Shown: positions 1 to 64,000 of the stretch, piece by piece
How the letters are laid out: each line of letters starts with the position of its first letter
Numbering within the stretch: the first letter of the stretch is position 1
Position numbers and translations under genes: made by a program
Source of the DNA: an uncultured Gemmatimonadota bacterium
Lineage (GTDB): Bacteria > JAAXHH01
Assembly (NCBI GenBank): GCA_951812955.1
Contig: OX638340.1
Span: 2,304,001-2,368,000, forward strand
DNA: 64,000 bases
Reading direction: 5' to 3'
Notes under the pieces: generated by a model
The model's input: the letters and a program-made list of their open reading frames with translations, nothing else
The model's database searches: none
What the model was told of the DNA's origin: nothing

Positions 1-126
1 GCTTCCAGGGGAGTCCGCTGGCCGGTTTCAGCGACTGTATCCGTTGCGGAGGATTGGGCCTGTAGGCGACCCTGCATGAGTAAAACGAGCAGCACCGCTA
101 CCAGAAGAACAGGGTATCTGGTCATG
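1..126 (-). CDS. Partial CDS: N-terminal ~42 aa (signal-peptide-like MTRYPVLLVAVLL...) of a small secreted protein that continues beyond the window start
   Basis: Reverse-strand ATG at 124-126. It is a near-identical copy of the N-terminus of the chimeric ORF at 4935..5057. The N-terminus is hydrophobic. Confidence 0.35.
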
Positions 127-237
127 CCAAACCAACTTGTAGGGGGAAATGACGAAAAGAGATGGAACCTGCTTTAACAGATCCAGGTAATGCCTGCAAC
201 CTACCCTTATTCGCGGCCACAGTCAAACAAAAGCGGC

Positions 238-2610
238 CTAATCTCGCCGCAGGGTGTCCGCCGGGTTGAGCATGGCGCTTCGGAAGGTATGCACGCTCAC
301 GGTGAGCAGGGCGGTGGCCAGGACAACCAGTCCCGCCGCGACGAAAGGCGCAGCACCGATCTCCGTCCGGTAGGCGAAGTCCGCCAGCCACTCGTTCATG
401 AGCCACCAGGCGGCCGGCCAGGCGAGGACGTTGCCGATCACCACGAGGACGACGAACTGCCTCGACAGCAGGCCGACTATATCTGAGACCGCGGCGCCCA
501 TCACCTTGCGGATGCCGACTTCCCGCGTGCGGCGCGCGATGTCCAGCGACACGAGTCCATATACACCCAGGCAGGCGATCAGCAGGGCGAATACCGCGGA
601 ATAGGTGAAAATGCGCGCAAGGTTGGCTTCACCCTCGTAGAATCGGGCGATGTCGTCATCAAGGAAGGAATACTCGAAAAGCGATTCCGGGGCGATCTCC
701 ATCCATGCCGCTCTCAACAGATCCAACGTGGCAGGCAGGTCCCGCCCGCTGACGCGTACCAGGAGGAAATTAACACCACCCTGGGTTTCCTCCCCGAAGG
801 AAGCGGGATTCATCGTCAGGATTACCGGCTCTATTTCTTGATGCATCGACTGGTAGTGGTAGTCCTCCAACACGCCGATGACCGTATATCCGTGGGGCAG
901 GGTCCGTCCGAGGGGGTCGTCCCATTCCATCACCCTGGCCGCGGCTTGGTTGATTATACATGACCCGGATTCGTCGTTGCCGAACTCCCGGGAAAAATCT
1001 CGTCCTGAGACCAGGTTCAGCTCTAGCGCCTTCACGTAATCGTAATCCACCGTGAACATATATGCTTCAAGCTTGTTCCCGTCCTTATCTGTATAGGCGG
1101 ACTGACCCAGGCCCCGACCGAAGGTGTTGGAAGCTCCCGTCACCAGGATTACGTTCTCATACGAGTTTATCCTGGATTTATAGACGTCCGCGGAGTTGGA
1201 ATTGGGCCCCATGTGGATGACGATGACGTTTTCCTTGTTGTATCCCAGATCTGTGTTCATGACGAAGTCCAACTGTCGGGTCATGACGAGTATGGAAACA
1301 ACGAGTAAGGCAGACAGGCCGAACTGGACGACCATCAGGCCGCGGATAACCAGGTTTGGGCTCCCGATCCGAACCTGATGTCTGAATACGGCAACGGGAT
1401 TGAAACGGGAGAGGATCAGGGCGGGATAGCTCCCGGACGCCAGGGCAACCAGGCCAGTCAACACTAGTAGCGCGGCGATCGTAGAGCCGTTGGAGAGATA
1501 ATCTAGGACGTATGAGCTTCCCGCCAGCGTGTTGAATACAGGAAGAAACAGGTGGGCCAGGATAACGCCTAAGATGAGGGCGAAGCAACTCAACACCGCG
1601 GTCTCACCCAGGAACTGTTTCATGATCTGGGTTTTCTGCGCACCGAACACCTTCCGCAGTCCAACCTCCCTGGCGCGCGAAGACGATCGGCAGAAGGCCA
1701 GGTTCATGAAATTCACGCAGGCGATGAAAAGAACGAAAAGCGCCGTGCAAATCAGTATGTAAGACCTGTTGGGATCGCTCGTGGTACCCTGGCCAAACCT
1801 CACACCCTGAGCAAGATACATGTCCGTTAAAGGCTGCAATTCCAGGTATGGCGATCCCATCTGTGAAAAATGAGTCTCGACAAAACCCGGCAACTGGTTT
1901 TCAAGCATGTCTGCCATTTCCGGATCCGACAGCTCGACGTAGGTTGAGGAGACACTGTAGTTCCAATTGCCGATCGCCTGATTCGTCCAGTTGTCGATAG
2001 CAAACATTTTGTCGAAGGGGATCAGGAAATCGAACCGTATGCTGGAATTAACCGGAGTGTTCTCTGCTACCCCGGCCACCAAAAACGGTTCACCTCGTAT
2101 CGTGAGTTGCCTGCCCAGGGGGCTTCCCGTCCCAAAATACTTCTCGGCGGCGGACTGGCTGATCACCACCGAGTTCAGTTCGTTCAGGACCGTCCCGGGA
2201 TCACCTTCGATCAATGGGAAGGAGAACACGCTGAATATCGATGGATCGCTATACAGAACGTGTTCTTCCCGGAACACATCATTACCAACACGGACTTCCG
2301 CCCCTCCGGTGGTTCGTATTCGCACGGTCTGTTCGACGCCGGGATACTGTTCCTTAAAGGCAGCGGCAAGTGGAAGAGGGGTAATCCCACTGGTATATAA
2401 GTTATCCTCGAAACCTGATCCACCGACGTTGACCCGGTAGATCCGGTCCGCCTTCTCGTGAAAGGCGTCGTAGGTCCACTCCTGGCGCACGAAGAGAAAT
2501 ACGAGGAGGCTGCAGGCGATGCCGGTGGACAGGCCCAGCGTGTTGATGAAGAAGTAGCCCTTGTTGCCGAACAGGTGCCGAAACGCGATGACAAGGTGGT
2601 TTTTCAGCAT
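238..2610 (-). CDS. ABC transporter permease, FtsX/MacB-like with duplicated FtsX domains (790 aa)
   Basis: N-terminus MLKNHLVIAFRHLFGNKGYFFINTLGLSTGIAC... is typical of MacB/FtsX permeases. A large periplasmic domain lies between TM helices. Two FtsX-type C-terminal TM bundles are present (...IARRTREVGIRKVMGA...). Confidence 0.85.
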   Translation of the reverse strand: MLKNHLVIAFRHLFGNKGYFFINTLGLSTGIACSLLVFLFVRQEWTYDAFHEKADRIYRVNVGGSGFEDNLYTSGITPLPLAAAFKEQYPGVEQTVRIRTTGGAEVRVGNDVFREEHVLYSDPSIFSVFSFPLIEGDPGTVLNELNSVVISQSAAEKYFGTGSPLGRQLTIRGEPFLVAGVAENTPVNSSIRFDFLIPFDKMFAIDNWTNQAIGNWNYSVSSTYVELSDPEMADMLENQLPGFVETHFSQMGSPYLELQPLTDMYLAQGVRFGQGTTSDPNRSYILICTALFVLFIACVNFMNLAFCRSSSRAREVGLRKVFGAQKTQIMKQFLGETAVLSCFALILGVILAHLFLPVFNTLAGSSYVLDYLSNGSTIAALLVLTGLVALASGSYPALILSRFNPVAVFRHQVRIGSPNLVIRGLMVVQFGLSALLVVSILVMTRQLDFVMNTDLGYNKENVIVIHMGPNSNSADVYKSRINSYENVILVTGASNTFGRGLGQSAYTDKDGNKLEAYMFTVDYDYVKALELNLVSGRDFSREFGNDESGSCIINQAAARVMEWDDPLGRTLPHGYTVIGVLEDYHYQSMHQEIEPVILTMNPASFGEETQGGVNFLLVRVSGRDLPATLDLLRAAWMEIAPESLFEYSFLDDDIARFYEGEANLARIFTYSAVFALLIACLGVYGLVSLDIARRTREVGIRKVMGAAVSDIVGLLSRQFVVLVVIGNVLAWPAAWWLMNEWLADFAYRTEIGAAPFVAAGLVVLATALLTVSVHTFRSAMLNPADTLRRD

Positions 2611-2779
2611 GATCGTTTTGCCTCCTGTCGCTTACGAGCTGTAAGCCGGAAAACGTTCCTGAGGAAACACGATCTTGGAATGGCAAAGGGGATCTACGGT
2701 TTCGACCCGTCGATCCCCTGAAAAGTTGCATGTTGGTAACTATTGCGATGCCGGAACTTACGTAGTGCATTCCCGACTG

Positions 2780-4381
2780 TCAGTCAACGACAAACGTGTT
2801 TTCACTACGGCGAAAACTCCTATCATCGCCAAACGAAACATCATAAACCAGTCTATACTCACCGGCGACTTCCGGATCGTATGGGCAAGCGTCGAATTCC
2901 ACCCGTGTGGCCTCGATGTCTTCCCATGTACTGCCCATATCGTCGCTTCGCTGCCATACGGAGTAATGGACCGTCATGGGGATACCTAACGGCTGAGTTG
3001 GGTAGTTGTTTAGTTCAGCACGAAAGAGTGAACTTGCACAGTATTCTATAGTTATAGGAGTATATCCTGGTCCCGTGAATATCAACTTACCGGGCTCGAC
3101 CTTCCAACCTTCCCACGGGACATAGACTATCTCGTCGACTGGCTCGTCGACGCCTTCGCCGCCATCCCCGCCATCCCCGCCTTCACCACCTTCCCCTTCA
3201 GTCGGAACCATGACCGTGATACTCACCATGGCCGACACGTCGCCGGACGCGGCCGTGACTACGGCCATGCCGTTGCCCACCGCTTCTACCAATCCATCCT
3301 CGTCCACGGTGATCACGTTTTCGTCACCGCTCGTCCACGTGACGGCCGGTTCGGCAATGGCATTGTCGTTCCCGTCGCTGACGGAAACCATGAGTTGCAG
3401 GGTCTGTTCGATCTCGGTCAGCGTGGTGGCATCGGGTGCGACCTCGATGCTGATGCCGGCCGGAACCTGGGCGACGGTGATCGACGCAGTCCCCATAGCG
3501 TCTCCGGCCTGTGCCGTGATCTCCGCCATGCCGTTGTCCACCGCGGTCACAAGCCCGTTCTCGTCCACGGTGGCCACGGCGTCATCGGCGCTTGACCAGG
3601 TCACCATCACGTCCTCCATCGCGTTTTCGTGCTGGTCCAGCACGACGGCCGCGAGTTCCACGGTGTCGCCGATCGCTTCCAGCGTGTGCGCAGCGGGCTC
3701 GATCGTCAGGCTCGTCGGCACGGATACGGATACCGTGATGGACGCACTGGCGGACAGGCTGCCGGATGTGGCCGTGATCTCAGCCATCCCGTTACTCACC
3801 GCCGTTACAAGGCCCGCCCCGCTCACGGTCGCCACGGCGTCGTCGCCGCTCGACCAGGTGATGGACTGGCCGGACATGATGTTGTTCCGCTGATCCCGCA
3901 CCGTAGCCGACAACTGTACCGTTTCCCCGATCGCCTTCAGCGTATGGGACGTCGGTGCGACCGTGATCCGGGTCGGCACCGGCTCGGCCACCGTGATGTT
4001 CGCAGTGCCCGTCGCGTTGCCGGACTGCGCCCTTATTTGCGCGGCGCCGTTGGCCACGGCCGTCACCAGGCCATTTCCGCTGACAGTCGCCACCGCGGTA
4101 TTGCTGCTCGACCAAGTCACCGCCTGGCCGGTCATCGGATTGTTGTTCTGGTCCCTCACCATGGCCATCAGTTGCACGGTCGCGCCAATCGTCGCCAGCG
4201 TGTGCGAAGACGGCGTGACAGAAATGCTCGTCGCAACGGGCGCAGGCGGTGGAGCAGGCGGGGTCGGTGTGGACGGCTCGGGACTCGTCGGGCTGCTGTC
4301 CCCGCCACCGCATCCCGCCAGAAAAACCAGGTACAAGGATGCCGTGATCTTGGCGAACACGCGACTGTATGGACCAAACAC
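2780..4381 (-). CDS. Surface lipoprotein with 4 bacterial Ig-like (Big-2) repeats and a distinct C-terminal domain (533 aa)
   Basis: Lipobox LVFLAGC is followed by a Pro/Thr-rich linker. There are four ~85-aa repeats of the type VTPSSHTLATIGATVQL...VTWSS...ATVSGNGLVTAV.NG.A.I.A. A Gly/Glu-rich linker follows, then a ~120-aa C-terminal domain. Confidence 0.8.
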   Translation of the reverse strand: MFGPYSRVFAKITASLYLVFLAGCGGGDSSPTSPEPSTPTPPAPPPAPVATSISVTPSSHTLATIGATVQLMAMVRDQNNNPMTGQAVTWSSSNTAVATVSGNGLVTAVANGAAQIRAQSGNATGTANITVAEPVPTRITVAPTSHTLKAIGETVQLSATVRDQRNNIMSGQSITWSSGDDAVATVSGAGLVTAVSNGMAEITATSGSLSASASITVSVSVPTSLTIEPAAHTLEAIGDTVELAAVVLDQHENAMEDVMVTWSSADDAVATVDENGLVTAVDNGMAEITAQAGDAMGTASITVAQVPAGISIEVAPDATTLTEIEQTLQLMVSVSDGNDNAIAEPAVTWTSGDENVITVDEDGLVEAVGNGMAVVTAASGDVSAMVSITVMVPTEGEGGEGGDGGDGGEGVDEPVDEIVYVPWEGWKVEPGKLIFTGPGYTPITIEYCASSLFRAELNNYPTQPLGIPMTVHYSVWQRSDDMGSTWEDIEATRVEFDACPYDPEVAGEYRLVYDVSFGDDRSFRRSENTFVVD

Positions 4382-4463
4382 TGCTGTCTCCTTTCGGCTA
4401 ATTACTGAAAAGCGGTTCGTTGTAATCTACCGTTCTTGATCTCGATGAACAGATTATCTGACT

Positions 4464-5057
4464 TCATGCACGCAGGCCCTTCATACTCTCCCGGGCCGCT
4501 TCGAGGGTCCGGTCGATGTCTTCTTCGGTATGGGCCAGGGACACAAACCCCGTTTCAAGGCGCGAAGGCGCCAGGTAGACGCCCCGGTCCAGCATATTCC
4601 AGAAGTATCGCCCGTACGTATCCGCGTCTGACGTGGAAGCTGCATCGAAATTGTTGACGGTCTGATCTGTGAAGAAGGTACACATCATGGAGCCCACACG
4701 GGTCAGGCAGGCCGGGACGCCGGCCGCTTCCGCCGCGGCGCGAAGGCCGTCGCCGAGGCGGGCGGCCAGGGATTCCAGCCGGTCGTAGACCCCGGGTTCC
4801 TGAAGCTGCCGCACCGTTTCATATCCAGCGGTCATGGCAAGCGGATTGCCGGACAGCGTGCCGGCCTGGTAAACCTCACCGGCGGGCGCCACGGTTTCCA
4901 TGAACTTTTCCTGGTCGAATAGCGCACGTCCCGCTTCCAGGGGAGTCCGCTGGCCGGTTTCAGCGACTGTATCATCTGCGGTGGATTGGGCCTGGAGGCG
5001 ACCCTGCATGAGAAAAACGAGCAGGACCGCTACCAGAAGTACAGGGTATCTGGTCAT
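4464..5057 (-). pseudogene. Chimeric duplication-junction ORF: signal peptide of the small secreted protein fused in frame to the C-terminal 145 aa of glutamate-1-semialdehyde aminomutase (hemL fragment)
   Basis: Residues METVAPAGEVYQAGTLSGNPL...ESMKGLRA are identical to the C-terminus of hemL at 9855..11144. The N-terminal 50 aa matches the ORF at 1..126. Similarity to unit 2 stops abruptly at ~4903. Confidence 0.6.
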
Positions 5058-5169
5058 GGCAAACCAACTCGTAGGGGGAAATGACGGAAAGAAATGGAAC
5101 CTGCTTTAACATATGCAGGTAATGCCTGCAACCTACCCTTATTCGCGGCCTCAGTCAAACAAATGCGGC

Positions 5170-7541
5170 CTACTCGCTCCGCAGGGTGTCCGCCGGGTTG
5201 AGCATAGCGCTTCGGAAAGTATGCACGCTCACGGTGAGCAGGGCGGTGGCCAGGACAACTAGTCCCGCCGCGACGAAAGGCGCAGCACCGATCTCCGTCC
5301 GGTAGGCGAAGTCCGCCAGCCACTCGTTCATGAGCCACCAGGCGGCCGGCCAGGCCAGGACGTTGCCGATCACCACGAGGACGACGAACTGCCTCGACAG
5401 CAGGCCGACTATATCTGAGACCGCGGCGCCCATCACCTTGCGGATGCCGACTTCCCGCGTGCGGCGCGCGATGTCCAGCGACACGAGTCCATATACGCCG
5501 AGGCAGGCGATCAGCAGGGCGAATACCGCGGAATAGGTGAAAATCAGCGCCAGGTTGTTCTCATCCTGGTAGAACCGTTCTATATCGTCTTCCATGAAGA
5601 AATACTCGTAGGGCGTCTCAGGCGCTGTCCCCTTCCACGCGTCCTCGAGCAGGGAAAGCGTGGTTGGCAGATCCCTGCCGCTGACCCGGACCAGGAGGAA
5701 GCCGTAACTGACCGAAGTGTTACCCATGGATGTGGGATTGAGGGAGAGTATAATCGGATCGATCTCCTGGTGCAGCGACTGGAAATGGAAGTCCTTGACT
5801 ACGCCGATTACCGTATACCCATGGGGCAGTTTGCGCCCGATCGGATCTTCCCATTCCAGCTTCTTTGCCGCGGCCTCGTTGATGATGCACGATTGGAACT
5901 CGTCGTTTACGAATTCGCTGGAAAAATCACGGCCACGGACGAGGTTCAGTTCAAGCGTCTCCAGGTAATCGCGGTCCACGGTCGCCATGAACGCTTCCAG
6001 CTTGTTTCCGTCCGGTCGGTGTAGGCAACCTGGGGCAAGAAATGCCCCTGACCAAAGGTGCTGGAAGTGCCGGAAACCAGGAGTATGTCTTCGTACGGTA
6101 TCACTTTGCTGCGAAAGATCTCCAGGTCGTTTGAATTGAAGGGGGCCTGGATGACTACCACGTTGTGCGGGTTGAACCCCAAATCCCCCGTCCGCACAAA
6201 GTCCAGCTGCCGGGTCATGATGAGAATTGAAATGACGAGCAACGCGGACAACCCGAACTGCACGACCATCAAGCCGCGCACGAAGAGATTCGGCCCTCCG
6301 ATCTGAACCTGTTGCCGGAAGATGGTGACGGGGTTGTAGTGTGAGAGCACCAGGGAAGGATAACTGCCGGAAACCAGGGCGACCAGCACGGTCAAACCCG
6401 TCAGCGCGGCCAGCGTGGATCCGTTCGTCAGGTAGTCCAGCACGAGGGACTTTCCCGCCAGCATATTGAAAACCGGAAGGAACAGGTGGGCCAGGGCCAC
6501 GCTCAGCACCAGGGCGAAGCAGCACAGCGCCGCGGTTTCGCCCAAGTGCTGTCCCATGATCTGGGTTCGGCGCGCGCCGTAAACTTTCCTGACACCGACC
6601 TCTTTCACACGCGAAGACGAACGGCAGACGGCCAGGTTCATGAAGTTGACGCAGGCGATGAATAGTACGAGCAGCGCCGTGCAAATCAGGATGTAGGACC
6701 GGTTGGGATCGCTGGTGGGACCCAGCCCGAATTTGACTTCCTGATCCAGGTAGATATCGGTGATGGGTTGCAGGATCAGATAGGGCGACGAGTAGGCCGG
6801 GAAATGGGTTTCGACGAATTCCGGCAGTTGACTGAGGAGCGATTCTACTCGATCCGGATCCCCGAGTTCGATGAAAGTGGCCGTGGACGAATAGTTCCAC
6901 TTTCCGATGGCATTCGATATCCAGGGGTTTATTTCCGGCGCCTTGTCAAAGGGTATGAGCAGGTCGAACCGAATACTGGAGTTATCCGGTCCGTTCTCCG
7001 CGACGCCGGTTACGGTCAGCGGAATGCCCTGTACCAGGAGCGTCCTGCCCGTCGGAGACTCCTGGCCGAAGTACTTCGCCGCGGCGGATTTGCTGACGAC
7101 CACTGAATTCGCCTCGCCGAGGGCCGTACCGGGATCGCCTTCGATCATCGTGAAGGAGAACATCTCGAAGAAGGACGGATCGCAGAAAAGGGCGTTCTCC
7201 TTGCGGAACGTATCTTCTCCGATGCGAATATCGGATGGATATTCCGTTATGCGCACGGTCCGGACCACGTCGGGATATTGCTGCTCCAGGGTAGCCGCGA
7301 GCGGGAGGGGAGTTCTCGCGCTTATGAACGGGTTGTCGTCGAAATCCACTCCACCGGCTGCGACCTGGTAGATCCGGTCCGATTTCTCGTGGAAGGCGTC
7401 GTAGGTCCACTCGTGGCGGACGAAGAGAAAGATCAGGAGGCAGCACGCGATACCGGTCGACAGGCCAAAAGTATTGATGAAGAAATAACCCTTGTTGGCG
7501 AACAGGTACCGCAACGCGATGACGAGGTTGTTTTTCACCAT
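5170..7541 (-). pseudogene. Second copy of the FtsX/MacB-like ABC permease, apparently frameshifted (two overlapping ORFs 5946..7541 and 5170..6900)
   Basis: The N-terminal 531-aa ORF and the C-terminal 576-aa ORF together align to the 790-aa permease at 238..2610. The reading frame is lost around 6010-6030, where ...AYTDR(T)ETSW in this copy replaces AYTDKDGNKLE in copy 1, consistent with a 1-bp indel. This could be a genuine pseudogene or a sequencing error. Confidence 0.55.
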
Positions 7542-7708
7542 GATCGTATTGCCTCCTGTCGCTTACGCATGCAAGCAGGAAAACGCACCTGGGGAAAGAC
7601 GATCCTGCAATGGCAAAGGGGATCTACGGTTTCGACCCGTCGATCCCCTTAAAGGTTGCATGTTGGTAACTATTGCGATTGGGAACTTACGTTGTGCATT
7701 CCTGACTG

Positions 7709-9772
7709 TCAGGGGATGACAAACGTATTCTCACTACGGCGAAAACTCCTATCATCGTCAAGCGAAATATCACCAACCAGTCTATACTCACCGGCGACTT
7801 CCGGATTGTATGGGCAAGCGTCGAATTCCACCCGTGTGTCCTCGATGTCTTCCCATGTACTGCCCATATCGTCGCTTCGCTGCCATACGGAGTAATGGAC
7901 CGTAATGGTGACACCTAACGGAGTTGGGCGGTTGTTTAGTTCTCCACCTAAGAGTGAACTTGCGCAGTTTACTATAGGTATTGTAGCAAGTCCTGGGACC
8001 GTAAAAACCAACCGACCGGGCTCGACCCGCACACCTTCCCACGGGACGTAGGTGACTTCATCCACCGTAATGGTCACCGTGATGCTCACCATGGCCGACA
8101 CGTCGCCGGACGCGGCCGTAACTTCGGTCATGCCGTTGCCCACAGCTTCTACCAACCCATCCTCGTCCACGGTGACCACGTTCTCGTCACCGCTCGTCCA
8201 CGTGACGGCCGGTTCGGCAATGGCATTGTCGTTCCCGTCGCTGACGGAAACCATGAGTTGCAGGGTCTGTTCGATCTCGGTCAGCGTGGTGGCATCGGGT
8301 GCGACCTCGATGCTGATGCCGGCCGGAACCTGGGCGACGGTGATCGACGCAGTCCCCATAGCGCCTCCGGCCTGGGCCGTGATCTCCGCCATGCCGTTGT
8401 CCACCGCGGTGACCACGCCGTTCTCGTCCACGGTGGCCACGGCGTCGTCGCCGCTCGACCAGGTCACCATCACGTCCTCCATCGCGTTTTCGTGCTGGTC
8501 CAGTACGACGGCCGCGAGTTCCACGGTGTCGCCGATCGCTCCCAGCGTGTGCGCGGCTGGCTCGATCGTGATGCTCGTTGCCACGGGCTCGGATATCACC
8601 ATGACCGTGATACTCACCATGGCCGATACGTCGCCGGATGCGGCCGTAACTGCGGCCATGCCGTTCCCCACCGCTTCTACCAAACCATCCTCGTCCACGG
8701 TGGCCACGTTTTCGTCACCGCTCGTCCACGTGACGGCCGGTTCGGCAATGGCATTGTCGTTCCCGTCGCTGACGGAAACCATGAGTTGCAGGGTCTGTTC
8801 GATCTCGGTCAGCGTGGTGGCATCGGGTGCGACCTCGATGCTGATGCCGGCCGGAACCTGGGCGACGGTGATCGACGCAGTCCCCATAGCGTCTCCGGCC
8901 TGTGCCGTGATCTCCGCCATGCCGTTGTCCACCGCGGTCACAAGCCCGTTCTCGTCCACGGTGGCCACGGCGTCATCGGCGCTTGACCAGGTCACCATCA
9001 CGTCCTCCATCGCGTTTTCGTGCTGGTCCAGCACGACGGCCGCGAGTTCCACGGTGTCGCCGATCGCTTCCAGCGTGTGCGCAGCGGGCTCGATCGTCAG
9101 GCTCGTCGGCACGGATACGGATACCGTGATGGACGCACTGGCGGACAGGCTGCCGGATGTGGCCGTGATCTCAGCCATCCCGTTACTCACCGCCGTTACA
9201 AGGCCCGCCCCGCTCACGGTCGCCACGGCGTCGTCGCCGCTCGACCAGGTGATGGACTGGCCGGACATGATGTTGTTCCGCTGATCCCGCACCGTAGCCG
9301 ACAACTGTACCGTTTCCCCGATCGCCTTCAGCGTATGGGACGTCGGTGCGACCGTGATCCGGGTCGGCACCGGCTCGGCCACCGTGATGTTCGCAGTGCC
9401 CGTCGCGTTGCCGGACTGCGCCCTTATTTGCGCGGCGCCGTTGGCCACGGCCGTCACCAGGCCATTTCCGCTGACAGTCGCCACCGCGGTATTGCTGCTC
9501 GACCAAGTCACCGCCTGGCCGGTCATCGGATTGTTGTTCTGGTCCCTCACCATGGCCATCAGTTGCACGGTCGCGCCAATCGTCGCCAGCGTGTGCGAAG
9601 ACGGCGTGACAGAAATGCTCGTCGCAACGGGCGCAGGCGGTGGAGCAGGCGGGGTCGGTGTGGACGGCTCGGGACTCGTCGGGCTGCTGTCCCCGCCACC
9701 GCATCCCGCCAGAAAAACCAGGTACAAGGATGCCGTGATCTTGGCGAACACGCGACTGTATGGACCAAACAC
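7709..9772 (-). CDS. Surface lipoprotein with 6 Big-2 repeats (paralogue of 2780..4381; 687 aa)
   Basis: The N-terminal ~380 aa are identical to copy 1. There are two extra Big-2 repeats (an internal tandem duplication of repeats 3-4). The C-terminal domain is diverged from copy 1 and the Gly/Glu linker is absent. Confidence 0.8.
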   Translation of the reverse strand: MFGPYSRVFAKITASLYLVFLAGCGGGDSSPTSPEPSTPTPPAPPPAPVATSISVTPSSHTLATIGATVQLMAMVRDQNNNPMTGQAVTWSSSNTAVATVSGNGLVTAVANGAAQIRAQSGNATGTANITVAEPVPTRITVAPTSHTLKAIGETVQLSATVRDQRNNIMSGQSITWSSGDDAVATVSGAGLVTAVSNGMAEITATSGSLSASASITVSVSVPTSLTIEPAAHTLEAIGDTVELAAVVLDQHENAMEDVMVTWSSADDAVATVDENGLVTAVDNGMAEITAQAGDAMGTASITVAQVPAGISIEVAPDATTLTEIEQTLQLMVSVSDGNDNAIAEPAVTWTSGDENVATVDEDGLVEAVGNGMAAVTAASGDVSAMVSITVMVISEPVATSITIEPAAHTLGAIGDTVELAAVVLDQHENAMEDVMVTWSSGDDAVATVDENGVVTAVDNGMAEITAQAGGAMGTASITVAQVPAGISIEVAPDATTLTEIEQTLQLMVSVSDGNDNAIAEPAVTWTSGDENVVTVDEDGLVEAVGNGMTEVTAASGDVSAMVSITVTITVDEVTYVPWEGVRVEPGRLVFTVPGLATIPIVNCASSLLGGELNNRPTPLGVTITVHYSVWQRSDDMGSTWEDIEDTRVEFDACPYNPEVAGEYRLVGDISLDDDRSFRRSENTFVIP

Positions 9773-9854
9773 TGCTGTCTCCTTTCGGCTAATTACTGAA
9801 AAGCGGTTCGTTGTAATCTACCGTTCTTGATCTCGATGAACAGATTATCTGACT

Positions 9855-11144
9855 TCATGCACGCAGGCCCTTCATACTCTCCCGGGCCGCTTCGAGGGTC
9901 CGGTCGATGTCTTCTTCGGTATGGGCCAGGGACACAAACCCCGTTTCAAGGCGCGAAGGCGCCAGGTAGACGCCCCGGTCCAGCATATTCCAGAAGTATC
10001 GCCCGTACGTATCCGCGTCTGACGTGGAAGCTGCATCGAAATTGTTGACGGTCTGATCTGTGAAGAAGGTACACATCATGGAGCCCACACGGGTCAGGCA
10101 GGCCGGGACGCCGGCCGCTTCCGCCGCGGCGCGAAGGCCGTCGCCGAGGCGGGCGGCCAGGGATTCCAGCCGGTCGTAGACCCCGGGTTCCTGAAGCTGC
10201 CGCACCGTTTCATATCCAGCGGTCATGGCAAGCGGATTGCCGGACAGCGTGCCGGCCTGGTAAACCTCACCGGCGGGCGCCACGGTTTCCATGATTTCCC
10301 TGCGACCGCCATAGGCCCCCACGGGAAGTCCTCCCCCGATGATCTTGCCCAGGCAGGTCATGTCGGCCGAGATGCCGAATCGTTCCTGCGCTCCGCCGAA
10401 TGCGATCCTGAATCCCGTGATGACCTCGTCAAAAATCAGAATGATCCCCCGCTTCTCCGTCTCTTCCCGAATGGTTTCGAGAAAGCCTTCGGCCGGAGGG
10501 ATCATGCCCATGTTGCCGGCGACCGGCTCTACGATCACGCAGGCGACGTCGCCGCCCCGCTCCGCCAGGGTGCGCCGGACGGCCTCGACGTCGTTGTAGG
10601 GTAGATTGATGGTCATCTTCGCCAGGTCCGCAGGCACGCCGGGACTGTCGGGGATGCCGAATGTCGCGGCGCCGGAACCGGCCTGGATGAGAAAGCTGTC
10701 TCCGTGGCCGTGGTATCCCGCCTCGAATTTGACCGCCAGGTCGCGCCCCGTGTATCCGCGGGCGACGCGCAGGGCGCTCATGGTCGCTTCCGTGCCGGAG
10801 TTGACCATGCGTATCAGGTCGATGGACGGGAAGGCGGTCCTGACCAGTTCCGCCAGCCTGATCTCGGCTTCGGTGGGCGTGCCGAAACTCGTACCCCGTT
10901 CACAGGCCTTCTTCAGGGCCTCGACCACGGCGGGATGGCCGTGGCCCAGGATCAGCGGTCCCCAGGATCCCAGGTAATCGATGTACTCGTTGCCGTCCAC
11001 GTCGTAGACCCTGGAACCCGCGCCCCGGTCCATGAAGACGGGGCTTCCTCCAACCCGCCCGAAATTCCGCACGGGGCTGTTCACCCCGCCGGGCATGGAT
11101 CGCTGGGCCTGGTCGAAGAGGGTACTGGATCGGGAACGGTTCAT
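9855..11144 (-). CDS. hemL: Glutamate-1-semialdehyde 2,1-aminomutase
   Basis: Full-length class III PLP aminotransferase of 429 aa. Motifs are typical of HemL (e.g. YNDVEAV, GGLPVGAYGGRREIM). Confidence 0.95.
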   Translation of the reverse strand: MNRSRSSTLFDQAQRSMPGGVNSPVRNFGRVGGSPVFMDRGAGSRVYDVDGNEYIDYLGSWGPLILGHGHPAVVEALKKACERGTSFGTPTEAEIRLAELVRTAFPSIDLIRMVNSGTEATMSALRVARGYTGRDLAVKFEAGYHGHGDSFLIQAGSGAATFGIPDSPGVPADLAKMTINLPYNDVEAVRRTLAERGGDVACVIVEPVAGNMGMIPPAEGFLETIREETEKRGIILIFDEVITGFRIAFGGAQERFGISADMTCLGKIIGGGLPVGAYGGRREIMETVAPAGEVYQAGTLSGNPLAMTAGYETVRQLQEPGVYDRLESLAARLGDGLRAAAEAAGVPACLTRVGSMMCTFFTDQTVNNFDAASTSDADTYGRYFWNMLDRGVYLAPSRLETGFVSLAHTEEDIDRTLEAARESMKGLRA

Positions 11145-11159
11145 ACGATTTATTCCATT

Positions 11160-12128
11160 TCAGAGTCTTCGGGCGACATCCATCGCGAAATAAGTGAGGA
11201 TCATGTCGGCGCCGGCGCGTTTTATGGCGGTCAGCGACTCCAGGACGATCCGTTCTTCGTCGATCCAGCCTTTCTGTCCTGCCGCCTTGATCATGGCGTA
11301 TTCCCCGCTCACGTTGTAGGCGGCCACCGGCACTTCAAAGGCCGATTTGACTCGTTGTATCACGTCGAGATAGGCCAGGGCCGGCTTGACCATGACGATA
11401 TCGGCGCCTTCCTCAAGGTCGAGTTCTACTTCCCGCAGCGCTTCGGTGGCGTTCGCCGGGTCCATCTGGTAGGAACGGCGGTCGCCGAATTGCGGGACCG
11501 AGTCCGCGGCGTCGCGAAAGGGCCCGTAATACGCCGAAGCGTACTTGGCGGAATAGGCCAGGATCGGGACATGCCCGAGGTGTTCGCCGTCCAGACCCTC
11601 CCGGATCGCACGCACGCGGCCGTCCATCATGTCCGACGGCGCAACCAGGTCCGCGCCGGCGCGGGCCTGCGAGAGCGCGGTCCTGACGAGCAGGCGAAGC
11701 GTGGCATCGTTCTCCACGTCGCCGTCCCGGATCACGCCGCAGTGCCCGTGATCGGTGTACTCGCAGAGGCATACGTCGCCGATGACGGTCAGTTCCGGTA
11801 CCGCTTGCTTGATCGCGCCAATGGCCCGTTGCACGATGCCGTCGTCCGCATAGGCTCCGGAACCGTAGGCGTCCTTGCTCTCCGGGATGCCGAAGAGCAT
11901 GACGGCCGGGATACCCAGGTCCACGACTTCACGGCAGGCCTCCACGGCCTGGTCAACCGACTGCCGGTCCACGCCGGGCATCGAATCTACCGGGGAACGT
12001 ACGCCTTCGCCCGGGCAGATGAACATGGGATAGACCAGGTCGTCCACGGAGAGCCGGGTCTCGCCGATCATGGCGCGCAGGCTTCCGGTCCGCCGCAGGC
12101 GCCGTAGCCGATGTACGGGAAATGCCAT
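11160..12128 (-). CDS. hemB: Porphobilinogen synthase (delta-aminolevulinate dehydratase), Zn-type
   Basis: Collinear match to E. coli HemB along the full length. It includes the Cys-rich zinc site [14 protein letters not shown] and the active-site region [10 protein letters not shown]. Confidence 0.95.
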
Positions 12129-12154
12129 GAGTTATCCTGCCCGCCGCCGGGACA

Positions 12155-12772
12155 TCAGTACCCCCCGCAGTTGGCGCAACCGCCGCTGTCAAATCCGTTC
12201 AAAGCACTGCAGCGTTCACACTGGAACAGGAGATGCCCGGCGTCTATGGACCGTGACGCCATCAAATTCAGCGCCGTCGCCCGGAGTTTCGAGGGCACGA
12301 TGATCCTCGCCGACTCGTCCGAACATGGACCGGTAAGCAGGCCGGAGTCCTGCTTGGTCGAGAACACCCGGCTGTCCACACCCTGCTGTGCGAGGAAACG
12401 CTGGTAGCTCAGCGCTTCACGGTCTTCGGCCCGATAGAGGATTTCCTCCTTCGGAAACTCTTCTACCAATCCATGTCTTTCACAGAAATACCGGCCATGA
12501 CGGCGTATCCCGCAGTCCTCGCACACGTGCCGTCCGCAGACGACGCACAGGCCGTGCGCAGGTCCGGCCGGATGGTTCAGGCATCGAAGATCGTCGATGA
12601 ATACTGTGCCGCAGACCGGGCAGGACCCCAGGTCGCCCGGGATCTCCTCCTTGCACTCGTCGCAAACCCACGTCGACACCTCATTCAGGGCGTTAACCAG
12701 GGTGGACGCGCAGATAGGGCATTTTTCCTCGCCGCGGGCGTATTCACATTCGCATTCCGGGCAGAAAGGCAT
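12155..12772 (-). CDS. Cysteine-rich zinc-ribbon protein (about 8 CxxC pairs), unknown function, embedded in the haem operon
   Basis: 205 aa with repeated CxxC pairs (CPEC, CPIC, CDEC, CPVC, CVVC, CEDC, CERC, CANC). No similarity to known Hem enzymes was recognised. Confidence 0.55.
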   Translation of the reverse strand: MPFCPECECEYARGEEKCPICASTLVNALNEVSTWVCDECKEEIPGDLGSCPVCGTVFIDDLRCLNHPAGPAHGLCVVCGRHVCEDCGIRRHGRYFCERHGLVEEFPKEEILYRAEDREALSYQRFLAQQGVDSRVFSTKQDSGLLTGPCSDESARIIVPSKLRATALNLMASRSIDAGHLLFQCERCSALNGFDSGGCANCGGY

Positions 12773-12967
12773 AGAAGTCCGCTCATATCAACAGGATGGT
12801 GCCATGACGGGCGCGGTGAAGCCACTGGCCCGATGCCGGAAAGTATACGAACCCGATGCCGGATAGTTTACTGGTCCAAAGTCGGCCGCGCGTCGTATTT
12901 CACACGGATATGTCCCTTATTCACGGACCCGACAAATATACACCGGGCCGCAAAGTCATGGCAATCG

Positions 12968-14539
12968 TTATTCCGTGTGCTGCTTTCCCGCGGCCAGCCG
13001 GTCGCGCACGATCGCGGCCACGAGCGCTGAGACGGTGGCCTGAGCGGGCACAATGTCCACGGACAGGCCTGCTTCCGCGGCGGTTTTGGCCGTGGCCGGA
13101 CCTATGCAGGCGATGCGGACGCCCCCGGCCAGCCGCTTAAGGCGATCCGGCCCCGCGGCCTTCGTAAACGCCGACACGGCCGACGAACTCGCGAATACGG
13201 CGAGATGGATCTTCCGGTCTTCCAGCATGGACGCGATGCCGTCCGGCAACCTCTCTTCCATGACCGTTCGATAGACCGTTATCCTCGTCACGGACGCACC
13301 GGCGCGGGCAAGTCCCTCCACGACGGCTGGCCCCGCGATATCCGCCGCGGGAAAGAGGATCCGTGCATCCAGCAGGTCGCGGTTTCCGGCCAGGGTTTCC
13401 ACCAGGTTTTCGGCCCGGAAGACATCGGGTTGGCAGTCCGCTTCAATCCCGCAGTTTCGCAGCGCGCCGGCCGTGGCCCGGCCTACCGCGGCGACGCGAA
13501 CTCCGCCCAGGGCCCTGGCGTCCAGGCCCTGTTCGACTAAACGCGAGAAAAACGCCTTCACGGCGTTACCGCTGGTGAAAACCACGTAATCGAATCCGGA
13601 AAGGTCGGACAGCGCGGCATCGGTTTCCGACCAGTCATCGGGCGCTTCGATCCGTATCAGCGGAGCTTCGACCGGCTCCGCGCCCTGCCGGACGAGAGAT
13701 TCCGACAGTTCGCCGGCCTGGTCGCGGGCGCGTGTTACCAGTGCTCGGACCCCGAAAAGCGGTTTCGATTCGAACCAATCGAGCTGCGAACGCAGCGAAA
13801 CGACTTCGCCCACGACGATCAGTACGGGCGGGGTGAAGGAAGCCGGACGGGACCTGGATACGATATCGTCCAAAGTGCCGACGAGGGTCCTTTGCTTCGG
13901 CGTCGTGCCCCACTGGATCAGCGCGATGGGCGTATCCTTCGGCCGCCCGTGTTCGATCAACCGTTCCACGATGAAGGGCAGGTTCCGCGCGCCCATGTAG
14001 AAGATCAGCGTGCCGATCCGTTTGGCGAAAGCCTCCCAGTCTAGATCCGTCCGGGACTTGTCCGGCGATTCGTGGCCGGTGACCACGGTCATCGTCGAGG
14101 TGATCTCACGATGGGTCACCGGTATGCCGGCGTAGGCCGGGACCGCGACGGCCGCCGTGACGCCGGGAACGACCTCGAATGGGATTCCGTGGCGTTGCAG
14201 GTGCAGTCCTTCTTCGCCTCCCCGGCCGAACACGAATGGGTCGCCGCCCTTCAACCGGACCACGGTCTTCCCGGCCTCGCTGTGACGCACCAGCAGGTTG
14301 TTGATCTCCTCCTGCCGTCCGGGACGCCAGGGAACGCGGATGCGCACGGCCTGTGAAGGCGCCTCCGCCACCAGCCGGTCATCGGCGAGGAAATCGGCAA
14401 CGACGACGTCGGCCCGGCGCACGCATTCCAGGCCCTTCACGGTAATCAGTCCGGGGTCGCCGGGACCCGCGCCCACCAGGTAAACGATTCCTGCGGACCG
14501 CGGGGTGGATACGCGCTTGGTCGGGGATTCGCCGTTCAT
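12968..14539 (-). CDS. cobA/hemD: Bifunctional uroporphyrinogen-III C-methyltransferase / uroporphyrinogen-III synthase
   Basis: The N-terminal half carries the SUMT signature VYLVGAGPGDPGLITVKG...VVRLKGGDPFVFGRGGEE. The C-terminal half is HemD-like (...LFGVRALVTRARDQ...). The 3' end overlaps hemC by 4 bp. Confidence 0.9.
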   Translation of the reverse strand: MNGESPTKRVSTPRSAGIVYLVGAGPGDPGLITVKGLECVRRADVVVADFLADDRLVAEAPSQAVRIRVPWRPGRQEEINNLLVRHSEAGKTVVRLKGGDPFVFGRGGEEGLHLQRHGIPFEVVPGVTAAVAVPAYAGIPVTHREITSTMTVVTGHESPDKSRTDLDWEAFAKRIGTLIFYMGARNLPFIVERLIEHGRPKDTPIALIQWGTTPKQRTLVGTLDDIVSRSRPASFTPPVLIVVGEVVSLRSQLDWFESKPLFGVRALVTRARDQAGELSESLVRQGAEPVEAPLIRIEAPDDWSETDAALSDLSGFDYVVFTSGNAVKAFFSRLVEQGLDARALGGVRVAAVGRATAGALRNCGIEADCQPDVFRAENLVETLAGNRDLLDARILFPAADIAGPAVVEGLARAGASVTRITVYRTVMEERLPDGIASMLEDRKIHLAVFASSSAVSAFTKAAGPDRLKRLAGGVRIACIGPATAKTAAEAGLSVDIVPAQATVSALVAAIVRDRLAAGKQHTE

Positions 14540-15516
14540 TGGGATTCCGTGGTCCGCCTGGTCGGCCCGGACGACTTGGACTGCGTGTTACCTTCGGCCT
14601 GCTCGGCCTGCTCGGCTTGTTCGGCCCGTGCCATCACCGCTTCCGCCAGCCGGCGGCCCAGTTCCGGTCCTTCTTCCGGCAGTCCCCGCAGGCCGTGGCG
14701 CGCGATCCAGCTGCCGTCATCGGCGGCCAGCACGGCGTCCAGCTCCAGGCAATCGTCCCGGATTCTCCCCCAGGCGCCAACCGGGGTATGGCAACCGCCG
14801 CCTATACGATAGAGAAAAGACCGCTCCGCCATCACCGCCTGCCTGGCCGGGAGGTCCTCGATTCGCCTTGCCGCTTCCAAGGTGGGATGATCGTCCTTAC
14901 GGGTTTCAATCGCGAGCGCCGCCTGGCCGACGGCCGGCATGCAGACCTCCGGCGGCAATATCTCGGATATGCGGTCATTCCAGCCCAGTCGCTGCAATCC
15001 CGCCACGGCCAGCACGATGGCGTCCGGACCGTCCGGTTCTTCCAGTTTCTTCAACCTGGTGTCTATATTCCCTCGAATGCCCGAAAAGCGCAGATCCGGC
15101 CGGTAATGTTGAAGCTGCGAGCGCCGCCTCGGACTCCCCGTGGCGACCAGGGCGCCCGATGGGAGCTCGTCGAGTCTGGCGCTGTCGCGGCTGATCAGGG
15201 CGTCCCGCACGTCCACGCGCTCCGGCACCGCGGCGATCGCCAATCCATCGGGAAGGGACGTGGGCAGGTCCTTGAGACTGTGTACGGCCATGTCGATCTC
15301 TCCCGAGACCAGGGCCCGTTCCAGTTCCTTGACGAAGACGCCCTCGCCGCCGAAGGTGTCCAGGGAAGCGCTTCTGTCAGAATCGCCCTTCGTCTTGATG
15401 ACGCGCACCTGTACGGACAGGCCGCCCTGGCCCGCTTCCAGGTCCTTGGCCACCGAATGGGCCTGGACGAGGGCCAGCCTGCTGCCGCGGGTGCCTATGA
15501 TCAATGAAGAAGCCAT
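14536..15516 (-). CDS. hemC: Hydroxymethylbilane synthase (porphobilinogen deaminase)
   Basis: N-terminal LIIGTRGSRLALVQA motif. The length and domain order are typical of HemC. Confidence 0.93.
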   Translation of the reverse strand: MASSLIIGTRGSRLALVQAHSVAKDLEAGQGGLSVQVRVIKTKGDSDRSASLDTFGGEGVFVKELERALVSGEIDMAVHSLKDLPTSLPDGLAIAAVPERVDVRDALISRDSARLDELPSGALVATGSPRRRSQLQHYRPDLRFSGIRGNIDTRLKKLEEPDGPDAIVLAVAGLQRLGWNDRISEILPPEVCMPAVGQAALAIETRKDDHPTLEAARRIEDLPARQAVMAERSFLYRIGGGCHTPVGAWGRIRDDCLELDAVLAADDGSWIARHGLRGLPEEGPELGRRLAEAVMARAEQAEQAEQAEGNTQSKSSGPTRRTTESQ

Positions 15517-15555
15517 GGGAAGGGATCGACGTCCCGGACGCCTGGACTCGCCGCG

Positions 15556-16854
15556 CTATTCGTTTCCGGCGCCGTTCTTTTCGTTCCCGTGTTCGTCGAG
15601 TCCGAAGAGGTGTCGCAGGCTGTAGAGGTGGTAGTCCTTGTGCTCCGGATCGGTAGTGTTTCTGAGCTGGACCGTCGGTTGATGCAGCAGCTTGTTTACG
15701 ATGGCGCGGGTCATCTTGTCCACGGTCTCGCGGTCCTCTTCGGAAAGATGACCGAGTTGCGCGAAGGCGCGGCCGACTTCCTGGTGCCGGACGTCGTCCG
15801 CGAAGTGGCGGAGTTGGGCAATGGTGGGCGTGATGGAGAGATTCTGGTACCATGCGAGTAGCCGTTCTACCTCTGTCTCGACAATCGCCTCCACCTTCTG
15901 CGCTTCCACCTTACGCGCCTCTGCGTTGTCGTCCACCACCGATTGCAGGTCGTCCATGTCGTAAAGGATCACATTATAGAGATCACGCACGCGGGGGTCG
16001 ATATCCCGTGGCGCGGCGATGTCGATCAGGAAAATGGGCCGGTTATGACGATCGTGCATGATGTCGATCATCCGGTCCCTTCCCAGCACCGGTTCGGTGG
16101 CGCCGGTGGAACTGATGACGATATCGACATCGGAGATCATCTGCAGTCCGTCGTGCAGGGAAACGGCGATCCCGTCGAAGCGGTGGGCCAGGTCGGCAGC
16201 CCGGTCGTAGGTCCTGTTGGCGACGATGAGCCGCTTCACGCCCTGGTCGACGAGGTACTCCGCGGTGCGTTCGCCGGTCTCTCCCGCCCCGATCAACATG
16301 GCCGTATGCTGCCGCAGATCCTTGAAGATCTTCCGGGCGAGTTCGACCGCCACGGAACTGACGGAAACCGAACCCGACCCGATCTCCGTTGTCTCCCGCA
16401 CCTGCTTGCCCACGGCCAGCGCCTTTTCAAACAACCGGTTGAGGACCAGTCCCGTGGTCTTCGTATTCAGCGACTGCATGTAGGCCTCTCTGACCTGGCC
16501 GAGGATCTGCTGTTCCCCGACGACCATCGAGTCCAGGCTGGAGACGACCCGGAACAGGTGCCGGATGACCGCCTCGTCCCTCCGGTGATAGAGGTAAGGA
16601 GACAGTACGCCTTTGTCCACGCCGTGGATCTCGTGAAACCACGCTTCGATCGGACCGGGATCGGTATGTTCCTCATCGGTGGTCGCGTACATTTCACTGC
16701 GGTTGCACGTGGAAAGCAGTACCGCTTCCAAAATGCCGGTCGAAGTCTTCACGAAGGAAAGGGCCTTATCCTGGAGCGACTTCGTCAGTACCGCCTGGTC
16801 GCGTACATCCACAGGCGCGGTATGGTGACTCAGTCCGACGAGTGTAAGATGCAT
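15556..16854 (-). CDS. hemA: Glutamyl-tRNA reductase
   Basis: The conserved HemA N-terminus MHLTLVGLSHHTAPVDVRDQ starts at the reverse-strand ATG at 16852-16854. The tracked ORF start at 17148 is a GC-rich, out-of-context extension that overlaps sirC. Residues ...TCNRSEMY... and the NADPH-binding GAGETG motif are present. Confidence 0.9.
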   Translation of the reverse strand: MHLTLVGLSHHTAPVDVRDQAVLTKSLQDKALSFVKTSTGILEAVLLSTCNRSEMYATTDEEHTDPGPIEAWFHEIHGVDKGVLSPYLYHRRDEAVIRHLFRVVSSLDSMVVGEQQILGQVREAYMQSLNTKTTGLVLNRLFEKALAVGKQVRETTEIGSGSVSVSSVAVELARKIFKDLRQHTAMLIGAGETGERTAEYLVDQGVKRLIVANRTYDRAADLAHRFDGIAVSLHDGLQMISDVDIVISSTGATEPVLGRDRMIDIMHDRHNRPIFLIDIAAPRDIDPRVRDLYNVILYDMDDLQSVVDDNAEARKVEAQKVEAIVETEVERLLAWYQNLSITPTIAQLRHFADDVRHQEVGRAFAQLGHLSEEDRETVDKMTRAIVNKLLHQPTVQLRNTTDPEHKDYHLYSLRHLFGLDEHGNEKNGAGNE

Positions 16855-17507
16855 GACTCCACCCTGTCGCGTGCTTCTTCCGCGCGTCCGGCGCGTATGA
16901 GATCGAGGAGGTCGGAATCTACCAGGGACGTCCACAACCTCGCGCGTGTTTCGATTTCGTCGGGGTGCCTGTCCTTCATCCGGGGACGGAACTCCCCCAG
17001 CAGGTCGAGCAGGACGGCGTACTCGGCCCCGAATGCCTCTTCCAGCTGCCCACGGATCTTCTTCGCCAGCGCGGGGCTCTTGCCCCCTGTGGATATGGCG
17101 ATGCACAGGTCGCCCTGTCGAACGATGGATGGCACGATGTACCTGCACAGTTCGGGCACGTCCACCACGTTGACCATGATGCCTTCCGTCTCGGCATCCA
17201 CGTAGACCCGCTCGTTGACTTCCGCGGAGTCGGTCGCGGAGATGACCAGCCTGAAATCCCGGACGTCGCCGGGTTCGTACCGCCTTGCGAGCCAGCGCAA
17301 TTCGCTATTGTCCGCCCGGTCACGCAGTTCCTCCGTCAGATCGGGGCTGATCACGGTTACAACCCCTCCGCATTCGAGCAACGATCCAGCCTTCTCAGCC
17401 GCGATCGCGCCGCCGCCTACCACCAGGCACGGCTGTCCTTCGATGTCAACGAAAGCGGGGTAGTATTTCTTCATGGCCTTTCTTCCATCTTTCACCGGAT
17501 CGGTCAC
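16830..17507 (-). CDS. sirC: Precorrin-2 dehydrogenase / sirohydrochlorin ferrochelatase (siroheme synthase N-terminal domain, CysG-N/SirC/Met8-like)
   Basis: The Rossmann motif VVGGGAIAAEKA is typical of CysG-N/Met8. The 225-aa length fits. It sits directly upstream of hemA and overlaps it by ~25 bp. Confidence 0.8.
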   Translation of the reverse strand: MTDPVKDGRKAMKKYYPAFVDIEGQPCLVVGGGAIAAEKAGSLLECGGVVTVISPDLTEELRDRADNSELRWLARRYEPGDVRDFRLVISATDSAEVNERVYVDAETEGIMVNVVDVPELCRYIVPSIVRQGDLCIAISTGGKSPALAKKIRGQLEEAFGAEYAVLLDLLGEFRPRMKDRHPDEIETRARLWTSLVDSDLLDLIRAGRAEEARDRVESCILHSSD

Positions 17508-17537
17508 CGAAATCTCTCGCCGGCATCAGGCTTCGGA

Positions 17538-18359
17538 TCAGTCGAATATATGCAGGTTGGTCCATAGTCCGGCGCCGAGATAGGCCAGCAGCACGGACGC
17601 GAACCCGGCCATGGAAATGATGGCCGCCCTTTCGCCCTGCCAACCCGCGGTATAGCGCGTAATCAGCTGGGAAGTGTAGATAACCCAGGTCAGCATCACG
17701 CACAGTACTTTCGGATCCAGCAGCCAGGGCATTATCGAATCCCACGCGGCCGTCGCCCACCAGATCCCCGTTGCGATACCCGCGGACAGGAATACCCATC
17801 CGATGAGCGTTGCCTTCAGGTTCATCTCGTCCAGCATGCCCAGCGCGGGCAGCCGCGAAAACACCAGGCCCACGCGCCGGTGGTGGATGTAGTACATCTG
17901 CATGACGTACAACAGCCCGGTGATGAATGTGAAGGAAAACGCCGCGTATGCCAGGAAACTCGCCGTTACGTGGAAATTGAACCATGGGCTCTGGAGGAGT
18001 GGCGGCAACGGATCGACTGGACTCATGAACGCCGTGGAGGCTGTCTGCGCCGCCAGGATCAGGGGCAGGACGAACACCCCCAGCGACCGGTCGTGGAAAC
18101 GGCGCTCCAGGAACAGGTAGACCACGGCGATGAGCCATGCGAAGAAGCTCATCGACTCGTGAAGGCCGACGAAAGGCGCGTGGCTGGATTCGACGGCGCG
18201 GGCGATCAGAAAGGCGCTGTGGCAGGCCAGCGCCAGCACCAGGCACAGGCTGGCGTAGAACCCTGACCTGGGTTGCTTCGTCCAGAAATGGCGGAAGTAG
18301 ATCACCGTGGCGACCGCGTAACCCGCCAGAATCAATCCATGCAGAATATAGATGCCCAA
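17538..18359 (-). CDS. Cytochrome c assembly (CcsA/ResC)-family membrane protein; HemX-like first gene of the hem operon
   Basis: Polytopic membrane protein with a Trp-rich WWD-like motif (GIWWATAAWDSIMPW). Its position upstream of hemA mirrors Bacillus hemAXCDBL. Confidence 0.7.
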   Translation of the reverse strand: MGIYILHGLILAGYAVATVIYFRHFWTKQPRSGFYASLCLVLALACHSAFLIARAVESSHAPFVGLHESMSFFAWLIAVVYLFLERRFHDRSLGVFVLPLILAAQTASTAFMSPVDPLPPLLQSPWFNFHVTASFLAYAAFSFTFITGLLYVMQMYYIHHRRVGLVFSRLPALGMLDEMNLKATLIGWVFLSAGIATGIWWATAAWDSIMPWLLDPKVLCVMLTWVIYTSQLITRYTAGWQGERAAIISMAGFASVLLAYLGAGLWTNLHIFD

Positions 18360-18507
18360 GGATGTAACCTCGAAGTGATACCGCCTCGATAATTCAGACC
18401 CGATAAGATACCGTAAAATACCGTCCTATCATGTATTTATCAAGTCGAAAGGGGTGCGGGCCGGGTCGCCTGGGTCGCACGCGCCTGGATCGCCTCGCTA
18501 GGGTCGC

Positions 18508-19425
18508 CTAGTCCACGTTTCTCATTTGTGCCAGTATATCCATGCCTACGCTTCGGCCCCACGCCTCCATGACCCGCGCGAACAGTGGGCCGGGCTTGCC
18601 GTCGCCGATGGGCGTGTTGTTGATGCGCGTACAAGGCGCGAGACAATACGGCGTACTCGTCAGCCACGCCTCGTCGGCATTGACGGCGTCGTATGGCTGA
18701 AGATCCTTCTCGACCCAGTCCAGCCCCAGGTCGGGCGCTAGTTCCCGCAGCGTGACCAGACTTACGCCTTCGAGGATGTTCCGGCTGGTGGGCGTATAGA
18801 TAGTATCATTTTCCACCACGACGAAGTTGGCCCCCGAGCACTCGGTGAGGTTGCCGTCCAGGTCGAGCAGCAGCGAGGTGGCGGAGGGGTCGACGGACTG
18901 CGTCTGCCGATCGGCCAGCCAGTAGTGCAGGCGCGAGCGGTTTTTCGTCTTGGGATCGACGCACTGGGGCGGTACGTGCCGGATGGAGGGTGTGACCACG
19001 TGGACGCCCTGCTCGAAGAAGGGGCGCCACACGGTGAAGGGCAGCGGAAAGGAGTGGATGCACAAGGTAGGCGAAAGGCGCACCGGCTTACCGGCGCTGC
19101 CCGCGTAGATCTGGTTTTCCCCGGGGGTTACGAAGTGGACGACGCCCAGGTCCTGCTCCGGGCCGATCAGCCTGCAGTTGGTCTCGATGAGGCTTCGTGT
19201 GCGTTCGACCAGGCCATCGTGGTCCGTATCCAGCTCGAAACCGGCGTATTTGCACGACCGCAGGAGCCGCCGCACATGCTCTTCCAGGCGAAACGGCGCA
19301 TGCCCGAAAGTGCGGGTCATTTCGGTCACGGTGGCCCCCAGGACAATCCCCAGGTCATAGATATTCAAATGGGCCTCGGAAGCTGGGACGAATCCATCGT
19401 TGAGATAGACGACCGGTTCATTCAT
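18508..19425 (-). CDS. Class IV aminotransferase (branched-chain amino acid / D-amino acid aminotransferase or ADC lyase family)
   Basis: 305 aa with fold-type IV PLP enzyme features. The N-terminus VYLNDGFVPASEAHLNIYDLG is typical of BCAT/DAAT/PabC. Confidence 0.8.
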   Translation of the reverse strand: MNEPVVYLNDGFVPASEAHLNIYDLGIVLGATVTEMTRTFGHAPFRLEEHVRRLLRSCKYAGFELDTDHDGLVERTRSLIETNCRLIGPEQDLGVVHFVTPGENQIYAGSAGKPVRLSPTLCIHSFPLPFTVWRPFFEQGVHVVTPSIRHVPPQCVDPKTKNRSRLHYWLADRQTQSVDPSATSLLLDLDGNLTECSGANFVVVENDTIYTPTSRNILEGVSLVTLRELAPDLGLDWVEKDLQPYDAVNADEAWLTSTPYCLAPCTRINNTPIGDGKPGPLFARVMEAWGRSVGMDILAQMRNVD

Positions 19426-19491
19426 AACGCGTTTTTCTCCTGTCTATAAAACCGTAACTCATGGGTCTTCAGTGCAACGGGTCCACGCCGG

Positions 19492-19545
19492 ATGGCGCCT
19501 TTCGTTCGCCGCGCCAGATGGCGCCTTTCGTTCGCCGCGCCCCGT
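19492..19545. repeat. Perfect 27-bp direct tandem repeat (x2) in the divergent intergenic region between the class IV aminotransferase and era
   Basis: Sequence ggatggcgcctttcgttcgccgcgcc agatggcgcctttcgttcgccgcgcc. Confidence 0.8.
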
Positions 19546-19862
19546 ATTCACGTCGCATTCGAAATACAAACTACACCCTCGGCCGTGACAATTAAACAGC
19601 GAATGATAAAAACATCCGGTTCACGGTCGCGCGGGCAGCCGTAACAGGCCGTTCGCGGGCAGGCCTTCAGTGGCCTGTACACGGGAAGGCCGTAACTGCC
19701 CGTGACAGGCCGATACTGGCAATTATCGGGCATGTCCCACCTGTTCCCGTCGTGCGGCCAACAGTCTTTTCTCTTTTGTTAAATCATAGTATTACGTATA
19801 AAGAACGTTCCAGTCCTATCTTGACTCATCGTACGCCCCTGGCTGTCAAACGGCAGTTTCTC

Positions 19863-20792
19863 ATGGCACCCACTGAACATATGGAAAGCACGGACAGCGC
19901 CGGATCGCATCGCGCAGGCTTCGTCGCCCTGGTCGGGAAACCGAATGTGGGCAAGTCCACCCTGATGAACGCGTTCCTTCAGCACCGGCTTTCCATCGTC
20001 ACCCCCAGGCCCCAGACCACCCGTCAACGGGTGCTTGGCATTCTGACGAAGGATACCTGCCAGGTCCTGATCCTGGATACGCCCGGGTTGCTCGAACCCG
20101 GCTACCGGCTCCAGGAATACATGCTGCAGTCCGCGGTCCATACGCTGCACGACTCCGATGCGGCCGTGGCCATCGTCGACGCCACCCGTTTCGAACGCGA
20201 TCTCGACGACCGCGTCGTCGGGTTCCTCGAGCATAGCCGCGGACCGGTGATCCTGGCCATAAACAAAATCGACAGGGCATCCAGAACTTCCCTGCTTCCC
20301 ATGATCGACCGGGCCGCAGGCCGTTTCCCCTTTGCCGAGATCGTACCCGTGTCCGCCCTCAAGGGAGACGGTCTCGACCCTTTGCTCTCCGCCGTCATCC
20401 GCCTGCTCCCATCCGGGCCGGCACTGTATCCCGCCGACATGCTCACCGATCAACCGGAACGGTTCTTCGTGGGTGAAATCATCCGGGAGCACCTGTTTCT
20501 GGCCCTGCACGAGGAACTGCCCTACGCATCGGCCGTGATCGTGGAGGACTTCACGGACCGGCCCAACGGCACAGCCTTCATACAGGCGGGTATCATTATC
20601 GAGCGGACATCCCAGAAGGGCATCATCATCGGCAGGAACGGCCGCATGCTGAAGCGCATCGGCACGTCCGCGAGGAAGGCAATCGTCGAATTCCTCGACC
20701 GTCCCGTCTATCTCGACCTGCGGGTCAAGGTCAGGCCGTCCTGGCGTAAGAAAGAACAGGATCTGAAGCGTCTGGGCTACACCACGAGGTGA
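19863..20792 (+). CDS. era: GTPase Era
   Basis: G1 motif GKPNVGKS, then TTR and DTPG motifs. The C-terminal KH domain is present (...GIIIGRNGRMLKRIG...). The start was chosen at the internal ATG (MAPTEH...) rather than the track start at 19752. Confidence 0.9.
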   Translation: MAPTEHMESTDSAGSHRAGFVALVGKPNVGKSTLMNAFLQHRLSIVTPRPQTTRQRVLGILTKDTCQVLILDTPGLLEPGYRLQEYMLQSAVHTLHDSDAAVAIVDATRFERDLDDRVVGFLEHSRGPVILAINKIDRASRTSLLPMIDRAAGRFPFAEIVPVSALKGDGLDPLLSAVIRLLPSGPALYPADMLTDQPERFFVGEIIREHLFLALHEELPYASAVIVEDFTDRPNGTAFIQAGIIIERTSQKGIIIGRNGRMLKRIGTSARKAIVEFLDRPVYLDLRVKVRPSWRKKEQDLKRLGYTTR

Positions 20793-20856
20793 GCGTCGCC
20801 GAGGCGAGCATCTGGGCTACACCGCGAGGTGAGTGTCGCCGAGGTGAGCGTCGCCG
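20771..20856. repeat. Tandem degenerate duplication of the era 3' end (~40-bp unit x2 plus a partial unit) including the stop codon
   Basis: tctgggctacaccacgaggtgagcgtcgccgaggcgagca is followed by tctgggctacaccgcgaggtgagtgtcgccgaggtgagcg tcgccg. The first unit encodes ...LGYTTR* and the second ...LGYTAR*. Confidence 0.75.
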
Positions 20857-20858
20857 CA

Positions 20859-20877
20859 GGGACCTTAAACCGGTCCC
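20859..20877. terminator. Short hairpin (gggacc-ttaaacc-ggtccc) between convergent era and the phosphotransferase gene
   Basis: Visible 6-bp inverted repeat. No clear U-tract. It overlaps the stop codon of the minus-strand gene. Confidence 0.3.
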
Positions 20878-21953
20878 CGCAGCGCTGTGCCTAGTCTCTT
20901 GCCGGCGAGCCCGGCGTACCGTTCCAGATCCTCCCACAACGCCTCCAGCGGCCGGAGTTCGTTCCAGGGCCGGACTGCCTGACGGTCGTATCCTTCGATC
21001 AGGGACAGGATCCGCACGCACCACTGCACGGGCAGGATGGCTTGGTATACGTCCATCTTCTCGAAGGCGTGGGGATCGGCGCTTTTTTCGCAGTAAACCG
21101 CGATCATCTCTTCCCGCAAACCAGACGCCAGCGCCGCGCTCTCCGGATGCCAGAAAAAACCGGCGATCTCGTAAAAAGGGTCCATGATCCCCGCGTGTTC
21201 CCAGTCTACCAGCCCGACGACGTCCCGTTCCGCCTTGATCACATTGGCCGGCCGTAAATCTCCATGACACAGGCGTGGCGGGGCATCTGCCCATAACGCG
21301 GGCTGCAGGTCCGCCATGGCCAGGCACCGCCTCAGGTCGAGCAACCTGTCCACGGTCCGGCAGAAAGACGGATCGTTCATGGCGGGCGATGCGGACATGG
21401 CGCGCATTGTCTCGTCCATATACGCGAGGCAGTCAGCGGGACGGGACGGCCCCGCCGGTGGGGCCAGTAAGGGATCTCCGGGATCCCTATGGCCATGCAC
21501 CGCGACCGCGATTCCGAGGAGCAGGGCCAGGTCCTCCCTGGTCATGCTTGCGGGTACCACCGCCGACCCCGGTAGTTTATCGTAGATCAGCACGGGGGCG
21601 TTCAGAACCGCTGCCAAGGAATCCGCAAAAACGGCATTCGGCACTTCTTCCAGGCTGGCAAGCCGGGTCAACGCCGCAAACTCCCGTTCGAGGCGCCGTG
21701 CGCGATCACCCGGATATACCTTAAGGAGAAAGATGCCTGCGGATGTATCTACTTCGTATATAAGGTTGTTGAATCCGCCGGCCAGAGACCGGACACGGCG
21801 TGGGCCCATGGCGAACCCGTGCCCTTCCTCGGCCAGCCGCCGGAGGTAGCGCGATACGGCCGCCAGGTCCGCGGACTCACCTTCACGGAGCGGCGGCGTT
21901 CCCCGATCGTCCCTGGATTCAGTCATCATCGAGCGATACATAGGACGATACAT
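20865..21953 (-). CDS. Phosphotransferase enzyme family protein (aminoglycoside/choline-kinase-like, APH fold)
   Basis: Kinase-like catalytic loop HGDLRPANVI. Brenner-type motif context LVDWEHAG. Confidence 0.7.
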   Translation of the reverse strand: MYRPMYRSMMTESRDDRGTPPLREGESADLAAVSRYLRRLAEEGHGFAMGPRRVRSLAGGFNNLIYEVDTSAGIFLLKVYPGDRARRLEREFAALTRLASLEEVPNAVFADSLAAVLNAPVLIYDKLPGSAVVPASMTREDLALLLGIAVAVHGHRDPGDPLLAPPAGPSRPADCLAYMDETMRAMSASPAMNDPSFCRTVDRLLDLRRCLAMADLQPALWADAPPRLCHGDLRPANVIKAERDVVGLVDWEHAGIMDPFYEIAGFFWHPESAALASGLREEMIAVYCEKSADPHAFEKMDVYQAILPVQWCVRILSLIEGYDRQAVRPWNELRPLEALWEDLERYAGLAGKRLGTALRGPV

Positions 21954-22109
21954 GACCGGCTGTTCCCTCCTGGCCTTTTCCGATTGCCCGCGGGTCTGCC
22001 CGTTCGTATCTTCATTACTCGGAACCCATCATCCGGCGCACCCCGGAACACAGGTTTCCGAGTGTCCCGTTCCACGTCCGGCTCATCCCTTATACCGGTG
22101 TGATGCAAG

Positions 22110-23012
22110 ATGAAACCCCTTTGCCGGCTCCGGTTTGCCGCAAAGAACCTGTCCCGGTACCTGTCGCTCCTGTCGCTCAGACAGGCCACCGCGTCGATCT
22201 CCGTCCTGCTGCTGACGACCCTGGGTTGCGGAAGCGCCTTCCAGAATATCAACGTCCTCAGCGAGTCGGATGAAATAGCGCTCGGCCGCGAGTTTTCGAG
22301 AGAAATCGAAAGAGAGATCAAACTGTTCACGGACCCGGAGGTGGTCCGCTACGTCGACGAACTGGGGCAGACCCTCGTCCGGCATTCCAAACGGTCCAAT
22401 TTACAATACTACATAAAAGTCGTGGATACGGATGAAGTCAACGCCTTTGCCCTTCCCGGCGGCTTTCTCTATGTCAATCGGGGCCTCATCTCCTTAGCGA
22501 ACACCGAATCGGAACTGGCGGGGGTGATCTCCCACGAAATCGGGCACGTGGTGGGGCGTCACGGCGCCAAGGCCCTGACCCGGCAACTCGGGCTGGAGAT
22601 CGTGCTGGGCATGATATCGGGAAGGAACTCCACCGGCGTCCAGCGCGTCGCTTCGCAACTGGCGGGAATCGGCGGCATCCTCTCCATGTTGCACTACTCC
22701 CGGGAAGCGGAACGGGAAGCGGACGCCCTAGCGGTCGAGAACCTCCGGGAGGCCGGCTACGATCCCGATGGCGTCTCGGCGTTCTTCGAGAAGCTCCTGG
22801 AAATCAACGACCGTGAACCCGGCGCGCTGGCCCTGCTGTTCTCGACTCATCCACCGAGCAGGGAACGCATCGATCAAACCAGGAAACAGATCGCCGGACT
22901 ACCGGTCCTGGACGGACTGATTACCGATTCGGAACGGTTTCATCAGATCAAGAGCCGGCTGCCGCCGCTTAAGAAGAACCCGCTGGACAATGAAGTACCA
23001 ACTGGACAATAA
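22110..23012 (+). CDS. M48-family zinc metallopeptidase (HtpX/BepA-like), lipoprotein
   Basis: HEIGHVVGRHG (HExxH) zinc motif. The signal/lipobox LLLTTLGCGSA is present. Confidence 0.85.
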   Translation: MKPLCRLRFAAKNLSRYLSLLSLRQATASISVLLLTTLGCGSAFQNINVLSESDEIALGREFSREIEREIKLFTDPEVVRYVDELGQTLVRHSKRSNLQYYIKVVDTDEVNAFALPGGFLYVNRGLISLANTESELAGVISHEIGHVVGRHGAKALTRQLGLEIVLGMISGRNSTGVQRVASQLAGIGGILSMLHYSREAEREADALAVENLREAGYDPDGVSAFFEKLLEINDREPGALALLFSTHPPSRERIDQTRKQIAGLPVLDGLITDSERFHQIKSRLPPLKKNPLDNEVPTGQ

Positions 23013-23050
23013 GGAATAAGCGCAACCGCTCCGCACGCACCGATCAGCCC

Positions 23051-24244
23051 ATGCCGCCATCAAACCTCGAAAACAGCCCTGGCCTCCTCCTGCGTGGGGG
23101 GACCGTCGTGGACCCGTCGCAGGATCTGAACCGGGTATGCGATGTCTCCATTTGCGGCGGTTCGATTTCGGCCGTAGGCGACGGCCTGCCAGTGGAGGGC
23201 CGACGCGTCCTCGACGTATCCGGCCGCTACGTCTTTCCCGGACTGGTCGACCTGCACGCCCACATCTGCTGGGGATTCACCGACATCGGCCTGGTTCCCG
23301 ACGACGTCTGTCCCTCCACCGGCGTAACCGCTATCGTGGACGCCGGAAGCTCTAGCTGGCCCAGCCAGGAGGCCTTCCGCCGCAACGTTGCGGAACCTTC
23401 CAGGACCCGGGTTTTCGGCTTCTCCAACATCTCGAGCGTGGGCATCCCGACGGCGGGCACTCCCGAACTGGCCAGCCTGCGGTTCGTGGACGTGGACCGT
23501 TCCGTGACCGCCGTAGCCGGCAATCGGGACCTGATGACCGGTATCAAGGTAAGACAGGGCCGGCACCTGGTGGGCGACAATGGCGTCGAGCCGACGCGCC
23601 TGGCGGTAGAGGCCGCCGAACAGCTCGGCGTCCCGGTCATGGTCCACGTGGGCAATACGCCGTGTCCCCTCGGCGGCATTATGGACCTGCTTCGGCCAGG
23701 CGACATCATCACGCACGCCTATCACGGCCATCCCCACGGCATTCTGGACGACCACCGGGCCATTTGGGAGGACGTCATCGAGGGACGTTCCCGGGGCATC
23801 CTGATGGACGTGGGACACGGCGCAGGCAGTTTCAGCTTCGACGTGGCCAAAGCGGCCTTCGAGCGGGGGTTCTTCCCGGACGCCATCAGCACGGACCTGT
23901 ACACCGTAAACGTCAATGGCCCGGTTTTCGACTTGCCGACCACCATGTCCAAGATGCTTAACCTGGGCATGCCCCTCACGGACATCGTGGAGAGTACGAC
24001 CACCATACCGGCCGCGGCGATCGGGCGCACGGAACTCGGCACGCTCCGGCCGGGCGCGTCGGCCGACGTGGCGGTCTTCGTAAAGGAGGAGGGCGAGTTC
24101 GAATTCACCGATTCGCACGGGGAACGCCGGATATGGCCGCGGCGCCTGGCCTGTGAAATGACCCTGCTGGACGGGGAGATCGTATTTGACCGGGAACGAT
24201 CCGCACGTCCGTCATTGGACGTCAACAACGGGGAAAACGCGTAA
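23051..24244 (+). CDS. Amidohydrolase-family metal-dependent hydrolase (dihydroorotase/deacylase-like)
   Basis: Metal-binding signature VDLHAHICWG early in the sequence. A later His/Asp pattern is typical of the amidohydrolase superfamily. Confidence 0.7.
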   Translation: MPPSNLENSPGLLLRGGTVVDPSQDLNRVCDVSICGGSISAVGDGLPVEGRRVLDVSGRYVFPGLVDLHAHICWGFTDIGLVPDDVCPSTGVTAIVDAGSSSWPSQEAFRRNVAEPSRTRVFGFSNISSVGIPTAGTPELASLRFVDVDRSVTAVAGNRDLMTGIKVRQGRHLVGDNGVEPTRLAVEAAEQLGVPVMVHVGNTPCPLGGIMDLLRPGDIITHAYHGHPHGILDDHRAIWEDVIEGRSRGILMDVGHGAGSFSFDVAKAAFERGFFPDAISTDLYTVNVNGPVFDLPTTMSKMLNLGMPLTDIVESTTTIPAAAIGRTELGTLRPGASADVAVFVKEEGEFEFTDSHGERRIWPRRLACEMTLLDGEIVFDRERSARPSLDVNNGENA

Positions 24245-24879
24245 TGAAAACCAGATACTGGGTGGGCGGTTGTCTATCCGCGATCATTCTGCTCGCCGTA
24301 ATCGCAGGCGCAACCTACTATTTTCTCCTCCAGGCGAGCGATGAACTGGTCGAGACTTACACGAGTCCGGAGCCCCGCGATTTCTCCCGCACTGAGTCCC
24401 GTGTAGAGAAGGGTCGGGAAGAAGCGCTGTCGGCAATCGAACGGTTCAGGGATTTCATCTTTGCGCTTGAGACGGGCGAAGATACCGAAAGCTTTTCGCT
24501 GTCTGCGGACGATATCAATGCCCTCCTCGAGCAAGAGGATCTGTTCAAAGAAATCCACGGGATGGCGCGCGTGGACATCCAGGATGACAAGCTTCAGGCC
24601 GAGATCAGCGTGCCCCTCGGCTTGTTCAACGATCGATTCGAAGGCCAATACCTGAACGGTACAGGCGAACTCTCCATCGAGATGAAGGACGACCGGCTGG
24701 AGGTCACCATCGACCGGCTGGAGGTCGGCGGCAGAGACATTCCTGCAGAATTCATGAATGAAATCCGTAAAAACAACCTGGTGGAAACCCTGTACCGGGA
24801 GCCGGCTCTGGATCGATTTCTACAAATGGTGAAGGACGTGAAGATCGAAGACGGCCGGCTCGTTATCCAACCCAGGTAG
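24244..24879 (+). CDS. Hypothetical N-terminally membrane-anchored protein
   Basis: Single N-terminal TM helix (WVGGCLSAIILLAVIAGATYYFLL). The start overlaps the preceding stop codon (taATGa). Confidence 0.5.
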   Translation: MKTRYWVGGCLSAIILLAVIAGATYYFLLQASDELVETYTSPEPRDFSRTESRVEKGREEALSAIERFRDFIFALETGEDTESFSLSADDINALLEQEDLFKEIHGMARVDIQDDKLQAEISVPLGLFNDRFEGQYLNGTGELSIEMKDDRLEVTIDRLEVGGRDIPAEFMNEIRKNNLVETLYREPALDRFLQMVKDVKIEDGRLVIQPR

Positions 24880-24911
24880 GATCCGGACCCTCGCGCCGTG
24901 GAAACAACGCC

Positions 24912-25757
24912 ATGCCCATCCTCCTCGCCATCGCCCTGCACGCGGAAGCGCGGCCTGTGATCGAGCGATTCCGATTGAAGCAGGACGCATCCTTCGACCT
25001 GCCCGTTTTCCGGCGGGACGAGGTCTGGCTTACCGTGACCGGTACGGGACGCATGAAGTCCGCCATCGCGACCACCTGCCTGGTCACCCGGATTGAAAGA
25101 GATGAGCGAACGGTCATCTTCAACCTCGGCGTCGCCGGCCATACGCAGAAGGCGGAGGAGGGACCCGTCAAGGTCGGGGACCGGTTCCTCGCGAACAAGA
25201 TCACGGAGCAAAGCACCGGCCGATCCTTCTATCCCGACCTGCTGGCGAGGACGCCCCTGGCGGAATCCGCGGTCACGACCGTGGAACGTCCCCTGGACCG
25301 GGCGGACGCCGGCGCCGTCGAGCCGGGCCTGGCCGACATGGAAGCGGCCGGATTCTTCCAGGCGGCGGCGACCTTCCTCCCGCCCCACCGGATCGGCTGC
25401 GTCAAGGTCGTTTCCGACCACCTGGAAACGAGACGCTTCGACAAGGACTGGATAAGTGAACTGATCGCGGGATCCCTGGACGATTTCGAGGCAGCGATCG
25501 CGGCTTACAGGACGATCTCCGACGGGGAACCGGACGCGTTGACCGACGCGGACGTGCGCGTCGTGGAAGACATCCGCGACCGGCTGCGACTGACGGCCAG
25601 CCGGCACCGGATGCTGTCCGACCTGGTGCGGTCTTACAAGCTACACACCGGCTCGGACCTGCCTGACCTCACACGGATCTCCCAGGTCTCCGTCAAGACG
25701 AAACAGGAAGGCGATGCAGAATTTGAAAGACTACGCGGCATCCTCTCGGTGGAATAA
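24912..25757 (+). CDS. PNP/UDP-1 family nucleosidase (MTA/SAH nucleosidase or futalosine hydrolase-like)
   Basis: Collinear with E. coli MTAN motif blocks: IGAMEEE to ILLAIALHAEARP, GIGKVAAA to GTGRMKSAIA, INTGSAGG to FNLGVAGH, VEMEATA to ADMEAAG, VRAISD to VKVVSD. Confidence 0.6.
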   Translation: MPILLAIALHAEARPVIERFRLKQDASFDLPVFRRDEVWLTVTGTGRMKSAIATTCLVTRIERDERTVIFNLGVAGHTQKAEEGPVKVGDRFLANKITEQSTGRSFYPDLLARTPLAESAVTTVERPLDRADAGAVEPGLADMEAAGFFQAAATFLPPHRIGCVKVVSDHLETRRFDKDWISELIAGSLDDFEAAIAAYRTISDGEPDALTDADVRVVEDIRDRLRLTASRHRMLSDLVRSYKLHTGSDLPDLTRISQVSVKTKQEGDAEFERLRGILSVE

Positions 25758-26754
25758 CTTCTCCCACCTCTATGTCGAGCGCGGCGCAGACGAATACTCG
25801 CTCACCCGGCGCATACGGGATCGTTTTTCGAAAGCCCGCGTGGTGGAGATCGACGACTACAAGGCGGTCTTCGCCCGGCCGCGTCAGCGGTTCCAGGCAC
25901 AAAAGGAGACCATGAAACTGATCCTGGCCGTGAAGAAGGACCGGTTCCTGTACGAAGGGTCGGGGAACAGCCAGAACTTCAACCTCGAGGATTTCTACTA
26001 CAACACGCTTATGTTCAATTGCGTGTACAACTGCGACTACTGCTACCTGCAGGGCATGTATCCATCGGCGAATATCGTGGTTTTCGTGAACCTGGAGGAC
26101 TACTTTAAGGCGACGCGCAGGGCCATACGCGAGAGGTCGAACCCCTCGCAGCCGTTTTACCTGTGTATCTCTTACGACACCGACCTGCTCGCTTTCGAGT
26201 CGGTCGTGCCCTATTGCCGCGCCTGGATAGAATTCGCCCGCGAGGAGCCGGACCTGCTCGTTGAAATCCGTACCAAGAGCGCCGCGTACCGCGCCATCGG
26301 GGACCTGTCGCCTTCAGAACGCGTCATCCTGGCGTGGACCCTGTCCCCCGAACCGGTCGCCGCACGCTTCGAACACGGGACGGCGCCGCTCAATCAGAGG
26401 CTGGACGCCGCCCGGTCGGCCATTGACGACGGCTGGCCGGTCCGTCTCTGCTTCGACCCGGTCCTCGCCGTTCCGTCCTGGGAGTCCGTTTACGGAGACC
26501 TGGTCGAGGAGGTCGTCCGGCGGATCGAGCCGGCCGCCGTTCGAGACGTGACCGTGGGCGTCTTCCGATTGTCGAAGATCCATTATCAGCGCATGAGACG
26601 TTTGCGGCGGGATACGCCGCTTCTGTACGACGAATACGTACAGGAGGGCACGACCGTGACCTACACGGCCGAACGGCGGGAGGAGATGACCGCCTTCATG
26701 CGGCAGCGCCTGGGAGACCACTTCGAAGAGGAGCGAATCGTCACATGGACGTAG
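25714..26754 (+). CDS. Radical SAM protein, SPL (spore photoproduct lyase)/COG1533-like family
   Basis: C-x3-C-x2-C motif in the family-typical context FNCVYNCDYCYLQG. Length is ~346 aa. It overlaps the upstream gene by ~44 bp and the downstream SDR by ~10 bp, which suggests an operon. Confidence 0.7.
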   Translation: MQNLKDYAASSRWNNFSHLYVERGADEYSLTRRIRDRFSKARVVEIDDYKAVFARPRQRFQAQKETMKLILAVKKDRFLYEGSGNSQNFNLEDFYYNTLMFNCVYNCDYCYLQGMYPSANIVVFVNLEDYFKATRRAIRERSNPSQPFYLCISYDTDLLAFESVVPYCRAWIEFAREEPDLLVEIRTKSAAYRAIGDLSPSERVILAWTLSPEPVAARFEHGTAPLNQRLDAARSAIDDGWPVRLCFDPVLAVPSWESVYGDLVEEVVRRIEPAAVRDVTVGVFRLSKIHYQRMRRLRRDTPLLYDEYVQEGTTVTYTAERREEMTAFMRQRLGDHFEEERIVTWT

Positions 26755-27464
26755 CACTGGTCACCGGCGCTTCATCCGGAATCGGCCTGGCCATCGCCGC
26801 GCGCCTGGTCGAGTCGGGCTACAACGTATACGGGTATGCCCGCGACCACGGGAAGACCTCCTACCGCCACGCCCGGTACAAACCCGTCGAATGTGACGTG
26901 ACCGATACCCGGGTGCTGCTGGATCGCACCGAGGATTTGCTCAAGGAAACCGGGGGACTGAAGGTCCTGGTCAACAACGCCGGTGTGGGGTTCTTCGGTC
27001 CCCATGCCACCATGGCGCCCGGGCGGATAGAAACCATGGTGCGGACCAACCTGATCGCGCCCATGGTCCTGACCCGGGCGACCCTGCGGCACCTGGAGGC
27101 CTCGCGGGGGTATGTCGTCAACATCGCTTCCACCGCCGCGTTGAATCCCGGTCCCTTCGGCGCGGCCTACGGCGCCACGAAGGCCGGCCTCCACCAGTTC
27201 GGCCAGGCGCTCTTCAGCGAGGTGCGGAAGAGCGGCGTCCGGGTGGTGACCCTGTACCCGGACATGACACGGACGCCGTTTTACGACGGGGCCGACTTCG
27301 AACCCGGCGAGGAACCCGGCACCCACATCACGCCCGAGTGCGTGGCCGACGCCGTTGCACAGGCCGTGGACCAGCGGGAGGGGACGGTGATCACGCAGAT
27401 CGTCATCAGGCCTCAGCGGACGCAAGTCGTCCGCAAGGGAAAGCCGCGGCGGGAGAAGGATTAA
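26745..27464 (+). CDS. SDR-family short-chain dehydrogenase/reductase
   Basis: Cofactor motif TGASSGIGLAIA. Catalytic YxxxK is present (YGATKAG). Confidence 0.9.
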   Translation: MDVALVTGASSGIGLAIAARLVESGYNVYGYARDHGKTSYRHARYKPVECDVTDTRVLLDRTEDLLKETGGLKVLVNNAGVGFFGPHATMAPGRIETMVRTNLIAPMVLTRATLRHLEASRGYVVNIASTAALNPGPFGAAYGATKAGLHQFGQALFSEVRKSGVRVVTLYPDMTRTPFYDGADFEPGEEPGTHITPECVADAVAQAVDQREGTVITQIVIRPQRTQVVRKGKPRREKD

Positions 27465-27508
27465 GCGTCCGTCGGCTCAAGCAGCGGAATGGACTGCCCC
27501 GTGAAACC

Positions 27509-27575
27509 GCGCGAAACCATGCCAACGAATCCGCGCAAACGAGATTCCGCAAACGAACGAAATCCCCTGGCCCGG
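27509..27575. repeat. Degenerate ~20-bp tandem repeats (x3) downstream of the SDR gene, resembling its 3' end
   Basis: gtgaaaccgcgcgaaaccatgc / caacgaatccgcgcaaacgaga / ttccgcaaacgaacgaaatccc. Compare the SDR 3' end ...ccgcaagggaaagccgcggcgggagaagg. Confidence 0.5.
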
Positions 27576-27632
27576 TGTTTTGGCACATGAATGAATTGCC
27601 CATCCGGTAGCTCATTTGCGAAAGGAACATTC

Positions 27633-28445
27633 ATGCCCTACATATCCTCCCTCCACGTCTATCCCATCAAGTCCTGCGCCGGACACGAGGTAAATCGGGC
27701 GGAGCTTGACGCCCGGGGGATCCTCTACGACCGGTCGTGGATCGTCGTCGGCAGTGGCGGCGGAATGCTCACCCAGCGCGACACGCCCGCCCTGGCGCTC
27801 GTTCGGCCTGCCGTGGAAAACGGCGGGCTGGTCCTTTCGGCACCGGGGATGGAGGACCTCGCGGTGCCGCGAACCGAGGAGGGCAATATACGGAACGTGG
27901 AAGTATGGGGAGATGCCTGCGACGGGATCGACCAGGGCGACGACGCGGCGGACTGGTTCAGCTCGTACCTAGACACTGCCAGCCGCCTGCTGTATTTCAA
28001 ACCGGGCTTCGTGCGTCCCGTAGACCCGGATTACGCGACCCGGCCAGGCGACCAGGTGGGCTTCGCGGACGGCTTTCCGCTGTTGATGATCTCCGAAGCC
28101 TCCCTGGCGGACCTGAATGCGCGGCTCGCATCGCCTGTCCGCATGAACCGCTTCAGACCCAATGTCGTCGTGGCAGACTGTCCGCCCTACGCGGAGGACA
28201 CGTGGAAGCACGTTCGCGCAGGGAACCTGGAACTCGACCTGGTAAAACCCTGCGGCCGGTGCGCCACGATCCTAGTGGAGCAGGAGAGCGGGACACCGGG
28301 CAAGGAACCGCTGCGCACGCTGGCGACCTACCGCAAACTCGGTCGGCCAACCCCGTCTTTCGGCCATAACGCCGTGCACCGGTCGCCCGGCGTGTTGGAA
28401 GCGGGCATGGCCATTCAGATTCTCGACATGCGGCAGAGCGCATAA
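27633..28445 (+). CDS. MOSC domain-containing protein (YcbX-like)
   Basis: MOSC N-terminal beta-barrel start MPYISSLHVYPIKSC. The conserved C-terminal cysteine context KPCGRCA is present. Confidence 0.8.
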   Translation: MPYISSLHVYPIKSCAGHEVNRAELDARGILYDRSWIVVGSGGGMLTQRDTPALALVRPAVENGGLVLSAPGMEDLAVPRTEEGNIRNVEVWGDACDGIDQGDDAADWFSSYLDTASRLLYFKPGFVRPVDPDYATRPGDQVGFADGFPLLMISEASLADLNARLASPVRMNRFRPNVVVADCPPYAEDTWKHVRAGNLELDLVKPCGRCATILVEQESGTPGKEPLRTLATYRKLGRPTPSFGHNAVHRSPGVLEAGMAIQILDMRQSA

Positions 28446-28465
28446 TAGTCAAGGAGGAGGACCCT

Positions 28466-29911
28466 TTGAGTCAGCGTGTAATCGCCATGCCGGCCGGCCG
28501 TTGCGATCTGGGCTTCGCACGGATCGATATCACCCCGCCCGAGGGGATATACCACCGCAGCTGGGGCGCGGCGAAGCATGACGCGTCCACGGGCGCACAC
28601 CGGGAACTGACCGCTTCCGCGCTGGTCTTCGTGGATCCCGGTTCGGGGGTGGAACACGCCCTCGTCGTCCTCGAACTGGGCTGGCTGCAGGCCGTCGACC
28701 TGCAGCGTCTTTCGGATACCGTCTCTTCCGGTTCGGGCCTGCCCGCCGAACGCGTCGTCATCACCTTCTCCCATACCCACGCCGCGGGCAACTACGATCC
28801 GGATCGACTGGAGCACGAGGGCGGCGCGCTGATCCCGGGATACCTGGACGAACTCGGCAAGGGACTGGCCGGCCTCGTGGAAGATGCCAGGGCCGCCGTG
28901 CTGCCGGTCGACCTGGCCTTCGGGCTCGGCCGCTGCGACCTGGCGTTTAACCGTGACTACTGGGACGCGGAAAACCGGCTGTATGCCTGCGGGACCAACC
29001 CGGAACGAGCCGCCGACGACACGGTCGTGGTCACGCGCGCCAGCGACCGGGAAGGCGGGTTGGTCGTCACCCTCGTCAACTATGGCTGCCATCCCACGAC
29101 CCTGGCCTGGGACAATACGCTGATCAGCCCCGACTACCCCGGCGCCATGCGGGAGGTCGTGGAACGGGAAACCGGCGCGCCCTGCGTGTTCATGCTGGGC
29201 GCAAGCGGCGATCTCGGTCCGCGGTACGGGTTCGTGGGCGAAACGGCGGCGGCGGACCGGAACGGCCGTCAGCTGGGCTATGCCGCGCTGTCGGCCATGG
29301 AGTCCCTGCTGCCTGACGGCTCAGAAATGCATTACGACGGCCCCGTGATATCGGGCGCCACCATAGGGGTCTGGCTACACAGCCCCATGGATGCCGGACG
29401 CGCCCGGCGGCTCGAAACCTTCGACTCCTCCGTGATGACGCTGGACCTGCCCCTGCTGGACCTGCCCACGCAGGCGGAACTGGACCGGCAGCTTGCCGAA
29501 TGGATGTCCCGCGAAGAAACCGCCAGGCGGGACGGGCGAAACCGGGAAGCCGCCGATTGTCGCGCCCGCATTGAACGGGTTCGGCGGACCATGCGGCGCG
29601 TCGAAAGCATTCCGCCGGACAGAAAGTCCGCCCCCTACGGTGTCACGCTCTGGCGCATCGGCGAAAGCGTCCTCGTGCTGGTCAGCGGCGAACCCTACAG
29701 CGTGTTCCAGCGCGAACTCAGGGCGCGCTTTCCGGCTACCGCCATCGTCGTGGTCGTCCTGTGCAACAGGGGAACGGGCGGTTACCTGCTGCCCGCGGAC
29801 GACTACGGCAAGGGCCTCTACCAGGAAGAGGCCGCGTCGATCGGTCCGGGCGGGCTCGAAGCGGCGACCGACGCGATTGCGCGGCAGCTTGCAGCCTGGG
29901 GCCTGAAGTAG
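28466..29911 (+). CDS. Hypothetical hydrolase, possibly neutral/alkaline ceramidase-like
   Basis: The N-terminal pattern GFARIDITPPEG resembles the neutral ceramidase N-domain. The assignment is weak. Confidence 0.35.
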   Translation: MSQRVIAMPAGRCDLGFARIDITPPEGIYHRSWGAAKHDASTGAHRELTASALVFVDPGSGVEHALVVLELGWLQAVDLQRLSDTVSSGSGLPAERVVITFSHTHAAGNYDPDRLEHEGGALIPGYLDELGKGLAGLVEDARAAVLPVDLAFGLGRCDLAFNRDYWDAENRLYACGTNPERAADDTVVVTRASDREGGLVVTLVNYGCHPTTLAWDNTLISPDYPGAMREVVERETGAPCVFMLGASGDLGPRYGFVGETAAADRNGRQLGYAALSAMESLLPDGSEMHYDGPVISGATIGVWLHSPMDAGRARRLETFDSSVMTLDLPLLDLPTQAELDRQLAEWMSREETARRDGRNREAADCRARIERVRRTMRRVESIPPDRKSAPYGVTLWRIGESVLVLVSGEPYSVFQRELRARFPATAIVVVVLCNRGTGGYLLPADDYGKGLYQEEAASIGPGGLEAATDAIARQLAAWGLK

Positions 29912-30003
29912 CAGGATGCCCGTCCCCGAGGGCGTCTACGGCCGGGACGGGGCGCAACCAATCGGAACCTGGAACAGGATGCAGATCAGACAGGAGCGGT
30001 GAC

Positions 30004-31146
30004 ATGGCAGCAGGCAACACGGTAGAAGGCAACACGGCAGAAGGCAACATGACAACAGGCAACTTACGTATCGGGCTCATCGGGCTCGGAACGGTGTGCG
30101 AATACGTGCATTACCCTGGGTTCTCCCGTATTCCGGGCGTGGAAATCGCCGGGCTGTGCGAGGTGGACGGGGATCTGCTGGCCCGCAGACAGGCACAGTG
30201 GGGCGTCGCGGATGGTTTCACGGACGTGGACCGGTTCCTGGCCACCGTCAAACCGGACGCCGTGGCCGTCGCCGTGCCGAACGTGTATCACCGCGATATC
30301 GTGATTAAATCCGTCGAGGCGGGTTGTCACGTGCTCTGTGAAAAACCCATCGGCATGACCGTAGCGGAGACCGTGGATATGTACGTATCCGCCAGAAACG
30401 CAGGCGTTCGCCACATGACCGCCTTTACCTACCGGTTCGTACCGGGCATGCGCTACCTGAAGCACCTGGTCGACGAAGGGCAACTCGGCGAGATACGCCA
30501 CGCGCGCTTCCAGCGCCTCCAGGACTGGGGCGAACATTCCGTGGGATGGCGCCAGTACCGGCGCATGGCCGCCACGGGGGAACTCGGGGACATGGGCATA
30601 CACCGCATCGACTTCGCCGAGGACCTGCTCGGTCCGATCAAGTCGGTGTGCGCGTCACTGAAGCAGGTCATTCCCCGGGACCGGACGGAGGACGGAAGGC
30701 CCTGCGAACCGCAGGACGTGGAGGACTGGGTCGCCTGGATCGCCGAATTCGAATCGGGGACCACGGGCGTATTCGAGATGGGAAAACTGACCAAGGGCCA
30801 CGGGCCCGGGGGTGATCACGACATCTGCGAGTTGAACGGGACCATCGGATCCGCCGCCTACCGGCTTCACACGCCCTGTGCCATCCTGGCCGGTCCGCGC
30901 CGCGCCAGATACCGGAGACGCCGTGTGCCTGCGGGCTTCCTCACCGTGCCCGGTTCTCCCCGCGACCCGAAAGAAGGCGATCCTGCACAGACTTTTCGTT
31001 TCGACCAGGCCTGGGAGTTCGTCTGTGCCATCCGCGAGGAACGGGACTGCGTGCCTTCCTTCTACCACGGCATGCGCGCACAGGTCGTCGCGGAGGCTAT
31101 CCTCGAGGCGGCCGAGTCCCGGAGGTGGGTGGACGTGCCGGCTTGA
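30004..31146 (+). CDS. Gfo/Idh/MocA-family NAD(P)-dependent oxidoreductase
   Basis: Rossmann N-terminus LRIGLIGLGTV...YVHYPGF. The conserved EKP motif is present (VLCEKPIGMT). The start was chosen at the ATG with an aggagc SD 7 nt upstream. The N-terminal residues (GNTVEGNTAEGNMTTGN) are encoded by 15-bp tandem repeats. Confidence 0.8.
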   Translation: MAAGNTVEGNTAEGNMTTGNLRIGLIGLGTVCEYVHYPGFSRIPGVEIAGLCEVDGDLLARRQAQWGVADGFTDVDRFLATVKPDAVAVAVPNVYHRDIVIKSVEAGCHVLCEKPIGMTVAETVDMYVSARNAGVRHMTAFTYRFVPGMRYLKHLVDEGQLGEIRHARFQRLQDWGEHSVGWRQYRRMAATGELGDMGIHRIDFAEDLLGPIKSVCASLKQVIPRDRTEDGRPCEPQDVEDWVAWIAEFESGTTGVFEMGKLTKGHGPGGDHDICELNGTIGSAAYRLHTPCAILAGPRRARYRRRRVPAGFLTVPGSPRDPKEGDPAQTFRFDQAWEFVCAIREERDCVPSFYHGMRAQVVAEAILEAAESRRWVDVPA

Positions 31147-31372
31147 ACCGGTATCGGGCCGGTCCGCCTGCCGGACAGGCTGAAATCCCACACCACCGAA
31201 TTTTCATTTCATCGTCATGGTTTCGTCATACTTGGCCCTTATCTTACGACCGTTCTGACGATGGGACACATAGTCCCGGCACAAGCCGGGCATAGTGACC
31301 ACAGATATCGCAGGGTGCCCGTGACCGTTGGGTACCCGATTGTCCTGACGGGTCAATTTTGGAGGAGAAGCC

Positions 31373-32311
31373 GTGAAAGCTCTGAGCTACCTGTTCATCG
31401 CAACGCTACTGGTTTTACCGGTCCAGCGGTCCCAGGCCGGCGTCGGTCAGGCCGGCGGACTGTTCCTGCAGATCGCGCCCGACGCGAGGTCCACGGCCAT
31501 GGGCGAGACCGGCGTTGCCCACGCCCGCGGCGCACAGGTCCCTGCGTGGAATCCCGGCGGACTGGGATACCTCGAGTACAACGGGCTTTCGGGAACCTAT
31601 TTCAAATGGCTGCCTTACCTGGCAGACGATCTCTACTACCTGCATTTCTCCTACGTGCGCCCGGTCGAAGGCATAGGCACATTCGGCGTCAGCGTTCCCT
31701 ATCTTTCATTGGGAGAACAGGAAAGAGTCAATGCGGCAGGGGACAGCCAGGGCACGTTCAGCAGTTCGGACATGGCGGTGTCCCTTTCTTACGGAACCCT
31801 TCTCAACGATCGCCTGGGAATCGGTTCCAATCTGAAGCTCATACGCAGCGCCCTGTCCGATGAGGACAATGGGGTGGGGACGAGTTTCGCCCTGGATATC
31901 GGAGTGACCGCCCGCGTCCTGCCTCGACTCACCTTGGCCGGCGTCGTGCAGAACCTGGGCAAGGATATCAAATATGTTGATCCGGACCAGGGAGATCCGC
32001 TGTACAGGAACCTCAAGATTGGGGCCGCGCTCATGGCGCTGGAAGACGAGTCGAACAGCCTGTTGATTGCCGTCGACCTGAACCGTATGCTCCTGGAGGA
32101 CAGCGGAAACGTCCTGAACCTCGGGCTGGAATACTGGTACCAGGGTATGATCGCGCTGCGTACGGGGTACGTGCACGACCCGGAGGGCGATGTGAAAACA
32201 CCCACCTTCGGCGGCGGCCTGCAGTGGAAGATGTACCGCCTCGACTTCAGCTACACCACGAGTTCGACGCTTCAGGACATTACCAAGTTCACCATTTCAG
32301 CCAGGTTCTGA
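31373..32311 (+). CDS. Outer-membrane beta-barrel protein of the PorV/PorQ-like (T9SS-associated) family
   Basis: Signal peptide is present. The N-terminal signature GGLFLQIAPDARSTAMGETGVAHARGAQVPAWNPGGL matches the PorV/PorQ-type motif (G..FL.i...AR..amG...vA...a....NPAgL). GTG start with a ggaggag SD. Confidence 0.55.
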   Translation: MKALSYLFIATLLVLPVQRSQAGVGQAGGLFLQIAPDARSTAMGETGVAHARGAQVPAWNPGGLGYLEYNGLSGTYFKWLPYLADDLYYLHFSYVRPVEGIGTFGVSVPYLSLGEQERVNAAGDSQGTFSSSDMAVSLSYGTLLNDRLGIGSNLKLIRSALSDEDNGVGTSFALDIGVTARVLPRLTLAGVVQNLGKDIKYVDPDQGDPLYRNLKIGAALMALEDESNSLLIAVDLNRMLLEDSGNVLNLGLEYWYQGMIALRTGYVHDPEGDVKTPTFGGGLQWKMYRLDFSYTTSSTLQDITKFTISARF

Positions 32312-32408
32312 GCAGGCCCGACGAAGCGCGCCGGCAAAGGGCTTTTGGTGAGGACCCGCCGGGCCTTACAGGCAGCAGGCAGAGCGCCGCGCCTGCCAGG
32401 CACGCGTG

Positions 32409-33261
32409 TTACCGGGAAGGGGCCTGCGTTTCGATGAGCCTGATCTGGAAGAGCAGGGGCCACCACTTTCCGGTGACGAAGAGCCGGTCGCCCGCGGCAT
32501 CGAAGGCGATGCCGTTGAGCACGTCTACCGTGCCGCCCCGCAGATCCTGCCCGCCGGCTTCGAGCAATCCCTCCAGGTCGATCCACCCGGTCACCCCGCC
32601 GGTTTCGGGATCGATGCGGGCGATGCGGTCCTCCTGCCAGATGTTGGCGTAGATTTCGCCCTTCACGTACTCCAGTTCGTTCAGAAAACGCACCGGGCCG
32701 TTCTCGTCCCGCACGACCACCCTTCCGGTCTCCTCGAAGGTCACCTTGTCACGGAAATACAGGATGGACGACCCGTCGCTCACGATGAACCGCGCGCCGT
32801 CGTACGTTATGCCCCATCCCTCACCGGGATAGGAAACGCTCCGTAACAATTCGAAGGTCTCCATGTCGTAGATAAAACCGACGCCCGATTTCCAGGTGAG
32901 TTGTATGATCTTGTCGTCGTAAAGGGCGAGTCCCTCTCCGAAGATCGTCGCGGAAAGCCGGCGGATCCGTTCCACTTCGCCGGTCTGCAACGCCACCCGG
33001 CGCAGGGTGGATTGGCCGTAGTTCCCCGTGCTCTCGTACAGCGTATCGCCCATAATCGCCAGCCCCTGTGTGAAGGCGCCGGTATCGTGGGGGTACGAAC
33101 GGACCACCTCGTAGGCATAGGTCTTTGCCGCGGCCGCCGTGGTCCCGTTTCCGTCCGGCGTATCGGTGGCGGAACCGGTGCTCGAATTCGTCGGTTCGGT
33201 ACAGGCGGCGATGCCGAACAGGCCCGCCAGGCAGATCCAAACGGCGCAGGTATTCCGGATC
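32409..33261 (-). CDS. Glutamine cyclotransferase (bacterial/plant-type glutaminyl cyclase), lipoprotein
   Basis: ...YPHDTGAFTQGL...STGNYGQSTLRRV...EGWGITYDG... beta-propeller signature. N-terminus MIRNTCAVWICLAGLFGIAAC is a lipobox. The upstream part of the tracked ORF is GC noise. Confidence 0.85.
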
Positions 33262-33760
33262 ATGGGACCCTTTCCTGCAACTTTCGATACATGATGTGGG
33301 CATCGACCAGGCCGTGATCGGGATGACTGAACGCGGCCGGTATGGTGCCGGCTATCGTAAACCCCAGGTCCTGCCAGAGCGCCACGGCCCGGAGGTTCGT
33401 GCTTACGACCATGTTGAACTGCATGGCCAGGAATCCCTCCCGGCGCGCTTCGTCGAGGGCGTGCGCTCCCATCGCCCGTCCCACGCCGCGGCCCTGGAAG
33501 CCCGGATCGACCATGAACCCCGCGTTCGCCACGTGGGCGCCCTGCCCGGGCTGGTTCGGCCGGAGAAAGTAGGTGCCCACCACCTCGCTCCCTTCCAGCG
33601 CGATGTAAGTCAGGTTCGGCGGCGCCATCCACAGCACGCGCGCTTCCTCTCTGCCCGTGTCGGGCGGATAGGGATAGGTGTCCGCCCGCCGGACGACCCG
33701 GTGGAAGATCTGCCAGATGGATTCGAAGTCGTCCTCGCCCGCTTGTCTGATCCGGATCAT
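33260..33760 (-). CDS. GNAT-family N-acetyltransferase
   Basis: Acetyl-CoA binding motif QGRGVGRAMG. Length 166 aa. Confidence 0.85.
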   Translation of the reverse strand: MIRIRQAGEDDFESIWQIFHRVVRRADTYPYPPDTGREEARVLWMAPPNLTYIALEGSEVVGTYFLRPNQPGQGAHVANAGFMVDPGFQGRGVGRAMGAHALDEARREGFLAMQFNMVVSTNLRAVALWQDLGFTIAGTIPAAFSHPDHGLVDAHIMYRKLQERVP

Positions 33761-34824
33761 CCCGCCCCTCTATCCAGTAGCATGGATTCGATCGTCTTCC
33801 TTTTCCGCGCCCGGGCGATGTCCAACGCCGTGGCGCCTTCCAGGTCCCTGATCGACGGATCCGCCCCCTGGTCGAACAGATACTGGACGAAGTCTCTACC
33901 TGCACCGCGGACGGCGGCCCAATGGAGCGCGGTGCGCCCGCGGTGATCGTCGGCGCCGTTCACACTGGCGCCGCGGTCGATCAGGAACCGGGCCATTTTG
34001 TACGAACCGTACTGCACCAGTTCGCTCAAGGTGTCGTCCACCGCGGGATGCCGGATGTCCGCTCCGGCCGCCAGCAGCATTTCCACGGAATCGTAATCCA
34101 CGCTCCACAGTGCGTTGATCAGGCCGGGATCGGGTTTCGCCCCGGCGTCCAGCAACGCCTGCATCATGGCCGGGTTTCCGATGGCGGAAGTCAACGCGGG
34201 AGGAGGCCGGTTTACTTCGGCACCCCGTACAAGGAGCAGCTTGACAATCGCCTCTAGGCGTGCCGCGGTTTCCTCATCATCCCGGCCCGCCTTGGAAGCC
34301 GTACCGTAGTTCAGGGGACGCCACCTGTTCTCGTCCACCGCGTTGACAAGGCCCGCGTCCCCGTCGAGCAGCGTCCTGACACGATCCGCCTCGCCAAGTG
34401 CCACGCTGGTGAAAATATCCCAATCCTCGATGTGCTTCCGGATCACCGGCAGAAACTGGATCTCCCCGCCCACGGCGGCGAGACAGGGCGCCGTCATGCG
34501 GCCGTGACCACCTCGCAGGTCGATACGGGCACCGTGTTCGAGGAGGACGCGGACGGTCTCGACGTGGTGCGGACCCTTGGGAATTGTCTTCTTGTGTTCC
34601 AGCACCCGGTGCAGGGGACGGTGCCGGTGGTTGTTCTTGCTCAGCACGTTGGGATCGGCGCCATGATCCAGCAGGATCCGCACGATCGCCTTGCTCCCCA
34701 CGAAGGCGGCGGTCATGATGGGCTGCCAGTGCGCGGCGGCATCGGGGTCTTCCTTCAACAGGGCTTTCACCGCGTCGAAGTCGCTGGACCAGGCGGCCTG
34801 GGTAAGTTGTTTCTCAACGGCCAT
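33757..34824 (-). CDS. Ankyrin-repeat protein
   Basis: Multiple 33-aa ankyrin repeats (...G.TALH.AA..G....V..LL..GAD...). Confidence 0.85.
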   Translation of the reverse strand: MAVEKQLTQAAWSSDFDAVKALLKEDPDAAAHWQPIMTAAFVGSKAIVRILLDHGADPNVLSKNNHRHRPLHRVLEHKKTIPKGPHHVETVRVLLEHGARIDLRGGHGRMTAPCLAAVGGEIQFLPVIRKHIEDWDIFTSVALGEADRVRTLLDGDAGLVNAVDENRWRPLNYGTASKAGRDDEETAARLEAIVKLLLVRGAEVNRPPPALTSAIGNPAMMQALLDAGAKPDPGLINALWSVDYDSVEMLLAAGADIRHPAVDDTLSELVQYGSYKMARFLIDRGASVNGADDHRGRTALHWAAVRGAGRDFVQYLFDQGADPSIRDLEGATALDIARARKRKTIESMLLDRGAG

Positions 34825-34848
34825 GCGTATTTTACTCCATACTCCTAA

Positions 34849-34966
34849 AGTACCTGGCAGCCACCTTGATCAATACCGTACGGCCACTTCTTCTCAGTAC
34901 CGTACGGCCATCTCGATCAGTACCTGACAGCCACTCGTCCTCAGTACCGTACGGCCACCTTGATCA
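34849..34966. repeat. Five tandem ~24-bp units that are degenerate copies of the last 8 codons plus stop of the Zn-ADH gene
   Basis: Units: agtacctggcagccaccttgatca / ataccgtacggccacttcttctc / agtaccgtacggccatctcgatc / agtacctgacagccactcgtcctc / agtaccgtacggccaccttgatca. The last unit is the true 3' end (I K V A V R Y *). Confidence 0.8.
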
Positions 34967-36002
34967 CCTCGTCGGGCGCGTGGCGCATCTTGCCGTACGC
35001 TTCGGGCAATTCGTCCGGCGTCACGACGGGATCGGGCAGTCCGTGAGGATGGAGCGTGCCGTCCCGGAAGAGGCGTACCAGGGTTTCGAGTATACGGCCT
35101 TCTTCCCAGAACAGGCCGCGCTGCGGATGGCTGCAGGCCCGCGCCGAGACGATATCGATCTGATTGAAATGGAACTCCTCGCCCAGGTACAGGCCCTTCG
35201 CGTCTCCCAGGTAGAAAGCCAGGGGAACGACCTTGCCCGCGTACCGGGTCGCGCGGATGGCTTGATTGAGGGCGTGGTAGCTTCCGCTGGCCTCGATGGT
35301 GACGTCCGCGCCGTGTTCGAGCCACCTGCGCGACGCCATGCCGAAATCGCCGACCTCACCCGGATCGACCGCCAGGGTAGCCCCGTGCTCCCGGGCCAGT
35401 GCCCGCCGCCGCGCGATCGGGTCGACCGCCACCACGTCGACCGCACCGGACAGCCGCGCCAGCTGGACCGTGAAGAGCCCGATGGCGCCCATACCGAATA
35501 CGATGACCCGCTCGCCGATCCGCACCTGTCCGTCCCGCACGGCCGCCAGGGCGAAATTGGCGGGATCCATGCAGCAAGCCGCCGCCTCGGTCAACCCCGG
35601 GAGCAGCGGCTTGAAATGACGGCCCTGGTGGACCGTCCTGAATCCCCCGTAGCCATATACCCGGTCTCCTTCCTTCAGACCTTCGACTTCCTTGCCAGCG
35701 GCCATGACCGTCCCCACCGTCGTATTGCCCACCGGCTTCCAGGTCGTCGGGTCGTAAGGGTTCAGGCGTGACCGGTCGAAGACCCTGCCTTCCTGGTCCA
35801 TGGGTACGTTCGAGTATATGGACTCACCCGTGATCTCGCCCTTTTCCGTCCCGTGTTTCGCCGCGGAGAACTCGCTGCGGACACGGACTTCATCGGGGCC
35901 GAGTTCGCCCAGCGTATAGTGTTCCCAGCGGGGTTTAAAGGCGTTGTTGCAAACCAGTTGCAGCAGTTCGATGCCATCCACGGCGGCCATTCCGTCCTCC
36001 AT
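34941..36002 (-). CDS. Zinc-dependent alcohol dehydrogenase / MDR superfamily (threonine dehydrogenase-like)
   Basis: MDR fold with an NAD-binding GxGxxG region (VIVFGMGAIG). Length ~353 aa. Confidence 0.8.
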   Translation of the reverse strand: MEDGMAAVDGIELLQLVCNNAFKPRWEHYTLGELGPDEVRVRSEFSAAKHGTEKGEITGESIYSNVPMDQEGRVFDRSRLNPYDPTTWKPVGNTTVGTVMAAGKEVEGLKEGDRVYGYGGFRTVHQGRHFKPLLPGLTEAAACCMDPANFALAAVRDGQVRIGERVIVFGMGAIGLFTVQLARLSGAVDVVAVDPIARRRALAREHGATLAVDPGEVGDFGMASRRWLEHGADVTIEASGSYHALNQAIRATRYAGKVVPLAFYLGDAKGLYLGEEFHFNQIDIVSARACSHPQRGLFWEEGRILETLVRLFRDGTLHPHGLPDPVVTPDELPEAYGKMRHAPDEVIKVAVRY

Positions 36003-36094
36003 TATCGCTTCTTACGTCTATGCCCAACTGCCCTTCGATGTTGCGGTGATGCCAGGCTGCCCCTCGATGTTGCGGTGATGCCAGGACGGTTTCA

Positions 36095-37636
36095 TCAGGT
36101 CCAAATCGACTTCATACGGTATGCGTCGAGCGACAGGACCCGGCTGCCGATGCCCTGGGAGCGGAAGGACACGCCTGTGCTGTCCGGCCGGTCGGGATAG
36201 ACCCGCAGCGCGACGCACTGGCGGCCATTGGCGAATACCTCCACGACGCTTCGATCGACGAACACCCGCAGTTTCAGCGTCTCGTCCTCCTCCAGGGCCA
36301 GCTGCGCCGTCTCCGGCGCACGGGACAGAACGTCGGGTGCCGTAGACGCGTAGGAGGTGTCTACGGATAGCAGGCTCTTGCCCCGGAACCCGCGCTCCCG
36401 GAAGAAGGCGATGCGTGTGAATTCCTCCCGGTCCGGCGACCTCAGCACGTTCATCTCCACCATGGGCGACGAACCCGGGTCGATCTCCACCTCGAACTCC
36501 ATGGTGTTGCCGCCCTCCAGCGCCGGGAGCACGACCTCCTGGTTGGCCGGAAGGGCTATGGCGCCGAAATGCCTCGGCGTCTCGCGCAGCGACTTCAGAG
36601 CCTCGACCGGTTCCTGGTAAAGGTCGTCGCCGTCCGCAGTCATGCGCCGGGGCAGAGACATGATCTGGTTCCATCCCTTTGTAGGCTTGCCGTGGTTCAT
36701 GTTGAAGATAACGGCAAGACCTCCCTTCCCGTCCGGCGTGGCCGTAGGGGCGTGAAGTCCGGAAGGTTTGAACGCACCGAAATTGAACTTGGCGCCGTAG
36801 GTCACCACGAACTTGTCCCGTTCCGTGTCGTAGTCCCCGAGCAGGTACTGGGGGCCGCTCATGTGGCTGAAAAAAAGAAGGATGTGCCGGTCGCCGATGG
36901 GCCAGAAGTAGGGACAGGCGCCGTCGTCTCCCACCAGGGTGTAGTCGTCGTCCTCGACGAAGGGATGCAGGTAGGTCCAGCGGGCCAGGTCCTCGGAACG
37001 GAACAGGTAGTTCGCGCGCCTCGGCTTGCCGGCCGGGCCTTCGGGCTTCGTGCCCCCCGAGAGCGAATAGTAGACACCGTCCTTCTTCCAGATGCAAGGA
37101 TCGAAAACGTTGTACGGCGCGGGCGGACCGTCCTTTGGCGGCATGGGGATGACGGGGCCGCCGGTTACCTTCACCCAGTTGAGGAGCAGGGGATCGCTGG
37201 ATAAGGCGACCATGTTCCCCGCGACCGTGCCGTGGTACATGGCAATCACGCGGTCTTCCTCCACCAGTGCGGCGCCCGAGTAACAGCAACGCTCCGGGTT
37301 GGGATAAATGCAGTATGGCAGATCGCGCCAGCGGACGAGATCGTCCGAAATGGCATGTCCCCAGTGCTGTCGCGTGTCCTCGGGCGGATAGGCCTGGTAG
37401 AACAGGTGCCATCGTCCCTGCCAGAAGCACAGTCCGTTGGGGTCGTTGAGCATCGCCTCGGGATTCACGTAATGGTACTGCGGCCGGTGGGGATCTCCTT
37501 CGTAGCTTTTACGGGACGTGTGGAGCCGCAGCAGGAGGGGGTTGGACTCAAGCGCGGCCTCCTGCGCCTCGACGGAATCCTCTGGGAATGTGTAGTAAGG
37601 GACGAGGGATGTATAGTCTTCCATGGTGTGCTCCAT
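36095..37636 (-). CDS. Glycoside hydrolase family 32-like (clan GH-J, beta-fructofuranosidase-like) protein with divergent catalytic motifs
   Basis: NDPNG nucleophile motif and WHLFYQ block are present. YSGAAL corresponds to WSGSA. The RDP and EC motifs are altered (SDP and DGACP). Confidence 0.6.
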   Translation of the reverse strand: MEHTMEDYTSLVPYYTFPEDSVEAQEAALESNPLLLRLHTSRKSYEGDPHRPQYHYVNPEAMLNDPNGLCFWQGRWHLFYQAYPPEDTRQHWGHAISDDLVRWRDLPYCIYPNPERCCYSGAALVEEDRVIAMYHGTVAGNMVALSSDPLLLNWVKVTGGPVIPMPPKDGPPAPYNVFDPCIWKKDGVYYSLSGGTKPEGPAGKPRRANYLFRSEDLARWTYLHPFVEDDDYTLVGDDGACPYFWPIGDRHILLFFSHMSGPQYLLGDYDTERDKFVVTYGAKFNFGAFKPSGLHAPTATPDGKGGLAVIFNMNHGKPTKGWNQIMSLPRRMTADGDDLYQEPVEALKSLRETPRHFGAIALPANQEVVLPALEGGNTMEFEVEIDPGSSPMVEMNVLRSPDREEFTRIAFFRERGFRGKSLLSVDTSYASTAPDVLSRAPETAQLALEEDETLKLRVFVDRSVVEVFANGRQCVALRVYPDRPDSTGVSFRSQGIGSRVLSLDAYRMKSIWT

Positions 37637-37644
37637 GATTGGAA

Positions 37645-37810
37645 TCAGTGGCGCCTGGCGGTTTTATATGCCTCTACCGGTTTGGGTTGTCTCGGCCTGG
37701 CACGGGGCTGCCTCCGCCCGTCCGGGGTTGTCTCGGCCGGTTCCAGCTGTTTCGGCCCGGCTCCGGTTGTCTCGGCCTGGCACGGGGCTGCCTCCGCCCG
37801 TCCGGGTCCT
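37645..37810. repeat. Intergenic GC-rich tandem repeat (~41-bp unit gttgtctcggcctggcacggggctgcctccgcccgtccggg x2 with a related unit in between)
   Basis: The direct repeat is visible between the GH32-like start and the NudC stop. Confidence 0.6.
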
Positions 37811-37816
37811 GTTTCG

Positions 37817-38782
37817 TCATTGTGCGGATACCTCGGAAACCCAGGAATCGACCAGAAACCGGGCGATGGAATCCCGTCGGGGCAAGGCGTACGCCACCGA
37901 TTCGTCGCCCCATTCGCCGAAGGCCCGTACTTCCTCCGCGGTGAACCAGCGGGCATCCACGAGTTCATCGGGGTTCACCGTGATCCCGGTGGTTTCGGCC
38001 CGCGCGCGGAAACCCAGCATCAGCGAAGACGGAAAAGGCCAGGGCTGCGACGCCTGGTAGTATGCTGAGCGCACGCGAACGCCGACCTCTTCGAACACTT
38101 CCCGGGCTACCGTTTCCTCCAGACTTTCACCCGGCTCCGAGTAGCCGGAAAGGGTGGAATACACGTTTGGCGGCGGACGGTGGTGGTTTCCCAAAAGGCA
38201 TCTGGGCGGGCCTCCGCCGTCCGGGCGGAACTCCACCAGCGTTATCACCGCGGGGTCAATACGGGGAAACAGGGTCCGCCCACAGCCCTTCCGCGTACAC
38301 CGGCGACGGTGACCTCCGTCCCGGCTTTCGGTGTGGTGTCCGCAGCGGCCGCAGTGCCGGTTCTGGCGGTGCCAGTATAGCATGCCCCGCGCGTACGCCA
38401 TCAGCGCCGCGCCGCGCGTCTCGATAGACGGACCGGCACGCCACAGGTCCTGGAACGTCCCCCGGCTTCCGGCCGCTGCCGTAGCGTCCCCTTCGTCGGC
38501 ATCGGACAGGTCCGCTGCGAAAACAGCCCGGCCGTCCTCCATGCCCAGGAACACGGTTTCGCAACTCGCTACCAGCACGTCCGCGGCGGCAGGTTGCGTG
38601 CAGATGACGGCGCATGGGCGGGCCGGCGCTTCCCCGTCGCCGATCAGGTTAAGATCGCGCCAGACGGGTATGACGCGGGTATCCTCCCGGCTCAGCTGAG
38701 CGGTCAGCCAGTTCGCATCGCTCCGCCGGTCCGCCGGCCGCGCCAGCGGGACGTCCGCGAATTTCAGTACGGGATTCGTCAT
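37817..38782 (-). CDS. nudC: NAD+ diphosphatase (NudC-type NUDIX hydrolase with zinc ribbon)
   Basis: Zn-ribbon C-x2-C...C-x2-C (CGRCGHHT...CTRKGC) lies before the NUDIX box GYSEPGESLEETVAREVFEEVGV. Confidence 0.8.
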   Translation of the reverse strand: MTNPVLKFADVPLARPADRRSDANWLTAQLSREDTRVIPVWRDLNLIGDGEAPARPCAVICTQPAAADVLVASCETVFLGMEDGRAVFAADLSDADEGDATAAAGSRGTFQDLWRAGPSIETRGAALMAYARGMLYWHRQNRHCGRCGHHTESRDGGHRRRCTRKGCGRTLFPRIDPAVITLVEFRPDGGGPPRCLLGNHHRPPPNVYSTLSGYSEPGESLEETVAREVFEEVGVRVRSAYYQASQPWPFPSSLMLGFRARAETTGITVNPDELVDARWFTAEEVRAFGEWGDESVAYALPRRDSIARFLVDSWVSEVSAQ

Positions 38783-38873
38783 AAGGCACTCGCACCGAGC
38801 CGGTTGCATTTATGGTATTTACTTCGTGCGGGCGGCCCCGGCTTCTGCCGCGGCGCAACCGCCCGGTATTATC

Positions 38874-40127
38874 CTACAACAGGGTTTCCAGCGTGTTGAC
38901 GAAGGCCTCGTTCTCATCCGGCGTGCCGACGGTCACGCGCAAATACCCCTTCAGCCCCCACCACATGGCGTCGCCGATCCAGACCTTCCGCTCCTGGAGC
39001 GCATTGAACACGCGCTCGGATTCATCCCCGAGCTGAAACAGGACGAAACAGGAATCGCTGGGCGTATACGGGATGCCCAGCCGATCGAAGGCCTTGCCCA
39101 GGTACGCCTTGCCTTCCTCCACCGTCCTGCGGCTCCGCTCGTAATGGGCGTCGTCGTCCAGCGCGGCGATGGCGGCATGCAGACCCAGGTTGCTCGGGGG
39201 ACCGCCCAGGTTGTAGAGCGACAGTTTTCTTCTCAACCGGGGCGAAAGCACCGCGTATCCCACGCGCAGTCCAGCGAGGCCGTACACCTTGGAGAACGTC
39301 CGGGATACGATGACGTTTTCTTGCTCGAGGGCCAGGTATATGGCGTCGCGGTAGTCCGGGTCGGTCGTGTAATCGATATACGCTTCGTCGATGAACACCG
39401 TAACGCGTTCGGGCACGGACCGCACGAAATCCGCCAGTACGTCATGGTCCACCACCGTGCTGGTCGGGTTGTTGGGATTCGTCACGACCACGACCGTCGT
39501 GTTGTCGTTGATCCGCTCGTACATGGCGTCCAGGTTGTGCCGAAGGTCCCGGGTCAGACGTACGTTATTGACCTTGATGTCGGCCCCTTCTTCTTCCTTG
39601 AACCGCCTCCAGACGTCCGCGGTGTCGAAGTAGGCGGGCTGGGCCTGGACCAGCTCCGCCTTGTCCCGGACCGTCGCCAGGCCCACTGCGTGAAGAATCA
39701 TGCTGGAACCCGCGCTGAGCGCCACCCGACGGTTTTTCGTGACCTCTTCCCAGTTGTCCCACGTCGTCTCGGTTACCGGCAAGCCGTGTTTTCGCTCGAG
39801 GGCGTTGATCAGGACTTCCGACGGGTCCGGCATGGAACTCCAGTGGTAACGGTTCACGCCGAACATGCGGGCTGCGACGGCTGCGACGGCCCTGGGGGAC
39901 GGTCCCAGGGGGTTTTCGTTGGACGACAGGTTCACGTAGCCCGGCTCGATGCCGAATCCCTGTATGTCTTCCGGTTTCTTGCCCGAAAGCAGCGCTTGCG
40001 CCATGACCATGGGATCGGCGGCTAAGGCCCCCAAGCCCCCCAGCAGCGATCCCGCAATGAATCCGCGCCGCGTCAGGTTGGATTCTGGTTTCATTATATC
40101 CCACTCCCTTAGTTCTGGCCTCTTCAA
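38874..40127 (-). CDS. Class I/II-fold PLP aminotransferase (histidinol-phosphate aminotransferase family) with twin-arginine (Tat) signal peptide
   Basis: Tat motif LTRRGFIAGS with an h-region and AQA cleavage site. The domain is HisC/CobD-like (..YVNLSSNENPLGPSP.. and a ..SRTFSKVYGLAGLRVGY.. lysine motif). Confidence 0.75.
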   Translation of the reverse strand: MKRPELREWDIMKPESNLTRRGFIAGSLLGGLGALAADPMVMAQALLSGKKPEDIQGFGIEPGYVNLSSNENPLGPSPRAVAAVAARMFGVNRYHWSSMPDPSEVLINALERKHGLPVTETTWDNWEEVTKNRRVALSAGSSMILHAVGLATVRDKAELVQAQPAYFDTADVWRRFKEEEGADIKVNNVRLTRDLRHNLDAMYERINDNTTVVVVTNPNNPTSTVVDHDVLADFVRSVPERVTVFIDEAYIDYTTDPDYRDAIYLALEQENVIVSRTFSKVYGLAGLRVGYAVLSPRLRRKLSLYNLGGPPSNLGLHAAIAALDDDAHYERSRRTVEEGKAYLGKAFDRLGIPYTPSDSCFVLFQLGDESERVFNALQERKVWIGDAMWWGLKGYLRVTVGTPDENEAFVNTLETLL

Positions 40128-40148
40128 CCAGGTGGTTTCTGTTGGGAT

Positions 40149-41549
40149 TTAAGCCCGTATCTTCTTAACCACTTCCCGGATGCTGTCCCGGAGCAGATCC
40201 AACATGAGGTCGGTCTCTTCCCGGCTGATAACGAGGGGCGGCGCCAGGGCGATCCAGCCAGGGTCGAAACGGGTCAGCAACCCCTTCTCCAGCGCGGTCT
40301 GCCCTACCTGCACGCCGAACTTCAGCGAAGGATCGAAAGGCACGCCAGTCTCGGAATCCTCGACGAATTCAATCCCGGCCAGCAGGCCGCAACCCCGGAT
40401 ATCGCCCACGATCCCCAGTTCCCGGAGGTCCTCCAGGCGCTCGCGGAGGTATGCCCCCTCCTCTCTCGCACGTGTACAGAGATCCCGTTCCTGGATCTCC
40501 GCCAGGTTCGCCAGGCCGGCCGCCGCGGCCAGCGGGTTTCCGCCGAAGGTATGGCCGTGAGAGAACTCGACCTCGTCTTCTTCCCGGCCGAGAAAGGCGG
40601 CGGCGATGGAATCCCGGAAGGCAATCCCGGCCAGGGGCACGTATCCGCTGGACATGCCCTTGCCCATGCACAGGATGTCGGGCGTCGCATCGAAGGTCTG
40701 GGCCGCGAACATGTTGCCCGTGCGGCCGAAACCGGTGATGATCTCATCGTAGATCAGGAGAATCTCGTGCCGGGTGCATATGTCCCTGAGCGTTGAGAGG
40801 TAGCCCGGCGGCGGCATGATGATGCCCCCGGTGTTCCCCACGGGTTCCAGGATGAGCGCCGCGATGGTCTCGGCTCCTTCCAGCTCGACCAGGTCCTCCA
40901 CCGTACGCGCGCAGAAGATCTCGCAATCCGGGAAAGTCTTTTCGTAGGGACATCGGAAACAGGTAGGGGGGTGGACGTGCAGGAAACCGTGCAGCGTGGG
41001 TTCGAACATGGTCTTGCGCCGGCGCGTGCCCGTGGCCGACAGGGCGCCCATCGTCGCGCCGTGGTACCCGTGAAAACGGGAGATCACCTTGAACTTGCCC
41101 GGGTTGCCGGTCTGCCGATGGTACTGCCGCGCCAGCTTCATGGCTGACTCGGTGGCCTCCGAACCGCCGGATAGCAACTTGATCGTGTTCAGGTCCTCCG
41201 GCGTGACTTCCGAGAGCCGCCGGACAAGCTCGATGGCCGGGGGGCTGGTGGCGTGGAGCGGAGGAGCGAAGGCCATGGTGTCCAGCTGCGCCTTGATCGC
41301 CTCGATGATCCGCCGGTTGCCGTGGCCGGCGTTTACGGTGAAGATGCCCGATATGCCGTCCAGGATCCGCCGCCCGTTTACATCCTCGTACCAGACCCCG
41401 TCCGCCTTCCGAATGACGAGGGGATCTTCGATGAAGGTCTCCATCTGGCGCAGGTCGAGGACCAGCCGCCGGAGGGATTCGGGCGCTGTGAGCAGTTGGG
41501 AATCCATGGCGCTTCTCTTGAAATCGGGCAGACCAGGGAACGCTTGCAA
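40149..41549 (-). CDS. Class III PLP aminotransferase (omega-aminotransferase family)
   Basis: 466 aa with ...GSEATESAMKLAR... and the ...DEIITGFGRTG... class III signature. Confidence 0.9.
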   Translation of the reverse strand: MQAFPGLPDFKRSAMDSQLLTAPESLRRLVLDLRQMETFIEDPLVIRKADGVWYEDVNGRRILDGISGIFTVNAGHGNRRIIEAIKAQLDTMAFAPPLHATSPPAIELVRRLSEVTPEDLNTIKLLSGGSEATESAMKLARQYHRQTGNPGKFKVISRFHGYHGATMGALSATGTRRRKTMFEPTLHGFLHVHPPTCFRCPYEKTFPDCEIFCARTVEDLVELEGAETIAALILEPVGNTGGIIMPPPGYLSTLRDICTRHEILLIYDEIITGFGRTGNMFAAQTFDATPDILCMGKGMSSGYVPLAGIAFRDSIAAAFLGREEDEVEFSHGHTFGGNPLAAAAGLANLAEIQERDLCTRAREEGAYLRERLEDLRELGIVGDIRGCGLLAGIEFVEDSETGVPFDPSLKFGVQVGQTALEKGLLTRFDPGWIALAPPLVISREETDLMLDLLRDSIREVVKKIRA

Positions 41550-41576
41550 AGGACGATCGGGGGAGACCGCCCGGCA

Positions 41577-41725
41577 TATGGCCGACGACTAGTACAGCCG
41601 GTCGATCACGACGTCCGCTCCGGAGTATGGCCGACGACTAGTACAGCCGGTCGATCACGACGTCCGCTCCGGAGTATGGCCGACGACTAGTACAGCCGGT
41701 CGATGACGACGTCCGCTCCGGATTC
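41577..41725. repeat. Three tandem 50-bp units, each encoding the last 11 codons plus stop (SGADVVIDRLY*) of the hypothetical secreted protein gene
   Basis: tatggccgacgactagtacagccggtcgatcacgacgtccgctccggag x2 nearly perfect. The third unit has c>g and is the true gene end. Confidence 0.85.
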
Positions 41726-42307
41726 TCCGATGACCACCCTAGGGATGACCCCTTCCATATCGCCGGCCTGCGGTACGCCGGCGTTTCCGTCCAAGTCGAT
41801 GCGCGCGACAATGGTGACTTCACCGGTGAAAGAAGGGCCCTGGACCGCCTGGTCCGCACCCGTCAGCGTGTACGGCATGGGAAACCGCAGGCTTCTGAAT
41901 CGCTTGACGGCAAGGGGCGGGCCGTTCTCGCCCCGTCTCGCCATGACGTACATGGTCTCCGAGCCTCTGAGCCGTGAGAAAAGTCCCGGCGTGATGTCGA
42001 TGGTTCCCGATACGCTTTCTCCGCTTACCGGGACTGCGGTGGGTTGTCCTTCCTCGAAGCTTCGGCCGGCTATCCGGCTGCCATCCATCGGCTGTTGCCG
42101 TTCCACGAAGGATCTGCCGGACGCCATTCCGCCGTCTTCGGGCAAGGGACGCAGGTTCTGATCGCATCCGCACCAGATCAGCAGGCCCAGCAATATCGAT
42201 TCAAGATGGAATTTGCGCATATTCAAATGGGATTCGACCGCCGGGAATACTCCGTTTTGCGGGTGTTTTTCGTCGTCCGAATACTCCGGATAGTCTAGGC
42301 GAACCAC
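41687..42307 (-). CDS. Hypothetical secreted protein
   Basis: N-terminal signal-like hydrophobic segment (LESILLGLLIWCGC). No recognisable domain. Confidence 0.45.
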   Translation of the reverse strand: MVRLDYPEYSDDEKHPQNGVFPAVESHLNMRKFHLESILLGLLIWCGCDQNLRPLPEDGGMASGRSFVERQQPMDGSRIAGRSFEEGQPTAVPVSGESVSGTIDITPGLFSRLRGSETMYVMARRGENGPPLAVKRFRSLRFPMPYTLTGADQAVQGPSFTGEVTIVARIDLDGNAGVPQAGDMEGVIPRVVIGESGADVVIDRLY

Positions 42308-42570
42308 CGGTTGTTGTCAACCTCTATGTACCTGTGCGCGGTAGAATAAAGTGCTTGACTAGACCCGTTGCGTAAATCTAACATGGAACTTCGTCGGCGG
42401 CTCCGTTCTCGGGGATCGGCCGGCACGATAGTTCAGGCAAGCGAAGCACGAGCGCACCACTCCTTTGCCGTGCCTGCCGCGGGTGGTATGGTCTCGCCAG
42501 ATTCCACCTTCTCTTTGCGATAAACCGGGTATTATACGCAACGGTTCCCCGGAACCAGGACGGAACAGTC

Positions 42571-43203
42571 ATGCCGCAGGGTACGATAACCAGGCTGAAC
42601 CACACCAGGGGATACGGATTCATCAACACGCCGGAGAACGAGGACCTGTTTTTTCATCGATCCAATATAATGGATGCGCAGTTTTCTCTATTGCAGGTCG
42701 GCGACCAGGTGACCTATACGGTTCAGTTCACTTCCCGCGGTCCACGGGCCGACCAGGTCCAGGTCGAGAGTCCGTCCGTGAAGCTCCAGGTCAACCTGGC
42801 CGTGAAGGACCTGCGTGTGTCCGCAGCATTCTACACCGAGACCTTCGATTTCAAGGAACTTTCTAACAATCCCGGCTATATCCTCCTTAAACGGAACGAT
42901 CTGATAATCGGATTGAAGACGGACGAACTGCTCTGGCATCCGGACCCTGGGGAACAGCCCGATGCGGCGCTCGTTCGGGGCGTGGGGGTCGAACTGGTCC
43001 TGGAAATCTCGGATATCGGCCAGTTTCACGCAAGGATGCAACAGGCCGGCGTGACCATACACGAACCGTTGAAAGAACAGCCGTGGGGCGCCACGGACTT
43101 CCGCATGCTGGATCCGGACGGGTACTACTGGCGGATCACGTCTCCCCGCGACCGCGATGTCGTCCACGCCGAAGAAGAACCGACGGAAGGTGAACCCGCG
43201 TGA
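42571..43203 (+). CDS. Cold-shock domain (CSD) fused to a glyoxalase/VOC-fold domain
   Basis: N-terminus [28 protein letters not shown] is a CspA-like RNP motif. The C-terminal ~130 aa have the VOC pattern (..[21 protein letters not shown].. then ..[10 protein letters not shown]). Confidence 0.7.
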
Positions 43204-43937
43204 GACTACTGGGAATCGATATCGGCGGATCGGGTATTAAGGGCGCGCCGGTCTGTCTGGAATCCGGGAAACTCGAGACGGAACGGTTCAGGATCGCGAC
43301 CCCCCAACCGGCCACCCCCGGTAAAGTCATCAAGACCGCGGCGGAAATCGTCCGGCACTTCGACCTCGAGGGTCCCGTGGGTTTCGGCTTTCCCGCGGTG
43401 ATCAAGAACGGCACGGTAAGGACCGCGGCGAACATCGACTCGTCCTGGATCGGCGTGAACGCGGCCGAACGCCTGGCGGAGGCAACGGGCCGTCCGGTCG
43501 TTCTCGTGAACGACGCCGATGCGGCGGGTATAGCGGAAATGCATTACGGCTCGGGCAGGGGCAGGGACGGCGTGGTGGTCATCGCGACCCTCGGAACCGG
43601 TATCGGAACCTCCCTGTTTGTCGACGGCAAGCTCGTGCCCAGCACGGAATTCGGCCACATCGAGATGAAAGGGCGCGTGGCGGAGAAATACGCCGCCGAC
43701 AGCGTGCGGAATGAGAAGCGGCTGGGCTGGCGGGAATGGGGCGGGCGCGTAAACGAGTACCTTTGCAAGCTGAACGAGCTGATCCGGCCGGACCTGATCA
43801 TCGTGGGCGGCGGCGCCAGCAACAAGTACGAAAAGTTTTCCCCGTGCTTCACCGTGGATACCGAGGTCGTACCCGCCCGGCTGAGAAACCAGGCCGGGAT
43901 CATCGGGGCGGCCCTGGCCGCGCAGACCGCCGCGTGA
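43200..43937 (+). CDS. ppgK: Polyphosphate glucokinase / ROK-family sugar kinase
   Basis: [17 protein letters not shown]-terminus. ...EFGHIEM... and the overall ~245-aa PPGK architecture. The start overlaps the upstream stop. Confidence 0.8.
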
Positions 43938-43964
43938 CCCGCGAGAACGACGAAAGCGCCGTAC

Positions 43965-44840
43965 ATGTCCATTCTCACCAAGTCGAAACTGTTTCCCCTG
44001 CTGCCCGACGGCGTCCGCGGACGCGTGACTGAGAAACACCGGCTTTCCCCGTCCGGCCGCCTTAAGAGCAGGAAACAGGCCGGAGAGTTCATCCTGGAAC
44101 GGTGTTTCGTTTCGGTATACTCCGGTACCGAACTTCCCAGTATCCAGGAGGCCATTGACGGCAGGACCGACCTTTCCGATCGCGGTGACCGGATAAGCAC
44201 GGGACAAGGCATCGCCAGCATCTGGATGGGCGACCTGACGGAAGCCGTACCCTGCCTTGTCGGCACGTTCGTGAAGCGAAAGCCCACGCTGGTCGCCCGA
44301 AAGCACTGGGCAGCGCTGCTGGCCATGGAACGGGAGGGTTTCAAGGGCGCCCGGGAACGCAACCGGATATCCCCGGCGGCATACCACCTGGCCGACTGCA
44401 TCGAACGAGACGGTCCGGCCACGGGTCAAACCCTCCGCGATCGACTCGCCGAATCCGTCCGCATGGACAGGCGGACATTCCGCAAGGCATTGCTGGAGCT
44501 CGAGAAACTGTGGTTGATCGTTCCCGGACGTATCGAAAGGAGCATGCACGACGCGGCTTCGTGCGTATGGGAGTTGACGAAGCGATGGGTGCCTGCCGAC
44601 ACGGCGAGGGAAGCCGTCTCCATGACCCGCCGTCACGCCATGCGCAGCCTGCTCCTGGGCGCCGTGGATTCCGCGGGGGCCGTCGACGAGAAGGCGGTCT
44701 ACAGCTGGTTCGGCTGGCCCCGGTCCATGACGGGCGTCCTCATGCAGGAAGCCCTGTCGGCGGAAGCGTGCTTCCGGGTAGCCGGCCCCAATCCCGTGAT
44801 CATTTCGAGTGACCTGGCCGAAATCTGGCCGGAAGCCTAG
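43965..44840 (+). CDS. Hypothetical protein (possibly winged-helix, AlkZ/YcaQ-like)
   Basis: No confident motif. Helical and basic. The assignment is speculative. Confidence 0.3.
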   Translation: MSILTKSKLFPLLPDGVRGRVTEKHRLSPSGRLKSRKQAGEFILERCFVSVYSGTELPSIQEAIDGRTDLSDRGDRISTGQGIASIWMGDLTEAVPCLVGTFVKRKPTLVARKHWAALLAMEREGFKGARERNRISPAAYHLADCIERDGPATGQTLRDRLAESVRMDRRTFRKALLELEKLWLIVPGRIERSMHDAASCVWELTKRWVPADTAREAVSMTRRHAMRSLLLGAVDSAGAVDEKAVYSWFGWPRSMTGVLMQEALSAEACFRVAGPNPVIISSDLAEIWPEA

Positions 44841-44964
44841 CACGGCTGGTCCGATCGGCGGCGGAACTTCCGCCCAGCCTACGGGGGAACGCCCGTCCGA
44901 CCGGCGGCGCATCCCCACGGCCAACCTGTGAGCCGAATCCCATCCCTAAGGAACCCGTCCCGAT

Positions 44965-45735
44965 ATGCGCCTATACCACGATGACGACCAGGCCCGGCTC
45001 TGGCTGGGCGACGCGCGCAGGATGGACCCGATCCCCGACGGGTGCGCCAGCCTGGTGCTGACGTGTCCGCCCTGGTGGGACGGCGGCGACTACGGCCACC
45101 CGGACCAGATCGGCTTCGGCCAGACCTATGCTGGGTTTCTAACCTCCCTCTCCGAGGTCTGGGCGCATTGCCGACGGTGCCTGATGCCCGGCAGGGCGAT
45201 GATCGTCTGGATCGCAGATCTGCTCTGGCGGGAAGAACCGGTCGCGCTTGTGGCGGACGCGCACCGCGGTCTCCAGGAGGCCGGGTTTCTGTACGAGGCG
45301 ACCTGGTACTGGTTCGATCCGCGGAAGGAAACGAGGAAGGAAGAGGCGGATGCCCGCGTGCCGCTCGGATGCCGGCCCAAGGCGCACGCCGAGACCATCC
45401 TGGTCTACCGTAAGCCTGGCGCCGCCGAAACGCCCGCACCCGGCGTCATACAAAAAAGCCGCGTACCCGCGGAAGAATGGCGGGCGGGCCGCCAGGCCGT
45501 ATGGATGCCCGACGAGAACCTGGAACCCCCATACCAACGCCTGATTCGCCTCTGGTCATACGCGGGAGAAACGGTCCTGGATCCCTTTGCCGGGCAGGGC
45601 ATGATCGCGCTGGCGGCGCGTGCGCTCGAGCGCCGCAGCATCTCCGTGGAACTGAATTCCGATTCCTGCCGGCAGATCGTCTCGCTCCTCGCGGAGCCTC
45701 ACATGCCGTGTTCGTCCAGCAGCCGCCGCAGGTAG
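44965..45735 (+). CDS. DNA methyltransferase, N4/N6 family (beta-class order: motif IV then motif I); atypical CPPW catalytic motif
   Basis: SLVLTCPPWW lies where (D/S)PPY sits in the N6_N4_Mtase family. The C-terminal SAM motif is VLDPFAGQGMIALAA. No restriction endonuclease was recognised nearby. Confidence 0.7.
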   Translation: MRLYHDDDQARLWLGDARRMDPIPDGCASLVLTCPPWWDGGDYGHPDQIGFGQTYAGFLTSLSEVWAHCRRCLMPGRAMIVWIADLLWREEPVALVADAHRGLQEAGFLYEATWYWFDPRKETRKEEADARVPLGCRPKAHAETILVYRKPGAAETPAPGVIQKSRVPAEEWRAGRQAVWMPDENLEPPYQRLIRLWSYAGETVLDPFAGQGMIALAARALERRSISVELNSDSCRQIVSLLAEPHMPCSSSSRRR

Positions 45736-46535
45736 GCGACGGCCTTGGGTACCGCCGTCTCCTCGGCTTCAACGTCCTGCCCTTCGTAAACGACCGACAT
45801 CCAGCCATTGAAACCGACCTGCTTCAGGATCCCGAGAATGCGTGGATAGTCCAGCCACGCTTCCTCGCCGGACTGGACGCGGTAGAACTTCGCCCGGACG
45901 TGCGCGGCGTGCGGCGCGCTTTTCTCCATACTTCCGTAGAAATCGTATGCGGGATCGGGATTGCCTCTCGCTCCCGATGCGCCCGGTGACCCGGCGTACT
46001 GGCCCGTGTCCAGTATATGGGTGAAGGAAGGGTGGTTCACTTCGGTGAGAATCCGCACAACGTCATCGCCCGTGCGGGTCACGCACCCGTGGTTGTGGTT
46101 GTGCAGTCCCACGGCGACGCCCCGGGCGGCCCCGTGGGCGACGACCTCCGAAATCGCGTGGATCATGCGGGTCCACGTAACGTCGGCGGGCGTATCGTCC
46201 CGGTCCCACGCGGCGAAGATGCGCACCATCGGCACGTGCATACGCGCGGCCACGTCGATCCAGTGGTTGACCATCCCGATCTCTTCGGCGATCTCACCGG
46301 CCGGCTTTCCGAAGTTGTTGCTGATGCCGAGGTAGGAGATGGCCAGCCCCCGCTGCAGGCATCGCATGCGCACGTCCCCCAGGTACGCGTCGTCTTCCGA
46401 CGCCAGCGCCCGGGTATGGATGTCGATCCCGTCGAGTTCCATTTCCCGGGCGCGGTCGATGAAGTCGAAAAGGTCCATGCGGCCTTCCGAAATGGCGTGA
46501 CCATAGCTTAAGGACATGCAACCGAGTTTAATCAC
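45699..46535 (-). CDS. Sugar phosphate isomerase/epimerase (xylose isomerase-like TIM barrel)
   Basis: AP_endonuc_2/xylose-isomerase-like TIM pattern with conserved His/Glu/Asp positions (..LHNHNHG.., ..HILDTGQ..). Confidence 0.75.
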   Translation of the reverse strand: MIKLGCMSLSYGHAISEGRMDLFDFIDRAREMELDGIDIHTRALASEDDAYLGDVRMRCLQRGLAISYLGISNNFGKPAGEIAEEIGMVNHWIDVAARMHVPMVRIFAAWDRDDTPADVTWTRMIHAISEVVAHGAARGVAVGLHNHNHGCVTRTGDDVVRILTEVNHPSFTHILDTGQYAGSPGASGARGNPDPAYDFYGSMEKSAPHAAHVRAKFYRVQSGEEAWLDYPRILGILKQVGFNGWMSVVYEGQDVEAEETAVPKAVAYLRRLLDEHGM

Positions 46536-47652
46536 TGCGCGTCTTCCTCTCTCCCGGTGGATGTGCTGTCGCCGGGCTGACTGTCGCCGGGCTGGCTGTC
46601 GCCGGACGGGCGGTCGCCGGGCTGGCTGTCGTCCATCGTGCAGGACTGCTCCAGGAAATAGACCATCACGTACTCTTCCGCCGTACGCTTGGGGCCGGGC
46701 AGGTTTCGGATCCGCCGAGCGTGGGCTTCGAGGTGGCGCTTGACGAAGAACAGATATAGCTGGGTGACGAAATCGGTCGCCGTATGATTGTAGAGGTACG
46801 TGGGCGACAGGGAAAGGGTGGTATCAACGCCCGGATAGGCCGCTGTTTGATGGCCTTCCAGCATTTCCTTGTTTATCGATTCGAGCTCCTCGGTGGACAC
46901 GCTGAACAGGAATTCGCGAAAGGCCTGCAACTCCTCCGGCGGACAGGTTTTCCTGGAGAAGTAATCGAGGAACTGGATGTCGCCGCCGGCGCGCATCAGG
47001 GCGAAGATCTCGGACACTCCCATGAGCGTGCCCAGTTGCACGGTGGTCTGCCGCCGAGCTTCCCAGGTGGTCTCCAGCACGGGCAGGAAGGCTTCGATGC
47101 GCCGGGAAAACCGGTCTTCCCAGAGTAAGGTCAGGGCGGTGGCCGCCTTGGTTCGGACGGCGCGGCCGAGACTGTCGTCGCAGACAATGGCGGTCAGTAG
47201 CGATTCGATCACCTTATTGTGTATGCTCTGGCTGATCCGGTTGCCGATTGCGTCTTCCACGGTCGTGAAATCCTTCCTGCCGCCCAGCGCCTCCTGGGCG
47301 ACCTGGTGCAGCAGCCGGAACAGATTGAGTCGCGCCATGACGTACACCTGCCCGACCGCGGCACGCATGGGCAGCAGCATGTCGACCGTGAACAGCGTGG
47401 CGTTGGAAAGCGCTTCGATCAGGGACGAGGCGTCTCTCCGCTGCTGGCCCAGGGACTGGCTTTGCAGCAGGGAGGGATAGGCGTTCATGACCTTTGCTAG
47501 ATCATTCAGCCGGGCGATGGATTCACAGATCGCCTGGTCGAGGTGCGCGGCGTGGGGATTTCTGCTTTCCTTCAGCGAATCGGTGATATCACAGATCAGC
47601 CGTTTGTCGTCGTGAGTCAGGACGGGCGTATCGAGGGTGGTTGTGTCCAACG
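46532..47652 (-). CDS. Hypothetical alpha-helical protein with C-terminal SQPGD pentapeptide repeats
   Basis: C-terminus DDSQPGDRPSGDSQPGDSQPGDS is encoded by a ctgtcgccgggctgg tandem DNA repeat at 46545-46640. The start is uncertain (TTG near 47650 or ATG near 47490) because the tracked 5' extension overlaps rhaM. Confidence 0.4.
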
Positions 47653-47693
47653 TAATTTTGTTTACCCCGCGCGCGGGGGGCGCGCTTTGCCTG

Positions 47694-48029
47694 CTATTCC
47701 AAGTAGAATACCTGCTCCAGCGGCACCATGTTCTCGTCGGCGTGCTTGCCGCCGAGGTTCTCGAAGTAGGGCGCCATGAACTCCTGCCATCGCGTGTTGA
47801 CGTCTTTTTCGGCCATGGTGGCCAGCGCTTTCTCGAAATCCGGTGTCTCGCAATATCCGAAGAGCAGCCCGTCCTCGCGCATGAAAAGCGAGTAGTTGTG
47901 CCATCCCGCTTCACGCAGGGCGTCCAGCAACTCCGGCCACACCTCCCGGTGGTGCTTCTTGTAGTCTTCGATCATGCCTTCCTTGACCTTCAGGATGAAT
48001 CCCACCCTTTGCATGGCGATCTCCTTCAT
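47694..48029 (-). CDS. rhaM: L-rhamnose mutarotase
   Basis: 111-aa YiiL/RhaM family: ...VGFILKVKEG...YKKHH..VWPEL...GW.NYSLF... signature. Confidence 0.85.
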   Translation of the reverse strand: MKEIAMQRVGFILKVKEGMIEDYKKHHREVWPELLDALREAGWHNYSLFMREDGLLFGYCETPDFEKALATMAEKDVNTRWQEFMAPYFENLGGKHADENMVPLEQVFYLE

Positions 48030-48065
48030 GCTTCGCGCATTATGCCTTGTAACTGACTATTTCTG

Positions 48066-48926
48066 TCACGCCTCGTGCTTGTAACTGACTATCTCGATGT
48101 TCTCGTGGTCCGACCTGCGGGCCCGCTCGAGGGCGTAGGACGTGACCGGGAAATAATAGTGGGTTTCGGCGTTGAGCGAAATGAACCCCTCGGCGTAGGC
48201 GACGTTTCCCGCGCTGCCGAAAGCGCCATCGGAGGTCTCGATGCGTTTCCGCGCGTACGCGCCGCCGTAGCCCTGGCTCACGAGGGCGTCCAGCGAAGCC
48301 AGTTTTTTGTCGACCACGTCGGTGATATCGATGAAAACGTCGTTGTAATACCCGCCGCGGGCGTCCCACACGTTGCGCGGAAGACTCGCCGCGCCGCATC
48401 CCCAATAAAACACCTGTGCGACCTGGTGGGGCGGACGCCGGTCGCCCGGGTCGACGGAGCCGGCCAGTCCCATGGCGAGCATCACAATGCGGCCGGCCAC
48501 GGCGTGGGGGTTCCACGTGCCCCCGCCCTCGTCGGGGAAATGGGTGAGGATGATGTCCGGCTTCAATTCTCGCAGCAGGCGGGCAAGCTGGCGTACGATC
48601 GGCTTCTCGGGCAGCAGTACCGCGTCGTCGGCGCCCAGGAAATAGACGTCTTCCACACCGAGGGCGCGGCAGGCCGAGCGCACTTCTTCCGCCTTCACGT
48701 CGGACCGTTCCGCCATCATCTGTTTCAGCGTTTCCCCCTCCGGCACCTCCTCCGCGTGGAACATCTCGTCGCTGATCACCTTGTCGTGCACGCGGGCCCC
48801 ATGGGTCAATACCACGCAACCTACCCAGTCTCCCCTGGCCGCATGATGGGCCATGGCGCCGCCTGATTGATCGAAAATGTCGGCCGGATGAGCGCCGATG
48901 GACAATATCCGAAGCCGATCACTCAT
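48066..48926 (-). CDS. PIG-L/LmbE-family N-acetylglucosaminyl deacetylase
   Basis: N-terminal ILSIGAHPADIFDQSGGAMA (HPDDE-type motif region). HxxH is downstream. Confidence 0.8.
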   Translation of the reverse strand: MSDRLRILSIGAHPADIFDQSGGAMAHHAARGDWVGCVVLTHGARVHDKVISDEMFHAEEVPEGETLKQMMAERSDVKAEEVRSACRALGVEDVYFLGADDAVLLPEKPIVRQLARLLRELKPDIILTHFPDEGGGTWNPHAVAGRIVMLAMGLAGSVDPGDRRPPHQVAQVFYWGCGAASLPRNVWDARGGYYNDVFIDITDVVDKKLASLDALVSQGYGGAYARKRIETSDGAFGSAGNVAYAEGFISLNAETHYYFPVTSYALERARRSDHENIEIVSYKHEA

Positions 48927-49147
48927 GTAGATACACTCATTCTTCGAAAGGGCGCAATCAACAGGTGTTACGGGTATGTTGTACGCTTGACTGTGGCCGA
49001 TTGAAAGGCTTTCTTGTCCCAGGCTACCGACGGGCCGGATGGTCGGAGACGACGAGGGATTCCGGTTTCGGCGGTGCCTGTAGTTTCGATATCCCGGAAT
49101 ATAGATCGTCGCACCTGCCCGTCAACAGGATTTTCCACAGGGCGCCC

Positions 49148-50377
49148 ATGCTCGCGCGGCTTGGCTCACGCTGGAAAGCGGCCGGTCTGCTTTCCATTAC
49201 CGATTTCCGTTACCTCTGGATATCCAGCAGCATCTGGTGGCAGACGCGCTGGATGGATGAGCTGATCGTCGGCTGGGTCGTGCTGGAGCTGACCGACTCG
49301 GCCGGGATGGTGGCGCTGGTCAGTTTCTGCCGCATGGCGCCGTTCATGCTCTTCGGCCCTTTCTTCAGCACCGTGGTGCGGTACGTGAGCTACCGGTGGC
49401 TGATCGTCAACGCCCAGTTTATCAACTGTACCGTCAGCGGCCTCTTCTGGGCCCTCGCCTTCTTCGGCGATCTCGCCTTCTGGCACATCGTCGTCGGTTC
49501 CATCCTCATCGGCATGGGCAGCGCCTACGACTGGTCCTCCCGCCGGGCGCTCATCCCGGACCTGGTAGGCAAGGACCGGACGACGGACGCCATGGTCATG
49601 GAGACGGTACCGCAGAACATCTCACGGCTGATCGGGCCGCTCATGAGCGGCATCCTGCTCGAGTTTACAGGTACGAAGGGGGGATTCCTTGCCCTCTTCC
49701 TCCTTCAGATCGTCCAGATCGCCGTCATCGTCCGGCTTTCCTCCGACACGGACCGAACCGACCGGAAGAAGAGCCGGCTGGCCCCGTGGAAGGACCTGCT
49801 GCTCGCCTACCGGTATTCCCGCCGGAACCCCCGGATCTCGGGCGTGCTGATCATCACCTTCCTCATGAACGCCTTCGCCTTCTCCTACCAGGTGCTGCTG
49901 CCCGTTTTCGTGCGGGACGTCCTCTTCCTGGGCCCCATGGAACTGGGCCTCCTCGGCGCGGGCACCGGGATCGGATCGATCTTGGGCATCGCCCTGATAG
50001 ACCGACTGGGCAGGTACTACCGGGAAGGCATCATCTTCACCATCAGTTCCCTGCTCAACGCCGTGGCCACGCTGATATTCGCCCTCTCCATGTCATTTTC
50101 CCTCTCCCTGGCCATGCTGATCCTGGTAGGCATCGGCCAGACCGGGTTCAGCATCATGCAGTCTTCGATCATTCTCCGCTCCTCCATAGACGCCATGCGG
50201 GCCCGGGTCATGGGCCTGCTCGTGCTCGCCATCGGCGGAGGTCCGCCGGGACGGCTGCTGGTCGGTTCGCTGGCCGGCGTCGTCGGCGCGCCCCTTGCCC
50301 TGGCTACATGCGCCGGGGTTGCCAGCATGGGCGTCGTGAGTGTGCTGTGGCGGTTGGGGGGAATGCGGCGAAATTGA
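49148..50377 (+). CDS. MFS transporter
   Basis: 12-TM hydropathy. A DR/K motif follows TM2 (..GPFFSTVVRYVSYRW..). The start was chosen at an internal Met preceding TM1. The tracked 5' extension is likely non-coding. Confidence 0.75.
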   Translation: MLARLGSRWKAAGLLSITDFRYLWISSSIWWQTRWMDELIVGWVVLELTDSAGMVALVSFCRMAPFMLFGPFFSTVVRYVSYRWLIVNAQFINCTVSGLFWALAFFGDLAFWHIVVGSILIGMGSAYDWSSRRALIPDLVGKDRTTDAMVMETVPQNISRLIGPLMSGILLEFTGTKGGFLALFLLQIVQIAVIVRLSSDTDRTDRKKSRLAPWKDLLLAYRYSRRNPRISGVLIITFLMNAFAFSYQVLLPVFVRDVLFLGPMELGLLGAGTGIGSILGIALIDRLGRYYREGIIFTISSLLNAVATLIFALSMSFSLSLAMLILVGIGQTGFSIMQSSIILRSSIDAMRARVMGLLVLAIGGGPPGRLLVGSLAGVVGAPLALATCAGVASMGVVSVLWRLGGMRRN

Positions 50378-50500
50378 TGGTTGGGCCGCCGCGGAGAAAT
50401 TGATGGACGCGGCATAATTGACGGGCGCGGGAATTGTGGGACGCGGAGAGACCGGCGCGGAATGATGGGCGCGGGAATTTGACGGGCGCGGCGGCCGCGG
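50378..50500. repeat. Five to six degenerate tandem copies of the MFS gene 3' end (...gcggcgaaattga) filling the convergent intergenic region
   Basis: ggccgccgcggagaaattga / ggacgcggcataattga / cgggcgcgggaattgtg / ...ggcgcggaatgatg / ggcgcgggaatttga / cgggcgcggcggccgcgg. Confidence 0.7.
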
Positions 50501-51883
50501 CTACCTGAGCCAGCCCATACGGTCCTTGCGCCAGCCCAGCCTGTCGAGATGATTTGCGCGGATGGCCTCGATATGCCGGGTGTGCAGTGCCTGCTTCTCC
50601 TCGGTCCACCTGTATTCCTCCAGGCGATCGGCATCGAGCTCGACCCCCAGCCCGGGTCCCTCGGGAACGCGCAGGCACCCGTCCTCGTAGCGCATCTTGC
50701 CGCCCTCGATGACGTCGCCGACCCACTGGTTGTAATGGGCGTCGATTCCGTGCAGCGACATGGGCATGGTCCCGTTGCCGTGTACGATGTGGTAGGGGAT
50801 GTTGTAAGGGAAGGAGAAGGCGGCCACGTGGAGGCGAATGGCCGTGCCCGGGCCCAGTTCGTAGGCGCTGTGCATGCCCAGTTCCATGCCCATGTACCGG
50901 GCGGTGTCGTAATAACGCTTCAGGGAAAGCGGCCCGGCGTAGGCGTCCGGCGCGGAAACGTCGGCGGGCACGTGGCGGCGCATGACATCGAGATCCAGCG
51001 GCTGGTCCAGGGTCTCGTCGCCGTAACGGCCGGAAACCGGGGCGCCGTAGGGACGAGGCGCCGCGTCCCGCTTCAGCGGCGGTAGCCAGGCGTGGGAGGA
51101 TATGGGTATGCTGCTCATGTGGCGCAGGCGGTGGCCGGCGCGGAAGATGTTCTCGAACCGGCCGCCCACCGGTTCCTCGATCCATTCTATCCGGCAATCA
51201 TCGACGCCCTGCATGAACCTGAGCGCCTCGTTCTCGCTCCAGGACGCGTGGGGATCGACGCGGATATCCACGTCGTAACCCACCAGGTCGCGGATATTGT
51301 GCACGAGTTCGATGTATCGCACGGGCTCGAAGTCGCACATGGACAGCTTGATAATGCGGAATGTCTCGTCCTCCATGAGCGACTTCACGTGCCGGGGATA
51401 GGTGTCGAAGGTCACTTCGTTCTCGCCGTTGACGTCAGGGAAACGGTACCAGGTATAGGCCGCGATGGGGATCTTCGTAACAAGGGGTGTATCGAGGTCG
51501 AAGACGTCGCGCAGGTACCGGTAGAGGGGCTTGCCCGCGATCTTGCCGGCGAAGTCCCAGTAGGCGAGACCCAGCAGGCCCCGAATTTCCGGATCGAAGG
51601 GGTTTTTACCCAGGACCTGGGAACGCAGCTCGTCGGCCTCGCTGGAAGAGCCTTCGGCCACGCCCACCAGGCCCTGGTTTGTTTCGAATTCGGCGAAAGA
51701 GAACCCCTCGGCAGACCCGTCCCATCGCTTCGTGCCCCGCCACGGCATCAAAACCCGCCAGGTCCGCACGTCCGTGATTTTCAGCCCGGCCGCCCGTCCG
51801 TTTTCGTTAATCAGATCCTGCCGGGCCTTGATGTCCGCCACGTTCTCCCGGTCGAAGGCGGCGATGGCGTCCACGTTATACAT
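50501..51883 (-). CDS. Enolase-superfamily (mandelate racemase/muconate lactonizing enzyme-like) protein, possibly a sugar-acid dehydratase
   Basis: Length ~460 aa. The assignment rests on overall MR/MLE-like pattern similarity. The specific function is inferred only from context. Confidence 0.5.
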   Translation of the reverse strand: MYNVDAIAAFDRENVADIKARQDLINENGRAAGLKITDVRTWRVLMPWRGTKRWDGSAEGFSFAEFETNQGLVGVAEGSSSEADELRSQVLGKNPFDPEIRGLLGLAYWDFAGKIAGKPLYRYLRDVFDLDTPLVTKIPIAAYTWYRFPDVNGENEVTFDTYPRHVKSLMEDETFRIIKLSMCDFEPVRYIELVHNIRDLVGYDVDIRVDPHASWSENEALRFMQGVDDCRIEWIEEPVGGRFENIFRAGHRLRHMSSIPISSHAWLPPLKRDAAPRPYGAPVSGRYGDETLDQPLDLDVMRRHVPADVSAPDAYAGPLSLKRYYDTARYMGMELGMHSAYELGPGTAIRLHVAAFSFPYNIPYHIVHGNGTMPMSLHGIDAHYNQWVGDVIEGGKMRYEDGCLRVPEGPGLGVELDADRLEEYRWTEEKQALHTRHIEAIRANHLDRLGWRKDRMGWLR

Positions 51884-52295
51884 GGTCGTTTCCCTCTTCG
51901 TATGGATTCAACGTCTCCACGCCGAGCCGGTCATAGACTTGCGGATTCCCGGTGACCACAATCAGCCGGTGCAACACGGCCGTCGCCGCGATCATGGCGT
52001 CTGTCATCCGGGTATTCCATCGCCGGTACAGGAGCCTTCCCCACACGCGGAAGGCGGCCGGATCCATGGGAAGAATACGGTGGGTATCGACCATCTTTCC
52101 CAGCCAGGACTCCAGTTCCGCCGCTTCGGAGGCATCCTTTACGCGGGAAAACTCGATACCCGTCTGGATCTCGCCCACGGTCACGGCGGAAAGATACACA
52201 TGATCGGGGGCGACTCCCGAAAGCCACCCCAACACACGCTGGTGCGGCTGTTTTCGGCGTAGTTCCGATACGACTTCCGTATCGAGGAGATACAT
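51876..52295 (-). CDS. vapC: Type II toxin VapC (PIN-domain ribonuclease)
   Basis: Start MYLLDTEVVSEL (PIN Asp at position 5). ...TDAMIAATA... and TGN motifs are present. Paired with an upstream antitoxin gene. Confidence 0.8.
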   Translation of the reverse strand: MYLLDTEVVSELRRKQPHQRVLGWLSGVAPDHVYLSAVTVGEIQTGIEFSRVKDASEAAELESWLGKMVDTHRILPMDPAAFRVWGRLLYRRWNTRMTDAMIAATAVLHRLIVVTGNPQVYDRLGVETLNPYEEGNDHV

Positions 52296-52299
52296 GGGC

Positions 52300-52560
52300 T
52301 TATTCCATGCTCGTCTCGTCCCGTGTCCTGCTTTTCTCACGCAGTGGCGTCAGGGAGTCCGTACGCGCGTCGGGCGAGAGCAGCAGGTCTTTGAGGCCGG
52401 TTCTGGCCAATCGCTTCATCTGTTCCCACTTGTCGATGGAAACCAGGACCGCCTCCGCGACGCCCCGCCTGGTCACGATCTGAGGGCCCTCTTCCCGGCT
52501 CGTTTCCAGGAATTCGCTGAACTTTGCTTTCGCTTCCTGGACCTGCCAAGCCTTGCCCAT
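52300..52560 (-). CDS. Type II antitoxin, Phd/YefM-like
   Basis: 86 aa. The N-terminus WQVQEAKAKFSEFLETSREEGPQIVTRRGVAEAVLVSIDKWEQM matches the Phd/YefM consensus. The stop abuts the vapC start. Confidence 0.7.
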   Translation of the reverse strand: MGKAWQVQEAKAKFSEFLETSREEGPQIVTRRGVAEAVLVSIDKWEQMKRLARTGLKDLLLSPDARTDSLTPLREKSRTRDETSME

Positions 52561-52777
52561 AGAGTCTCCCGGATCGAAAGTTATATATACTAACTAGTCA
52601 GATAACTAGTTATTTACTGTATGTCAAGTGAAATTCGATCCGCTGCCGTTGCATACGCCACAAAGGGGGCACGGACTTATCCCTTGCCTTGTCGTTCCCG
52701 CCGGGTTTTATTCGAAGCTACGTACTCCCGAACACACTCGCTTGGTACGTGAACTTACACCTCAATACGGAAACGGC

Positions 52778-53581
52778 ATGACCACCGATACAATCCCCCT
52801 GGGTGGCAGGGTCGTTGAACCGGCGCAGATCGGTGAATGGGTCGATGCGTTCAACCGCCAGGGCTTCCTATTTCTGGAAAGCGTGTTGCCGCCCGACTGG
52901 TGCGAATCCCTGCGCAACGACCTGGAATACGGTCTTCGCGAGAACCCGAACGGTTTGAATTCAGTCAGCGAGAACATGGCGCTGTGCCACCGTATGTTCG
53001 AATTCAGCGAGACGAACCGCCGCCTTTTCGACCTCGAACCCATCGTCAGCTTCGCCGAGGCGCTTGTGGCCGAGAACTGCCACGTGATCCACAATAACTC
53101 CTTCGTCACCCGTCCCGGCGGTTTCTTCCGGTGGCACCAGGACGACGCGCCGCATTTCCTGCTGACGGACGGAGAGCCTCCGGAGAACATTCGTCTCCCG
53201 GTTCTCTTCTTCACGTGCAACTACTACCTGACCGACGTCACCGAACCCGAACACGGCGGTACGGAGGTCATACCCGGTTCCCACCTGTTCGGACGCCCCT
53301 GTCCCGATTCGCTGGAAGGGACGGAGTGGGAGGATCGGATTCACTACAACCTCGGTCCGGCCGGCAGCGTCACCATGTTCAACAACCAGGTCTGGCATCG
53401 CGGGGGGCCGAACCGGAGCGACCGGACGCGGTACATTACCCAGATCACCTACGCCCGACGGGTGATCGGCCATAAGTACTACCCCTTTATCAATTACACC
53501 ATGCCCGAACACGTGTACCGGGATGCCGATCCGCGCCGAAAACGCCTGCTCGGATTCCTGGATCACGGCGCGTACGGGTGA
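52778..53581 (+). CDS. Phytanoyl-CoA dioxygenase (PhyH)-family Fe(II)/2-oxoglutarate oxygenase
   Basis: HxD...H facial triad context (WHQDDAP...HRGGPN). PhyH-like length. Confidence 0.7.
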   Translation: MTTDTIPLGGRVVEPAQIGEWVDAFNRQGFLFLESVLPPDWCESLRNDLEYGLRENPNGLNSVSENMALCHRMFEFSETNRRLFDLEPIVSFAEALVAENCHVIHNNSFVTRPGGFFRWHQDDAPHFLLTDGEPPENIRLPVLFFTCNYYLTDVTEPEHGGTEVIPGSHLFGRPCPDSLEGTEWEDRIHYNLGPAGSVTMFNNQVWHRGGPNRSDRTRYITQITYARRVIGHKYYPFINYTMPEHVYRDADPRRKRLLGFLDHGAYG

Positions 53582-53735
53582 GCCGCGCGTCGGGGGATGC
53601 CGCGTTCGGGGGATGCCGCGGAGGAAAAAAGCGCGTCGAAAAATATGGCGTGACGGACAGTCCGCGCGGCCAGAGCTTGTTTGACAACGGGAAAAACCAC
53701 GCACAGAACGGAATTCGTAACTCGAGGAGATATGA

Positions 53736-54497
53736 ATGGGAACGATCCGCCAATCCATCTGCTTCGGATGCTTCAATCGAAACGGAGCCACCCCCGAATC
53801 TGTGATCCGGGAAGCCGCGCGAATCGGCTACGCTTCCGTGGAGATGCTGCCCCGGGAGCACTGGAACCAGGTCCGCGACGCGGGCATGGACATCGCCATC
53901 GTGGTGGGGCACGCCTCCCTGCCCGACGGCCTGAACAAGCCCGAGAACCATGACCGCATCGAGGACGAATTGCTGGCCAACATGGACCTGGCCGTCGAGT
54001 ACGGCATTCCCGGCCTGATCTGTTTCTCCGGCAACCGGGAGGGCAGGTCTGACGATGAAGGCCGTGACAACTGCATCCAGGGCCTGCTGCGCGTCGCGAA
54101 GGCCGCCGAGGAGAAGGGCGTCACGCTGAATATGGAACTGCTGAACAGCAAGGTGAACCATCCGGACTACCAGTGCGACTACACGGACTGGGGCGTGTCC
54201 GTCTGCGAGGGCGTCGGATCGCCTCGGGTCAAGTTGCTCTACGACATCTACCACATGCAGATCATGGAGGGCGATCTGATCCGGACGATCCGGGACAACA
54301 TCGAACACATCGGGCACTTCCACACCGCGGGCAATCCCGGCCGGAACGACATCGACGAAACGCAGGAGATCTATTATCCGCCCGTCATGCAGGCCATCGC
54401 CGAGACCGGTTATACCGGGTTCGTCGGCCACGAGTTCGTCCCGGTTGGCGACCCCCTGGCGGCGATGCAGGCGGCCTACGACACCTGCAACGTCTGA
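53736..54497 (+). CDS. Sugar phosphate isomerase/epimerase, hydroxypyruvate isomerase (Hyi)-like TIM barrel
   Basis: The N-terminus QSICFGCFN and the HFHTAGNPGRNDID (..H.H....P.R.E..) block are typical of Hyi/OtnI-like enzymes. Confidence 0.75.
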   Translation: MGTIRQSICFGCFNRNGATPESVIREAARIGYASVEMLPREHWNQVRDAGMDIAIVVGHASLPDGLNKPENHDRIEDELLANMDLAVEYGIPGLICFSGNREGRSDDEGRDNCIQGLLRVAKAAEEKGVTLNMELLNSKVNHPDYQCDYTDWGVSVCEGVGSPRVKLLYDIYHMQIMEGDLIRTIRDNIEHIGHFHTAGNPGRNDIDETQEIYYPPVMQAIAETGYTGFVGHEFVPVGDPLAAMQAAYDTCNV

Positions 54498-55409
54498 GTG
54501 GATTTCCCGTGCAATGAGCACTTTGATTTACACCGGTTGCGCCATTCGCGAAAGGATCCCATCCTGATCGTAGATACGCACGTACACGTCTGGGAGATCG
54601 ACCCGCCCCGGTACCCGGTGGGTCCCACCGCGCCGTCGTGGACTTCGGAGCCGGACGAACCCGGTACGGCGGATGAACTGGTCGCCGACATGGACGCCAA
54701 TGGCGTGGACATGAGCGTGCTGGTGCAGACTTCGTGGTCGACGTGGGACAATGGGTACATGTCCGATTCCGTGGCCCGTTTTCCCGACCGGTTCGTGGGG
54801 CATGGCCTGATCGACCCGCAGGATACGGCCGGCAACGCGGAACAGGTCCGCTACTGGATGGAGGAACGGGGCCTGGTTGGCTTCCGATTCCATCCCTTCT
54901 ACTATCCGGACGAGCAGATCCTCGTGAAAGCGTCCAACCGGCCCATGTGGGAAGAGCTCGCTTCGCGGGAAGCCGTGGTCCAGTTCCACATGAAGCCCTG
55001 GGACGCCGGTCAGATCGACGAGATCGCACGGCGCCATCCCAATTTGCCACTGATCATCGATCACATGGGATATCCCGACCCGGACGGCAGCATGGACGAC
55101 TTCCAGCCCATTCTGGAGCTGGCCCGTCATGAGCGGATGTTCGTGAAGATCTCCGATGTGAAGGGCCGGTCCCGGGCAGACTTCCCGTTCCGCGACGTTC
55201 ATCCCTACATCCGGGCGCTGCTTGACGCCTTCGGCGTGGAACGCGCCATGTGGGGTACCGGGTTTCCGGGCCATCACCGGGAGAAGCACAACTGGCTTTC
55301 GCTCGAAGATGAACTGCGCCTGGTCCGCGAGGGATACGACTTTCTGAACGACACGCAGAAGGACCGGTTGCTTGGGGGAACGGCGGTGGAGGTATGGGGG
55401 CTGGGGTGA
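54498..55409 (+). CDS. Amidohydrolase_2 (COG3618-type) TIM-barrel metal hydrolase, lactonase-like
   Basis: N-terminal DTHVHVWE metal site. C-terminal D...W after HPNLPLIIDHMGYPD. Confidence 0.75.
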   Translation: MDFPCNEHFDLHRLRHSRKDPILIVDTHVHVWEIDPPRYPVGPTAPSWTSEPDEPGTADELVADMDANGVDMSVLVQTSWSTWDNGYMSDSVARFPDRFVGHGLIDPQDTAGNAEQVRYWMEERGLVGFRFHPFYYPDEQILVKASNRPMWEELASREAVVQFHMKPWDAGQIDEIARRHPNLPLIIDHMGYPDPDGSMDDFQPILELARHERMFVKISDVKGRSRADFPFRDVHPYIRALLDAFGVERAMWGTGFPGHHREKHNWLSLEDELRLVREGYDFLNDTQKDRLLGGTAVEVWGLG

Positions 55410-55620
55410 CTGTGCACAGGCAATCCGGAAATAGGGAACCTCAGATCAACGAGCATTTACATGCAAATCTCGATACAGTCGTACCGGATTTCGACTATAT
55501 GGAATAAGGAAGTCAATACTGGGGGATGGCTGACCTGATTGGGATAGTCCCTTCAGGACCAGTCGTTCCCATGAACCGGGTGCGTGGAATGCGTCCGATT
55601 CATCAGAAGGAGGTAAGAAA

Positions 55621-55992
55621 ATGGGTGCGACCCATGTCAAGGTCAGGGTCACCAACCCCGCGGATGCGCAGAAGTACTGGGAGGGGATGTTCTTGGTAGA
55701 CACAGGCGCCACCGACACCCTGGTCCCCGGTCCGCATCTCGAAGGTATCGGTCTGAAGCCGGAGGCGACACGACTTTATGAGTTGGCGGACGGCAGCGAA
55801 ATCTCGGTGGATGTCACCGTGGCAATGCTTGAACTGATGCACGAGAAGGTCGGGGGTACGGTTATTTTTGGCGAACCTGGTGCCGAACCATTGCTCGGAG
55901 TCACCGCACTGGAATCCGCAGGCATTGAAGTGGACCCGGTCAATCAACGTTTGAAGAAACTCCCGTCCGTCCGGTTGAAAGCGATAGCGTAA
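55621..55992 (+). CDS. Retropepsin-like (clan AA) aspartic protease, bacterial single-domain form
   Basis: FLVDTGATDTLV carries the DTGA catalytic motif. Length ~123 aa is typical of Asp_protease_2 family proteins. Confidence 0.65.
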   Translation: MGATHVKVRVTNPADAQKYWEGMFLVDTGATDTLVPGPHLEGIGLKPEATRLYELADGSEISVDVTVAMLELMHEKVGGTVIFGEPGAEPLLGVTALESAGIEVDPVNQRLKKLPSVRLKAIA

Positions 55993-56049
55993 GAATCCCG
56001 CACGCACATGTACATAATAGTCTGGCGAGCCGGATGTGGAGCCTCTTCT

Positions 56050-56163
56050 AAGTGTTACCGCTCTGGATTCCGTCGGTATCGAGGTAGACCCGCTGATCCA
56101 GCAGACCCGCTGATCCAGCAATTGAAAAGGCTTCCCGCAGTTCTATTGAAAACAGTAGCATAA
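56050..56163 (+). pseudogene. Degenerate duplicate of the 3' ~100 bp of the retropepsin-like gene (with internal 17-bp duplication), ending in taa
   Basis: About 70% nucleotide identity to 55897..55992. gacccgctgatccagca occurs twice in tandem. Conceptual translation ..VTALDSVGIEVDPLIQQ.. mirrors ..VTALESAGIEVDPVNQR.. Confidence 0.6.
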
Positions 56164-56245
56164 TGCAGAATCCTCCCGTCTAGGCCGGGTCTGGCTTACC
56201 TGAGAGCTAGCCCGATAGGTGCTAAACGGTGCGACAGGGTACACC

Positions 56246-57136
56246 ATGGTCATCGACATCCACGCCCACGTCTTGCGCTGGCCGGTACTGAAGAAGTTTA
56301 ACAACGGCCTCCCCCTCATGTCGGCCGAGGAGCAAATCAGGCGCATGGACGAGAAGGGGATCGACAAGGCGGTCATCCTGCCCCTGACATCGGCCGAAGT
56401 GATCGGAGAGCCCCAGAGCATGGGCGAAGTCTTCGATATCTGCCGCCTGTATCCGGGAAGGTTCATCCCCTTCTGCGATTTCGACGTGCGGCGATACGAC
56501 CTGAACAGCCCGGACCGGTTCCGCGACGTGCTGGAGCAGTACGTGGCCCGCGGCGCCAGGGGCGTGGGGGAACTGACCTGCCGGGTGTACTGGGACGATC
56601 CCCGACTTTGGGATCTCTTCACGGCAAGCGAGGAACTGGGCCTGCCGGTGACCTTCCACACCTCGCCGCCCGAAGTGGTCACCTACGGGCTGATCGACGA
56701 GTTGGGGTTTCCCCGGTTTGAAAAAGCGCTGCAGCGGTTTCCGAGCCTTCGATTCTTCGGCCACAGCGCCTCCTTCTGGAGCGAGATCAGCGGCGACCTG
56801 ACGGCCGACCAGAAGGAAGGTTACCCCAAGACGCCCGTCGCGCCAGGGGGAACGATTCTCCGGCTGTTCAGGACCTATCCGAACCTGTGCGGCGATCTGT
56901 CCGCAGGCTCAGGGTTCAATGCGCTGACCCGCGACCCGGATTTCACCTACGAATTCCTGGATGAGTTCCAGGACCGCCTGATGCTGGGGCTCGATCACAC
57001 CGACGCCGAACTCGACTTCCAGCATATCGAATGGCTGCGGGCCCGGCGGGACGAGGGACACATCACCCCCGAAGTCTGTGAGAAGATCCTCTGGCGAAAC
57101 GCCGACCGGATCATCGGGTTGGGCATCGCCGAGTGA
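56246..57136 (+). CDS. Amidohydrolase_2 family metal-dependent hydrolase
   Basis: MVIDIHAHV N-terminal metal site. The pattern is TIM-barrel amidohydrolase. The 3' end ...IIGLGIAE* is partially repeated downstream (atggggttgggcatcgtgcaaggggtctga at ~57170-57205). Confidence 0.75.
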   Translation: MVIDIHAHVLRWPVLKKFNNGLPLMSAEEQIRRMDEKGIDKAVILPLTSAEVIGEPQSMGEVFDICRLYPGRFIPFCDFDVRRYDLNSPDRFRDVLEQYVARGARGVGELTCRVYWDDPRLWDLFTASEELGLPVTFHTSPPEVVTYGLIDELGFPRFEKALQRFPSLRFFGHSASFWSEISGDLTADQKEGYPKTPVAPGGTILRLFRTYPNLCGDLSAGSGFNALTRDPDFTYEFLDEFQDRLMLGLDHTDAELDFQHIEWLRARRDEGHITPEVCEKILWRNADRIIGLGIAE

Positions 57137-57245
57137 CTTTGTCGGATACCAGGCCGGGACCCGGTACGTCGCGATGATGGGGTTGGGCATCGTGCAAGGG
57201 GTCTGAGCGCCATCCCGGAGCAGATTCTCAGGCCGGCGCACATGA

Positions 57246-57257
57246 TTAACGCGTTAA
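57246..57257. promoter_or_regulatory. Perfect 12-bp palindrome ttaacgcgttaa upstream of the APC permease gene (candidate operator)
   Basis: Seen directly in the sequence, ~95 bp upstream of the ATG at 57351. Confidence 0.3.
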
Positions 57258-57350
57258 ACGCCTTTTATCGTTTACACGCGCCGAAATAAAGACCACATTA
57301 AACACATCACCACTTAACACTCTACCCGGAAAACCTAATTCGAGGCAGCC

Positions 57351-58748
57351 ATGAGCGATGCTCAGAAGGATGCCCGCCCGGATTCTTTCGGAGAGGAAAC
57401 CGAACTCAAGCGTGACCTGGGTCCGGTTTCGGCGACGGCCGTGATTGTCGGTTCCATCATCGGTTCCGGCATCTTTGCGGGTCCCGCCATCGTGGCCGGA
57501 TACGCGGGAACTTCAGGCTGGAATCTCATGGTCTGGGTCATCTGCGCCGTGATGGCCTTCTGCGGCGCGGTGACTTTCGCCGAACTGGGCGGCATCATGC
57601 CGCGCTCGGGCGGGGTTTTCGTTTTCCTGAGTCAAGCCTACGGGCGGCTGTGGGGTTTTCTCTTCGGGTGGACTTCGCTCCTGGTCATACGTCCCTGCGA
57701 CCTGGCGGCCATCTCCATCGTCTTCGCCACCTACCTGGGTTATTTCGTCACCCAGTTCAGCCCATACCCGGACTGGGCCATGCGGGGCATGGCGATCATC
57801 ATCCTGATCATTCTCGCCTTCATCAACTACGTGGGCGTCCGGTTCGGCGGACTCGTACAGAACCTGTCTTCCTTCCTCAAGGTGGGCGGGTTGCTTCTTA
57901 TGGTCGCACTGGCCTTCGGGATCACGCCCGACACGAGCCAGTTCGAACCGGTCTGGCCTTCCGATTCCACCCTGACCATCAGTTTCTTGAGTATGATCAG
58001 CCTCGGCATGATGGCGTCCTTCGGCGCCTACGACGGGTGGGACGCGTCGACTTACGTGGCCGAGGAAATCAAAAATCCGAGACGCTGGGTGCCCCTGTCC
58101 ATCATCCTGGGCCTCGCCATCACCACCGTCGTCTATCTGCTGGTGAACAGCGCCTACTTGCTGGTGCTCTCCAACACGGGCGTCGCCGACAGTGAACGCG
58201 TCGCTTCCGAGACCATGCAAATACTCATCGGACCGATCGGAGCGATTTTTATCGCGGGAACCGCCATGATCTCCACCTTAGGCACCGTGAACGCAGGCTT
58301 GTTGACCGGGCCGCGCGTCTTTTTCGCCATGGCCCGCGAAAAGCTGTTCATCTCGTGGGTGGGCCGGGTCCATCCGCGTTACCGTACACCTGCCAACGCC
58401 GTCATTTTCATGGCCGCGCTGGGCATCCTCAATATCATCTTCCTGGGCGACTGGGGCGCTATCATTGCGGCGCGCACCGGCTCCCTGTGGCTCTTCTACA
58501 TAACGACCACCTTCAGCGTATTCATCTTCCGGCGCACCCGTCCCGACGTGCCGCGACCCTACCGTACCTTCGGATATCCCATCACGCCCGCGATCTTCGT
58601 GCTCATCGGCGTGATCTTCTTCACGTCCATCGTCATCAGCGATCCAGGGCACACCCTGATCGGATTGACCATCACCGCGTTGGGCATCCCGGCCTACTGG
58701 ATCTGGACGCGGAGCGGACGGTCGGAGGAATCAGGCAAGGAAAGCTGA
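57351..58748 (+). CDS. APC-superfamily amino acid permease
   Basis: 12-TM hydropathy. The N-terminal consensus GSIIGSGIFAGPA is typical of APC transporters. Confidence 0.85.
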   Translation: MSDAQKDARPDSFGEETELKRDLGPVSATAVIVGSIIGSGIFAGPAIVAGYAGTSGWNLMVWVICAVMAFCGAVTFAELGGIMPRSGGVFVFLSQAYGRLWGFLFGWTSLLVIRPCDLAAISIVFATYLGYFVTQFSPYPDWAMRGMAIIILIILAFINYVGVRFGGLVQNLSSFLKVGGLLLMVALAFGITPDTSQFEPVWPSDSTLTISFLSMISLGMMASFGAYDGWDASTYVAEEIKNPRRWVPLSIILGLAITTVVYLLVNSAYLLVLSNTGVADSERVASETMQILIGPIGAIFIAGTAMISTLGTVNAGLLTGPRVFFAMAREKLFISWVGRVHPRYRTPANAVIFMAALGILNIIFLGDWGAIIAARTGSLWLFYITTTFSVFIFRRTRPDVPRPYRTFGYPITPAIFVLIGVIFFTSIVISDPGHTLIGLTITALGIPAYWIWTRSGRSEESGKES

Positions 58749-59164
58749 TTCGCACCTGGCAGCCTTCCGGCTCATCACTCACTGCCATACTTTAACCACA
58801 ATCGAAACGACACCAGCCAACAGGACTGCAAGTAACGAAAAGCCCACCCTTTCTATCGTCCCCAATCTCTTGTCAATTTGCTCGATAATCCCCTCTAGTC
58901 GGCTTTTCCTGCCTTCATGGCTCAAAGATTCGGACATTGATGTATCTGCCTTTCTTCAGCGGTGTGCATAGTCAATATACTTCATCTATATACTTCAATC
59001 TGAGACTGAAAACCAACTCGAACCGTAAACCAGAGCCTATGCTTACACCTCGGGGCAAGGGGTTCGTTCCTGGTCCAGCAAAGCGCAGGTCGTGCCATAC
59101 TACAGGTATAACCGAGTCCGTCTATCAATACAGTGTGAAAAACGGCCCGGATCTCGTACACTTA

Positions 59165-59312
59165 GTGCTCGTTATTTTTAATTTTACTATATTGATCAAC
59201 ATTGTTATTTTTCTGTTGACAGCCCATTTCAAGGCCGATATCATGAGAGTCGTTTTACGATTCTTTTGTTCTGAAATCTTCTGTCCTAAAGTTACATATT
59301 CGGAGCGTAAAA
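59165..59312 (+). promoter_or_regulatory. AT-rich promoter region of the sulfite reductase operon with a ttgaca -35-like hexamer and a gatcaacattg motif shared with the AT-rich region at 63819
   Basis: The local AT content is much higher than the flanks. ttgaca at 59215-59220. gatcaacattg at 59194-59204. Confidence 0.35.
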
Positions 59313-60968
59313 ATGGCGAAAGCGGTCCGCAGACCCCGTCGCGAGCAGCCGGAACCCACCTGGGGCCTGGTCCGGAAGCGCAACTACGTGGAGCGGCTCA
59401 AGCACGAGAAGGCGCCGATGGAGGTCATAAACGACATCCCGGACCTGATCGACCAGGGCTACGAGGAGATTTCGGAAGAGGACGTGGTGCGCCTGCAGTG
59501 GTACGGACTGTACCACGACAAGCCCAAGGTGGGCCACTTCATGATGCGGGTCAAGTTGCCGGGCGGCCACCTGACGCCACACAAGCTGCGCACCATCGGC
59601 CGTGTTTCCCAGGATTACGGCGGCGACTACGGCGAGTTGACCACGCGACAGAACATCCAGCTCCACGGGATGAAGCTGAACGACCTGCCCGAGATCTTCG
59701 AGACGCTCAACCAGGCCGGACTGTCCACGAGCGGGGGATGCGGGGACACCGTGCGGAACATCACGGGCTGCCCGGTCGCGGGACTGGCCGCCGATGAACT
59801 TTTCAACGCCCGTCCGGTCATCGAGGCGGCGGCCGATTTCTTCTACGGCAATCCCGATTACTGCGACCTGCCACGCAAGCACAAGATCACCATCTCCTGC
59901 TGCCCCAACCAGTGCAACGCGCCTGAAATCAACTGCATCAGCCTGATGGGGCTCGTCCGGGAGGGAAGCCCCGGGTTCGCGATCCGCATCGGCGGCGGCC
60001 TGTCCACCTGGCCCCGGCTTTCCAGCGACCTCGGCGTCTTCGTCCCCGTGGACGACGTGATCCCGGTGCTGCGCGCCATCATCGATACATGGAAAGAAGA
60101 CCTCAAGTACCGCATGTCCCGGGTCAAAGCCAGGCTGAAGTTCATGGTCGCAGACCTGGGACCGGAAGCCTATCGGGAACGGGTGGAAGCCCGCCTGGGG
60201 TACCGGCTGGCAGATGGCGCTGCGCCGGCCCCTCCGGAGACAGAGCACGACCACACCGGGATCCATGAACAGGTACAGGAAGGACGGTATTTCGCCGGCT
60301 TCCCCGTGTTCCTTGGGCTGTGCACCGGCACCCAGATGATCCGGCTGGCCGACCTGGCCGACGAATACGGCTGTGAATTCAGACTCACCCGGCGCCAGAA
60401 CGTCATCCTGACGGACATTCCCGAGGACAGACTGGAGTCCGTCACCGGAGCGGTGGCCGACATCGGCTTCCCCATGGAGGTAAACGACCTGCGGGGGACC
60501 AGCATCGCCTGCACGGGCGAGCCCTTCTGCAACTACTCCGTCGGGGAGACCAAGACCCGGATGGCGGAGATTGTCGAGCACATGGAACGGGTCTTCGGCG
60601 ACAAGGCGAAGGGCCTGCGGCTGAACCTGGACGGCTGTCCCCACGCCTGCGCCCATCACTGGATCGGCGACATCGGGTTCCAGGCCACGACGCTCCGCGA
60701 ACGGGGCGAGGGCGGCGAGCGGTTGCGGGGGTACGACCTGTTCCTCCGCGGCGGCCTGAGCGGCCAGGCCGGCATCGGACAACCGGTGCTGCGCCGCGTG
60801 CCGGCGGAGTCCGTGCACCTCTACACCGAAAGGCTCTTTCAGACTTACCTGGATCAGAAAACGGACGACGAGACCATACAACACTTCTTTCACCGCCATA
60901 GCGATGACGAGTTGACCGCGATCGCCACGGGGCTCGAAGTCGCCGCAACAGTAACAGGAGAGGAATGA
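59313..60968 (+). CDS. sir: Assimilatory ferredoxin-dependent sulfite (or nitrite) reductase, siroheme/[4Fe-4S] hemoprotein
   Basis: Two NIR_SIR ferredoxin-like half-domains. Cys cluster ...IACTGEPFCNYSVGE...DGCPHACAHHW... Located directly upstream of APS reductase. Confidence 0.8.
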   Translation: MAKAVRRPRREQPEPTWGLVRKRNYVERLKHEKAPMEVINDIPDLIDQGYEEISEEDVVRLQWYGLYHDKPKVGHFMMRVKLPGGHLTPHKLRTIGRVSQDYGGDYGELTTRQNIQLHGMKLNDLPEIFETLNQAGLSTSGGCGDTVRNITGCPVAGLAADELFNARPVIEAAADFFYGNPDYCDLPRKHKITISCCPNQCNAPEINCISLMGLVREGSPGFAIRIGGGLSTWPRLSSDLGVFVPVDDVIPVLRAIIDTWKEDLKYRMSRVKARLKFMVADLGPEAYRERVEARLGYRLADGAAPAPPETEHDHTGIHEQVQEGRYFAGFPVFLGLCTGTQMIRLADLADEYGCEFRLTRRQNVILTDIPEDRLESVTGAVADIGFPMEVNDLRGTSIACTGEPFCNYSVGETKTRMAEIVEHMERVFGDKAKGLRLNLDGCPHACAHHWIGDIGFQATTLRERGEGGERLRGYDLFLRGGLSGQAGIGQPVLRRVPAESVHLYTERLFQTYLDQKTDDETIQHFFHRHSDDELTAIATGLEVAATVTGEE

Positions 60969-61792
60969 CCGCCATGGACCGCCCGGAACACCTGGACTGC
61001 CTGGACAGCTCGGACCGCGACTTCCTGGATGAGTTCGAAGCCGGACAGCTTGCCATCGAGTTCGACGGGGAATCCCCCGAAGCCGTGATCGAATGGGCCC
61101 TGGACCGCTGGGGCAGGCGCGCCGGAATCTGCACCAGTTTCCAGGCGGAGGGGATGGTCCTGCTGGACATGGCGTGGCAGATCGATCCCAATATCCACGT
61201 ATTCACGGTAGACACGGGCCGGCTGCACCAGGAGACCTACGACTTCATCGACCGGGTCCGGGACCACTACGACATCGATATCCAGGTCTATTTCCCCGAT
61301 CTGCTCCAGGTGGAGAACATGGTGGGCGCCCACGGGATGAACCTGTTCTACAAGTCCGTGGAATCTCGGTTCAAGTGCTGCAACGTACGCAAGGTGGAAC
61401 CGATCCGCCGTGCCCTCGAGGGGCTGGACGGGTGGTTCACCGGATTGCGGCGCGACCAGTGGGCCAGCCGGGCGAACATCCGCAAGATCGAGATCGACCA
61501 CGACCATGGCGGCCTCGCGAAGATCAGTCCCCTGGCGGATTGGACCGAGGAAGAGGTCTGGGACTACATCGAGCTCTACGACGTCCCGAAGCACCCGCTG
61601 TATGAGAAAGGCTATACCAGCATCGGCTGTATGCCGTGCACACGAGTCACAAAGCCCGGCGAGGACTCGCGCGCGGGTCGCTGGTGGTGGGAGAAGAACG
61701 CGCCCAAGGAATGCGGGATGCATTGCCCGGTGGAGACCGGCGGCTTCGAGCACGAAATGGAAGCGCTGGTGGCCGAGGAGGCAGAAAAATGA
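60965..61792 (+). CDS. cysH: Adenylyl-sulfate (APS) reductase, thioredoxin-dependent, Fe-S cluster type
   Basis: PAPS_reduct fold with a CC...CxxC iron-sulfur signature (FKCCNVRK ... GCMPCT) and the C-terminal KECGMH (ECGLH-type) catalytic Cys motif. Confidence 0.8.
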   Translation: MTAMDRPEHLDCLDSSDRDFLDEFEAGQLAIEFDGESPEAVIEWALDRWGRRAGICTSFQAEGMVLLDMAWQIDPNIHVFTVDTGRLHQETYDFIDRVRDHYDIDIQVYFPDLLQVENMVGAHGMNLFYKSVESRFKCCNVRKVEPIRRALEGLDGWFTGLRRDQWASRANIRKIEIDHDHGGLAKISPLADWTEEEVWDYIELYDVPKHPLYEKGYTSIGCMPCTRVTKPGEDSRAGRWWWEKNAPKECGMHCPVETGGFEHEMEALVAEEAEK

Positions 61793-61898
61793 GCAACTTG
61801 GCGACCGATATCAGGTGCGCAGTGATGATCGCATCCGGGGAGGCCGCGAATGAATAGTATGGCGATACGCTACCTGCGTTTATTGCGAAAGATCGTCC

Positions 61899-62495
61899 GT
61901 GAATCCGCATGCCGGCTCGGCGGGTCCGAAGAGCGCTTCCTGGTATCGGGATTCGAAAGCGCCGGCCAGACTTCCGTACGAAGAGTGTGGAACGATCTTC
62001 CCAAGGAAAGGACCGGACGTGCCCGAGACTGAATTCGAATTGACCAGGCTCGACGAACAGGAACGGGAACTGCTGCTGGAAGCACTGGACGCCTTTACCT
62101 CTTCTCTGGCCGATACCGAATCGAAATTGCCCTACCTCGCCCTCCGCCGGGATATCGAAGAAGGCGGAGTTTCCCCCGTAAACGTCCCCTGTCTCGAGAA
62201 TCTCCTCGAACTGACCCTTCAGTCAGGCCGCGCAAGGCGGCGCCAGAGTCCCCAGGCGGAGAAGCGGCTCCTTCGGCTGTTCCATGGCACGCCTCGGGGC
62301 GGCGCCGTCAAGCAGGCGGTACGGGAAACCAACGAGGCCCTCGCATCCCTGAAGGGACAGGTCCTGGACACAGTTTCCTTCACCCCGAATACGCCGGGCG
62401 CCTACCGGCTCCTCATCGACACGGATGCGTGCCGGATCGACCTCGAGATCACGCGCCAGGGCGTGTCGGTCAAGGGCGTCGAAATCGGCATCTGA
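61899..62495 (+). CDS. Hypothetical protein
   Basis: ORF of ~198 aa with no recognised motif. The start is uncertain. Confidence 0.3.
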   Translation: MNPHAGSAGPKSASWYRDSKAPARLPYEECGTIFPRKGPDVPETEFELTRLDEQERELLLEALDAFTSSLADTESKLPYLALRRDIEEGGVSPVNVPCLENLLELTLQSGRARRRQSPQAEKRLLRLFHGTPRGGAVKQAVRETNEALASLKGQVLDTVSFTPNTPGAYRLLIDTDACRIDLEITRQGVSVKGVEIGI

Positions 62496-62618
62496 TCTCC
62501 AGTTCGATATCCGTTCGTGCACCGCCCGAAAAAAGTTGGCGCGTCCCGCGCCGGGAGTATATTAGCCTTCAGGCAGGCGATCTTCTCCTCCAGTATAACT
62601 CCCCGAGAATGGACAACC

Positions 62619-63728
62619 ATGGGCTACCCGCACTTCGATAGCCGCAGGGTGAAGGTTAAACCCCTGGCGGAACGGGAAAGCAAGCACGGTATCGGCGAGA
62701 TCAGCGTCGATCCGGACGGTCCGCTGCTCCCGGCTTCATCCCGCCAGGCCGCACAGATCAGGACGATAGCGGACCGCATGCGCGCGGCCCGTTCCAGCGG
62801 CGCGTCCGTCATGCTGGCCTACGGCGCCCACCTCGTGAAGAACGGGCTCGCCCCTGTGGTCACGCGCATGATGGAAGGCGGCTGGATTACCCACCTGGCC
62901 ACCAACGGCGCTGGGGTCATCCACGACTGGGAGTACGCCTTCCATGGCCGTTCCGAGGAAGACGTACGCGGCCACGTCGCGAGAGGATGTTTCGGCACGT
63001 GGGACGAAACGGGCCGGCATACGGCCCTGGCGGTGCTCGCCGGCGCGGTGGACGGCCTGGGATATGGGGAATCGATAGGAAGGATGATCGTCGAGGACGG
63101 GTACGAAATCCCGGACATTGCCAAACTTCGCAAGGCGCTCGCGGACTGGTCCGGCGATCCGGAAGACGACGAGGCCATGCCCGCCCGCGCCGACCTGCTG
63201 CAGACCATCGTGCGCCACGGAATTGAGCCGGGCCGCCACGCCGTCGATCATCCACACAAGGCGTACTCGCTGACCGGGAACGCCTGCCGGCTCGGAGTGC
63301 CCCTCACCGTGCATCCTGGGATCGGGTACGATATAGTCTACACCCATCCCCTTGCCAGCGGCGGCGCCTATGGACGAGGCGGGATGATCGACTTCCAGGT
63401 CTTCGCCGAGGGCGTCTCGCGCATCGACGGCGGCGTGTTCCTGTCCGTCGGCTCCTCCATCATGGCACCTCAGGTATTCGAGAAATCCATGTCCATCGCC
63501 AACAACCTCAGGCGACAGGACGGGCTCGGACCCCTGCGGCCCTTCATCGCGGTGAACGACCTGACGGAGGAGGACTGGGACTGGAATGCCGGCGAACCGC
63601 CCATGGACAATCCGGCATACTACAACCGCATGGGCAAGAGTTTCAGCCGCATGGGGGGTGAGTTGATCTACACGGCGGCCGACAACCGGGTGTTCATTCC
63701 CCATCTCTGCCGGATGCTGAGCGAATGA
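62619..63728 (+). CDS. Deoxyhypusine synthase-like (DHS/homospermidine synthase-fold) protein
   Basis: The block MLAYGAHLVKNGLAPVVTRMMEGGWITHLATNGAGVIHD parallels the DHS signature FLGYTSNLVSSGLRE..VD.IVTTAGGIEED. The length is ~370 aa. The start was chosen at MGYPHF. Confidence 0.45.
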   Translation: MGYPHFDSRRVKVKPLAERESKHGIGEISVDPDGPLLPASSRQAAQIRTIADRMRAARSSGASVMLAYGAHLVKNGLAPVVTRMMEGGWITHLATNGAGVIHDWEYAFHGRSEEDVRGHVARGCFGTWDETGRHTALAVLAGAVDGLGYGESIGRMIVEDGYEIPDIAKLRKALADWSGDPEDDEAMPARADLLQTIVRHGIEPGRHAVDHPHKAYSLTGNACRLGVPLTVHPGIGYDIVYTHPLASGGAYGRGGMIDFQVFAEGVSRIDGGVFLSVGSSIMAPQVFEKSMSIANNLRRQDGLGPLRPFIAVNDLTEEDWDWNAGEPPMDNPAYYNRMGKSFSRMGGELIYTAADNRVFIPHLCRMLSE

Positions 63729-63801
63729 AACCAGATCCGATGACGCGTCCGGCATACGCGTCCGGGTCGCGTCCGGCATATATATATCAAATCAGGATAA
63801 T

Positions 63802-63829
63802 ATGTTGATTTTTATTTCGATCAACATTG
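63802..63829. promoter_or_regulatory. Inverted repeat atgttgat-N10-atcaacat in an AT-rich intergenic region; shares gatcaacattg with the sir promoter region
   Basis: Palindromic arms at 63802-63809 and 63820-63827. gatcaacattg at 63819-63829. Confidence 0.3.
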
Positions 63830-64000
63830 ACAATATAATTTTGCACTCAAATAACAACACACCGCCTACCTGTTTATTCGGGTTGCTCTATGGACCCCGA
63901 CTCGAAACGATCTGGGTGTGCCCGGCTATCAAATCGGCTGGTTCGAGCGAGCTGGCGGTGGGCGGATTTACGCTGTCCTTACCGACCGGTCGAGCGTCGT

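Follow-up and report, generated by a model that had tools for sequence, protein, structure and literature searches.

The aminotransferase considered here, termed AT1, is related to the histidinol-phosphate aminotransferase HisC. Periplasmic transamination by a PLP enzyme has been demonstrated for essentially one HisC-like protein, PtaA (PA2531) of Pseudomonas. It has been experimentally shown that this transaminase is exported by the Tat pathway, folded and loaded with PLP, and is active in the periplasm, where its target is the glutamate residue of pyoverdine; PA2531 has been validated as a substrate of the Tat pathway, and homologues of PtaA are also found in non-pyoverdine producers (PMC6206403, PMC6085387). 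A literature search for periplasmic or Tat-exported aminotransferases other than PvdN and PtaA gave nothing specific. In NCBIfam, two curated models cover Tat-type members: (i) PRK09105 (NF006580); and (ii) PtaA (NF051461). The PRK09105 group and the structural-genomics entries 3ly1 (Pectobacterium) and 3p1t (Burkholderia BPSL1724), at about 27% identity to AT1, have no assigned substrate.

AT1 is encoded in a 64-kb stretch of Latescibacterota DNA, hereafter called the window. The features that define the gene are the following:

38874..40094, minus strand: AT1, a HisC-like class I/II aminotransferase of PLP fold-type I with a Tat signal (406 aa; PF00155; the stop codon is included in the interval)
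40104..40110, minus strand: Shine-Dalgarno sequence of AT1, AAGGGAG, 9 nt upstream of the ATG at 40094
39993..40094, minus strand: predicted Tat signal peptide, codons 1-34, MKPESNLTRRGFIAGSLLGGLGALAADPMVMAQA, with the RR codons at 40065..40070 and predicted cleavage after A-Q-A
39288..39290, minus strand: codon of K269, the PLP Schiff-base lysine (K214 of E. coli HisC), in an invariant alignment column

An earlier reading of this DNA, made from the letters alone (the sequence-only reading), had placed the gene at 38874..40127. The open reading frame is indeed present on the minus strand and matches Pfam Aminotran_1_2 (PF00155) at 1.4e-40 (140 bits vs. a cut-off of 19.7), but its start must be moved from the TTG at 40127 to the ATG at 40094. 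Of the 17 close relatives examined, 16 have an AGGAG-type Shine-Dalgarno sequence 8-10 nt 5' of this ATG (none can be recognised in L080, which is more distant), the sequence further 5' has diverged among close relatives, and several of them have an in-frame stop codon 6-15 codons 5' of the ATG. Since the conserved Shine-Dalgarno sequence and the ATG both precede the RR motif, the true start is not downstream of it and the motif lies within the protein.

The same reading had recognised a twin-arginine signal in AT1, and this part of it stands. Residues 8-14 (T-R-R-G-F-I-A) fit the Tat consensus S/T-R-R-x-F-L-K, within the motif T8-R9-R10-G-F-I-A-G, and they are followed by a Gly-rich h-region, GSLLGGLGALAA, and by DPMVM-A-Q-A, in which A-Q-A corresponds to residues 32-34; these segments are conserved in the clade, and relatives of AT1 carry S-R-R-G-F-I as their version of the RR motif. 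The combination of [S/T]RR.F, h-region and AxA was found in every full-length close homologue and also in a clade at about 40% identity, while 56 of 57 distant loci (31-39% identity) encode an RR or RK motif and a hydrophobic stretch ahead of the catalytic domain. Homologues, then, are far from lacking the motif. Across the window and 16 close relatives, pN/pS is 0.23 for signal codons 1-34 vs. 0.24 for codons 35-406; the signal codons are under purifying selection like the mature enzyme, and the RR match is not due to chance. The AlphaFold2 model is of low confidence (pLDDT) up to about residue 35. In the sequence alignment, the HisC motif PY.PGKPIEEV has its counterpart in LLSGKKPEDIQ, at the start of the mature protein. 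P0065, a relative, carries a Sec-type signal in place of the Tat-type one, so location, rather than pathway, appears to be conserved. A strict regular-expression scan of the window returned AT1 as the sole Tat-type N-terminus, and tat genes were seen neither within the 64-kb window nor within the 21-kb loci of the relatives. In consequence of the conserved twin-arginine signal, AT1 almost certainly works outside the cytoplasm, the Tat pathway being its predicted route.

AT1 could instead be an ordinary cytoplasmic HisC with an RR motif that is fortuitous or precedes the true start. The in-frame Met codons M29 and M31 within the signal would offer such a start, and hisC is the top-scoring NCBIfam model. 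This possibility is, however, extremely improbable: it is contradicted by the selection on the signal codons, by the Shine-Dalgarno sequence ahead of M1, by the persistence of the RR motif down to 31% identity and, as detailed below, by a score under the hisC cut-off and by the replacement of substrate-binding residues.

As regards the enzyme itself, the PLP lysine, whose conservation was to be verified by alignment, is present: K269 sits in SRTFSKVYGLAG, in an invariant column. Together with N209, D236, Y239, S268 and R277, it corresponds to K214, N157, D184, Y187, S213 and R222 of E. coli HisC, positions that are invariant or nearly so, and the equivalents of Y55, N157, D184, Y187, S213, K214, R222 and R335 occur in 47 of 47 clade members. 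The AlphaFold2 model (pLDDT 88.9, pTM 0.86) has its best PDB fold matches in 3ffh, 3ly1, 4r2n, 3get and 3p1t. Among them, 3ly1 aligns with a TM-score of 0.89 (normalised to the target) and an rmsd of 2.3-2.6; it also shares with AT1 the Gly at the R322 position of HisC and the segments ..F.QL.. and ..IG.A.., and its fragment likewise falls under the PRK09105 (NF006580) cut-off.

AT1 thus has in common with HisC the fold and the PLP-binding and catalytic residues, and TIGR01141 (hisC) is its highest-scoring curated model. Nevertheless, it has a Tat signal where HisC has an N-terminal arm, and its 207.3 bits are below the cut-off of 276.55. The residues Y20, D85, R322 and R335 of E. coli HisC are those which we take, from the published structures, to bind the phosphate and imidazole groups of the substrate. 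In the AT1 clade, Y20 is replaced by L, D85 by S and R322 by G or A, with only R335 kept, whereas canonical HisC matches have Y at the first position (52/53), D or N at the second (50/53) and R at the third (52/53). No his genes were found near AT1, nor any his-operon context. On these grounds (sub-cut-off score, replaced residues and gene context), AT1 is almost certainly not a histidinol-phosphate aminotransferase.

The altered substrate pocket, with G at the R322 position and an AMWW segment, might also suit an exported enzyme with other PLP chemistry, such as the decarboxylation known from CobD or the beta/gamma-elimination or cyclisation of GntC or VioD. AT1 does match the models of these three enzymes, at 147, 81 and 67 bits, respectively, and CobD structures are among the fold matches (TM 0.72). 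But these are the lower-scoring matches, the best ones in sequence and in structure are all transaminases, and AT1 has the very same set of catalytic residues as the HisC-type transaminases. Such a departure from transamination is, in our judgement, improbable.

Regarding the curated Tat-type models, the PRK09105 profile aligns from residue 16 of AT1, thus taking in the signal region, but the score is 191 bits vs. a cut-off of 444. With PtaA, AT1 shares the HisC-like class I/II PLP transaminase domain and the N-terminal twin-arginine signal, and it matches NF051461 over nearly its full length (1.1e-45). AT1 might then, as PtaA does, modify one exported secondary metabolite (e.g., the amino-acid moiety of a siderophore) instead of free amino acids. 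PtaA is the only characterised Tat-exported HisC-like transaminase, it does precisely that, and its homologues reach beyond pyoverdine producers; sponge symbionts, moreover, are rich in natural products. On the other hand, the PtaA score of 156 bits is far under the equivalog cut-off of 500 and also under the hisC score of 207, the host phylum is Latescibacterota instead of that of Pseudomonas, pyoverdine and siderophore genes are missing from the AT1 neighbourhood, and the 12-gene syntenic block contains no gene for an NRPS, a PKS, a siderophore or an exporter. The comparison with PtaA is one of HMM scores, as the tree described below included no true PtaA sequences. Tailoring of this kind has, in our view, a small chance of being the role of AT1. 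Given the replaced residues and the scores below the hisC, PtaA and PRK09105 cut-offs, AT1 is an uncharacterised new member of a known group, the Tat-exported HisC-like periplasmic transaminases for which PtaA is the precedent, and not a new system.

This group is not small. Tat-signal HisC-like proteins occur in Latescibacterota, in a Woeseiaceae MAG and metagenome contigs with a similar protein, and in the genomes of more than 50 Bacteroidota species. The idea that export of a PLP enzyme is a rarity was therefore overstated, in view of this large family and of the PtaA precedent. A neighbour-joining tree of 174 sequences, built without bootstrap, separates, among the sequences listed, (i) a mostly Bacteroidota Tat clade; (ii) canonical HisC; and (iii) the AT1 clade plus the clades at about 40% identity. 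In this same tree, again without bootstrap, 3ly1 falls near the base of the mostly Bacteroidota clade.

The gene neighbours of the distant relatives hint at periplasmic amino-acid or keto-acid metabolism, by analogy with relatives at 31-43% identity to AT1. Three arrangements can be distinguished: (i) in 44 of the 57 distant Tat-type loci, nearly all from Bacteroidota, a gene for a Tat-signal flavoprotein (346 bits vs. the L-amino-acid oxidase 2jae of Rhodococcus opacus) lies directly upstream of the aminotransferase; (ii) in a gammaproteobacterial-type contig, M24 and M28 peptidase genes are directly upstream, the M28 gene abutting the aminotransferase start; and (iii) in another clade, a Tat-signal Gluconate_2-dh3 subunit and a GMC oxidoreductase are encoded upstream. 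The Bacteroidota operon (Tat-signal L-amino-acid oxidase, Tat-signal aminotransferase and secreted Hint-domain protein), for which no characterisation was found, encodes an aminotransferase 31-36% identical to AT1, but its oxidase and Hint-domain genes are missing from the AT1 locus; L-amino-acid oxidase, Hint-domain and class V aminotransferase genes were sought in the window, with zero matches. The AT1 neighbourhood likewise contains no oxidase, peptidase or transporter gene that would name the substrate. Furthermore, most of the Bacteroidota-operon aminotransferases keep R322, which AT1 does not, and hence its specificity may differ.

Because the Tat signal is conserved, with the start upstream of the RR motif and the motif present in the homologues, extracytoplasmic PLP transamination is the best reading of the sequence. 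The substrates put forward in the sequence-only reading (D-amino acids, cell-wall or siderophore precursors, amino sugars) would be mere candidates. AT1 is thus probably (we put it at about 0.75) a Tat-exported, HisC-like PLP transaminase of the periplasm, distinct from HisC and likely to serve in the scavenging of amino acids and 2-oxo acids. According to this model, AT1 would acquire its fold and its PLP while still in the cytoplasm, in all likelihood as an obligate homodimer, as is usual for this fold; it would then be exported by the Tat pathway and cut by signal peptidase after A-Q-A (residue 34); and it would carry out ping-pong transamination in the periplasm. Its most likely role would be the extracytoplasmic interconversion of an amino acid (or an amino-acid-like moiety) and a 2-oxo acid, through which a sponge-/coral-associated Latescibacterota bacterium may scavenge nitrogen or carbon. 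A literature search on Latescibacteria in sponges gave nothing specific.

The genes around AT1 could, in principle, say more about this role. The relevant features are:

40149..41507, minus strand: AT2, a cytoplasmic class III omega-transaminase-like protein (452 aa from the ATG at 41507; the open reading frame runs to the TTG at 41549)
41687..42220, minus strand: small lineage-specific putative lipoprotein with a C-terminal Ig_CycH-like domain (177 aa; PF23892)
41577..41722, no strand assigned: 49-bp tandem repeat in three copies, in the region between the lipoprotein gene and AT2 (TRF: period 49, 3.0 copies, 98% matches)
37817..38809, minus strand: NudC-like NADH pyrophosphatase (PF00293 and PF09296), 64 nt downstream of AT1
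42292..42320, minus strand: sigma-70-like promoter match TTGACA-17-TAGACT, upstream of the lipoprotein ATG (10/12; a consensus match only)

AT2 is a class III aminotransferase devoid of a signal peptide, as the sequence-only reading had it. It matches PF00202 over its full length (4e-103, 345.6 bits, residues 44-455), its ATG is conserved in relatives and its N-terminus is not hydrophobic; it scores below every NCBIfam cut-off, and its nearest PDB entries are amine and omega-amino-acid:pyruvate transaminases. At one relative's locus (L050), a single weak class III match lies some 6 kb away, on the opposite strand. AT2 had been described as following AT1. The two are neighbours but, all three genes being on the minus strand, transcription runs from the lipoprotein gene to AT2 and then to AT1.

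The third gene, previously taken as a secreted hypothetical, appears to encode a lipoprotein, judging by its signal: ..LIW[C/S/F]G-C-DQNLRPLPEDGG, with a Cys that is invariant across 20 relatives and a W at position -3, which is atypical for a lipobox (L080 has ..V-Y-A-C at the same site). The protein matches PF23892 (Ig_CycH) at 4e-11 (43.1 bits vs. a gathering threshold of 27; residues 101-203) and has no match among PDB sequences. The 28 homologues found belong nearly all to the same lineage. The lone homologue outside it (P0148) is found in an unrelated type-III/flagellar export context.

The triplication noticed at the 3' end of this gene is borne out by the 49-bp repeat. Each unit is made up of the final 36 nt of the lipoprotein gene (stop codon included) and the 13 nt that follow, and the relatives differ in copy number (0 to at least 4). 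The possibility of a riboswitch or attenuator was rejected: the repeat region gave no RNA structure signal (z = -0.05) and no match in Rfam.

AT1 is probably co-transcribed with the upstream lipoprotein and AT2 genes; functional coupling of the three is conjectural. In six relatives, 5-14 nt separate the lipoprotein gene from AT2, and in three (L006, L012 and L013) 5 nt separate AT2 from AT1, a tight spacing consistent with co-transcription; no minus-strand terminator-like site was found from 37500 to 42700. NudC, which begins 2-4 nt past the AT1 stop in L014 and L020, probably belongs to the same transcription unit and is functionally unrelated.

The lipoprotein, cytoplasmic AT2 and periplasmic AT1 had been proposed to form a single amine or amino-acid scavenging module spanning two compartments. 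The common strand, the single promoter-like site ahead of the lipoprotein gene and the tight spacing in close relatives speak for it, as does a gene order (lipoprotein, AT2, AT1, NudC) that can still be recognised at 66% identity (L080). But the unrelated NudC is appended just as tightly and, since all 12 neighbouring genes are syntenic in close relatives, adjacency there is uninformative. Intact linkage is confined to relatives with at least 79% AT1 identity, in which synteny extends over the entire region; in L080, the members of the trio are separated by six other genes, including one of opposite orientation, and at 56% identity (L082) both AT2 and the lipoprotein gene are missing. In addition, a class III transaminase adjoins the AT1 relative in none of the 57 distant loci, and the lipoprotein family is confined to its own lineage. 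A dedicated module is consequently doubtful.

In any case, HisC-like enzymes with a Tat signal are common in several phyla and, as a rule, score under every curated family cut-off; in consequence, annotation pipelines label them "histidinol-phosphate transaminase", a label that is almost certainly wrong for AT1. The value of the AT1 locus resides mainly in this corrected annotation and in providing a candidate for biochemical screening, while the Bacteroidota loci, with their conserved pairing of aminotransferase and Tat-exported L-amino-acid oxidase, lend themselves well to learning what these enzymes do. In a broader and rather speculative perspective, which we hold to be unlikely, Tat-exported HisC-like transaminases might be the core of a widespread, unrecognised form of periplasmic amino-acid processing with lineage-specific partners. 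If so, the transaminase would exchange amino groups among amino acids and 2-oxo acids in the extracytoplasmic space, in partnership with (i) an L-amino-acid oxidase in Bacteroidota; (ii) peptidases in the gammaproteobacterial-type contigs; (iii) a GMC dehydrogenase in another clade; and (iv) in sponge-symbiont Latescibacterota, a dedicated lipoprotein and a cytoplasmic omega-transaminase, which would harvest amines and amino acids derived from the host.

The genes considered here form a trio that lies entirely on the minus strand, in the following order of transcription:

42220..41687, minus strand: lipoprotein-like gene, 177 aa (first)
41507..40149, minus strand: AT2, class III aminotransferase (second)
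40094..38874, minus strand: AT1, HisC-like aminotransferase (third)

AT1 matches Pfam Aminotran_1_2. Its AlphaFold2 model is confident (pLDDT 88.9, pTM 0.86), with low confidence only at residues 1 to about 35, and in Foldseek it groups with the HisC-family structures 3ffh, 3ly1, 4r2n, 3get and 3p1t. Residues were compared in an alignment of 174 sequences, including an E. coli HisC sequence (12/12 named residues fell at the expected positions). Y55, N157, D184, Y187, S213, K214, R222 and R335 (E. coli HisC numbering) are kept in 47/47 AT1-clade sequences; the PLP lysine that the sequence-only reading proposed to look for is among them (K214, K269 in AT1). Three other positions are substituted in the AT1 clade, namely (i) Y20, which becomes L; (ii) D85, which becomes S; and (iii) R322, which becomes G or A. 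All three are kept in 50-52 of the 53 canonical signal-less HisC matches in the alignment. In the published E. coli HisC structures, the substrate phosphate is bound by Y20 and R322 and the imidazole by D85. AT1 also falls short of all curated NCBIfam cut-offs (hisC, TIGR01141: 207 vs 276; PRK09105, NF006580: 191 vs 444; PtaA, NF051461: 156 vs 500), as do representative proteins from each of the other Tat-type clades and the 3ly1 fragment. Taken together, the kept catalytic residues, the replaced substrate residues and the sub-cut-off scores argue that AT1 is a PLP transaminase-type enzyme with intact catalytic residues and not a histidinol-phosphate aminotransferase.

The kind of system to which AT1 belongs is already known from PtaA and from existing NCBIfam models. 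In fluorescent pseudomonads, PtaA is a HisC-like PLP transaminase that the Tat system exports folded and with its cofactor, and that in the periplasm turns pyoverdine's glutamate residue into 2-oxoglutarate; homologues also occur in species that do not make pyoverdine, and a broader role in the periplasm has been suggested (PMC6206403). PA2531, the orthologue in P. aeruginosa, is a validated Tat substrate (PMC6085387). There are NCBIfam models for both PtaA and PRK09105, the latter with a profile that takes in the signal region. AT1 is a further, uncharacterised enzyme of this kind; it comes from a new phylum and its pocket is altered.

Regarding the start codon, the listed AT1 ORF opens at TTG 40127, while the ATG at 40094 has AAGGGAG upstream at 9-nt spacing. 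An AGGAG-type site precedes the same ATG (GTG in one locus) in 16/17 related loci, with unconserved sequence further upstream; the exception, the more distant L080, has no evident site of this type. An in-frame stop is also found 6-15 codons ahead of the start in several loci. The resulting N-terminus, MKPESNLTRRGFIAGSLLGGLGALAADPMVMAQA, contains a near-consensus twin-arginine motif, a glycine-rich h-region and a predicted A-Q-A cleavage site. In the window and 16 close relatives, pN/pS is 0.23 for codons 1-34 and 0.24 for the remainder of the gene; these values are indistinguishable and, therefore, the signal is translated and constrained. At the mature N-terminus, LLSGKKPEDIQ lines up with the PY.PGKPIEEV motif of HisC, and thus the signal stands in for the short HisC N-terminal arm.

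The combination of [S/T]RR.F, a hydrophobic stretch and AxA is found in every full-length AT1 homologue, from 100% to 36% identity, except P0065 (39% identity), in which a Sec-type signal without RR replaces the Tat signal; this exception suggests that the conserved trait is extracytoplasmic location rather than export route. Among 57 distant loci (31-39% identity to AT1; one Woeseiaceae MAG, the others nearly all Bacteroidota), 56 have an RR/RK motif and a hydrophobic stretch ahead of the catalytic domain, and the remaining one looks frame-shifted. The exported-type signal is, in consequence, real, translated and conserved, and the two objections anticipated by the sequence-only reading do not hold: ATG 40094 and its conserved ribosome-binding site place the arginine pair inside the protein, and homologues do carry the motif. 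Separately, in L018 (about 10001..10155) the AT1 orthologue loses frame before residue 52, with the signal region out of frame; the gene call for that MAG's protein (P0044) spans just 330 aa, and the likely explanation is an assembly frameshift or a pseudogene.

The sequence-only reading placed the class III enzyme after AT1 and proposed that the trio may form a two-compartment scavenging module. The neighbour is there, but AT2, a generic amine/omega-amino-acid:pyruvate transaminase-like enzyme, precedes AT1 in the direction of transcription. Trio adjacency is uninformative among close relatives because a whole 12-gene block is collinear in 20 of them (AT1 identity 79-98%). The lipoprotein and AT2 genes are separated by 5-14 nt in six genomes, and AT2 and AT1 by 5 nt in three. 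A promoter-like site precedes the lipoprotein gene, and no terminator-like site was found on the minus strand between 37500 and 42700; this arrangement is consistent with co-transcription. NudC begins 2-4 nt past AT1 in two genomes, equally close, so a shared transcription unit does not mean shared function. L080/L081, at 66% identity, still show lipoprotein, AT2 (74%), AT1 and NudC (61%) in that order, but interrupted by a class V aminotransferase, a hypothetical, two MoCF_biosynth genes, an opposite-strand PhyH and a histidine-kinase/response-regulator; at 56% (L082), the partners are absent and the AT1 homologue is flanked by a sulfatase and a UDPGP-family gene. Only 28 members of the lipoprotein family were detectable, and apart from one distant match in an unrelated context they belong to this lineage. 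A dedicated module is possible, and these data lend it weak support. In L080/L081, a class V aminotransferase and a lipoprotein-like hypothetical (MTLFRLFLLSFLCCMYSGC...) lie at 1147..3012 between the Ig_CycH lipoprotein and class III genes, and three different aminotransferase classes occur inside 9 kb.

The triplicated 3' end ascribed to the lipoprotein gene is present as a 49-bp unit repeated three times (41577..41722, 98% matches) in the lipoprotein-AT2 spacer. Each unit comprises the last 36 nt of the gene, stop codon included, and 13 nt downstream; copy 1 supplies the normal end of the gene, and copies 2 and 3 are non-coding. Copy number in relatives is 0, 2, 3, 4-5 or at least 4, with varying decay (L001, L014, L019 and L020 among the loci), and genomes without the repeat have a spacer of only 5-14 nt. 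This variation and decay argue for a genuine, fast-evolving tandem repeat; in L020, the array coincides with an assembly gap. Predicted folding of the repeat region does not exceed that of shuffled sequence (z = -0.05), and an Rfam search gave no matching family.

Downstream of the trio, the same strand carries a NudC-like Nudix gene, a GH32 glycosidase, a zinc dehydrogenase and an ankyrin-repeat gene. The window has a G+C content of 62%, and its nearest relatives are chromosomes of ~3.7-3.9 Mb and MAGs that carry the label Candidatus Latescibacterota or, in some cases, Gemmatimonadetes or Zixibacteria. Isolate names of several relatives suggest sponge or coral metagenome bins. Ankyrin-repeat proteins are frequently reported from sponge symbionts, and the one encoded in this co-oriented run (355 aa, 33757..34824, minus strand) fits the host-associated origin hinted at by those names. 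Divergent from the lipoprotein gene, a cold-shock DNA-binding domain fused to a glyoxalase/VOC domain (42571..43203, plus strand) is kept in all close relatives. Elsewhere in the window, two long minus-strand ORFs (2780..4381 and 7709..9772) share an identical 50-residue lipoprotein-like N-terminus (MFGPYSRVFAKITASLYLVFLAGCGGGDSSPTSPEPSTPTPPAPPPAPVA) and may be recent paralogues or a repeat.

Functional hints come from the distant Tat-type relatives, in three contexts: (i) a Tat-signal flavoprotein lies immediately upstream of the aminotransferase in 44/57 distant loci (PF01593; 346 bits, E = 2.6e-102 against the Rhodococcus opacus L-amino-acid oxidase 2jae), and in 42/57 the next gene downstream encodes a secreted Hint-domain protein; (ii) in L084 (3619..8251, gammaproteobacterial-type contig), M24 and M28 (DUF4910) peptidase genes are directly upstream, the end of the M28 gene meeting the aminotransferase start (7001); and (iii) in L083 (5588..9281) and L086 (4586..8272), whose clade is ~42% identical to AT1, a Tat-signal Gluconate_2-dh3 subunit and a signal-less GMC flavoprotein are directly upstream and could form with it a periplasmic dehydrogenase-transaminase pair. 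Tat signals are documented on R. opacus-type oxidases (PMC5053998). The oxidase-aminotransferase-Hint arrangement, of which no description was found in the literature searched, occurs in about 44 loci within L024-L079, nearly all Bacteroidota, with this example:

L074, 8243..9781, 9812..10984 and the gene downstream: oxidase, aminotransferase, Hint-domain protein

L084 also has Asp/Glu racemase and PALP genes a few kb downstream. The three contexts would each pair an exported transaminase with periplasmic enzymes making amino acids or carbonyl/2-oxo compounds, which fits extracytoplasmic amino-acid/keto-acid exchange; such partners would also furnish the amino acceptor for PLP regeneration. 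AT1's own locus has no such partners, and R322, lost in AT1, is kept in most of those distant relatives.

Overall, the original observation is confirmed and its interpretation partly supported. In practice, the chief result concerns annotation: the label "histidinol-phosphate transaminase" is wrong for AT1 and many related Tat-signal proteins. The Bacteroidota oxidase-transaminase operon is a better entry point to the function of Tat-signal aminotransferases.

Follow-up and report, generated by a model that had tools for sequence, protein, structure and literature searches.

The window, by which we mean the whole 64,000-nucleotide stretch of DNA that was analysed, comes from an uncultured Gemmatimonadota bacterium. 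Within it lies a gene that joins a cold-shock domain (CSD) to a domain of the VOC superfamily. The features around it, in window coordinates, are as follows.

42292 to 42320, minus strand: divergent sigma-70-like promoter TTGACA-17-TAGACT, for a gene with an Ig_CycH domain (promoter scan 10/12)
42325 to 42334, plus strand: TATGTACCTG motif between the two promoters, a candidate operator (recurrence in related loci)
42355 to 42384, plus strand: fusion-gene promoter TTGACT-18-TAACAT (promoter scan 9/12)
42391 to 42570, plus strand: putative 5' leader of ~180 nt (predicted hairpins at 42393–42424, 42434–42476 and 42543–42556)
42571 to 43203, plus strand: coding sequence of the CSD–VOC fusion, 210 aa (ATG start, uninterrupted ORF with Pfam domain matches)
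42577 to 42768, plus strand: cold-shock domain, aa 3–66 (PF00313, ungapped alignment to CspB/CspLA, five strands in the model, dN/dS)
42787 to 43143, plus strand: VOC (glyoxalase/bleomycin-resistance fold) domain, aa 73–191, without the canonical metal site
43150 to 43200, plus strand: disordered acidic C-terminal tail, aa 194–210 (pLDDT, net charge, dN/dS)
43200 to 43937, plus strand: polyphosphate-glucose phosphotransferase, ppgK (NCBIfam NF045942, 324.7 bits, cut-off 250)
43965 to 44840, plus strand: AlkZ-related winged-helix protein (PF24741, 48.6 bits)

Is this really one gene? An earlier note, made from the sequence alone, had read it as a single CSD–VOC fusion, and so it is. The frame has zero internal stops over its 210 aa, and both domains exceed their Pfam cut-offs within it: PF00313 (CSD) matches aa 3–64 with 56.6 bits against 27, and PF00903 (Glyoxalase/VOC) matches aa 73–188 with 55.6 bits against 20.6, a profile match that upholds the VOC assignment, with Glyoxalase_2 adding 35.2 bits against 30.1. 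The AlphaFold2 model places after the CSD barrel two paired beta-alpha-beta-beta-beta modules, the pattern that had been seen by eye in the C-terminal part; its pTM is 0.63, and the orientation of the CSD relative to the VOC domain is not fixed by it. The worry that a frameshift or an overlooked stop separates two genes is ruled out, since a single stop-to-stop ORF spans both domains in 37/37 related loci, drawn from 26 species-level genomes. That an assembly or sequencing error joined two separate genes has next to no chance of being right: the 37 loci are independent and come from many assemblies, closed chromosomes among them, and the linker and the length are conserved across the family.

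The fusion is likewise intact in 57 clusters at 90% identity. The genomes that carry it are labelled Latescibacterota, Gemmatimonadota or Zixibacteria in their records, and because they share gene order we take one lineage to stand behind the three phylum labels. Many of the source genomes are labelled as sponge or coral MAGs. To our knowledge, nearly every bacterial cold-shock domain forms a protein by itself, and nearly every VOC domain is an enzyme or a drug binder that acts on small molecules. The combination had been called unusual, and it is rare: a HMMER search of 1.84 billion cluster representatives found a full-length CSD and a full-length VOC domain together in one 50%-identity cluster, and no independent CSD–VOC fusion outside the lineage. 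Candidates set aside along the way were L048 (Chloroflexota), a stand-alone VOC protein adjoining a quinone oxidoreductase; L084, a CSD-only protein; and a match, in all probability a chimera of assembly, that pairs a partial CSD with Peptidase_M23 on a contig of 1.7 kb. A "Rosetta stone" check of 39 stand-alone LFFHRS csp genes from other phyla found no VOC gene of the same subfamily within 6 kb, and our literature search found nothing on a CSD–VOC architecture or on the cold-shock proteins of this lineage. Purifying selection acts on the CSD (dN/dS 0.095) as well as on the VOC domain (0.14). This is a new domain architecture assembled from known parts; the novelty is in the arrangement of two well-known domains, not in a new kind of system.

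The cold-shock half resembles the major bacterial Csps (E. coli CspA, Bacillus CspB; PF00313), with which it aligns without gaps over ~64 residues and shares the five-strand OB-type barrel, modelled here as antiparallel. It keeps RNP1 (GYGFI, aa 14–18), the RNP2-like FFHRS (aa 27–31) and most of the base-stacking residues. In the ungapped alignment to Bacillus CspB-type proteins, R13, Y15, F17, F27, H29, F38 and R56 are kept, W8 and F30 have both become R, and K7 has become T; apart from K7, these are positions that we take to be the binding residues of Bs-CspB. Within the fusion family, the binding-face positions are invariant or nearly so, except for an alternation of Y and F at 15. The description of the domain as a canonical CspA-type CSD thus stands as to the PF00313 match, GYGFI and FFHRS, and falls short at the two arginines in place of W8 and F30. 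Further differences from the stand-alone Csps are an identity of just ~25–47%, a 145-aa C-terminal extension, and scores far below the cut-offs of the specific Csp models: all of the named NCBIfam equivalogs (CspA/C/D/E/G) fall short, the best being CspE with 45.1 bits against 120. A homologue search with the CSD only, a query that did not recover the fusion family itself, returned only three stand-alone Csps at 44–47% identity. No other csp gene lies within the 64-kb window or the 6-kb flanks. Judging from the binding-face residues that are retained, the domain would bind single-stranded RNA or DNA.

What, then, is the VOC domain for? One answer offered earlier was a nucleic-acid-tethered metalloenzyme, that is, metal-dependent VOC catalysis on or near RNA or DNA. 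The fold itself is in keeping with this, and the domain shares the superfamily fold of glyoxalase I and FosA-type enzymes, with an hhalign probability of 96% to E. coli GloA. The note had also asked whether the metal-binding His/Glu residues are conserved, and by and large they are not. The four canonical positions, occupied by His or Glu on strands 1, 4, 5 and 8, read H5 to Q73, E56 to ~G114, H74 to E141 and E122 to R188, so that three of the four are replaced and only E141 could act as a ligand. (Q73, E141 and R188 were assigned by hhalign with a GloA sequence whose register agrees with the 1f9z coordinates; ~G114 was assigned by strand register only.) The metalloenzyme models of NCBIfam all score far under their cut-offs (GloA 20.1 against 165, glyox_I 16.5 against 120, FosA 20.5 against 275, ArsI/CadI 18.9 against 116), and an arginine that points into the site disfavours a cation. 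The invariant acidic residues E141, E145 and D176 could in principle offer a hard metal a site other than the canonical one, and we nevertheless consider metal-dependent catalysis very improbable.

Among solved proteins, the nearest relatives of the domain comprise VOC proteins that are uncharacterised as well as antibiotic binders (TnmS1, TioX and the bleomycin-binding proteins); the closest by sequence are Atu1872 (2qnt), TnmS1 (5umq/5uhj), 3vcx and TioX (3itw). As a group, the small VOC binding and resistance proteins (BLMA/BLMT/Sh Ble, TioX, TnmS1-3, the mitomycin-binding MRD, 3vcx and 2qnt) have a like fold, a similar size and no canonical metal site, and they are the best matches by sequence and fold, yet only 20–25% identical. 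The fusion differs from them in its strongly conserved charged residues (E141, E145, D176, R178 and R188) and, of course, in its CSD. Likeness to the bleomycin-binding proteins is at the level of fold and motif only, with NCBIfam scores of 12–17 bits against cut-offs of 140–275 (BLMA/BLMT/BleO models: 17.1 against 275, 15.8 against 210 and 12.4 against 140). Genes for MFS transporters and genes of the quinone-oxidoreductase type adjoin the stand-alone VOC relatives, and in one relative the partner is a fused GNAT domain; each of these contexts suggests small-molecule handling. A known protein, bleomycin N-acetyltransferase BAT (2zw4), also pairs a GNAT with a VOC-like domain, its partner domain being an enzyme and not a nucleic-acid binder.

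Perhaps the VOC domain does nothing but hold two copies together. Small VOC proteins are typically homodimers, and many of the matched PDB entries have two chains; the fused domain could be a dimerisation scaffold only, making a bivalent but otherwise ordinary Csp, comparable to dimeric CspD, with no ligand at all. The loss of the canonical metal site fits such a scaffold, as does the fact that no ligand can be named. The pattern of conservation, however, speaks for more. On the pocket-lining strands of the second module, E141, E145, W172, D176, R178 and R188 are invariant in fused and stand-alone relatives alike, and the first VOC strand has been remodelled (R to Q73, F to A77) in a way that is specific to the fusion family and fixed within it. 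These two features lead us to think that the domain does more than serve as a scaffold, and a whole-domain dN/dS of 0.14 is more constraint than a scaffold alone needs. The invariant charged residues could also be purely structural, forming a network of buried salt bridges in place of the metal. On balance, we regard the scaffold-only explanation as unlikely.

The genes downstream invite another answer. The fusion gene is followed on the same strand by ppgK in 37/37 loci, and in the window the GTG start of ppgK overlaps the fusion-gene stop (GTGA); the two are probably co-transcribed. In distant clades a ~290-aa gene, with only a weak CBM9-like match, stands between them; the idea that this is the AlkZ-related protein was ruled out, as the two are unrelated. 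The AlkZ-related gene itself comes after ppgK in most loci, and seven species-level genomes have the fusion but lack this gene (L022, L036, L005/L031, L007, L008, L032 and L033). Since the whole family falls within a single lineage in which gene order is conserved, the link to ppgK may be inherited and not functional. A defence-system reading was rejected: PADLOC gives just a generic CSD_V match, and among the neighbours nothing except a Type II methyltransferase.

A precedent for a VOC protein beside an AlkZ-family gene does exist. AziN of Streptomyces sahachiroi belongs to the VOC superfamily, and its gene lies near alkZ. It binds azinomycin B and, with no requirement for a metal, cleaves crosslinked DNA; having no DNA-binding domain, it reaches DNA via the bound drug (PMC7145581). 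The resemblance to the fusion lies in the superfamily, the AlkZ-family neighbour and, as predicted for the fusion, metal independence and action at nucleic acid. AziN (MK453398), compared here by its published description, belongs to Glyoxalase_6 (PF18029), for which the window protein has no match at E <= 1. Some stand-alone relatives of the fusion's VOC domain do carry PF18029.

One might therefore imagine that the fusion protects against or repairs genotoxin damage: the VOC domain would bind a DNA-damaging natural product or adduct, and the CSD would place the protein on single-stranded nucleic acid, either sequestering the toxin at its target or recognising or cutting lesions, as AziN does, with the AlkZ-related protein. 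The solved relatives (TnmS1, TioX and the bleomycin-binding proteins), the AziN precedent, the AlkZ-related neighbour and the sponge and coral labels all lean this way. Against it are the absence of a Glyoxalase_6 match that would tie the protein specifically to AziN, the failure of the bleomycin-binding-protein models, the genomes that do without the AlkZ-related gene, and an inherited gene order that accounts for the neighbourhood equally well. The drug-binding crevices of bleomycin-binding proteins are poorly conserved, unlike the strongly invariant charged pocket residues here. We find genotoxin protection or repair decidedly unlikely. Quite improbable, in our estimate, is the proposal that the CSD brings the VOC domain to single-stranded nucleic acid to recognise, shield or process adducted RNA or DNA, in an AziN-like, metal-independent manner with the AlkZ-related protein, in a genotoxin-exposed symbiont lineage.

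How is the gene expressed? The earlier note had pointed to a TTGACT -35-like element near 42356 and to ~260 bp of non-coding DNA upstream, and both observations hold. TTGACT occupies 42355–42360 as the -35 of a promoter conserved across the family and is part of one of only two sigma-70-like sites that the promoter scan found in 2.8 kb. CTTGACT is kept in 18/19 aligned loci; in the exception, L034, the aligner put other sequence at the site, and a TTGACT is present at -108. The non-coding stretch is 263 bp (42308–42570), measured to the longest possible minus-strand ORF, whose start is probably at 42220, judging from a 174-aa homologue in L001. In the divergent promoter, TTGTCAA never varies within the family and TAGTNTAG hardly does, though the minus-strand neighbour varies by clade. 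Between the promoters, TATGTACCTG occurs in one to four tandem copies in related loci. In genomes of the window's clade it is confined to the inter-promoter spacer (within 12-kb loci), and in three distant-clade loci there is a single match ~800 bp upstream of the fusion gene; we infer that it may be an operator.

With TTGACT as the -35 of a conserved promoter, a long leader of ~180 nt becomes likely, running from a transcription start predicted near 42391. Its third hairpin abuts the Shine-Dalgarno sequence AGGA (42557–42560). The hairpins come from an RNAalifold consensus over 18 genomes and have moderate support: 94.7% of cells are paired, and changes at both partners are seen in 9 pairs, compared with 1.9 in shuffles; the minimum free energy of the leader does not differ from that of shuffled sequence (z = -0.49). 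The likeness to csp 5' UTRs that had been suggested goes as far as length and some of the structure: the E. coli cspA thermosensor is likewise a long leader (~160–180 nt) that precedes a CSD gene and has hairpins predicted close to the ribosome-binding site. It does not extend to sequence, in which no similarity was detected, and a search of 41500–43500 against the 4227 Rfam families at E <= 10 gave no match, the cspA thermoregulator included. The long leader is also limited to one clade and deleted in L025, so the family can do without it.

The C-terminal tail has a dN/dS of 0.34. Mean pLDDT is 64 for aa 191–200 and 44 for aa 201–210, with residues 199–209 below 50. Its length and sequence vary, though its net charge lies between -2 and -11 in 19/20 members (0 in one). 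One may speculate that this acidic tail competes with nucleic acid for the CSD or recruits partner proteins.

Taken together, the explanation that we prefer, and hold tentatively, is a two-domain Csp-like protein with a ligand-binding VOC module, under the leader and promoter control proposed above. It would most likely work on nucleic acids in the manner of a Csp, as a chaperone or a regulator, with its activity or its location coupled to what the VOC pocket binds. What the analysis establishes is the architecture with its conservation, the fold, the loss of the canonical metal site and the promoter; nucleic-acid and ligand binding, dimerisation and control through the leader are predictions. 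Transcription would run from the strong, conserved sigma-70-type promoter through the structured leader, whose last hairpin would sit against the ribosome-binding site. The N-terminal CSD would contact single-stranded RNA or DNA; the VOC domain would be a small-molecule binder like the uncharacterised VOC proteins and antibiotic binders, and not a metalloenzyme of the glyoxalase I or FosA type, and would probably form a homodimer as other single-domain VOC proteins do, giving a protein with two CSDs; and the pocket ligand would tune the activity or placement of the whole. The suggestion in the earlier note that the VOC domain serves as a ligand-sensing module is plausible and comes close to this.

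That the fusion is under purifying selection implies that single-stranded nucleic acid and a small molecule bound by the protein are linked directly in function. The link could be a ligand-controlled RNA chaperone, or it could be a means of shielding nucleic acid from reactive metabolites. If the adduct-handling proposal were true, no VOC protein before this one would have had a domain of its own for targeting nucleic acid. Being small and apparently soluble, the protein should be easy to express and test. In an uncultured lineage with many genomes from sponges and corals, the fusion is among the few concrete, testable leads into the lineage's stress biology.

Is this one protein or two genes run together? 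The fusion reading frame at 42571-43203 (plus strand) encodes 210 aa from an ATG start without interruption, and in 37 of 37 loci it is a single stop-to-stop frame. Pfam recognizes both halves:

aa 3-64: cold-shock domain (CSD), PF00313, 56.6 bits against a cut-off of 27
aa 73-188: glyoxalase/VOC domain, PF00903, 55.6 bits against a cut-off of 20.6

Glyoxalase_2 also exceeds its curated cut-off (35.2 against 30.1), and aa 14-18 read GYGFI and aa 27-31 FFHRS, the two motifs that had been ascribed to the CSD. The single frame in all loci and the HMM support therefore dispose of the two objections that the earlier note had raised against itself, a frameshift or stop dividing CSD from VOC and a VOC assignment that profile searches would not back; that the fusion is an artefact seems to us hardly credible. 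An AlphaFold2 model (76 sequences as input; mean pLDDT 85.5, pTM 0.63) predicts a five-strand barrel (aa 3-66) and, after a short linker, two beta-alpha-beta-beta-beta modules (aa 73-116 and 141-190), followed by a disordered C-terminal tail in which block-mean pLDDT falls from 64 (aa 191-200) to 44 (aa 201-210) and residues 199-209 are below 50. The tail varies in length and sequence; in 19 of 20 members it has a net negative charge (-2 to -11).

A search of 5.8 billion proteins yielded 57 clusters (90% identity) with the CSD+VOC architecture, whose proteins measure 204-238 aa and share 55-99% identity with the window protein. When a single genome was scanned for each species, 26 of them (loci L012-L037) had a full-length copy. 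One of these, the 3.9-Mb MAG chromosome OY762445.1 (L012), encodes a protein 100% identical to the window's in slightly different DNA. The combination had been called unusual, and rightly: an exhaustive HMMER search returned exactly one full-length two-domain cluster, P0042, from 1.84 billion 50%-identity representatives. Another hit of that search, P0058, combines a Peptidase_M23 domain with an incomplete CSD and a VOC domain; its contig is 1.7 kb long, and it is probably an assembly chimera; the remaining matches were multi-CSD proteins or stand-alone VOCs. Two seeming further cases proved on inspection to be single-domain proteins and were rejected. We found no description of the architecture in the literature searched, and in database records it goes by “hypothetical protein” or “cold shock domain-containing.” The MAGs that bear it are labeled Latescibacterota, Gemmatimonadota, Zixibacteria or plain “bacterium,” and several isolate or sample names hint at a sponge, coral, marine or groundwater origin. 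Gene order around the fusion is common to all members, so we regard them as a single lineage that inherited it vertically; links to neighboring genes are inseparable from that inheritance. Compared pairwise across 13 genomes, the CSD has a dN/dS of 0.095, the VOC domain 0.14 and the tail 0.34. The G+C content of the fusion gene (~0.57-0.59) is lower than that of flanking genes (0.62-0.68), which high expression, through codon usage, or acquisition from a foreign source long ago could explain.

What might the two domains do? The CSD aligns without gaps to Bacillus and Listeria Csps, so residue numbering is common to both. Of the residues that we take to be the contacts of Bs-CspB with oligo-dT single-stranded DNA, F17, F27, H29, F38 and R56 are the same in the window protein, whereas K7, W8, K13, F15 and F30 are T7, R8, R13, Y15 and R30. 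Across the fusion family, R13, H29 and R56 are invariant, R8, F17, F27, R30 and F38 nearly so, and position 15 is Y or F. The binding face is therefore largely retained, with two aromatic-to-arginine changes, and it is reasonable to infer that this domain would bind nucleic acid. The nearest stand-alone Csps found are 44-47% identical to this domain, and the window protein falls under the cut-off of every named Csp model.

For the VOC domain, the earlier note had offered a nucleic-acid-tethered metalloenzyme or a ligand sensor. By hhalign, the E. coli glyoxalase I ligands H5, H74 and E122 correspond to Q73, E141 and R188, and E56 falls at about G114 by strand register (the register of GloA in this alignment matches that of the 1f9z coordinates). 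At most one of four canonical ligands, E141, survives and an arginine occupies one position, so the metalloenzyme is disfavored; we think it very improbable. Is the domain then a pure dimerization scaffold? We think that unlikely, given a comparison of 33 fusion proteins with 43 stand-alone relatives (32-42% identity). In the second module, G139, E141, E145, W172, D176, R178, D181, G184 and R188 are invariant, fused and stand-alone; the first strand changed and the new residues became fixed within the fusion family (R to Q73, F to A77), N75 lies opposite a nearly invariant Glu of the relatives, and a conserved loop motif of 11 residues is specific to the fusion. The shared second module and switched first strand argue for a functional pocket that was remodeled as the fusion formed, and against a bare scaffold. 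The conserved charged residues could also form a buried salt-bridge network in place of the metal. The domain is acidic (pI about 5), so nucleic-acid binding by the VOC domain itself is unlikely.

When a profile of this domain and its stand-alone relatives was run against solved sequences, the best matches were Atu1872 (2qnt), the enediyne-binding protein TnmS1 (5umq/5uhj), 2rk9, 3vcx and TioX (3itw); bleomycin-binding proteins and glyoxalase I scored more weakly, and the NCBIfam models for glyoxalase I, FosA, ArsI/CadI and bleomycin-binding proteins all lie far under their cut-offs for the window protein. The stand-alone relatives form an uncharacterized subfamily of ~136 aa with an invariant R-x-E...E-x-x-x-E...D-x-R...R. 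They adjoin MFS transporters in Solirubrobacteraceae, Zn-dependent quinone-oxidoreductase-type dehydrogenases in Anaerolineae, and other VOC and DUF899 genes in Alteribacter; one occurs as a GNAT fusion, arranged as in bleomycin acetyltransferase. Such surroundings hint weakly at a part in handling small molecules or xenobiotics. The pairing with a quinone-oxidoreductase-type or MFS gene is consistent in the Anaerolineae loci L044-L046 and L048 and the Solirubrobacteraceae loci L042 and L043.

Downstream, the fusion stop overlaps the GTG start (GTGA) of ppgK, a polyphosphate-glucose phosphotransferase (NCBIfam NF045942, 324.7 bits against a cut-off of 250), which follows on the same strand at every one of the 37 loci; no plus-strand terminator is predicted within 42571-44950. 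In distant clades an unrelated, unannotated gene of ~290 aa, whose sole match is a weak CBM9-like one, sits between the two:

L007, 6690-7565: insert gene, weakly CBM9-like
L008, 6752-7621: insert gene, weakly CBM9-like
L010, 6694-7584: insert gene, weakly CBM9-like

After ppgK, most loci have an AlkZ-related winged-helix gene (PF24741, 291 aa), then an N6/N4 DNA methyltransferase, beside which no restriction enzyme was identified, and a convergent, opposite-strand xylose-isomerase-like TIM-barrel (AP_endonuc_2). This cluster (43965-46535), conserved in most clade genomes, may work as a module that repairs or modifies DNA. Could the fusion protein itself protect against genotoxins or handle lesions? 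The precedent would be AziN, a member of the VOC superfamily whose gene lies near alkZ; it binds azinomycin B and needs no metal to cut crosslinked DNA (PMC7145581). Specific homology to AziN was not detected, and the AlkZ-related neighbor is dispensable: seven species-level genomes lack it, and L022 and L036 keep the remainder of the cluster without it. We consider such a role doubtful.

Upstream, an alignment of 19 loci revealed two conserved elements, which a promoter scanner also detected as the sole two sigma-70-like sites in 2.8 kb. These two promoters are listed here with the other features of the region:

42320 to 42292, minus strand: promoter TTGACA-17-TAGACT
42325-42334: TATGTACCYG motif
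42355-42384, plus strand: promoter TTGACT-18-TAACAT
42393-42424, plus strand: leader hairpin 1 (RNAalifold, 18 genomes)
42434-42476, plus strand: leader hairpin 2 (RNAalifold, 18 genomes)
42543-42556, plus strand: leader hairpin 3 (RNAalifold), abutting the Shine-Dalgarno
42557-42560, plus strand: Shine-Dalgarno AGGA, before the fusion reading frame
L024, 5708-5738: TATGTACCYG motif, in the form TGTACCCGCTG
L013, L015, L017, L019 and L028, around 5720-5756: TATGTACCYG motif

The TTGACT that had been noticed as a -35-like element thus belongs to the conserved plus-strand promoter. The minus-strand promoter is kept family-wide although the gene that it faces changes, from an Ig_CycH-domain gene (window) to a metallo-beta-lactamase-fold or GFO/IDH/MocA oxidoreductase gene (other clades); the two promoters therefore form a divergent pair. 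The longest minus-strand frame here (41687-42307; 206 aa from GTG at 42307) runs into the promoter predicted for it. Its start is probably ATG 42220 (177 aa; the homologue in L001 has 174 aa), which would make the intergenic region ~350 bp. Between the promoters lies TATGTACCYG, an 11-13 nt motif in one to four tandem copies per genome and a candidate operator through which a regulator might act on both. Genomes of the window's clade have it in this spacer and nowhere else in their 12-kb loci; the distant-clade loci L005, L008 and L031 each have a single match ~800 bp upstream of the fusion gene.

The plus-strand promoter implies a leader of ~180 nt (42391-42570), conserved in 18 window-clade genomes. 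Its predicted structure has moderate support: 94.7% of cells are paired, two-sided pair changes number 9 against 1.9 in shuffles, and control structures with slid partners are clearly worse. The likeness to csp leaders that the earlier note drew holds in form (length, hairpins) and goes no further, because folding energy is no better than that of shuffled sequence (z = -0.49), Rfam gives no match at E <= 10, distant-clade leaders are ~55-115 nt, and the window-clade genome L025 (OZ253560.1, 5900-6000) has a natural ~115-nt deletion of the central leader that puts its -35 at -99, not about -215, with the coding sequence intact. That deletion is a ready-made control for any leader function.

The reading that we prefer, plausible although somewhat short of probable, is that the Csp-like part would bind single-stranded nucleic acid, that the C-terminal VOC domain would be a metal-free module binding a small molecule and probably also mediating dimerization, and that a strong promoter would drive the gene, behind a structured leader, together with ppgK. 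Both constituent domains are already known. What is new is their architecture, limited to one uncultured lineage and strongly conserved, with a remodeled, metal-free VOC pocket: a domain fusion rather than a new type of system, and a clean, easily testable lead.

Follow-up and report, generated by a model that had tools for sequence, protein, structure and literature searches.

A rare CPPW form of motif IV in a predicted solitary beta-class amino-methyltransferase of an uncultured Gemmatimonadota bacterium

The catalytic motif SPPY is common to most bacterial enzymes that methylate cytosine at N4 (PMC8885841, PMC6712171). In the rotifer enzyme N4CMT, SPPY has been shown to be catalytic (PMC8885841), and the hydroxyl group of its serine forms a hydrogen bond at the place where the target amino group is positioned (PMC10406627). 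Tryptophan in the fourth position of the motif has precedents in METTL3, METTL4, and MTA1, which carry DPPW (PMC7544214, PMC8885841), and DPPW occurs in MT-A70 enzymes (PMC7544214). Recognition of the DNA sequence by CcrM is carried by the loops that follow motif IV together with neighbouring strands (PMC10406627). The active glycosylases AlkZ and YcaQ, which are relevant here because of a gene next to the methyltransferase, are defined by a catalytic tripeptide, (H/Q)-aliphatic-(D/Q), in the N-terminal part of the protein (PMC9040887).

The window analysed here is a 64,000-nucleotide stretch of contig OX638340.1 (assembly GCA_951812955.1) of an uncultured Gemmatimonadota bacterium. Two open reading frames on its forward strand, at positions 43965–44840 (291 amino acids) and 44965–45735 (256 amino acids), are present as described in the first-pass annotation, which had taken the second to encode an orphan beta-class amino-methyltransferase. 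The family assignment holds. The 256-residue protein matches the Pfam family PF01555 (N6_N4_Mtase) with an E-value of 1.4e-18 and 68.2 bits (cut-off 26.7), and the match is nearly full-length, with residues 29–239 covering profile positions 2–220 of 221. Motif IV (TCPPWW, residues 33–38) precedes motif I (DPFAGQG, residues 206–212), which is the beta-class order, and many of the PADLOC "MTase_II" models match the protein. The closest relative with a solved structure, as judged by sequence, is TTHA0409 of Thermus thermophilus (PDB 2zie; HMMER E 1.7e-23). The same protein is the top Foldseek match (E 3e-22, TM 0.73–0.82) of the AlphaFold2 model, which has a mean pLDDT of 87 and a pTM of 0.87. 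It is followed by the N4-cytosine enzyme N4CMT of rotifers, CcrM, M.PvuII, M.MboIIA, and M.BceJIV, and M.RsrI is also among the fold matches. The predicted structure thus has the Rossmann-like, SAM-dependent fold of the solved beta-class enzymes. A HMMER search of 1.84 billion cluster representatives returned 4456 relatives at E ≤ 0.001; only four of them reached E < 1e-30, and the close clade of the methyltransferase is small. As judged from its sequence, the protein is a beta-class N6/N4 amino-methyltransferase from the TSPPYW branch that includes TTHA0409, with a presumed enzymatic activity.

The motif IV of the protein, T33-C-P-P-W-W38, is encoded at positions 45061–45078 of the forward strand (CPPW at 45064–45075), as read directly from the sequence. 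It is the clade-specific form of TSPPYW and the first of the motifs in the protein order. In the HMMER alignment, the segment lvlTCPPWWdggdY is positioned opposite lvvTSPPYWtlkrY of TTHA0409. Each residue of CPPW here faces its counterpart in SPPY, as it also does in about 180 other relatives; CPPW is therefore the true motif IV, as had been proposed at first reading, and not a chance look-alike. Compared to the classical pattern (D/N/S)PP(Y/F/W/H), the two prolines and the aromatic residue are retained; the cysteine in position one is outside the classical set and is exchanged with serine within the clade. Among 253 relatives aligned to the profile, the motif IV column contains SPPY in 183, CPPW in 20, SPPW in four, and CPPY in one, the remaining forms being a scatter of single variants. 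CPPW and SPPW are restricted to one clade of these relatives. Across 20 species-level genomes the tetrapeptide CPPW is invariant, and is extended to CPPWW in 18 and to CPPWY in two.

In a neighbour-joining tree, a sequence with SPPYW (P0128) is the sister of a clade in which all members carry PPWW. Serine and cysteine alternate within that clade, with SPPWW in P0019 and P0023–P0025 and CPPWW elsewhere. One CPPWW sequence (P0022) nests with the SPPWW sequences, and therefore the change between serine and cysteine occurred at least twice. The simplest history that may be read from these sequences is a stepwise change from SPPYW through SPPWW to CPPWW in one lineage of Latescibacterota-type bacteria. 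The first-pass annotation had considered altered chemistry as an explanation of CPPW. However, the interchange of serine and cysteine at the same position argues against a new cysteine-based chemistry or a cysteine nucleophile, and tryptophan in position four has the precedent of the DPPW enzymes. The interchange argues instead that the cysteine may be a stand-in for the hydrogen-bonding serine hydroxyl of SPPY. Among the papers covered by a literature search, none mentions CPPW, CPPY, or SPPW in connection with a methyltransferase. CPPW is a rare way of spelling motif IV in a known enzyme, particular to this lineage, and not a new system.

Other parts of the protein differ from the SPPY relatives as well. 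The SAM-binding motif I, L-D-P-F-A-G-Q-G, is encoded at positions 45577–45600 of the forward strand, and its segment D206-P-F-A-G-Q-G212 belongs to a G-Q-G-x-I form that is characteristic of the clade, as opposed to G-(S/T)-G-T-T in the SPPY relatives. Residue 211 is glutamine in 22 of the 24 clade members, and serine or threonine in 144 of the 183 SPPY relatives. The aspartate of motif I is replaced by asparagine in several members (NPFSGQG). Proteins of the clade are about 21 residues shorter than TTHA0409, and the missing residues are spread over three loop regions. Most members have the histidine of the HPxPF element, which is replaced by proline in the window protein and by aspartate in that of genome L008. 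The substitution of GQGxI for GSGTT, which binds the SAM carboxylate, the shortened loops, and the changes in HPxPF leave room for a weakened activity or another substrate. None of the 24 clade members deviates at D16, R18, F208, or E229, and the catalytic core of the methyltransferase is clearly under constraint.

The distribution of the gene was determined from a scan with one genome per species, which provided 20 loci encoding proteins with 75–98% identity to the methyltransferase; that of the long-read genome L001 (OY762445.1) has 98%. All 20 carriers were assembled from metagenomes and bear the label Candidatus Latescibacterota, "Gemmatimonadetes", or simply "bacterium", and the isolate names of several (for example APA, IRC, and Plut) suggest sponge and coral hosts. 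The methyltransferase reading frame is intact in every one of them, and it is positioned within a metabolic block of 12 genes whose synteny extends to all 20. The block consists of two aminotransferases, an Ig_CycH protein, a cold-shock-domain/glyoxalase fusion, ppgK, the gene of an AlkZ-related protein, the methyltransferase, a convergent TIM-barrel isomerase, a TP_0813_N protein, rhaM, a PIG-L deacetylase, and an MFS transporter. Pairwise Nei–Gojobori dN/dS is about 0.23 for the methyltransferase, 0.19 for the AlkZ-related gene, and 0.07–0.15 for the neighbours; the selection on the methyltransferase is purifying and only slightly relaxed. The best phage or plasmid relatives have at most about 32% identity, and the base composition near the gene is unremarkable. 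The patchy, mobile distribution expected of Type II restriction-modification systems is not observed, since the gene occupies the same position in the block in 20 of 20 genomes. The methyltransferase is a core, vertically inherited, and chromosomally fixed gene, and not a mobile one.

The description of the gene as an orphan, with no restriction endonuclease on either side, agrees with the searches of the flanking genes. Pfam, NCBIfam, and PADLOC identified no nuclease family or defence model among them, and the only protein matched by PADLOC was the methyltransferase. The neighbours in the window are all metabolic or AlkZ-related: ppgK, the AlkZ-related gene, the TIM-barrel isomerase, TP_0813_N, rhaM, PIG-L, and the MFS transporter. 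The upstream flank of the same-strand run that contains the methyltransferase is formed by ppgK, which encodes a polyphosphate-glucose phosphotransferase of the ROK family (positions 43200–43937, forward strand; NCBIfam NF045942, E 4e-97, 324.7 bits, cut-off 250). Downstream, a gene on the reverse strand (positions 45699–46535) encodes a xylose-isomerase-like TIM-barrel protein (PF01261, E 9e-24), which looks like a sugar enzyme and conforms to the sugar isomerase named in the first-pass annotation. The 3′ end of this convergent gene overlaps that of the methyltransferase by 37 nucleotides. Its convergent orientation precludes co-transcription with the methyltransferase. The PF01261 protein was also considered as an AP endonuclease of the endonuclease IV type; however, it matches no NCBIfam endonuclease IV model, has only weak matches, which are to sugar epimerases and dehydratases, and is grouped with rhaM. 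A promoter scan found one sigma-70-like site, upstream of the cold-shock-domain/glyoxalase gene, and a terminator scan returned nothing convincing in the intervals between the four genes of the same-strand run. These signals in the sequence are suggestive, at most, of possible co-transcription of the four genes.

Homologues of the methyltransferase with about 50% identity have different surroundings, which also contain no nuclease. The gene is positioned between those of ETF-QO and a 560-residue protein in the contig of P0021, between a Fer4/CCG oxidoreductase and the TIM-barrel gene in that of P0019 (locus L041), and between an aminotransferase and the TIM-barrel gene in that of P0022 (locus L045); the neighbours of P0025 and P0020 are amidohydrolases or hypothetical genes. 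The 560-residue gene, which overlaps the stop codon of the methyltransferase, was rejected as a candidate endonuclease because its product has the hydrophobic N-terminal sequence of a membrane protein and no counterpart in the window. The convergent TIM-barrel gene is present at L041, L045, L049, and L051, and it is the only neighbour that recurs in contexts of about 50% identity. An adjacent cognate endonuclease, as in Type II restriction-modification systems, is thus found neither in the window nor in the five other contexts.

The protein encoded upstream of the methyltransferase (positions 43965–44840, forward strand) had been called uncharacterised, and it was proposed that it could be a novel partner nuclease. 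It belongs to a named family, PF24741 (AlkZ-rel; E 9e-13, 48.6 bits, cut-off 26.5), with residues 35–244 matching profile positions 3–215 of 221, and it has a marginal match to PF06224 (AlkZ-like; E 6e-6, 26.5 bits, cut-off 25.9). The label "uncharacterised" falls as regards the family and stands as regards its function. A clear and unrelated function of this gene had been named as evidence against the first reading; what was found goes half of that way, because the family is named and its function is putative. The family is narrow, with 22 clusters and the same 22 when a profile was used as the query. A sequence search of the PDB returned no significant match. The AlphaFold2 model is confident for residues 112–290 only, which form winged-helix repeats, and has pLDDT below 50 for residues 1–111. 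Its best fold match is the DNA-bound crosslink glycosylase AlkX/YcaQ (PDB 9zd6; E 6.6e-6, TMq 0.43), and hhalign found no match between the protein and Escherichia coli YcaQ. The AlkZ-related alignment, inspected by eye, contains no conserved (H/Q)-aliphatic-(D/Q) tripeptide; HLAD at residues 141–144 is not conserved. The gene is cleanly absent from L013 and L018, in which the methyltransferase is intact, and L014 encodes an in-frame, 222-residue version that lacks the central winged helix. It is thus missing or shortened in three of 20 genomes. The frameshift of the gene in L008 may be an assembly error and was not counted as a loss. The protein is best described as a distantly AlkZ/YcaQ-related winged-helix protein of putative function, which is a neighbour of the methyltransferase and not its demonstrated partner.

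The reading that we prefer, with a probability of about 0.62, is that the window protein is a solitary, core, TTHA0409-like DNA amino-methyltransferase that probably targets N4 of cytosine, with homology as the guide to its activity, DNA substrate, target, and role. A probable homodimer would flip the target base into a pocket built by motif IV. The first residue of the motif, cysteine here and serine in the relatives, would form hydrogen bonds with the exocyclic amino group together with the proline carbonyl; the aromatic residue, tryptophan here and tyrosine in the relatives, would stack on the target base, and the methyl group of SAM would be transferred in line. The most likely product would be N4-methylcytosine in a short DNA motif. 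The enzyme does not belong to a restriction-modification pair, and its mark would presumably be epigenetic or housekeeping. N4-methylcytosine is the favoured product because the whole surrounding subfamily carries SPPY and its annotated relatives are named "N4-cytosine methylase" or M.MjaI-like. The rule by which serine or aspartate in motif IV separates N4-cytosine from N6-adenine enzymes is a tendency, not a law. The main alternative, which we consider rather unlikely, is that the same solitary enzyme methylates N6 of adenine. Both specificities share the beta-class fold, CcrM, M.MboIIA, M.BceJIV, and M.RsrI are all among the fold matches, and tryptophan in position four is otherwise known from DPPW adenine enzymes (PMC7544214, PMC8885841). 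However, position one is serine or cysteine, and never aspartate or asparagine, in the clade, and it is serine in the 183 of 253 relatives with SPPY, in agreement with the names given to the annotated relatives.

It is improbable that the clade has adopted altered chemistry or has exchanged DNA for another substrate (rRNA, tRNA, or protein). Such a move has some points in its favour. It would account for the coordinated clade-specific changes, which are CPPW in motif IV, GQG in motif I, and shortened recognition loops, and the core, vertical distribution without restriction-modification context resembles that of housekeeping modification enzymes; moreover, RNA enzymes exist in the wider beta class (PMC7544214). 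However, the closest structures are all those of DNA enzymes, and the interchange of serine and cysteine speaks against a cysteine nucleophile. We know of no characterised PF01555 member that acts on anything but DNA. We likewise give little credence to the speculation that the CPPW/GQG clade has left ordinary sequence-specific DNA amino-methylation, for example as a housekeeping RNA methyltransferase or an enzyme acting on another atom or base state, and might cooperate with the AlkZ-related protein. A reading of the protein as a relic that has lost catalysis, or as a pseudo-enzyme with a structural or regulatory role, could be argued from the non-canonical motif IV, the change of GSGTT to GQGxI, NPFSGQG in several members, and the non-conserved histidine of HPxPF. 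It is nevertheless very improbable, given the dN/dS of 0.23, the reading frame intact in 20 of 20 genomes, and the strict conservation of motif IV, D16, R18, F208, and E229. Most improbable is a restriction-like pair, in which the AlkZ-related protein, as a glycosylase or nuclease, would attack unmethylated DNA and the methyltransferase would protect the host. The loss of a restriction enzyme with retention of its methyltransferase is a known path of decay, and the two genes are same-strand neighbours in 16 of 20 genomes and also at loci where the identity of the AlkZ-related protein is only 55–69%. Real DNA glycosylases exist in the AlkZ/YcaQ superfamily (PMC9040887). However, the loci with 55–69% identity are inside the same large syntenic block, which explains the adjacency, and the two genes are not linked more tightly than the remaining ten of the block. 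In distant relatives the genes are unlinked: in L041 the AlkZ-related orthologue is 7.7 kb from the methyltransferase and adjoins an unrelated class I methyltransferase, and in the P0021 contig it is not within 8 kb. Unlike mobile restriction-modification systems, each of the two is a core gene of vertical descent within a housekeeping block. The AlkZ-related protein as a restriction partner was rejected as the main reading because the protein lacks the catalytic motif, has no PADLOC match and none to the YcaQ profile, and its gene is lost or shortened in three genomes and unlinked in distant relatives. Its N-terminal third, the site of the motif in AlkZ, is not confidently modelled. A toxin-and-protector relation of the two genes is therefore unlikely.

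The CPPW methyltransferase reveals no new defence system or mechanism. If the solitary enzyme is active, cysteine is added to the residues tolerated in position one of motif IV of amino-methyltransferases. Classifiers based on motifs, such as the REBASE-style pattern (D/N/S)PP(Y/F/W), would otherwise mislabel or miss CPPW enzymes. An active enzyme would also point to DNA methylation as a core mark shared throughout a lineage of uncultured sponge and coral symbionts.

Among the known systems, TTHA0409 (M.TthA0409; PDB 2zie, 2zif, and 2zig) is the most similar to the window protein. The two have about 30% identity, the same compact, single-domain beta-class layout, and the same extended motif T-x-P-P-aromatic-W; they differ in that TTHA0409 has TSPPYW and GTGTT, whereas the window protein has TCPPWW and GQGMI. 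TTHA0409 is itself functionally uncharacterised and is annotated as a "putative" DNA modification methylase of T. thermophilus HB8. M.PvuII (PDB 1boo) and rotifer N4CMT (PDB 8s9m) share the fold, the motif order, and a small polar residue instead of aspartate or asparagine in position one of motif IV. By contrast, their identity to the window protein in structural alignments is 16–21%, and the window protein has cysteine in the place of serine and tryptophan in the place of tyrosine or phenylalanine. M.PvuII is part of a restriction-modification pair, whereas the window methyltransferase is solitary.

The upstream protein is related to the crosslink glycosylases AlkZ, YcaQ, and AlkX (HTH_42), and its C-terminal winged-helix part superposes on 9zd6. 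It is shorter, with 291 residues compared to 410 in E. coli YcaQ and 375–390 in the chains of 9zd6, and it lacks the Q-aliphatic-Q/D catalytic motif. Of the C-shaped surface that is formed by three tandem winged helices in AlkZ and YcaQ, residues 112–290 are modelled as winged-helix repeats, and residues 1–111 are of low confidence. The methyltransferase resembles CcrM (PDB 6pbd) and M.BceJIV (PDB 8urk) in being a core, vertically inherited, and solitary beta-class enzyme with the same fold; the role of those two enzymes is regulatory and not defensive. Both of them have DPPY and methylate adenine, and CcrM contains an extra C-terminal DNA-binding domain, which is absent from the window protein.

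The first 9800 nucleotides of the window hold a two-gene module of approximately 4.93 kb that is present twice in tandem, with the copies at 1–4.9 kb and 4.93–9.8 kb sharing 71–96% nucleotide identity. The second gene of the module (2780–4381 and 7709–9772, both on the minus strand) contains tandem repeats of 258–261 nucleotides, four in the first copy and six in the second, which probably encode repeated protein domains of about 87 residues. ARAGORN predicts three 93-nucleotide tRNA-Gly(ccc) genes in the window (3335–3427, 8198–8290, and 8726–8818, plus strand). All three lie inside these coding repeats, have no tRNA match in Rfam at the gathering score, and are probably false positives.

A cold-shock DNA/RNA-binding domain (PF00313) and a glyoxalase/bleomycin-resistance domain (PF00903) are fused in one reading frame (42571–43203, plus strand), the stop of which overlaps the start of the polyphosphate-glucose phosphotransferase gene ppgK. 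The fusion is kept in all related loci.

The mechanically called 460-residue reading frame at 46532–47914 (minus strand) has no match in the searched copy of Pfam or in the PDB. Its orthologues, which belong to PF27435 (TP_0813_N), are only about 368 residues long as called, and the frame runs into rhaM (47694–48029); therefore, the true start of the gene is probably located near 47605–47690.

The gene of the AlkZ-related winged-helix protein has an intact in-frame deletion variant in at least one genome (L014:9325–9993, a closely related syntenic locus). The 222-residue product, equal in length to protein cluster P0125, lacks roughly residues 155–229, which form the central winged helix. At L041, a locus from a more distantly related genome, a gene for an unrelated class I SAM methyltransferase of 205 residues (Methyltransf_23/11/25), which has no homologue in the window, comes directly after the orthologue of the AlkZ-related gene (region L041:1–972). 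A methyltransferase gene follows the AlkZ-related gene in both arrangements, possibly by coincidence.
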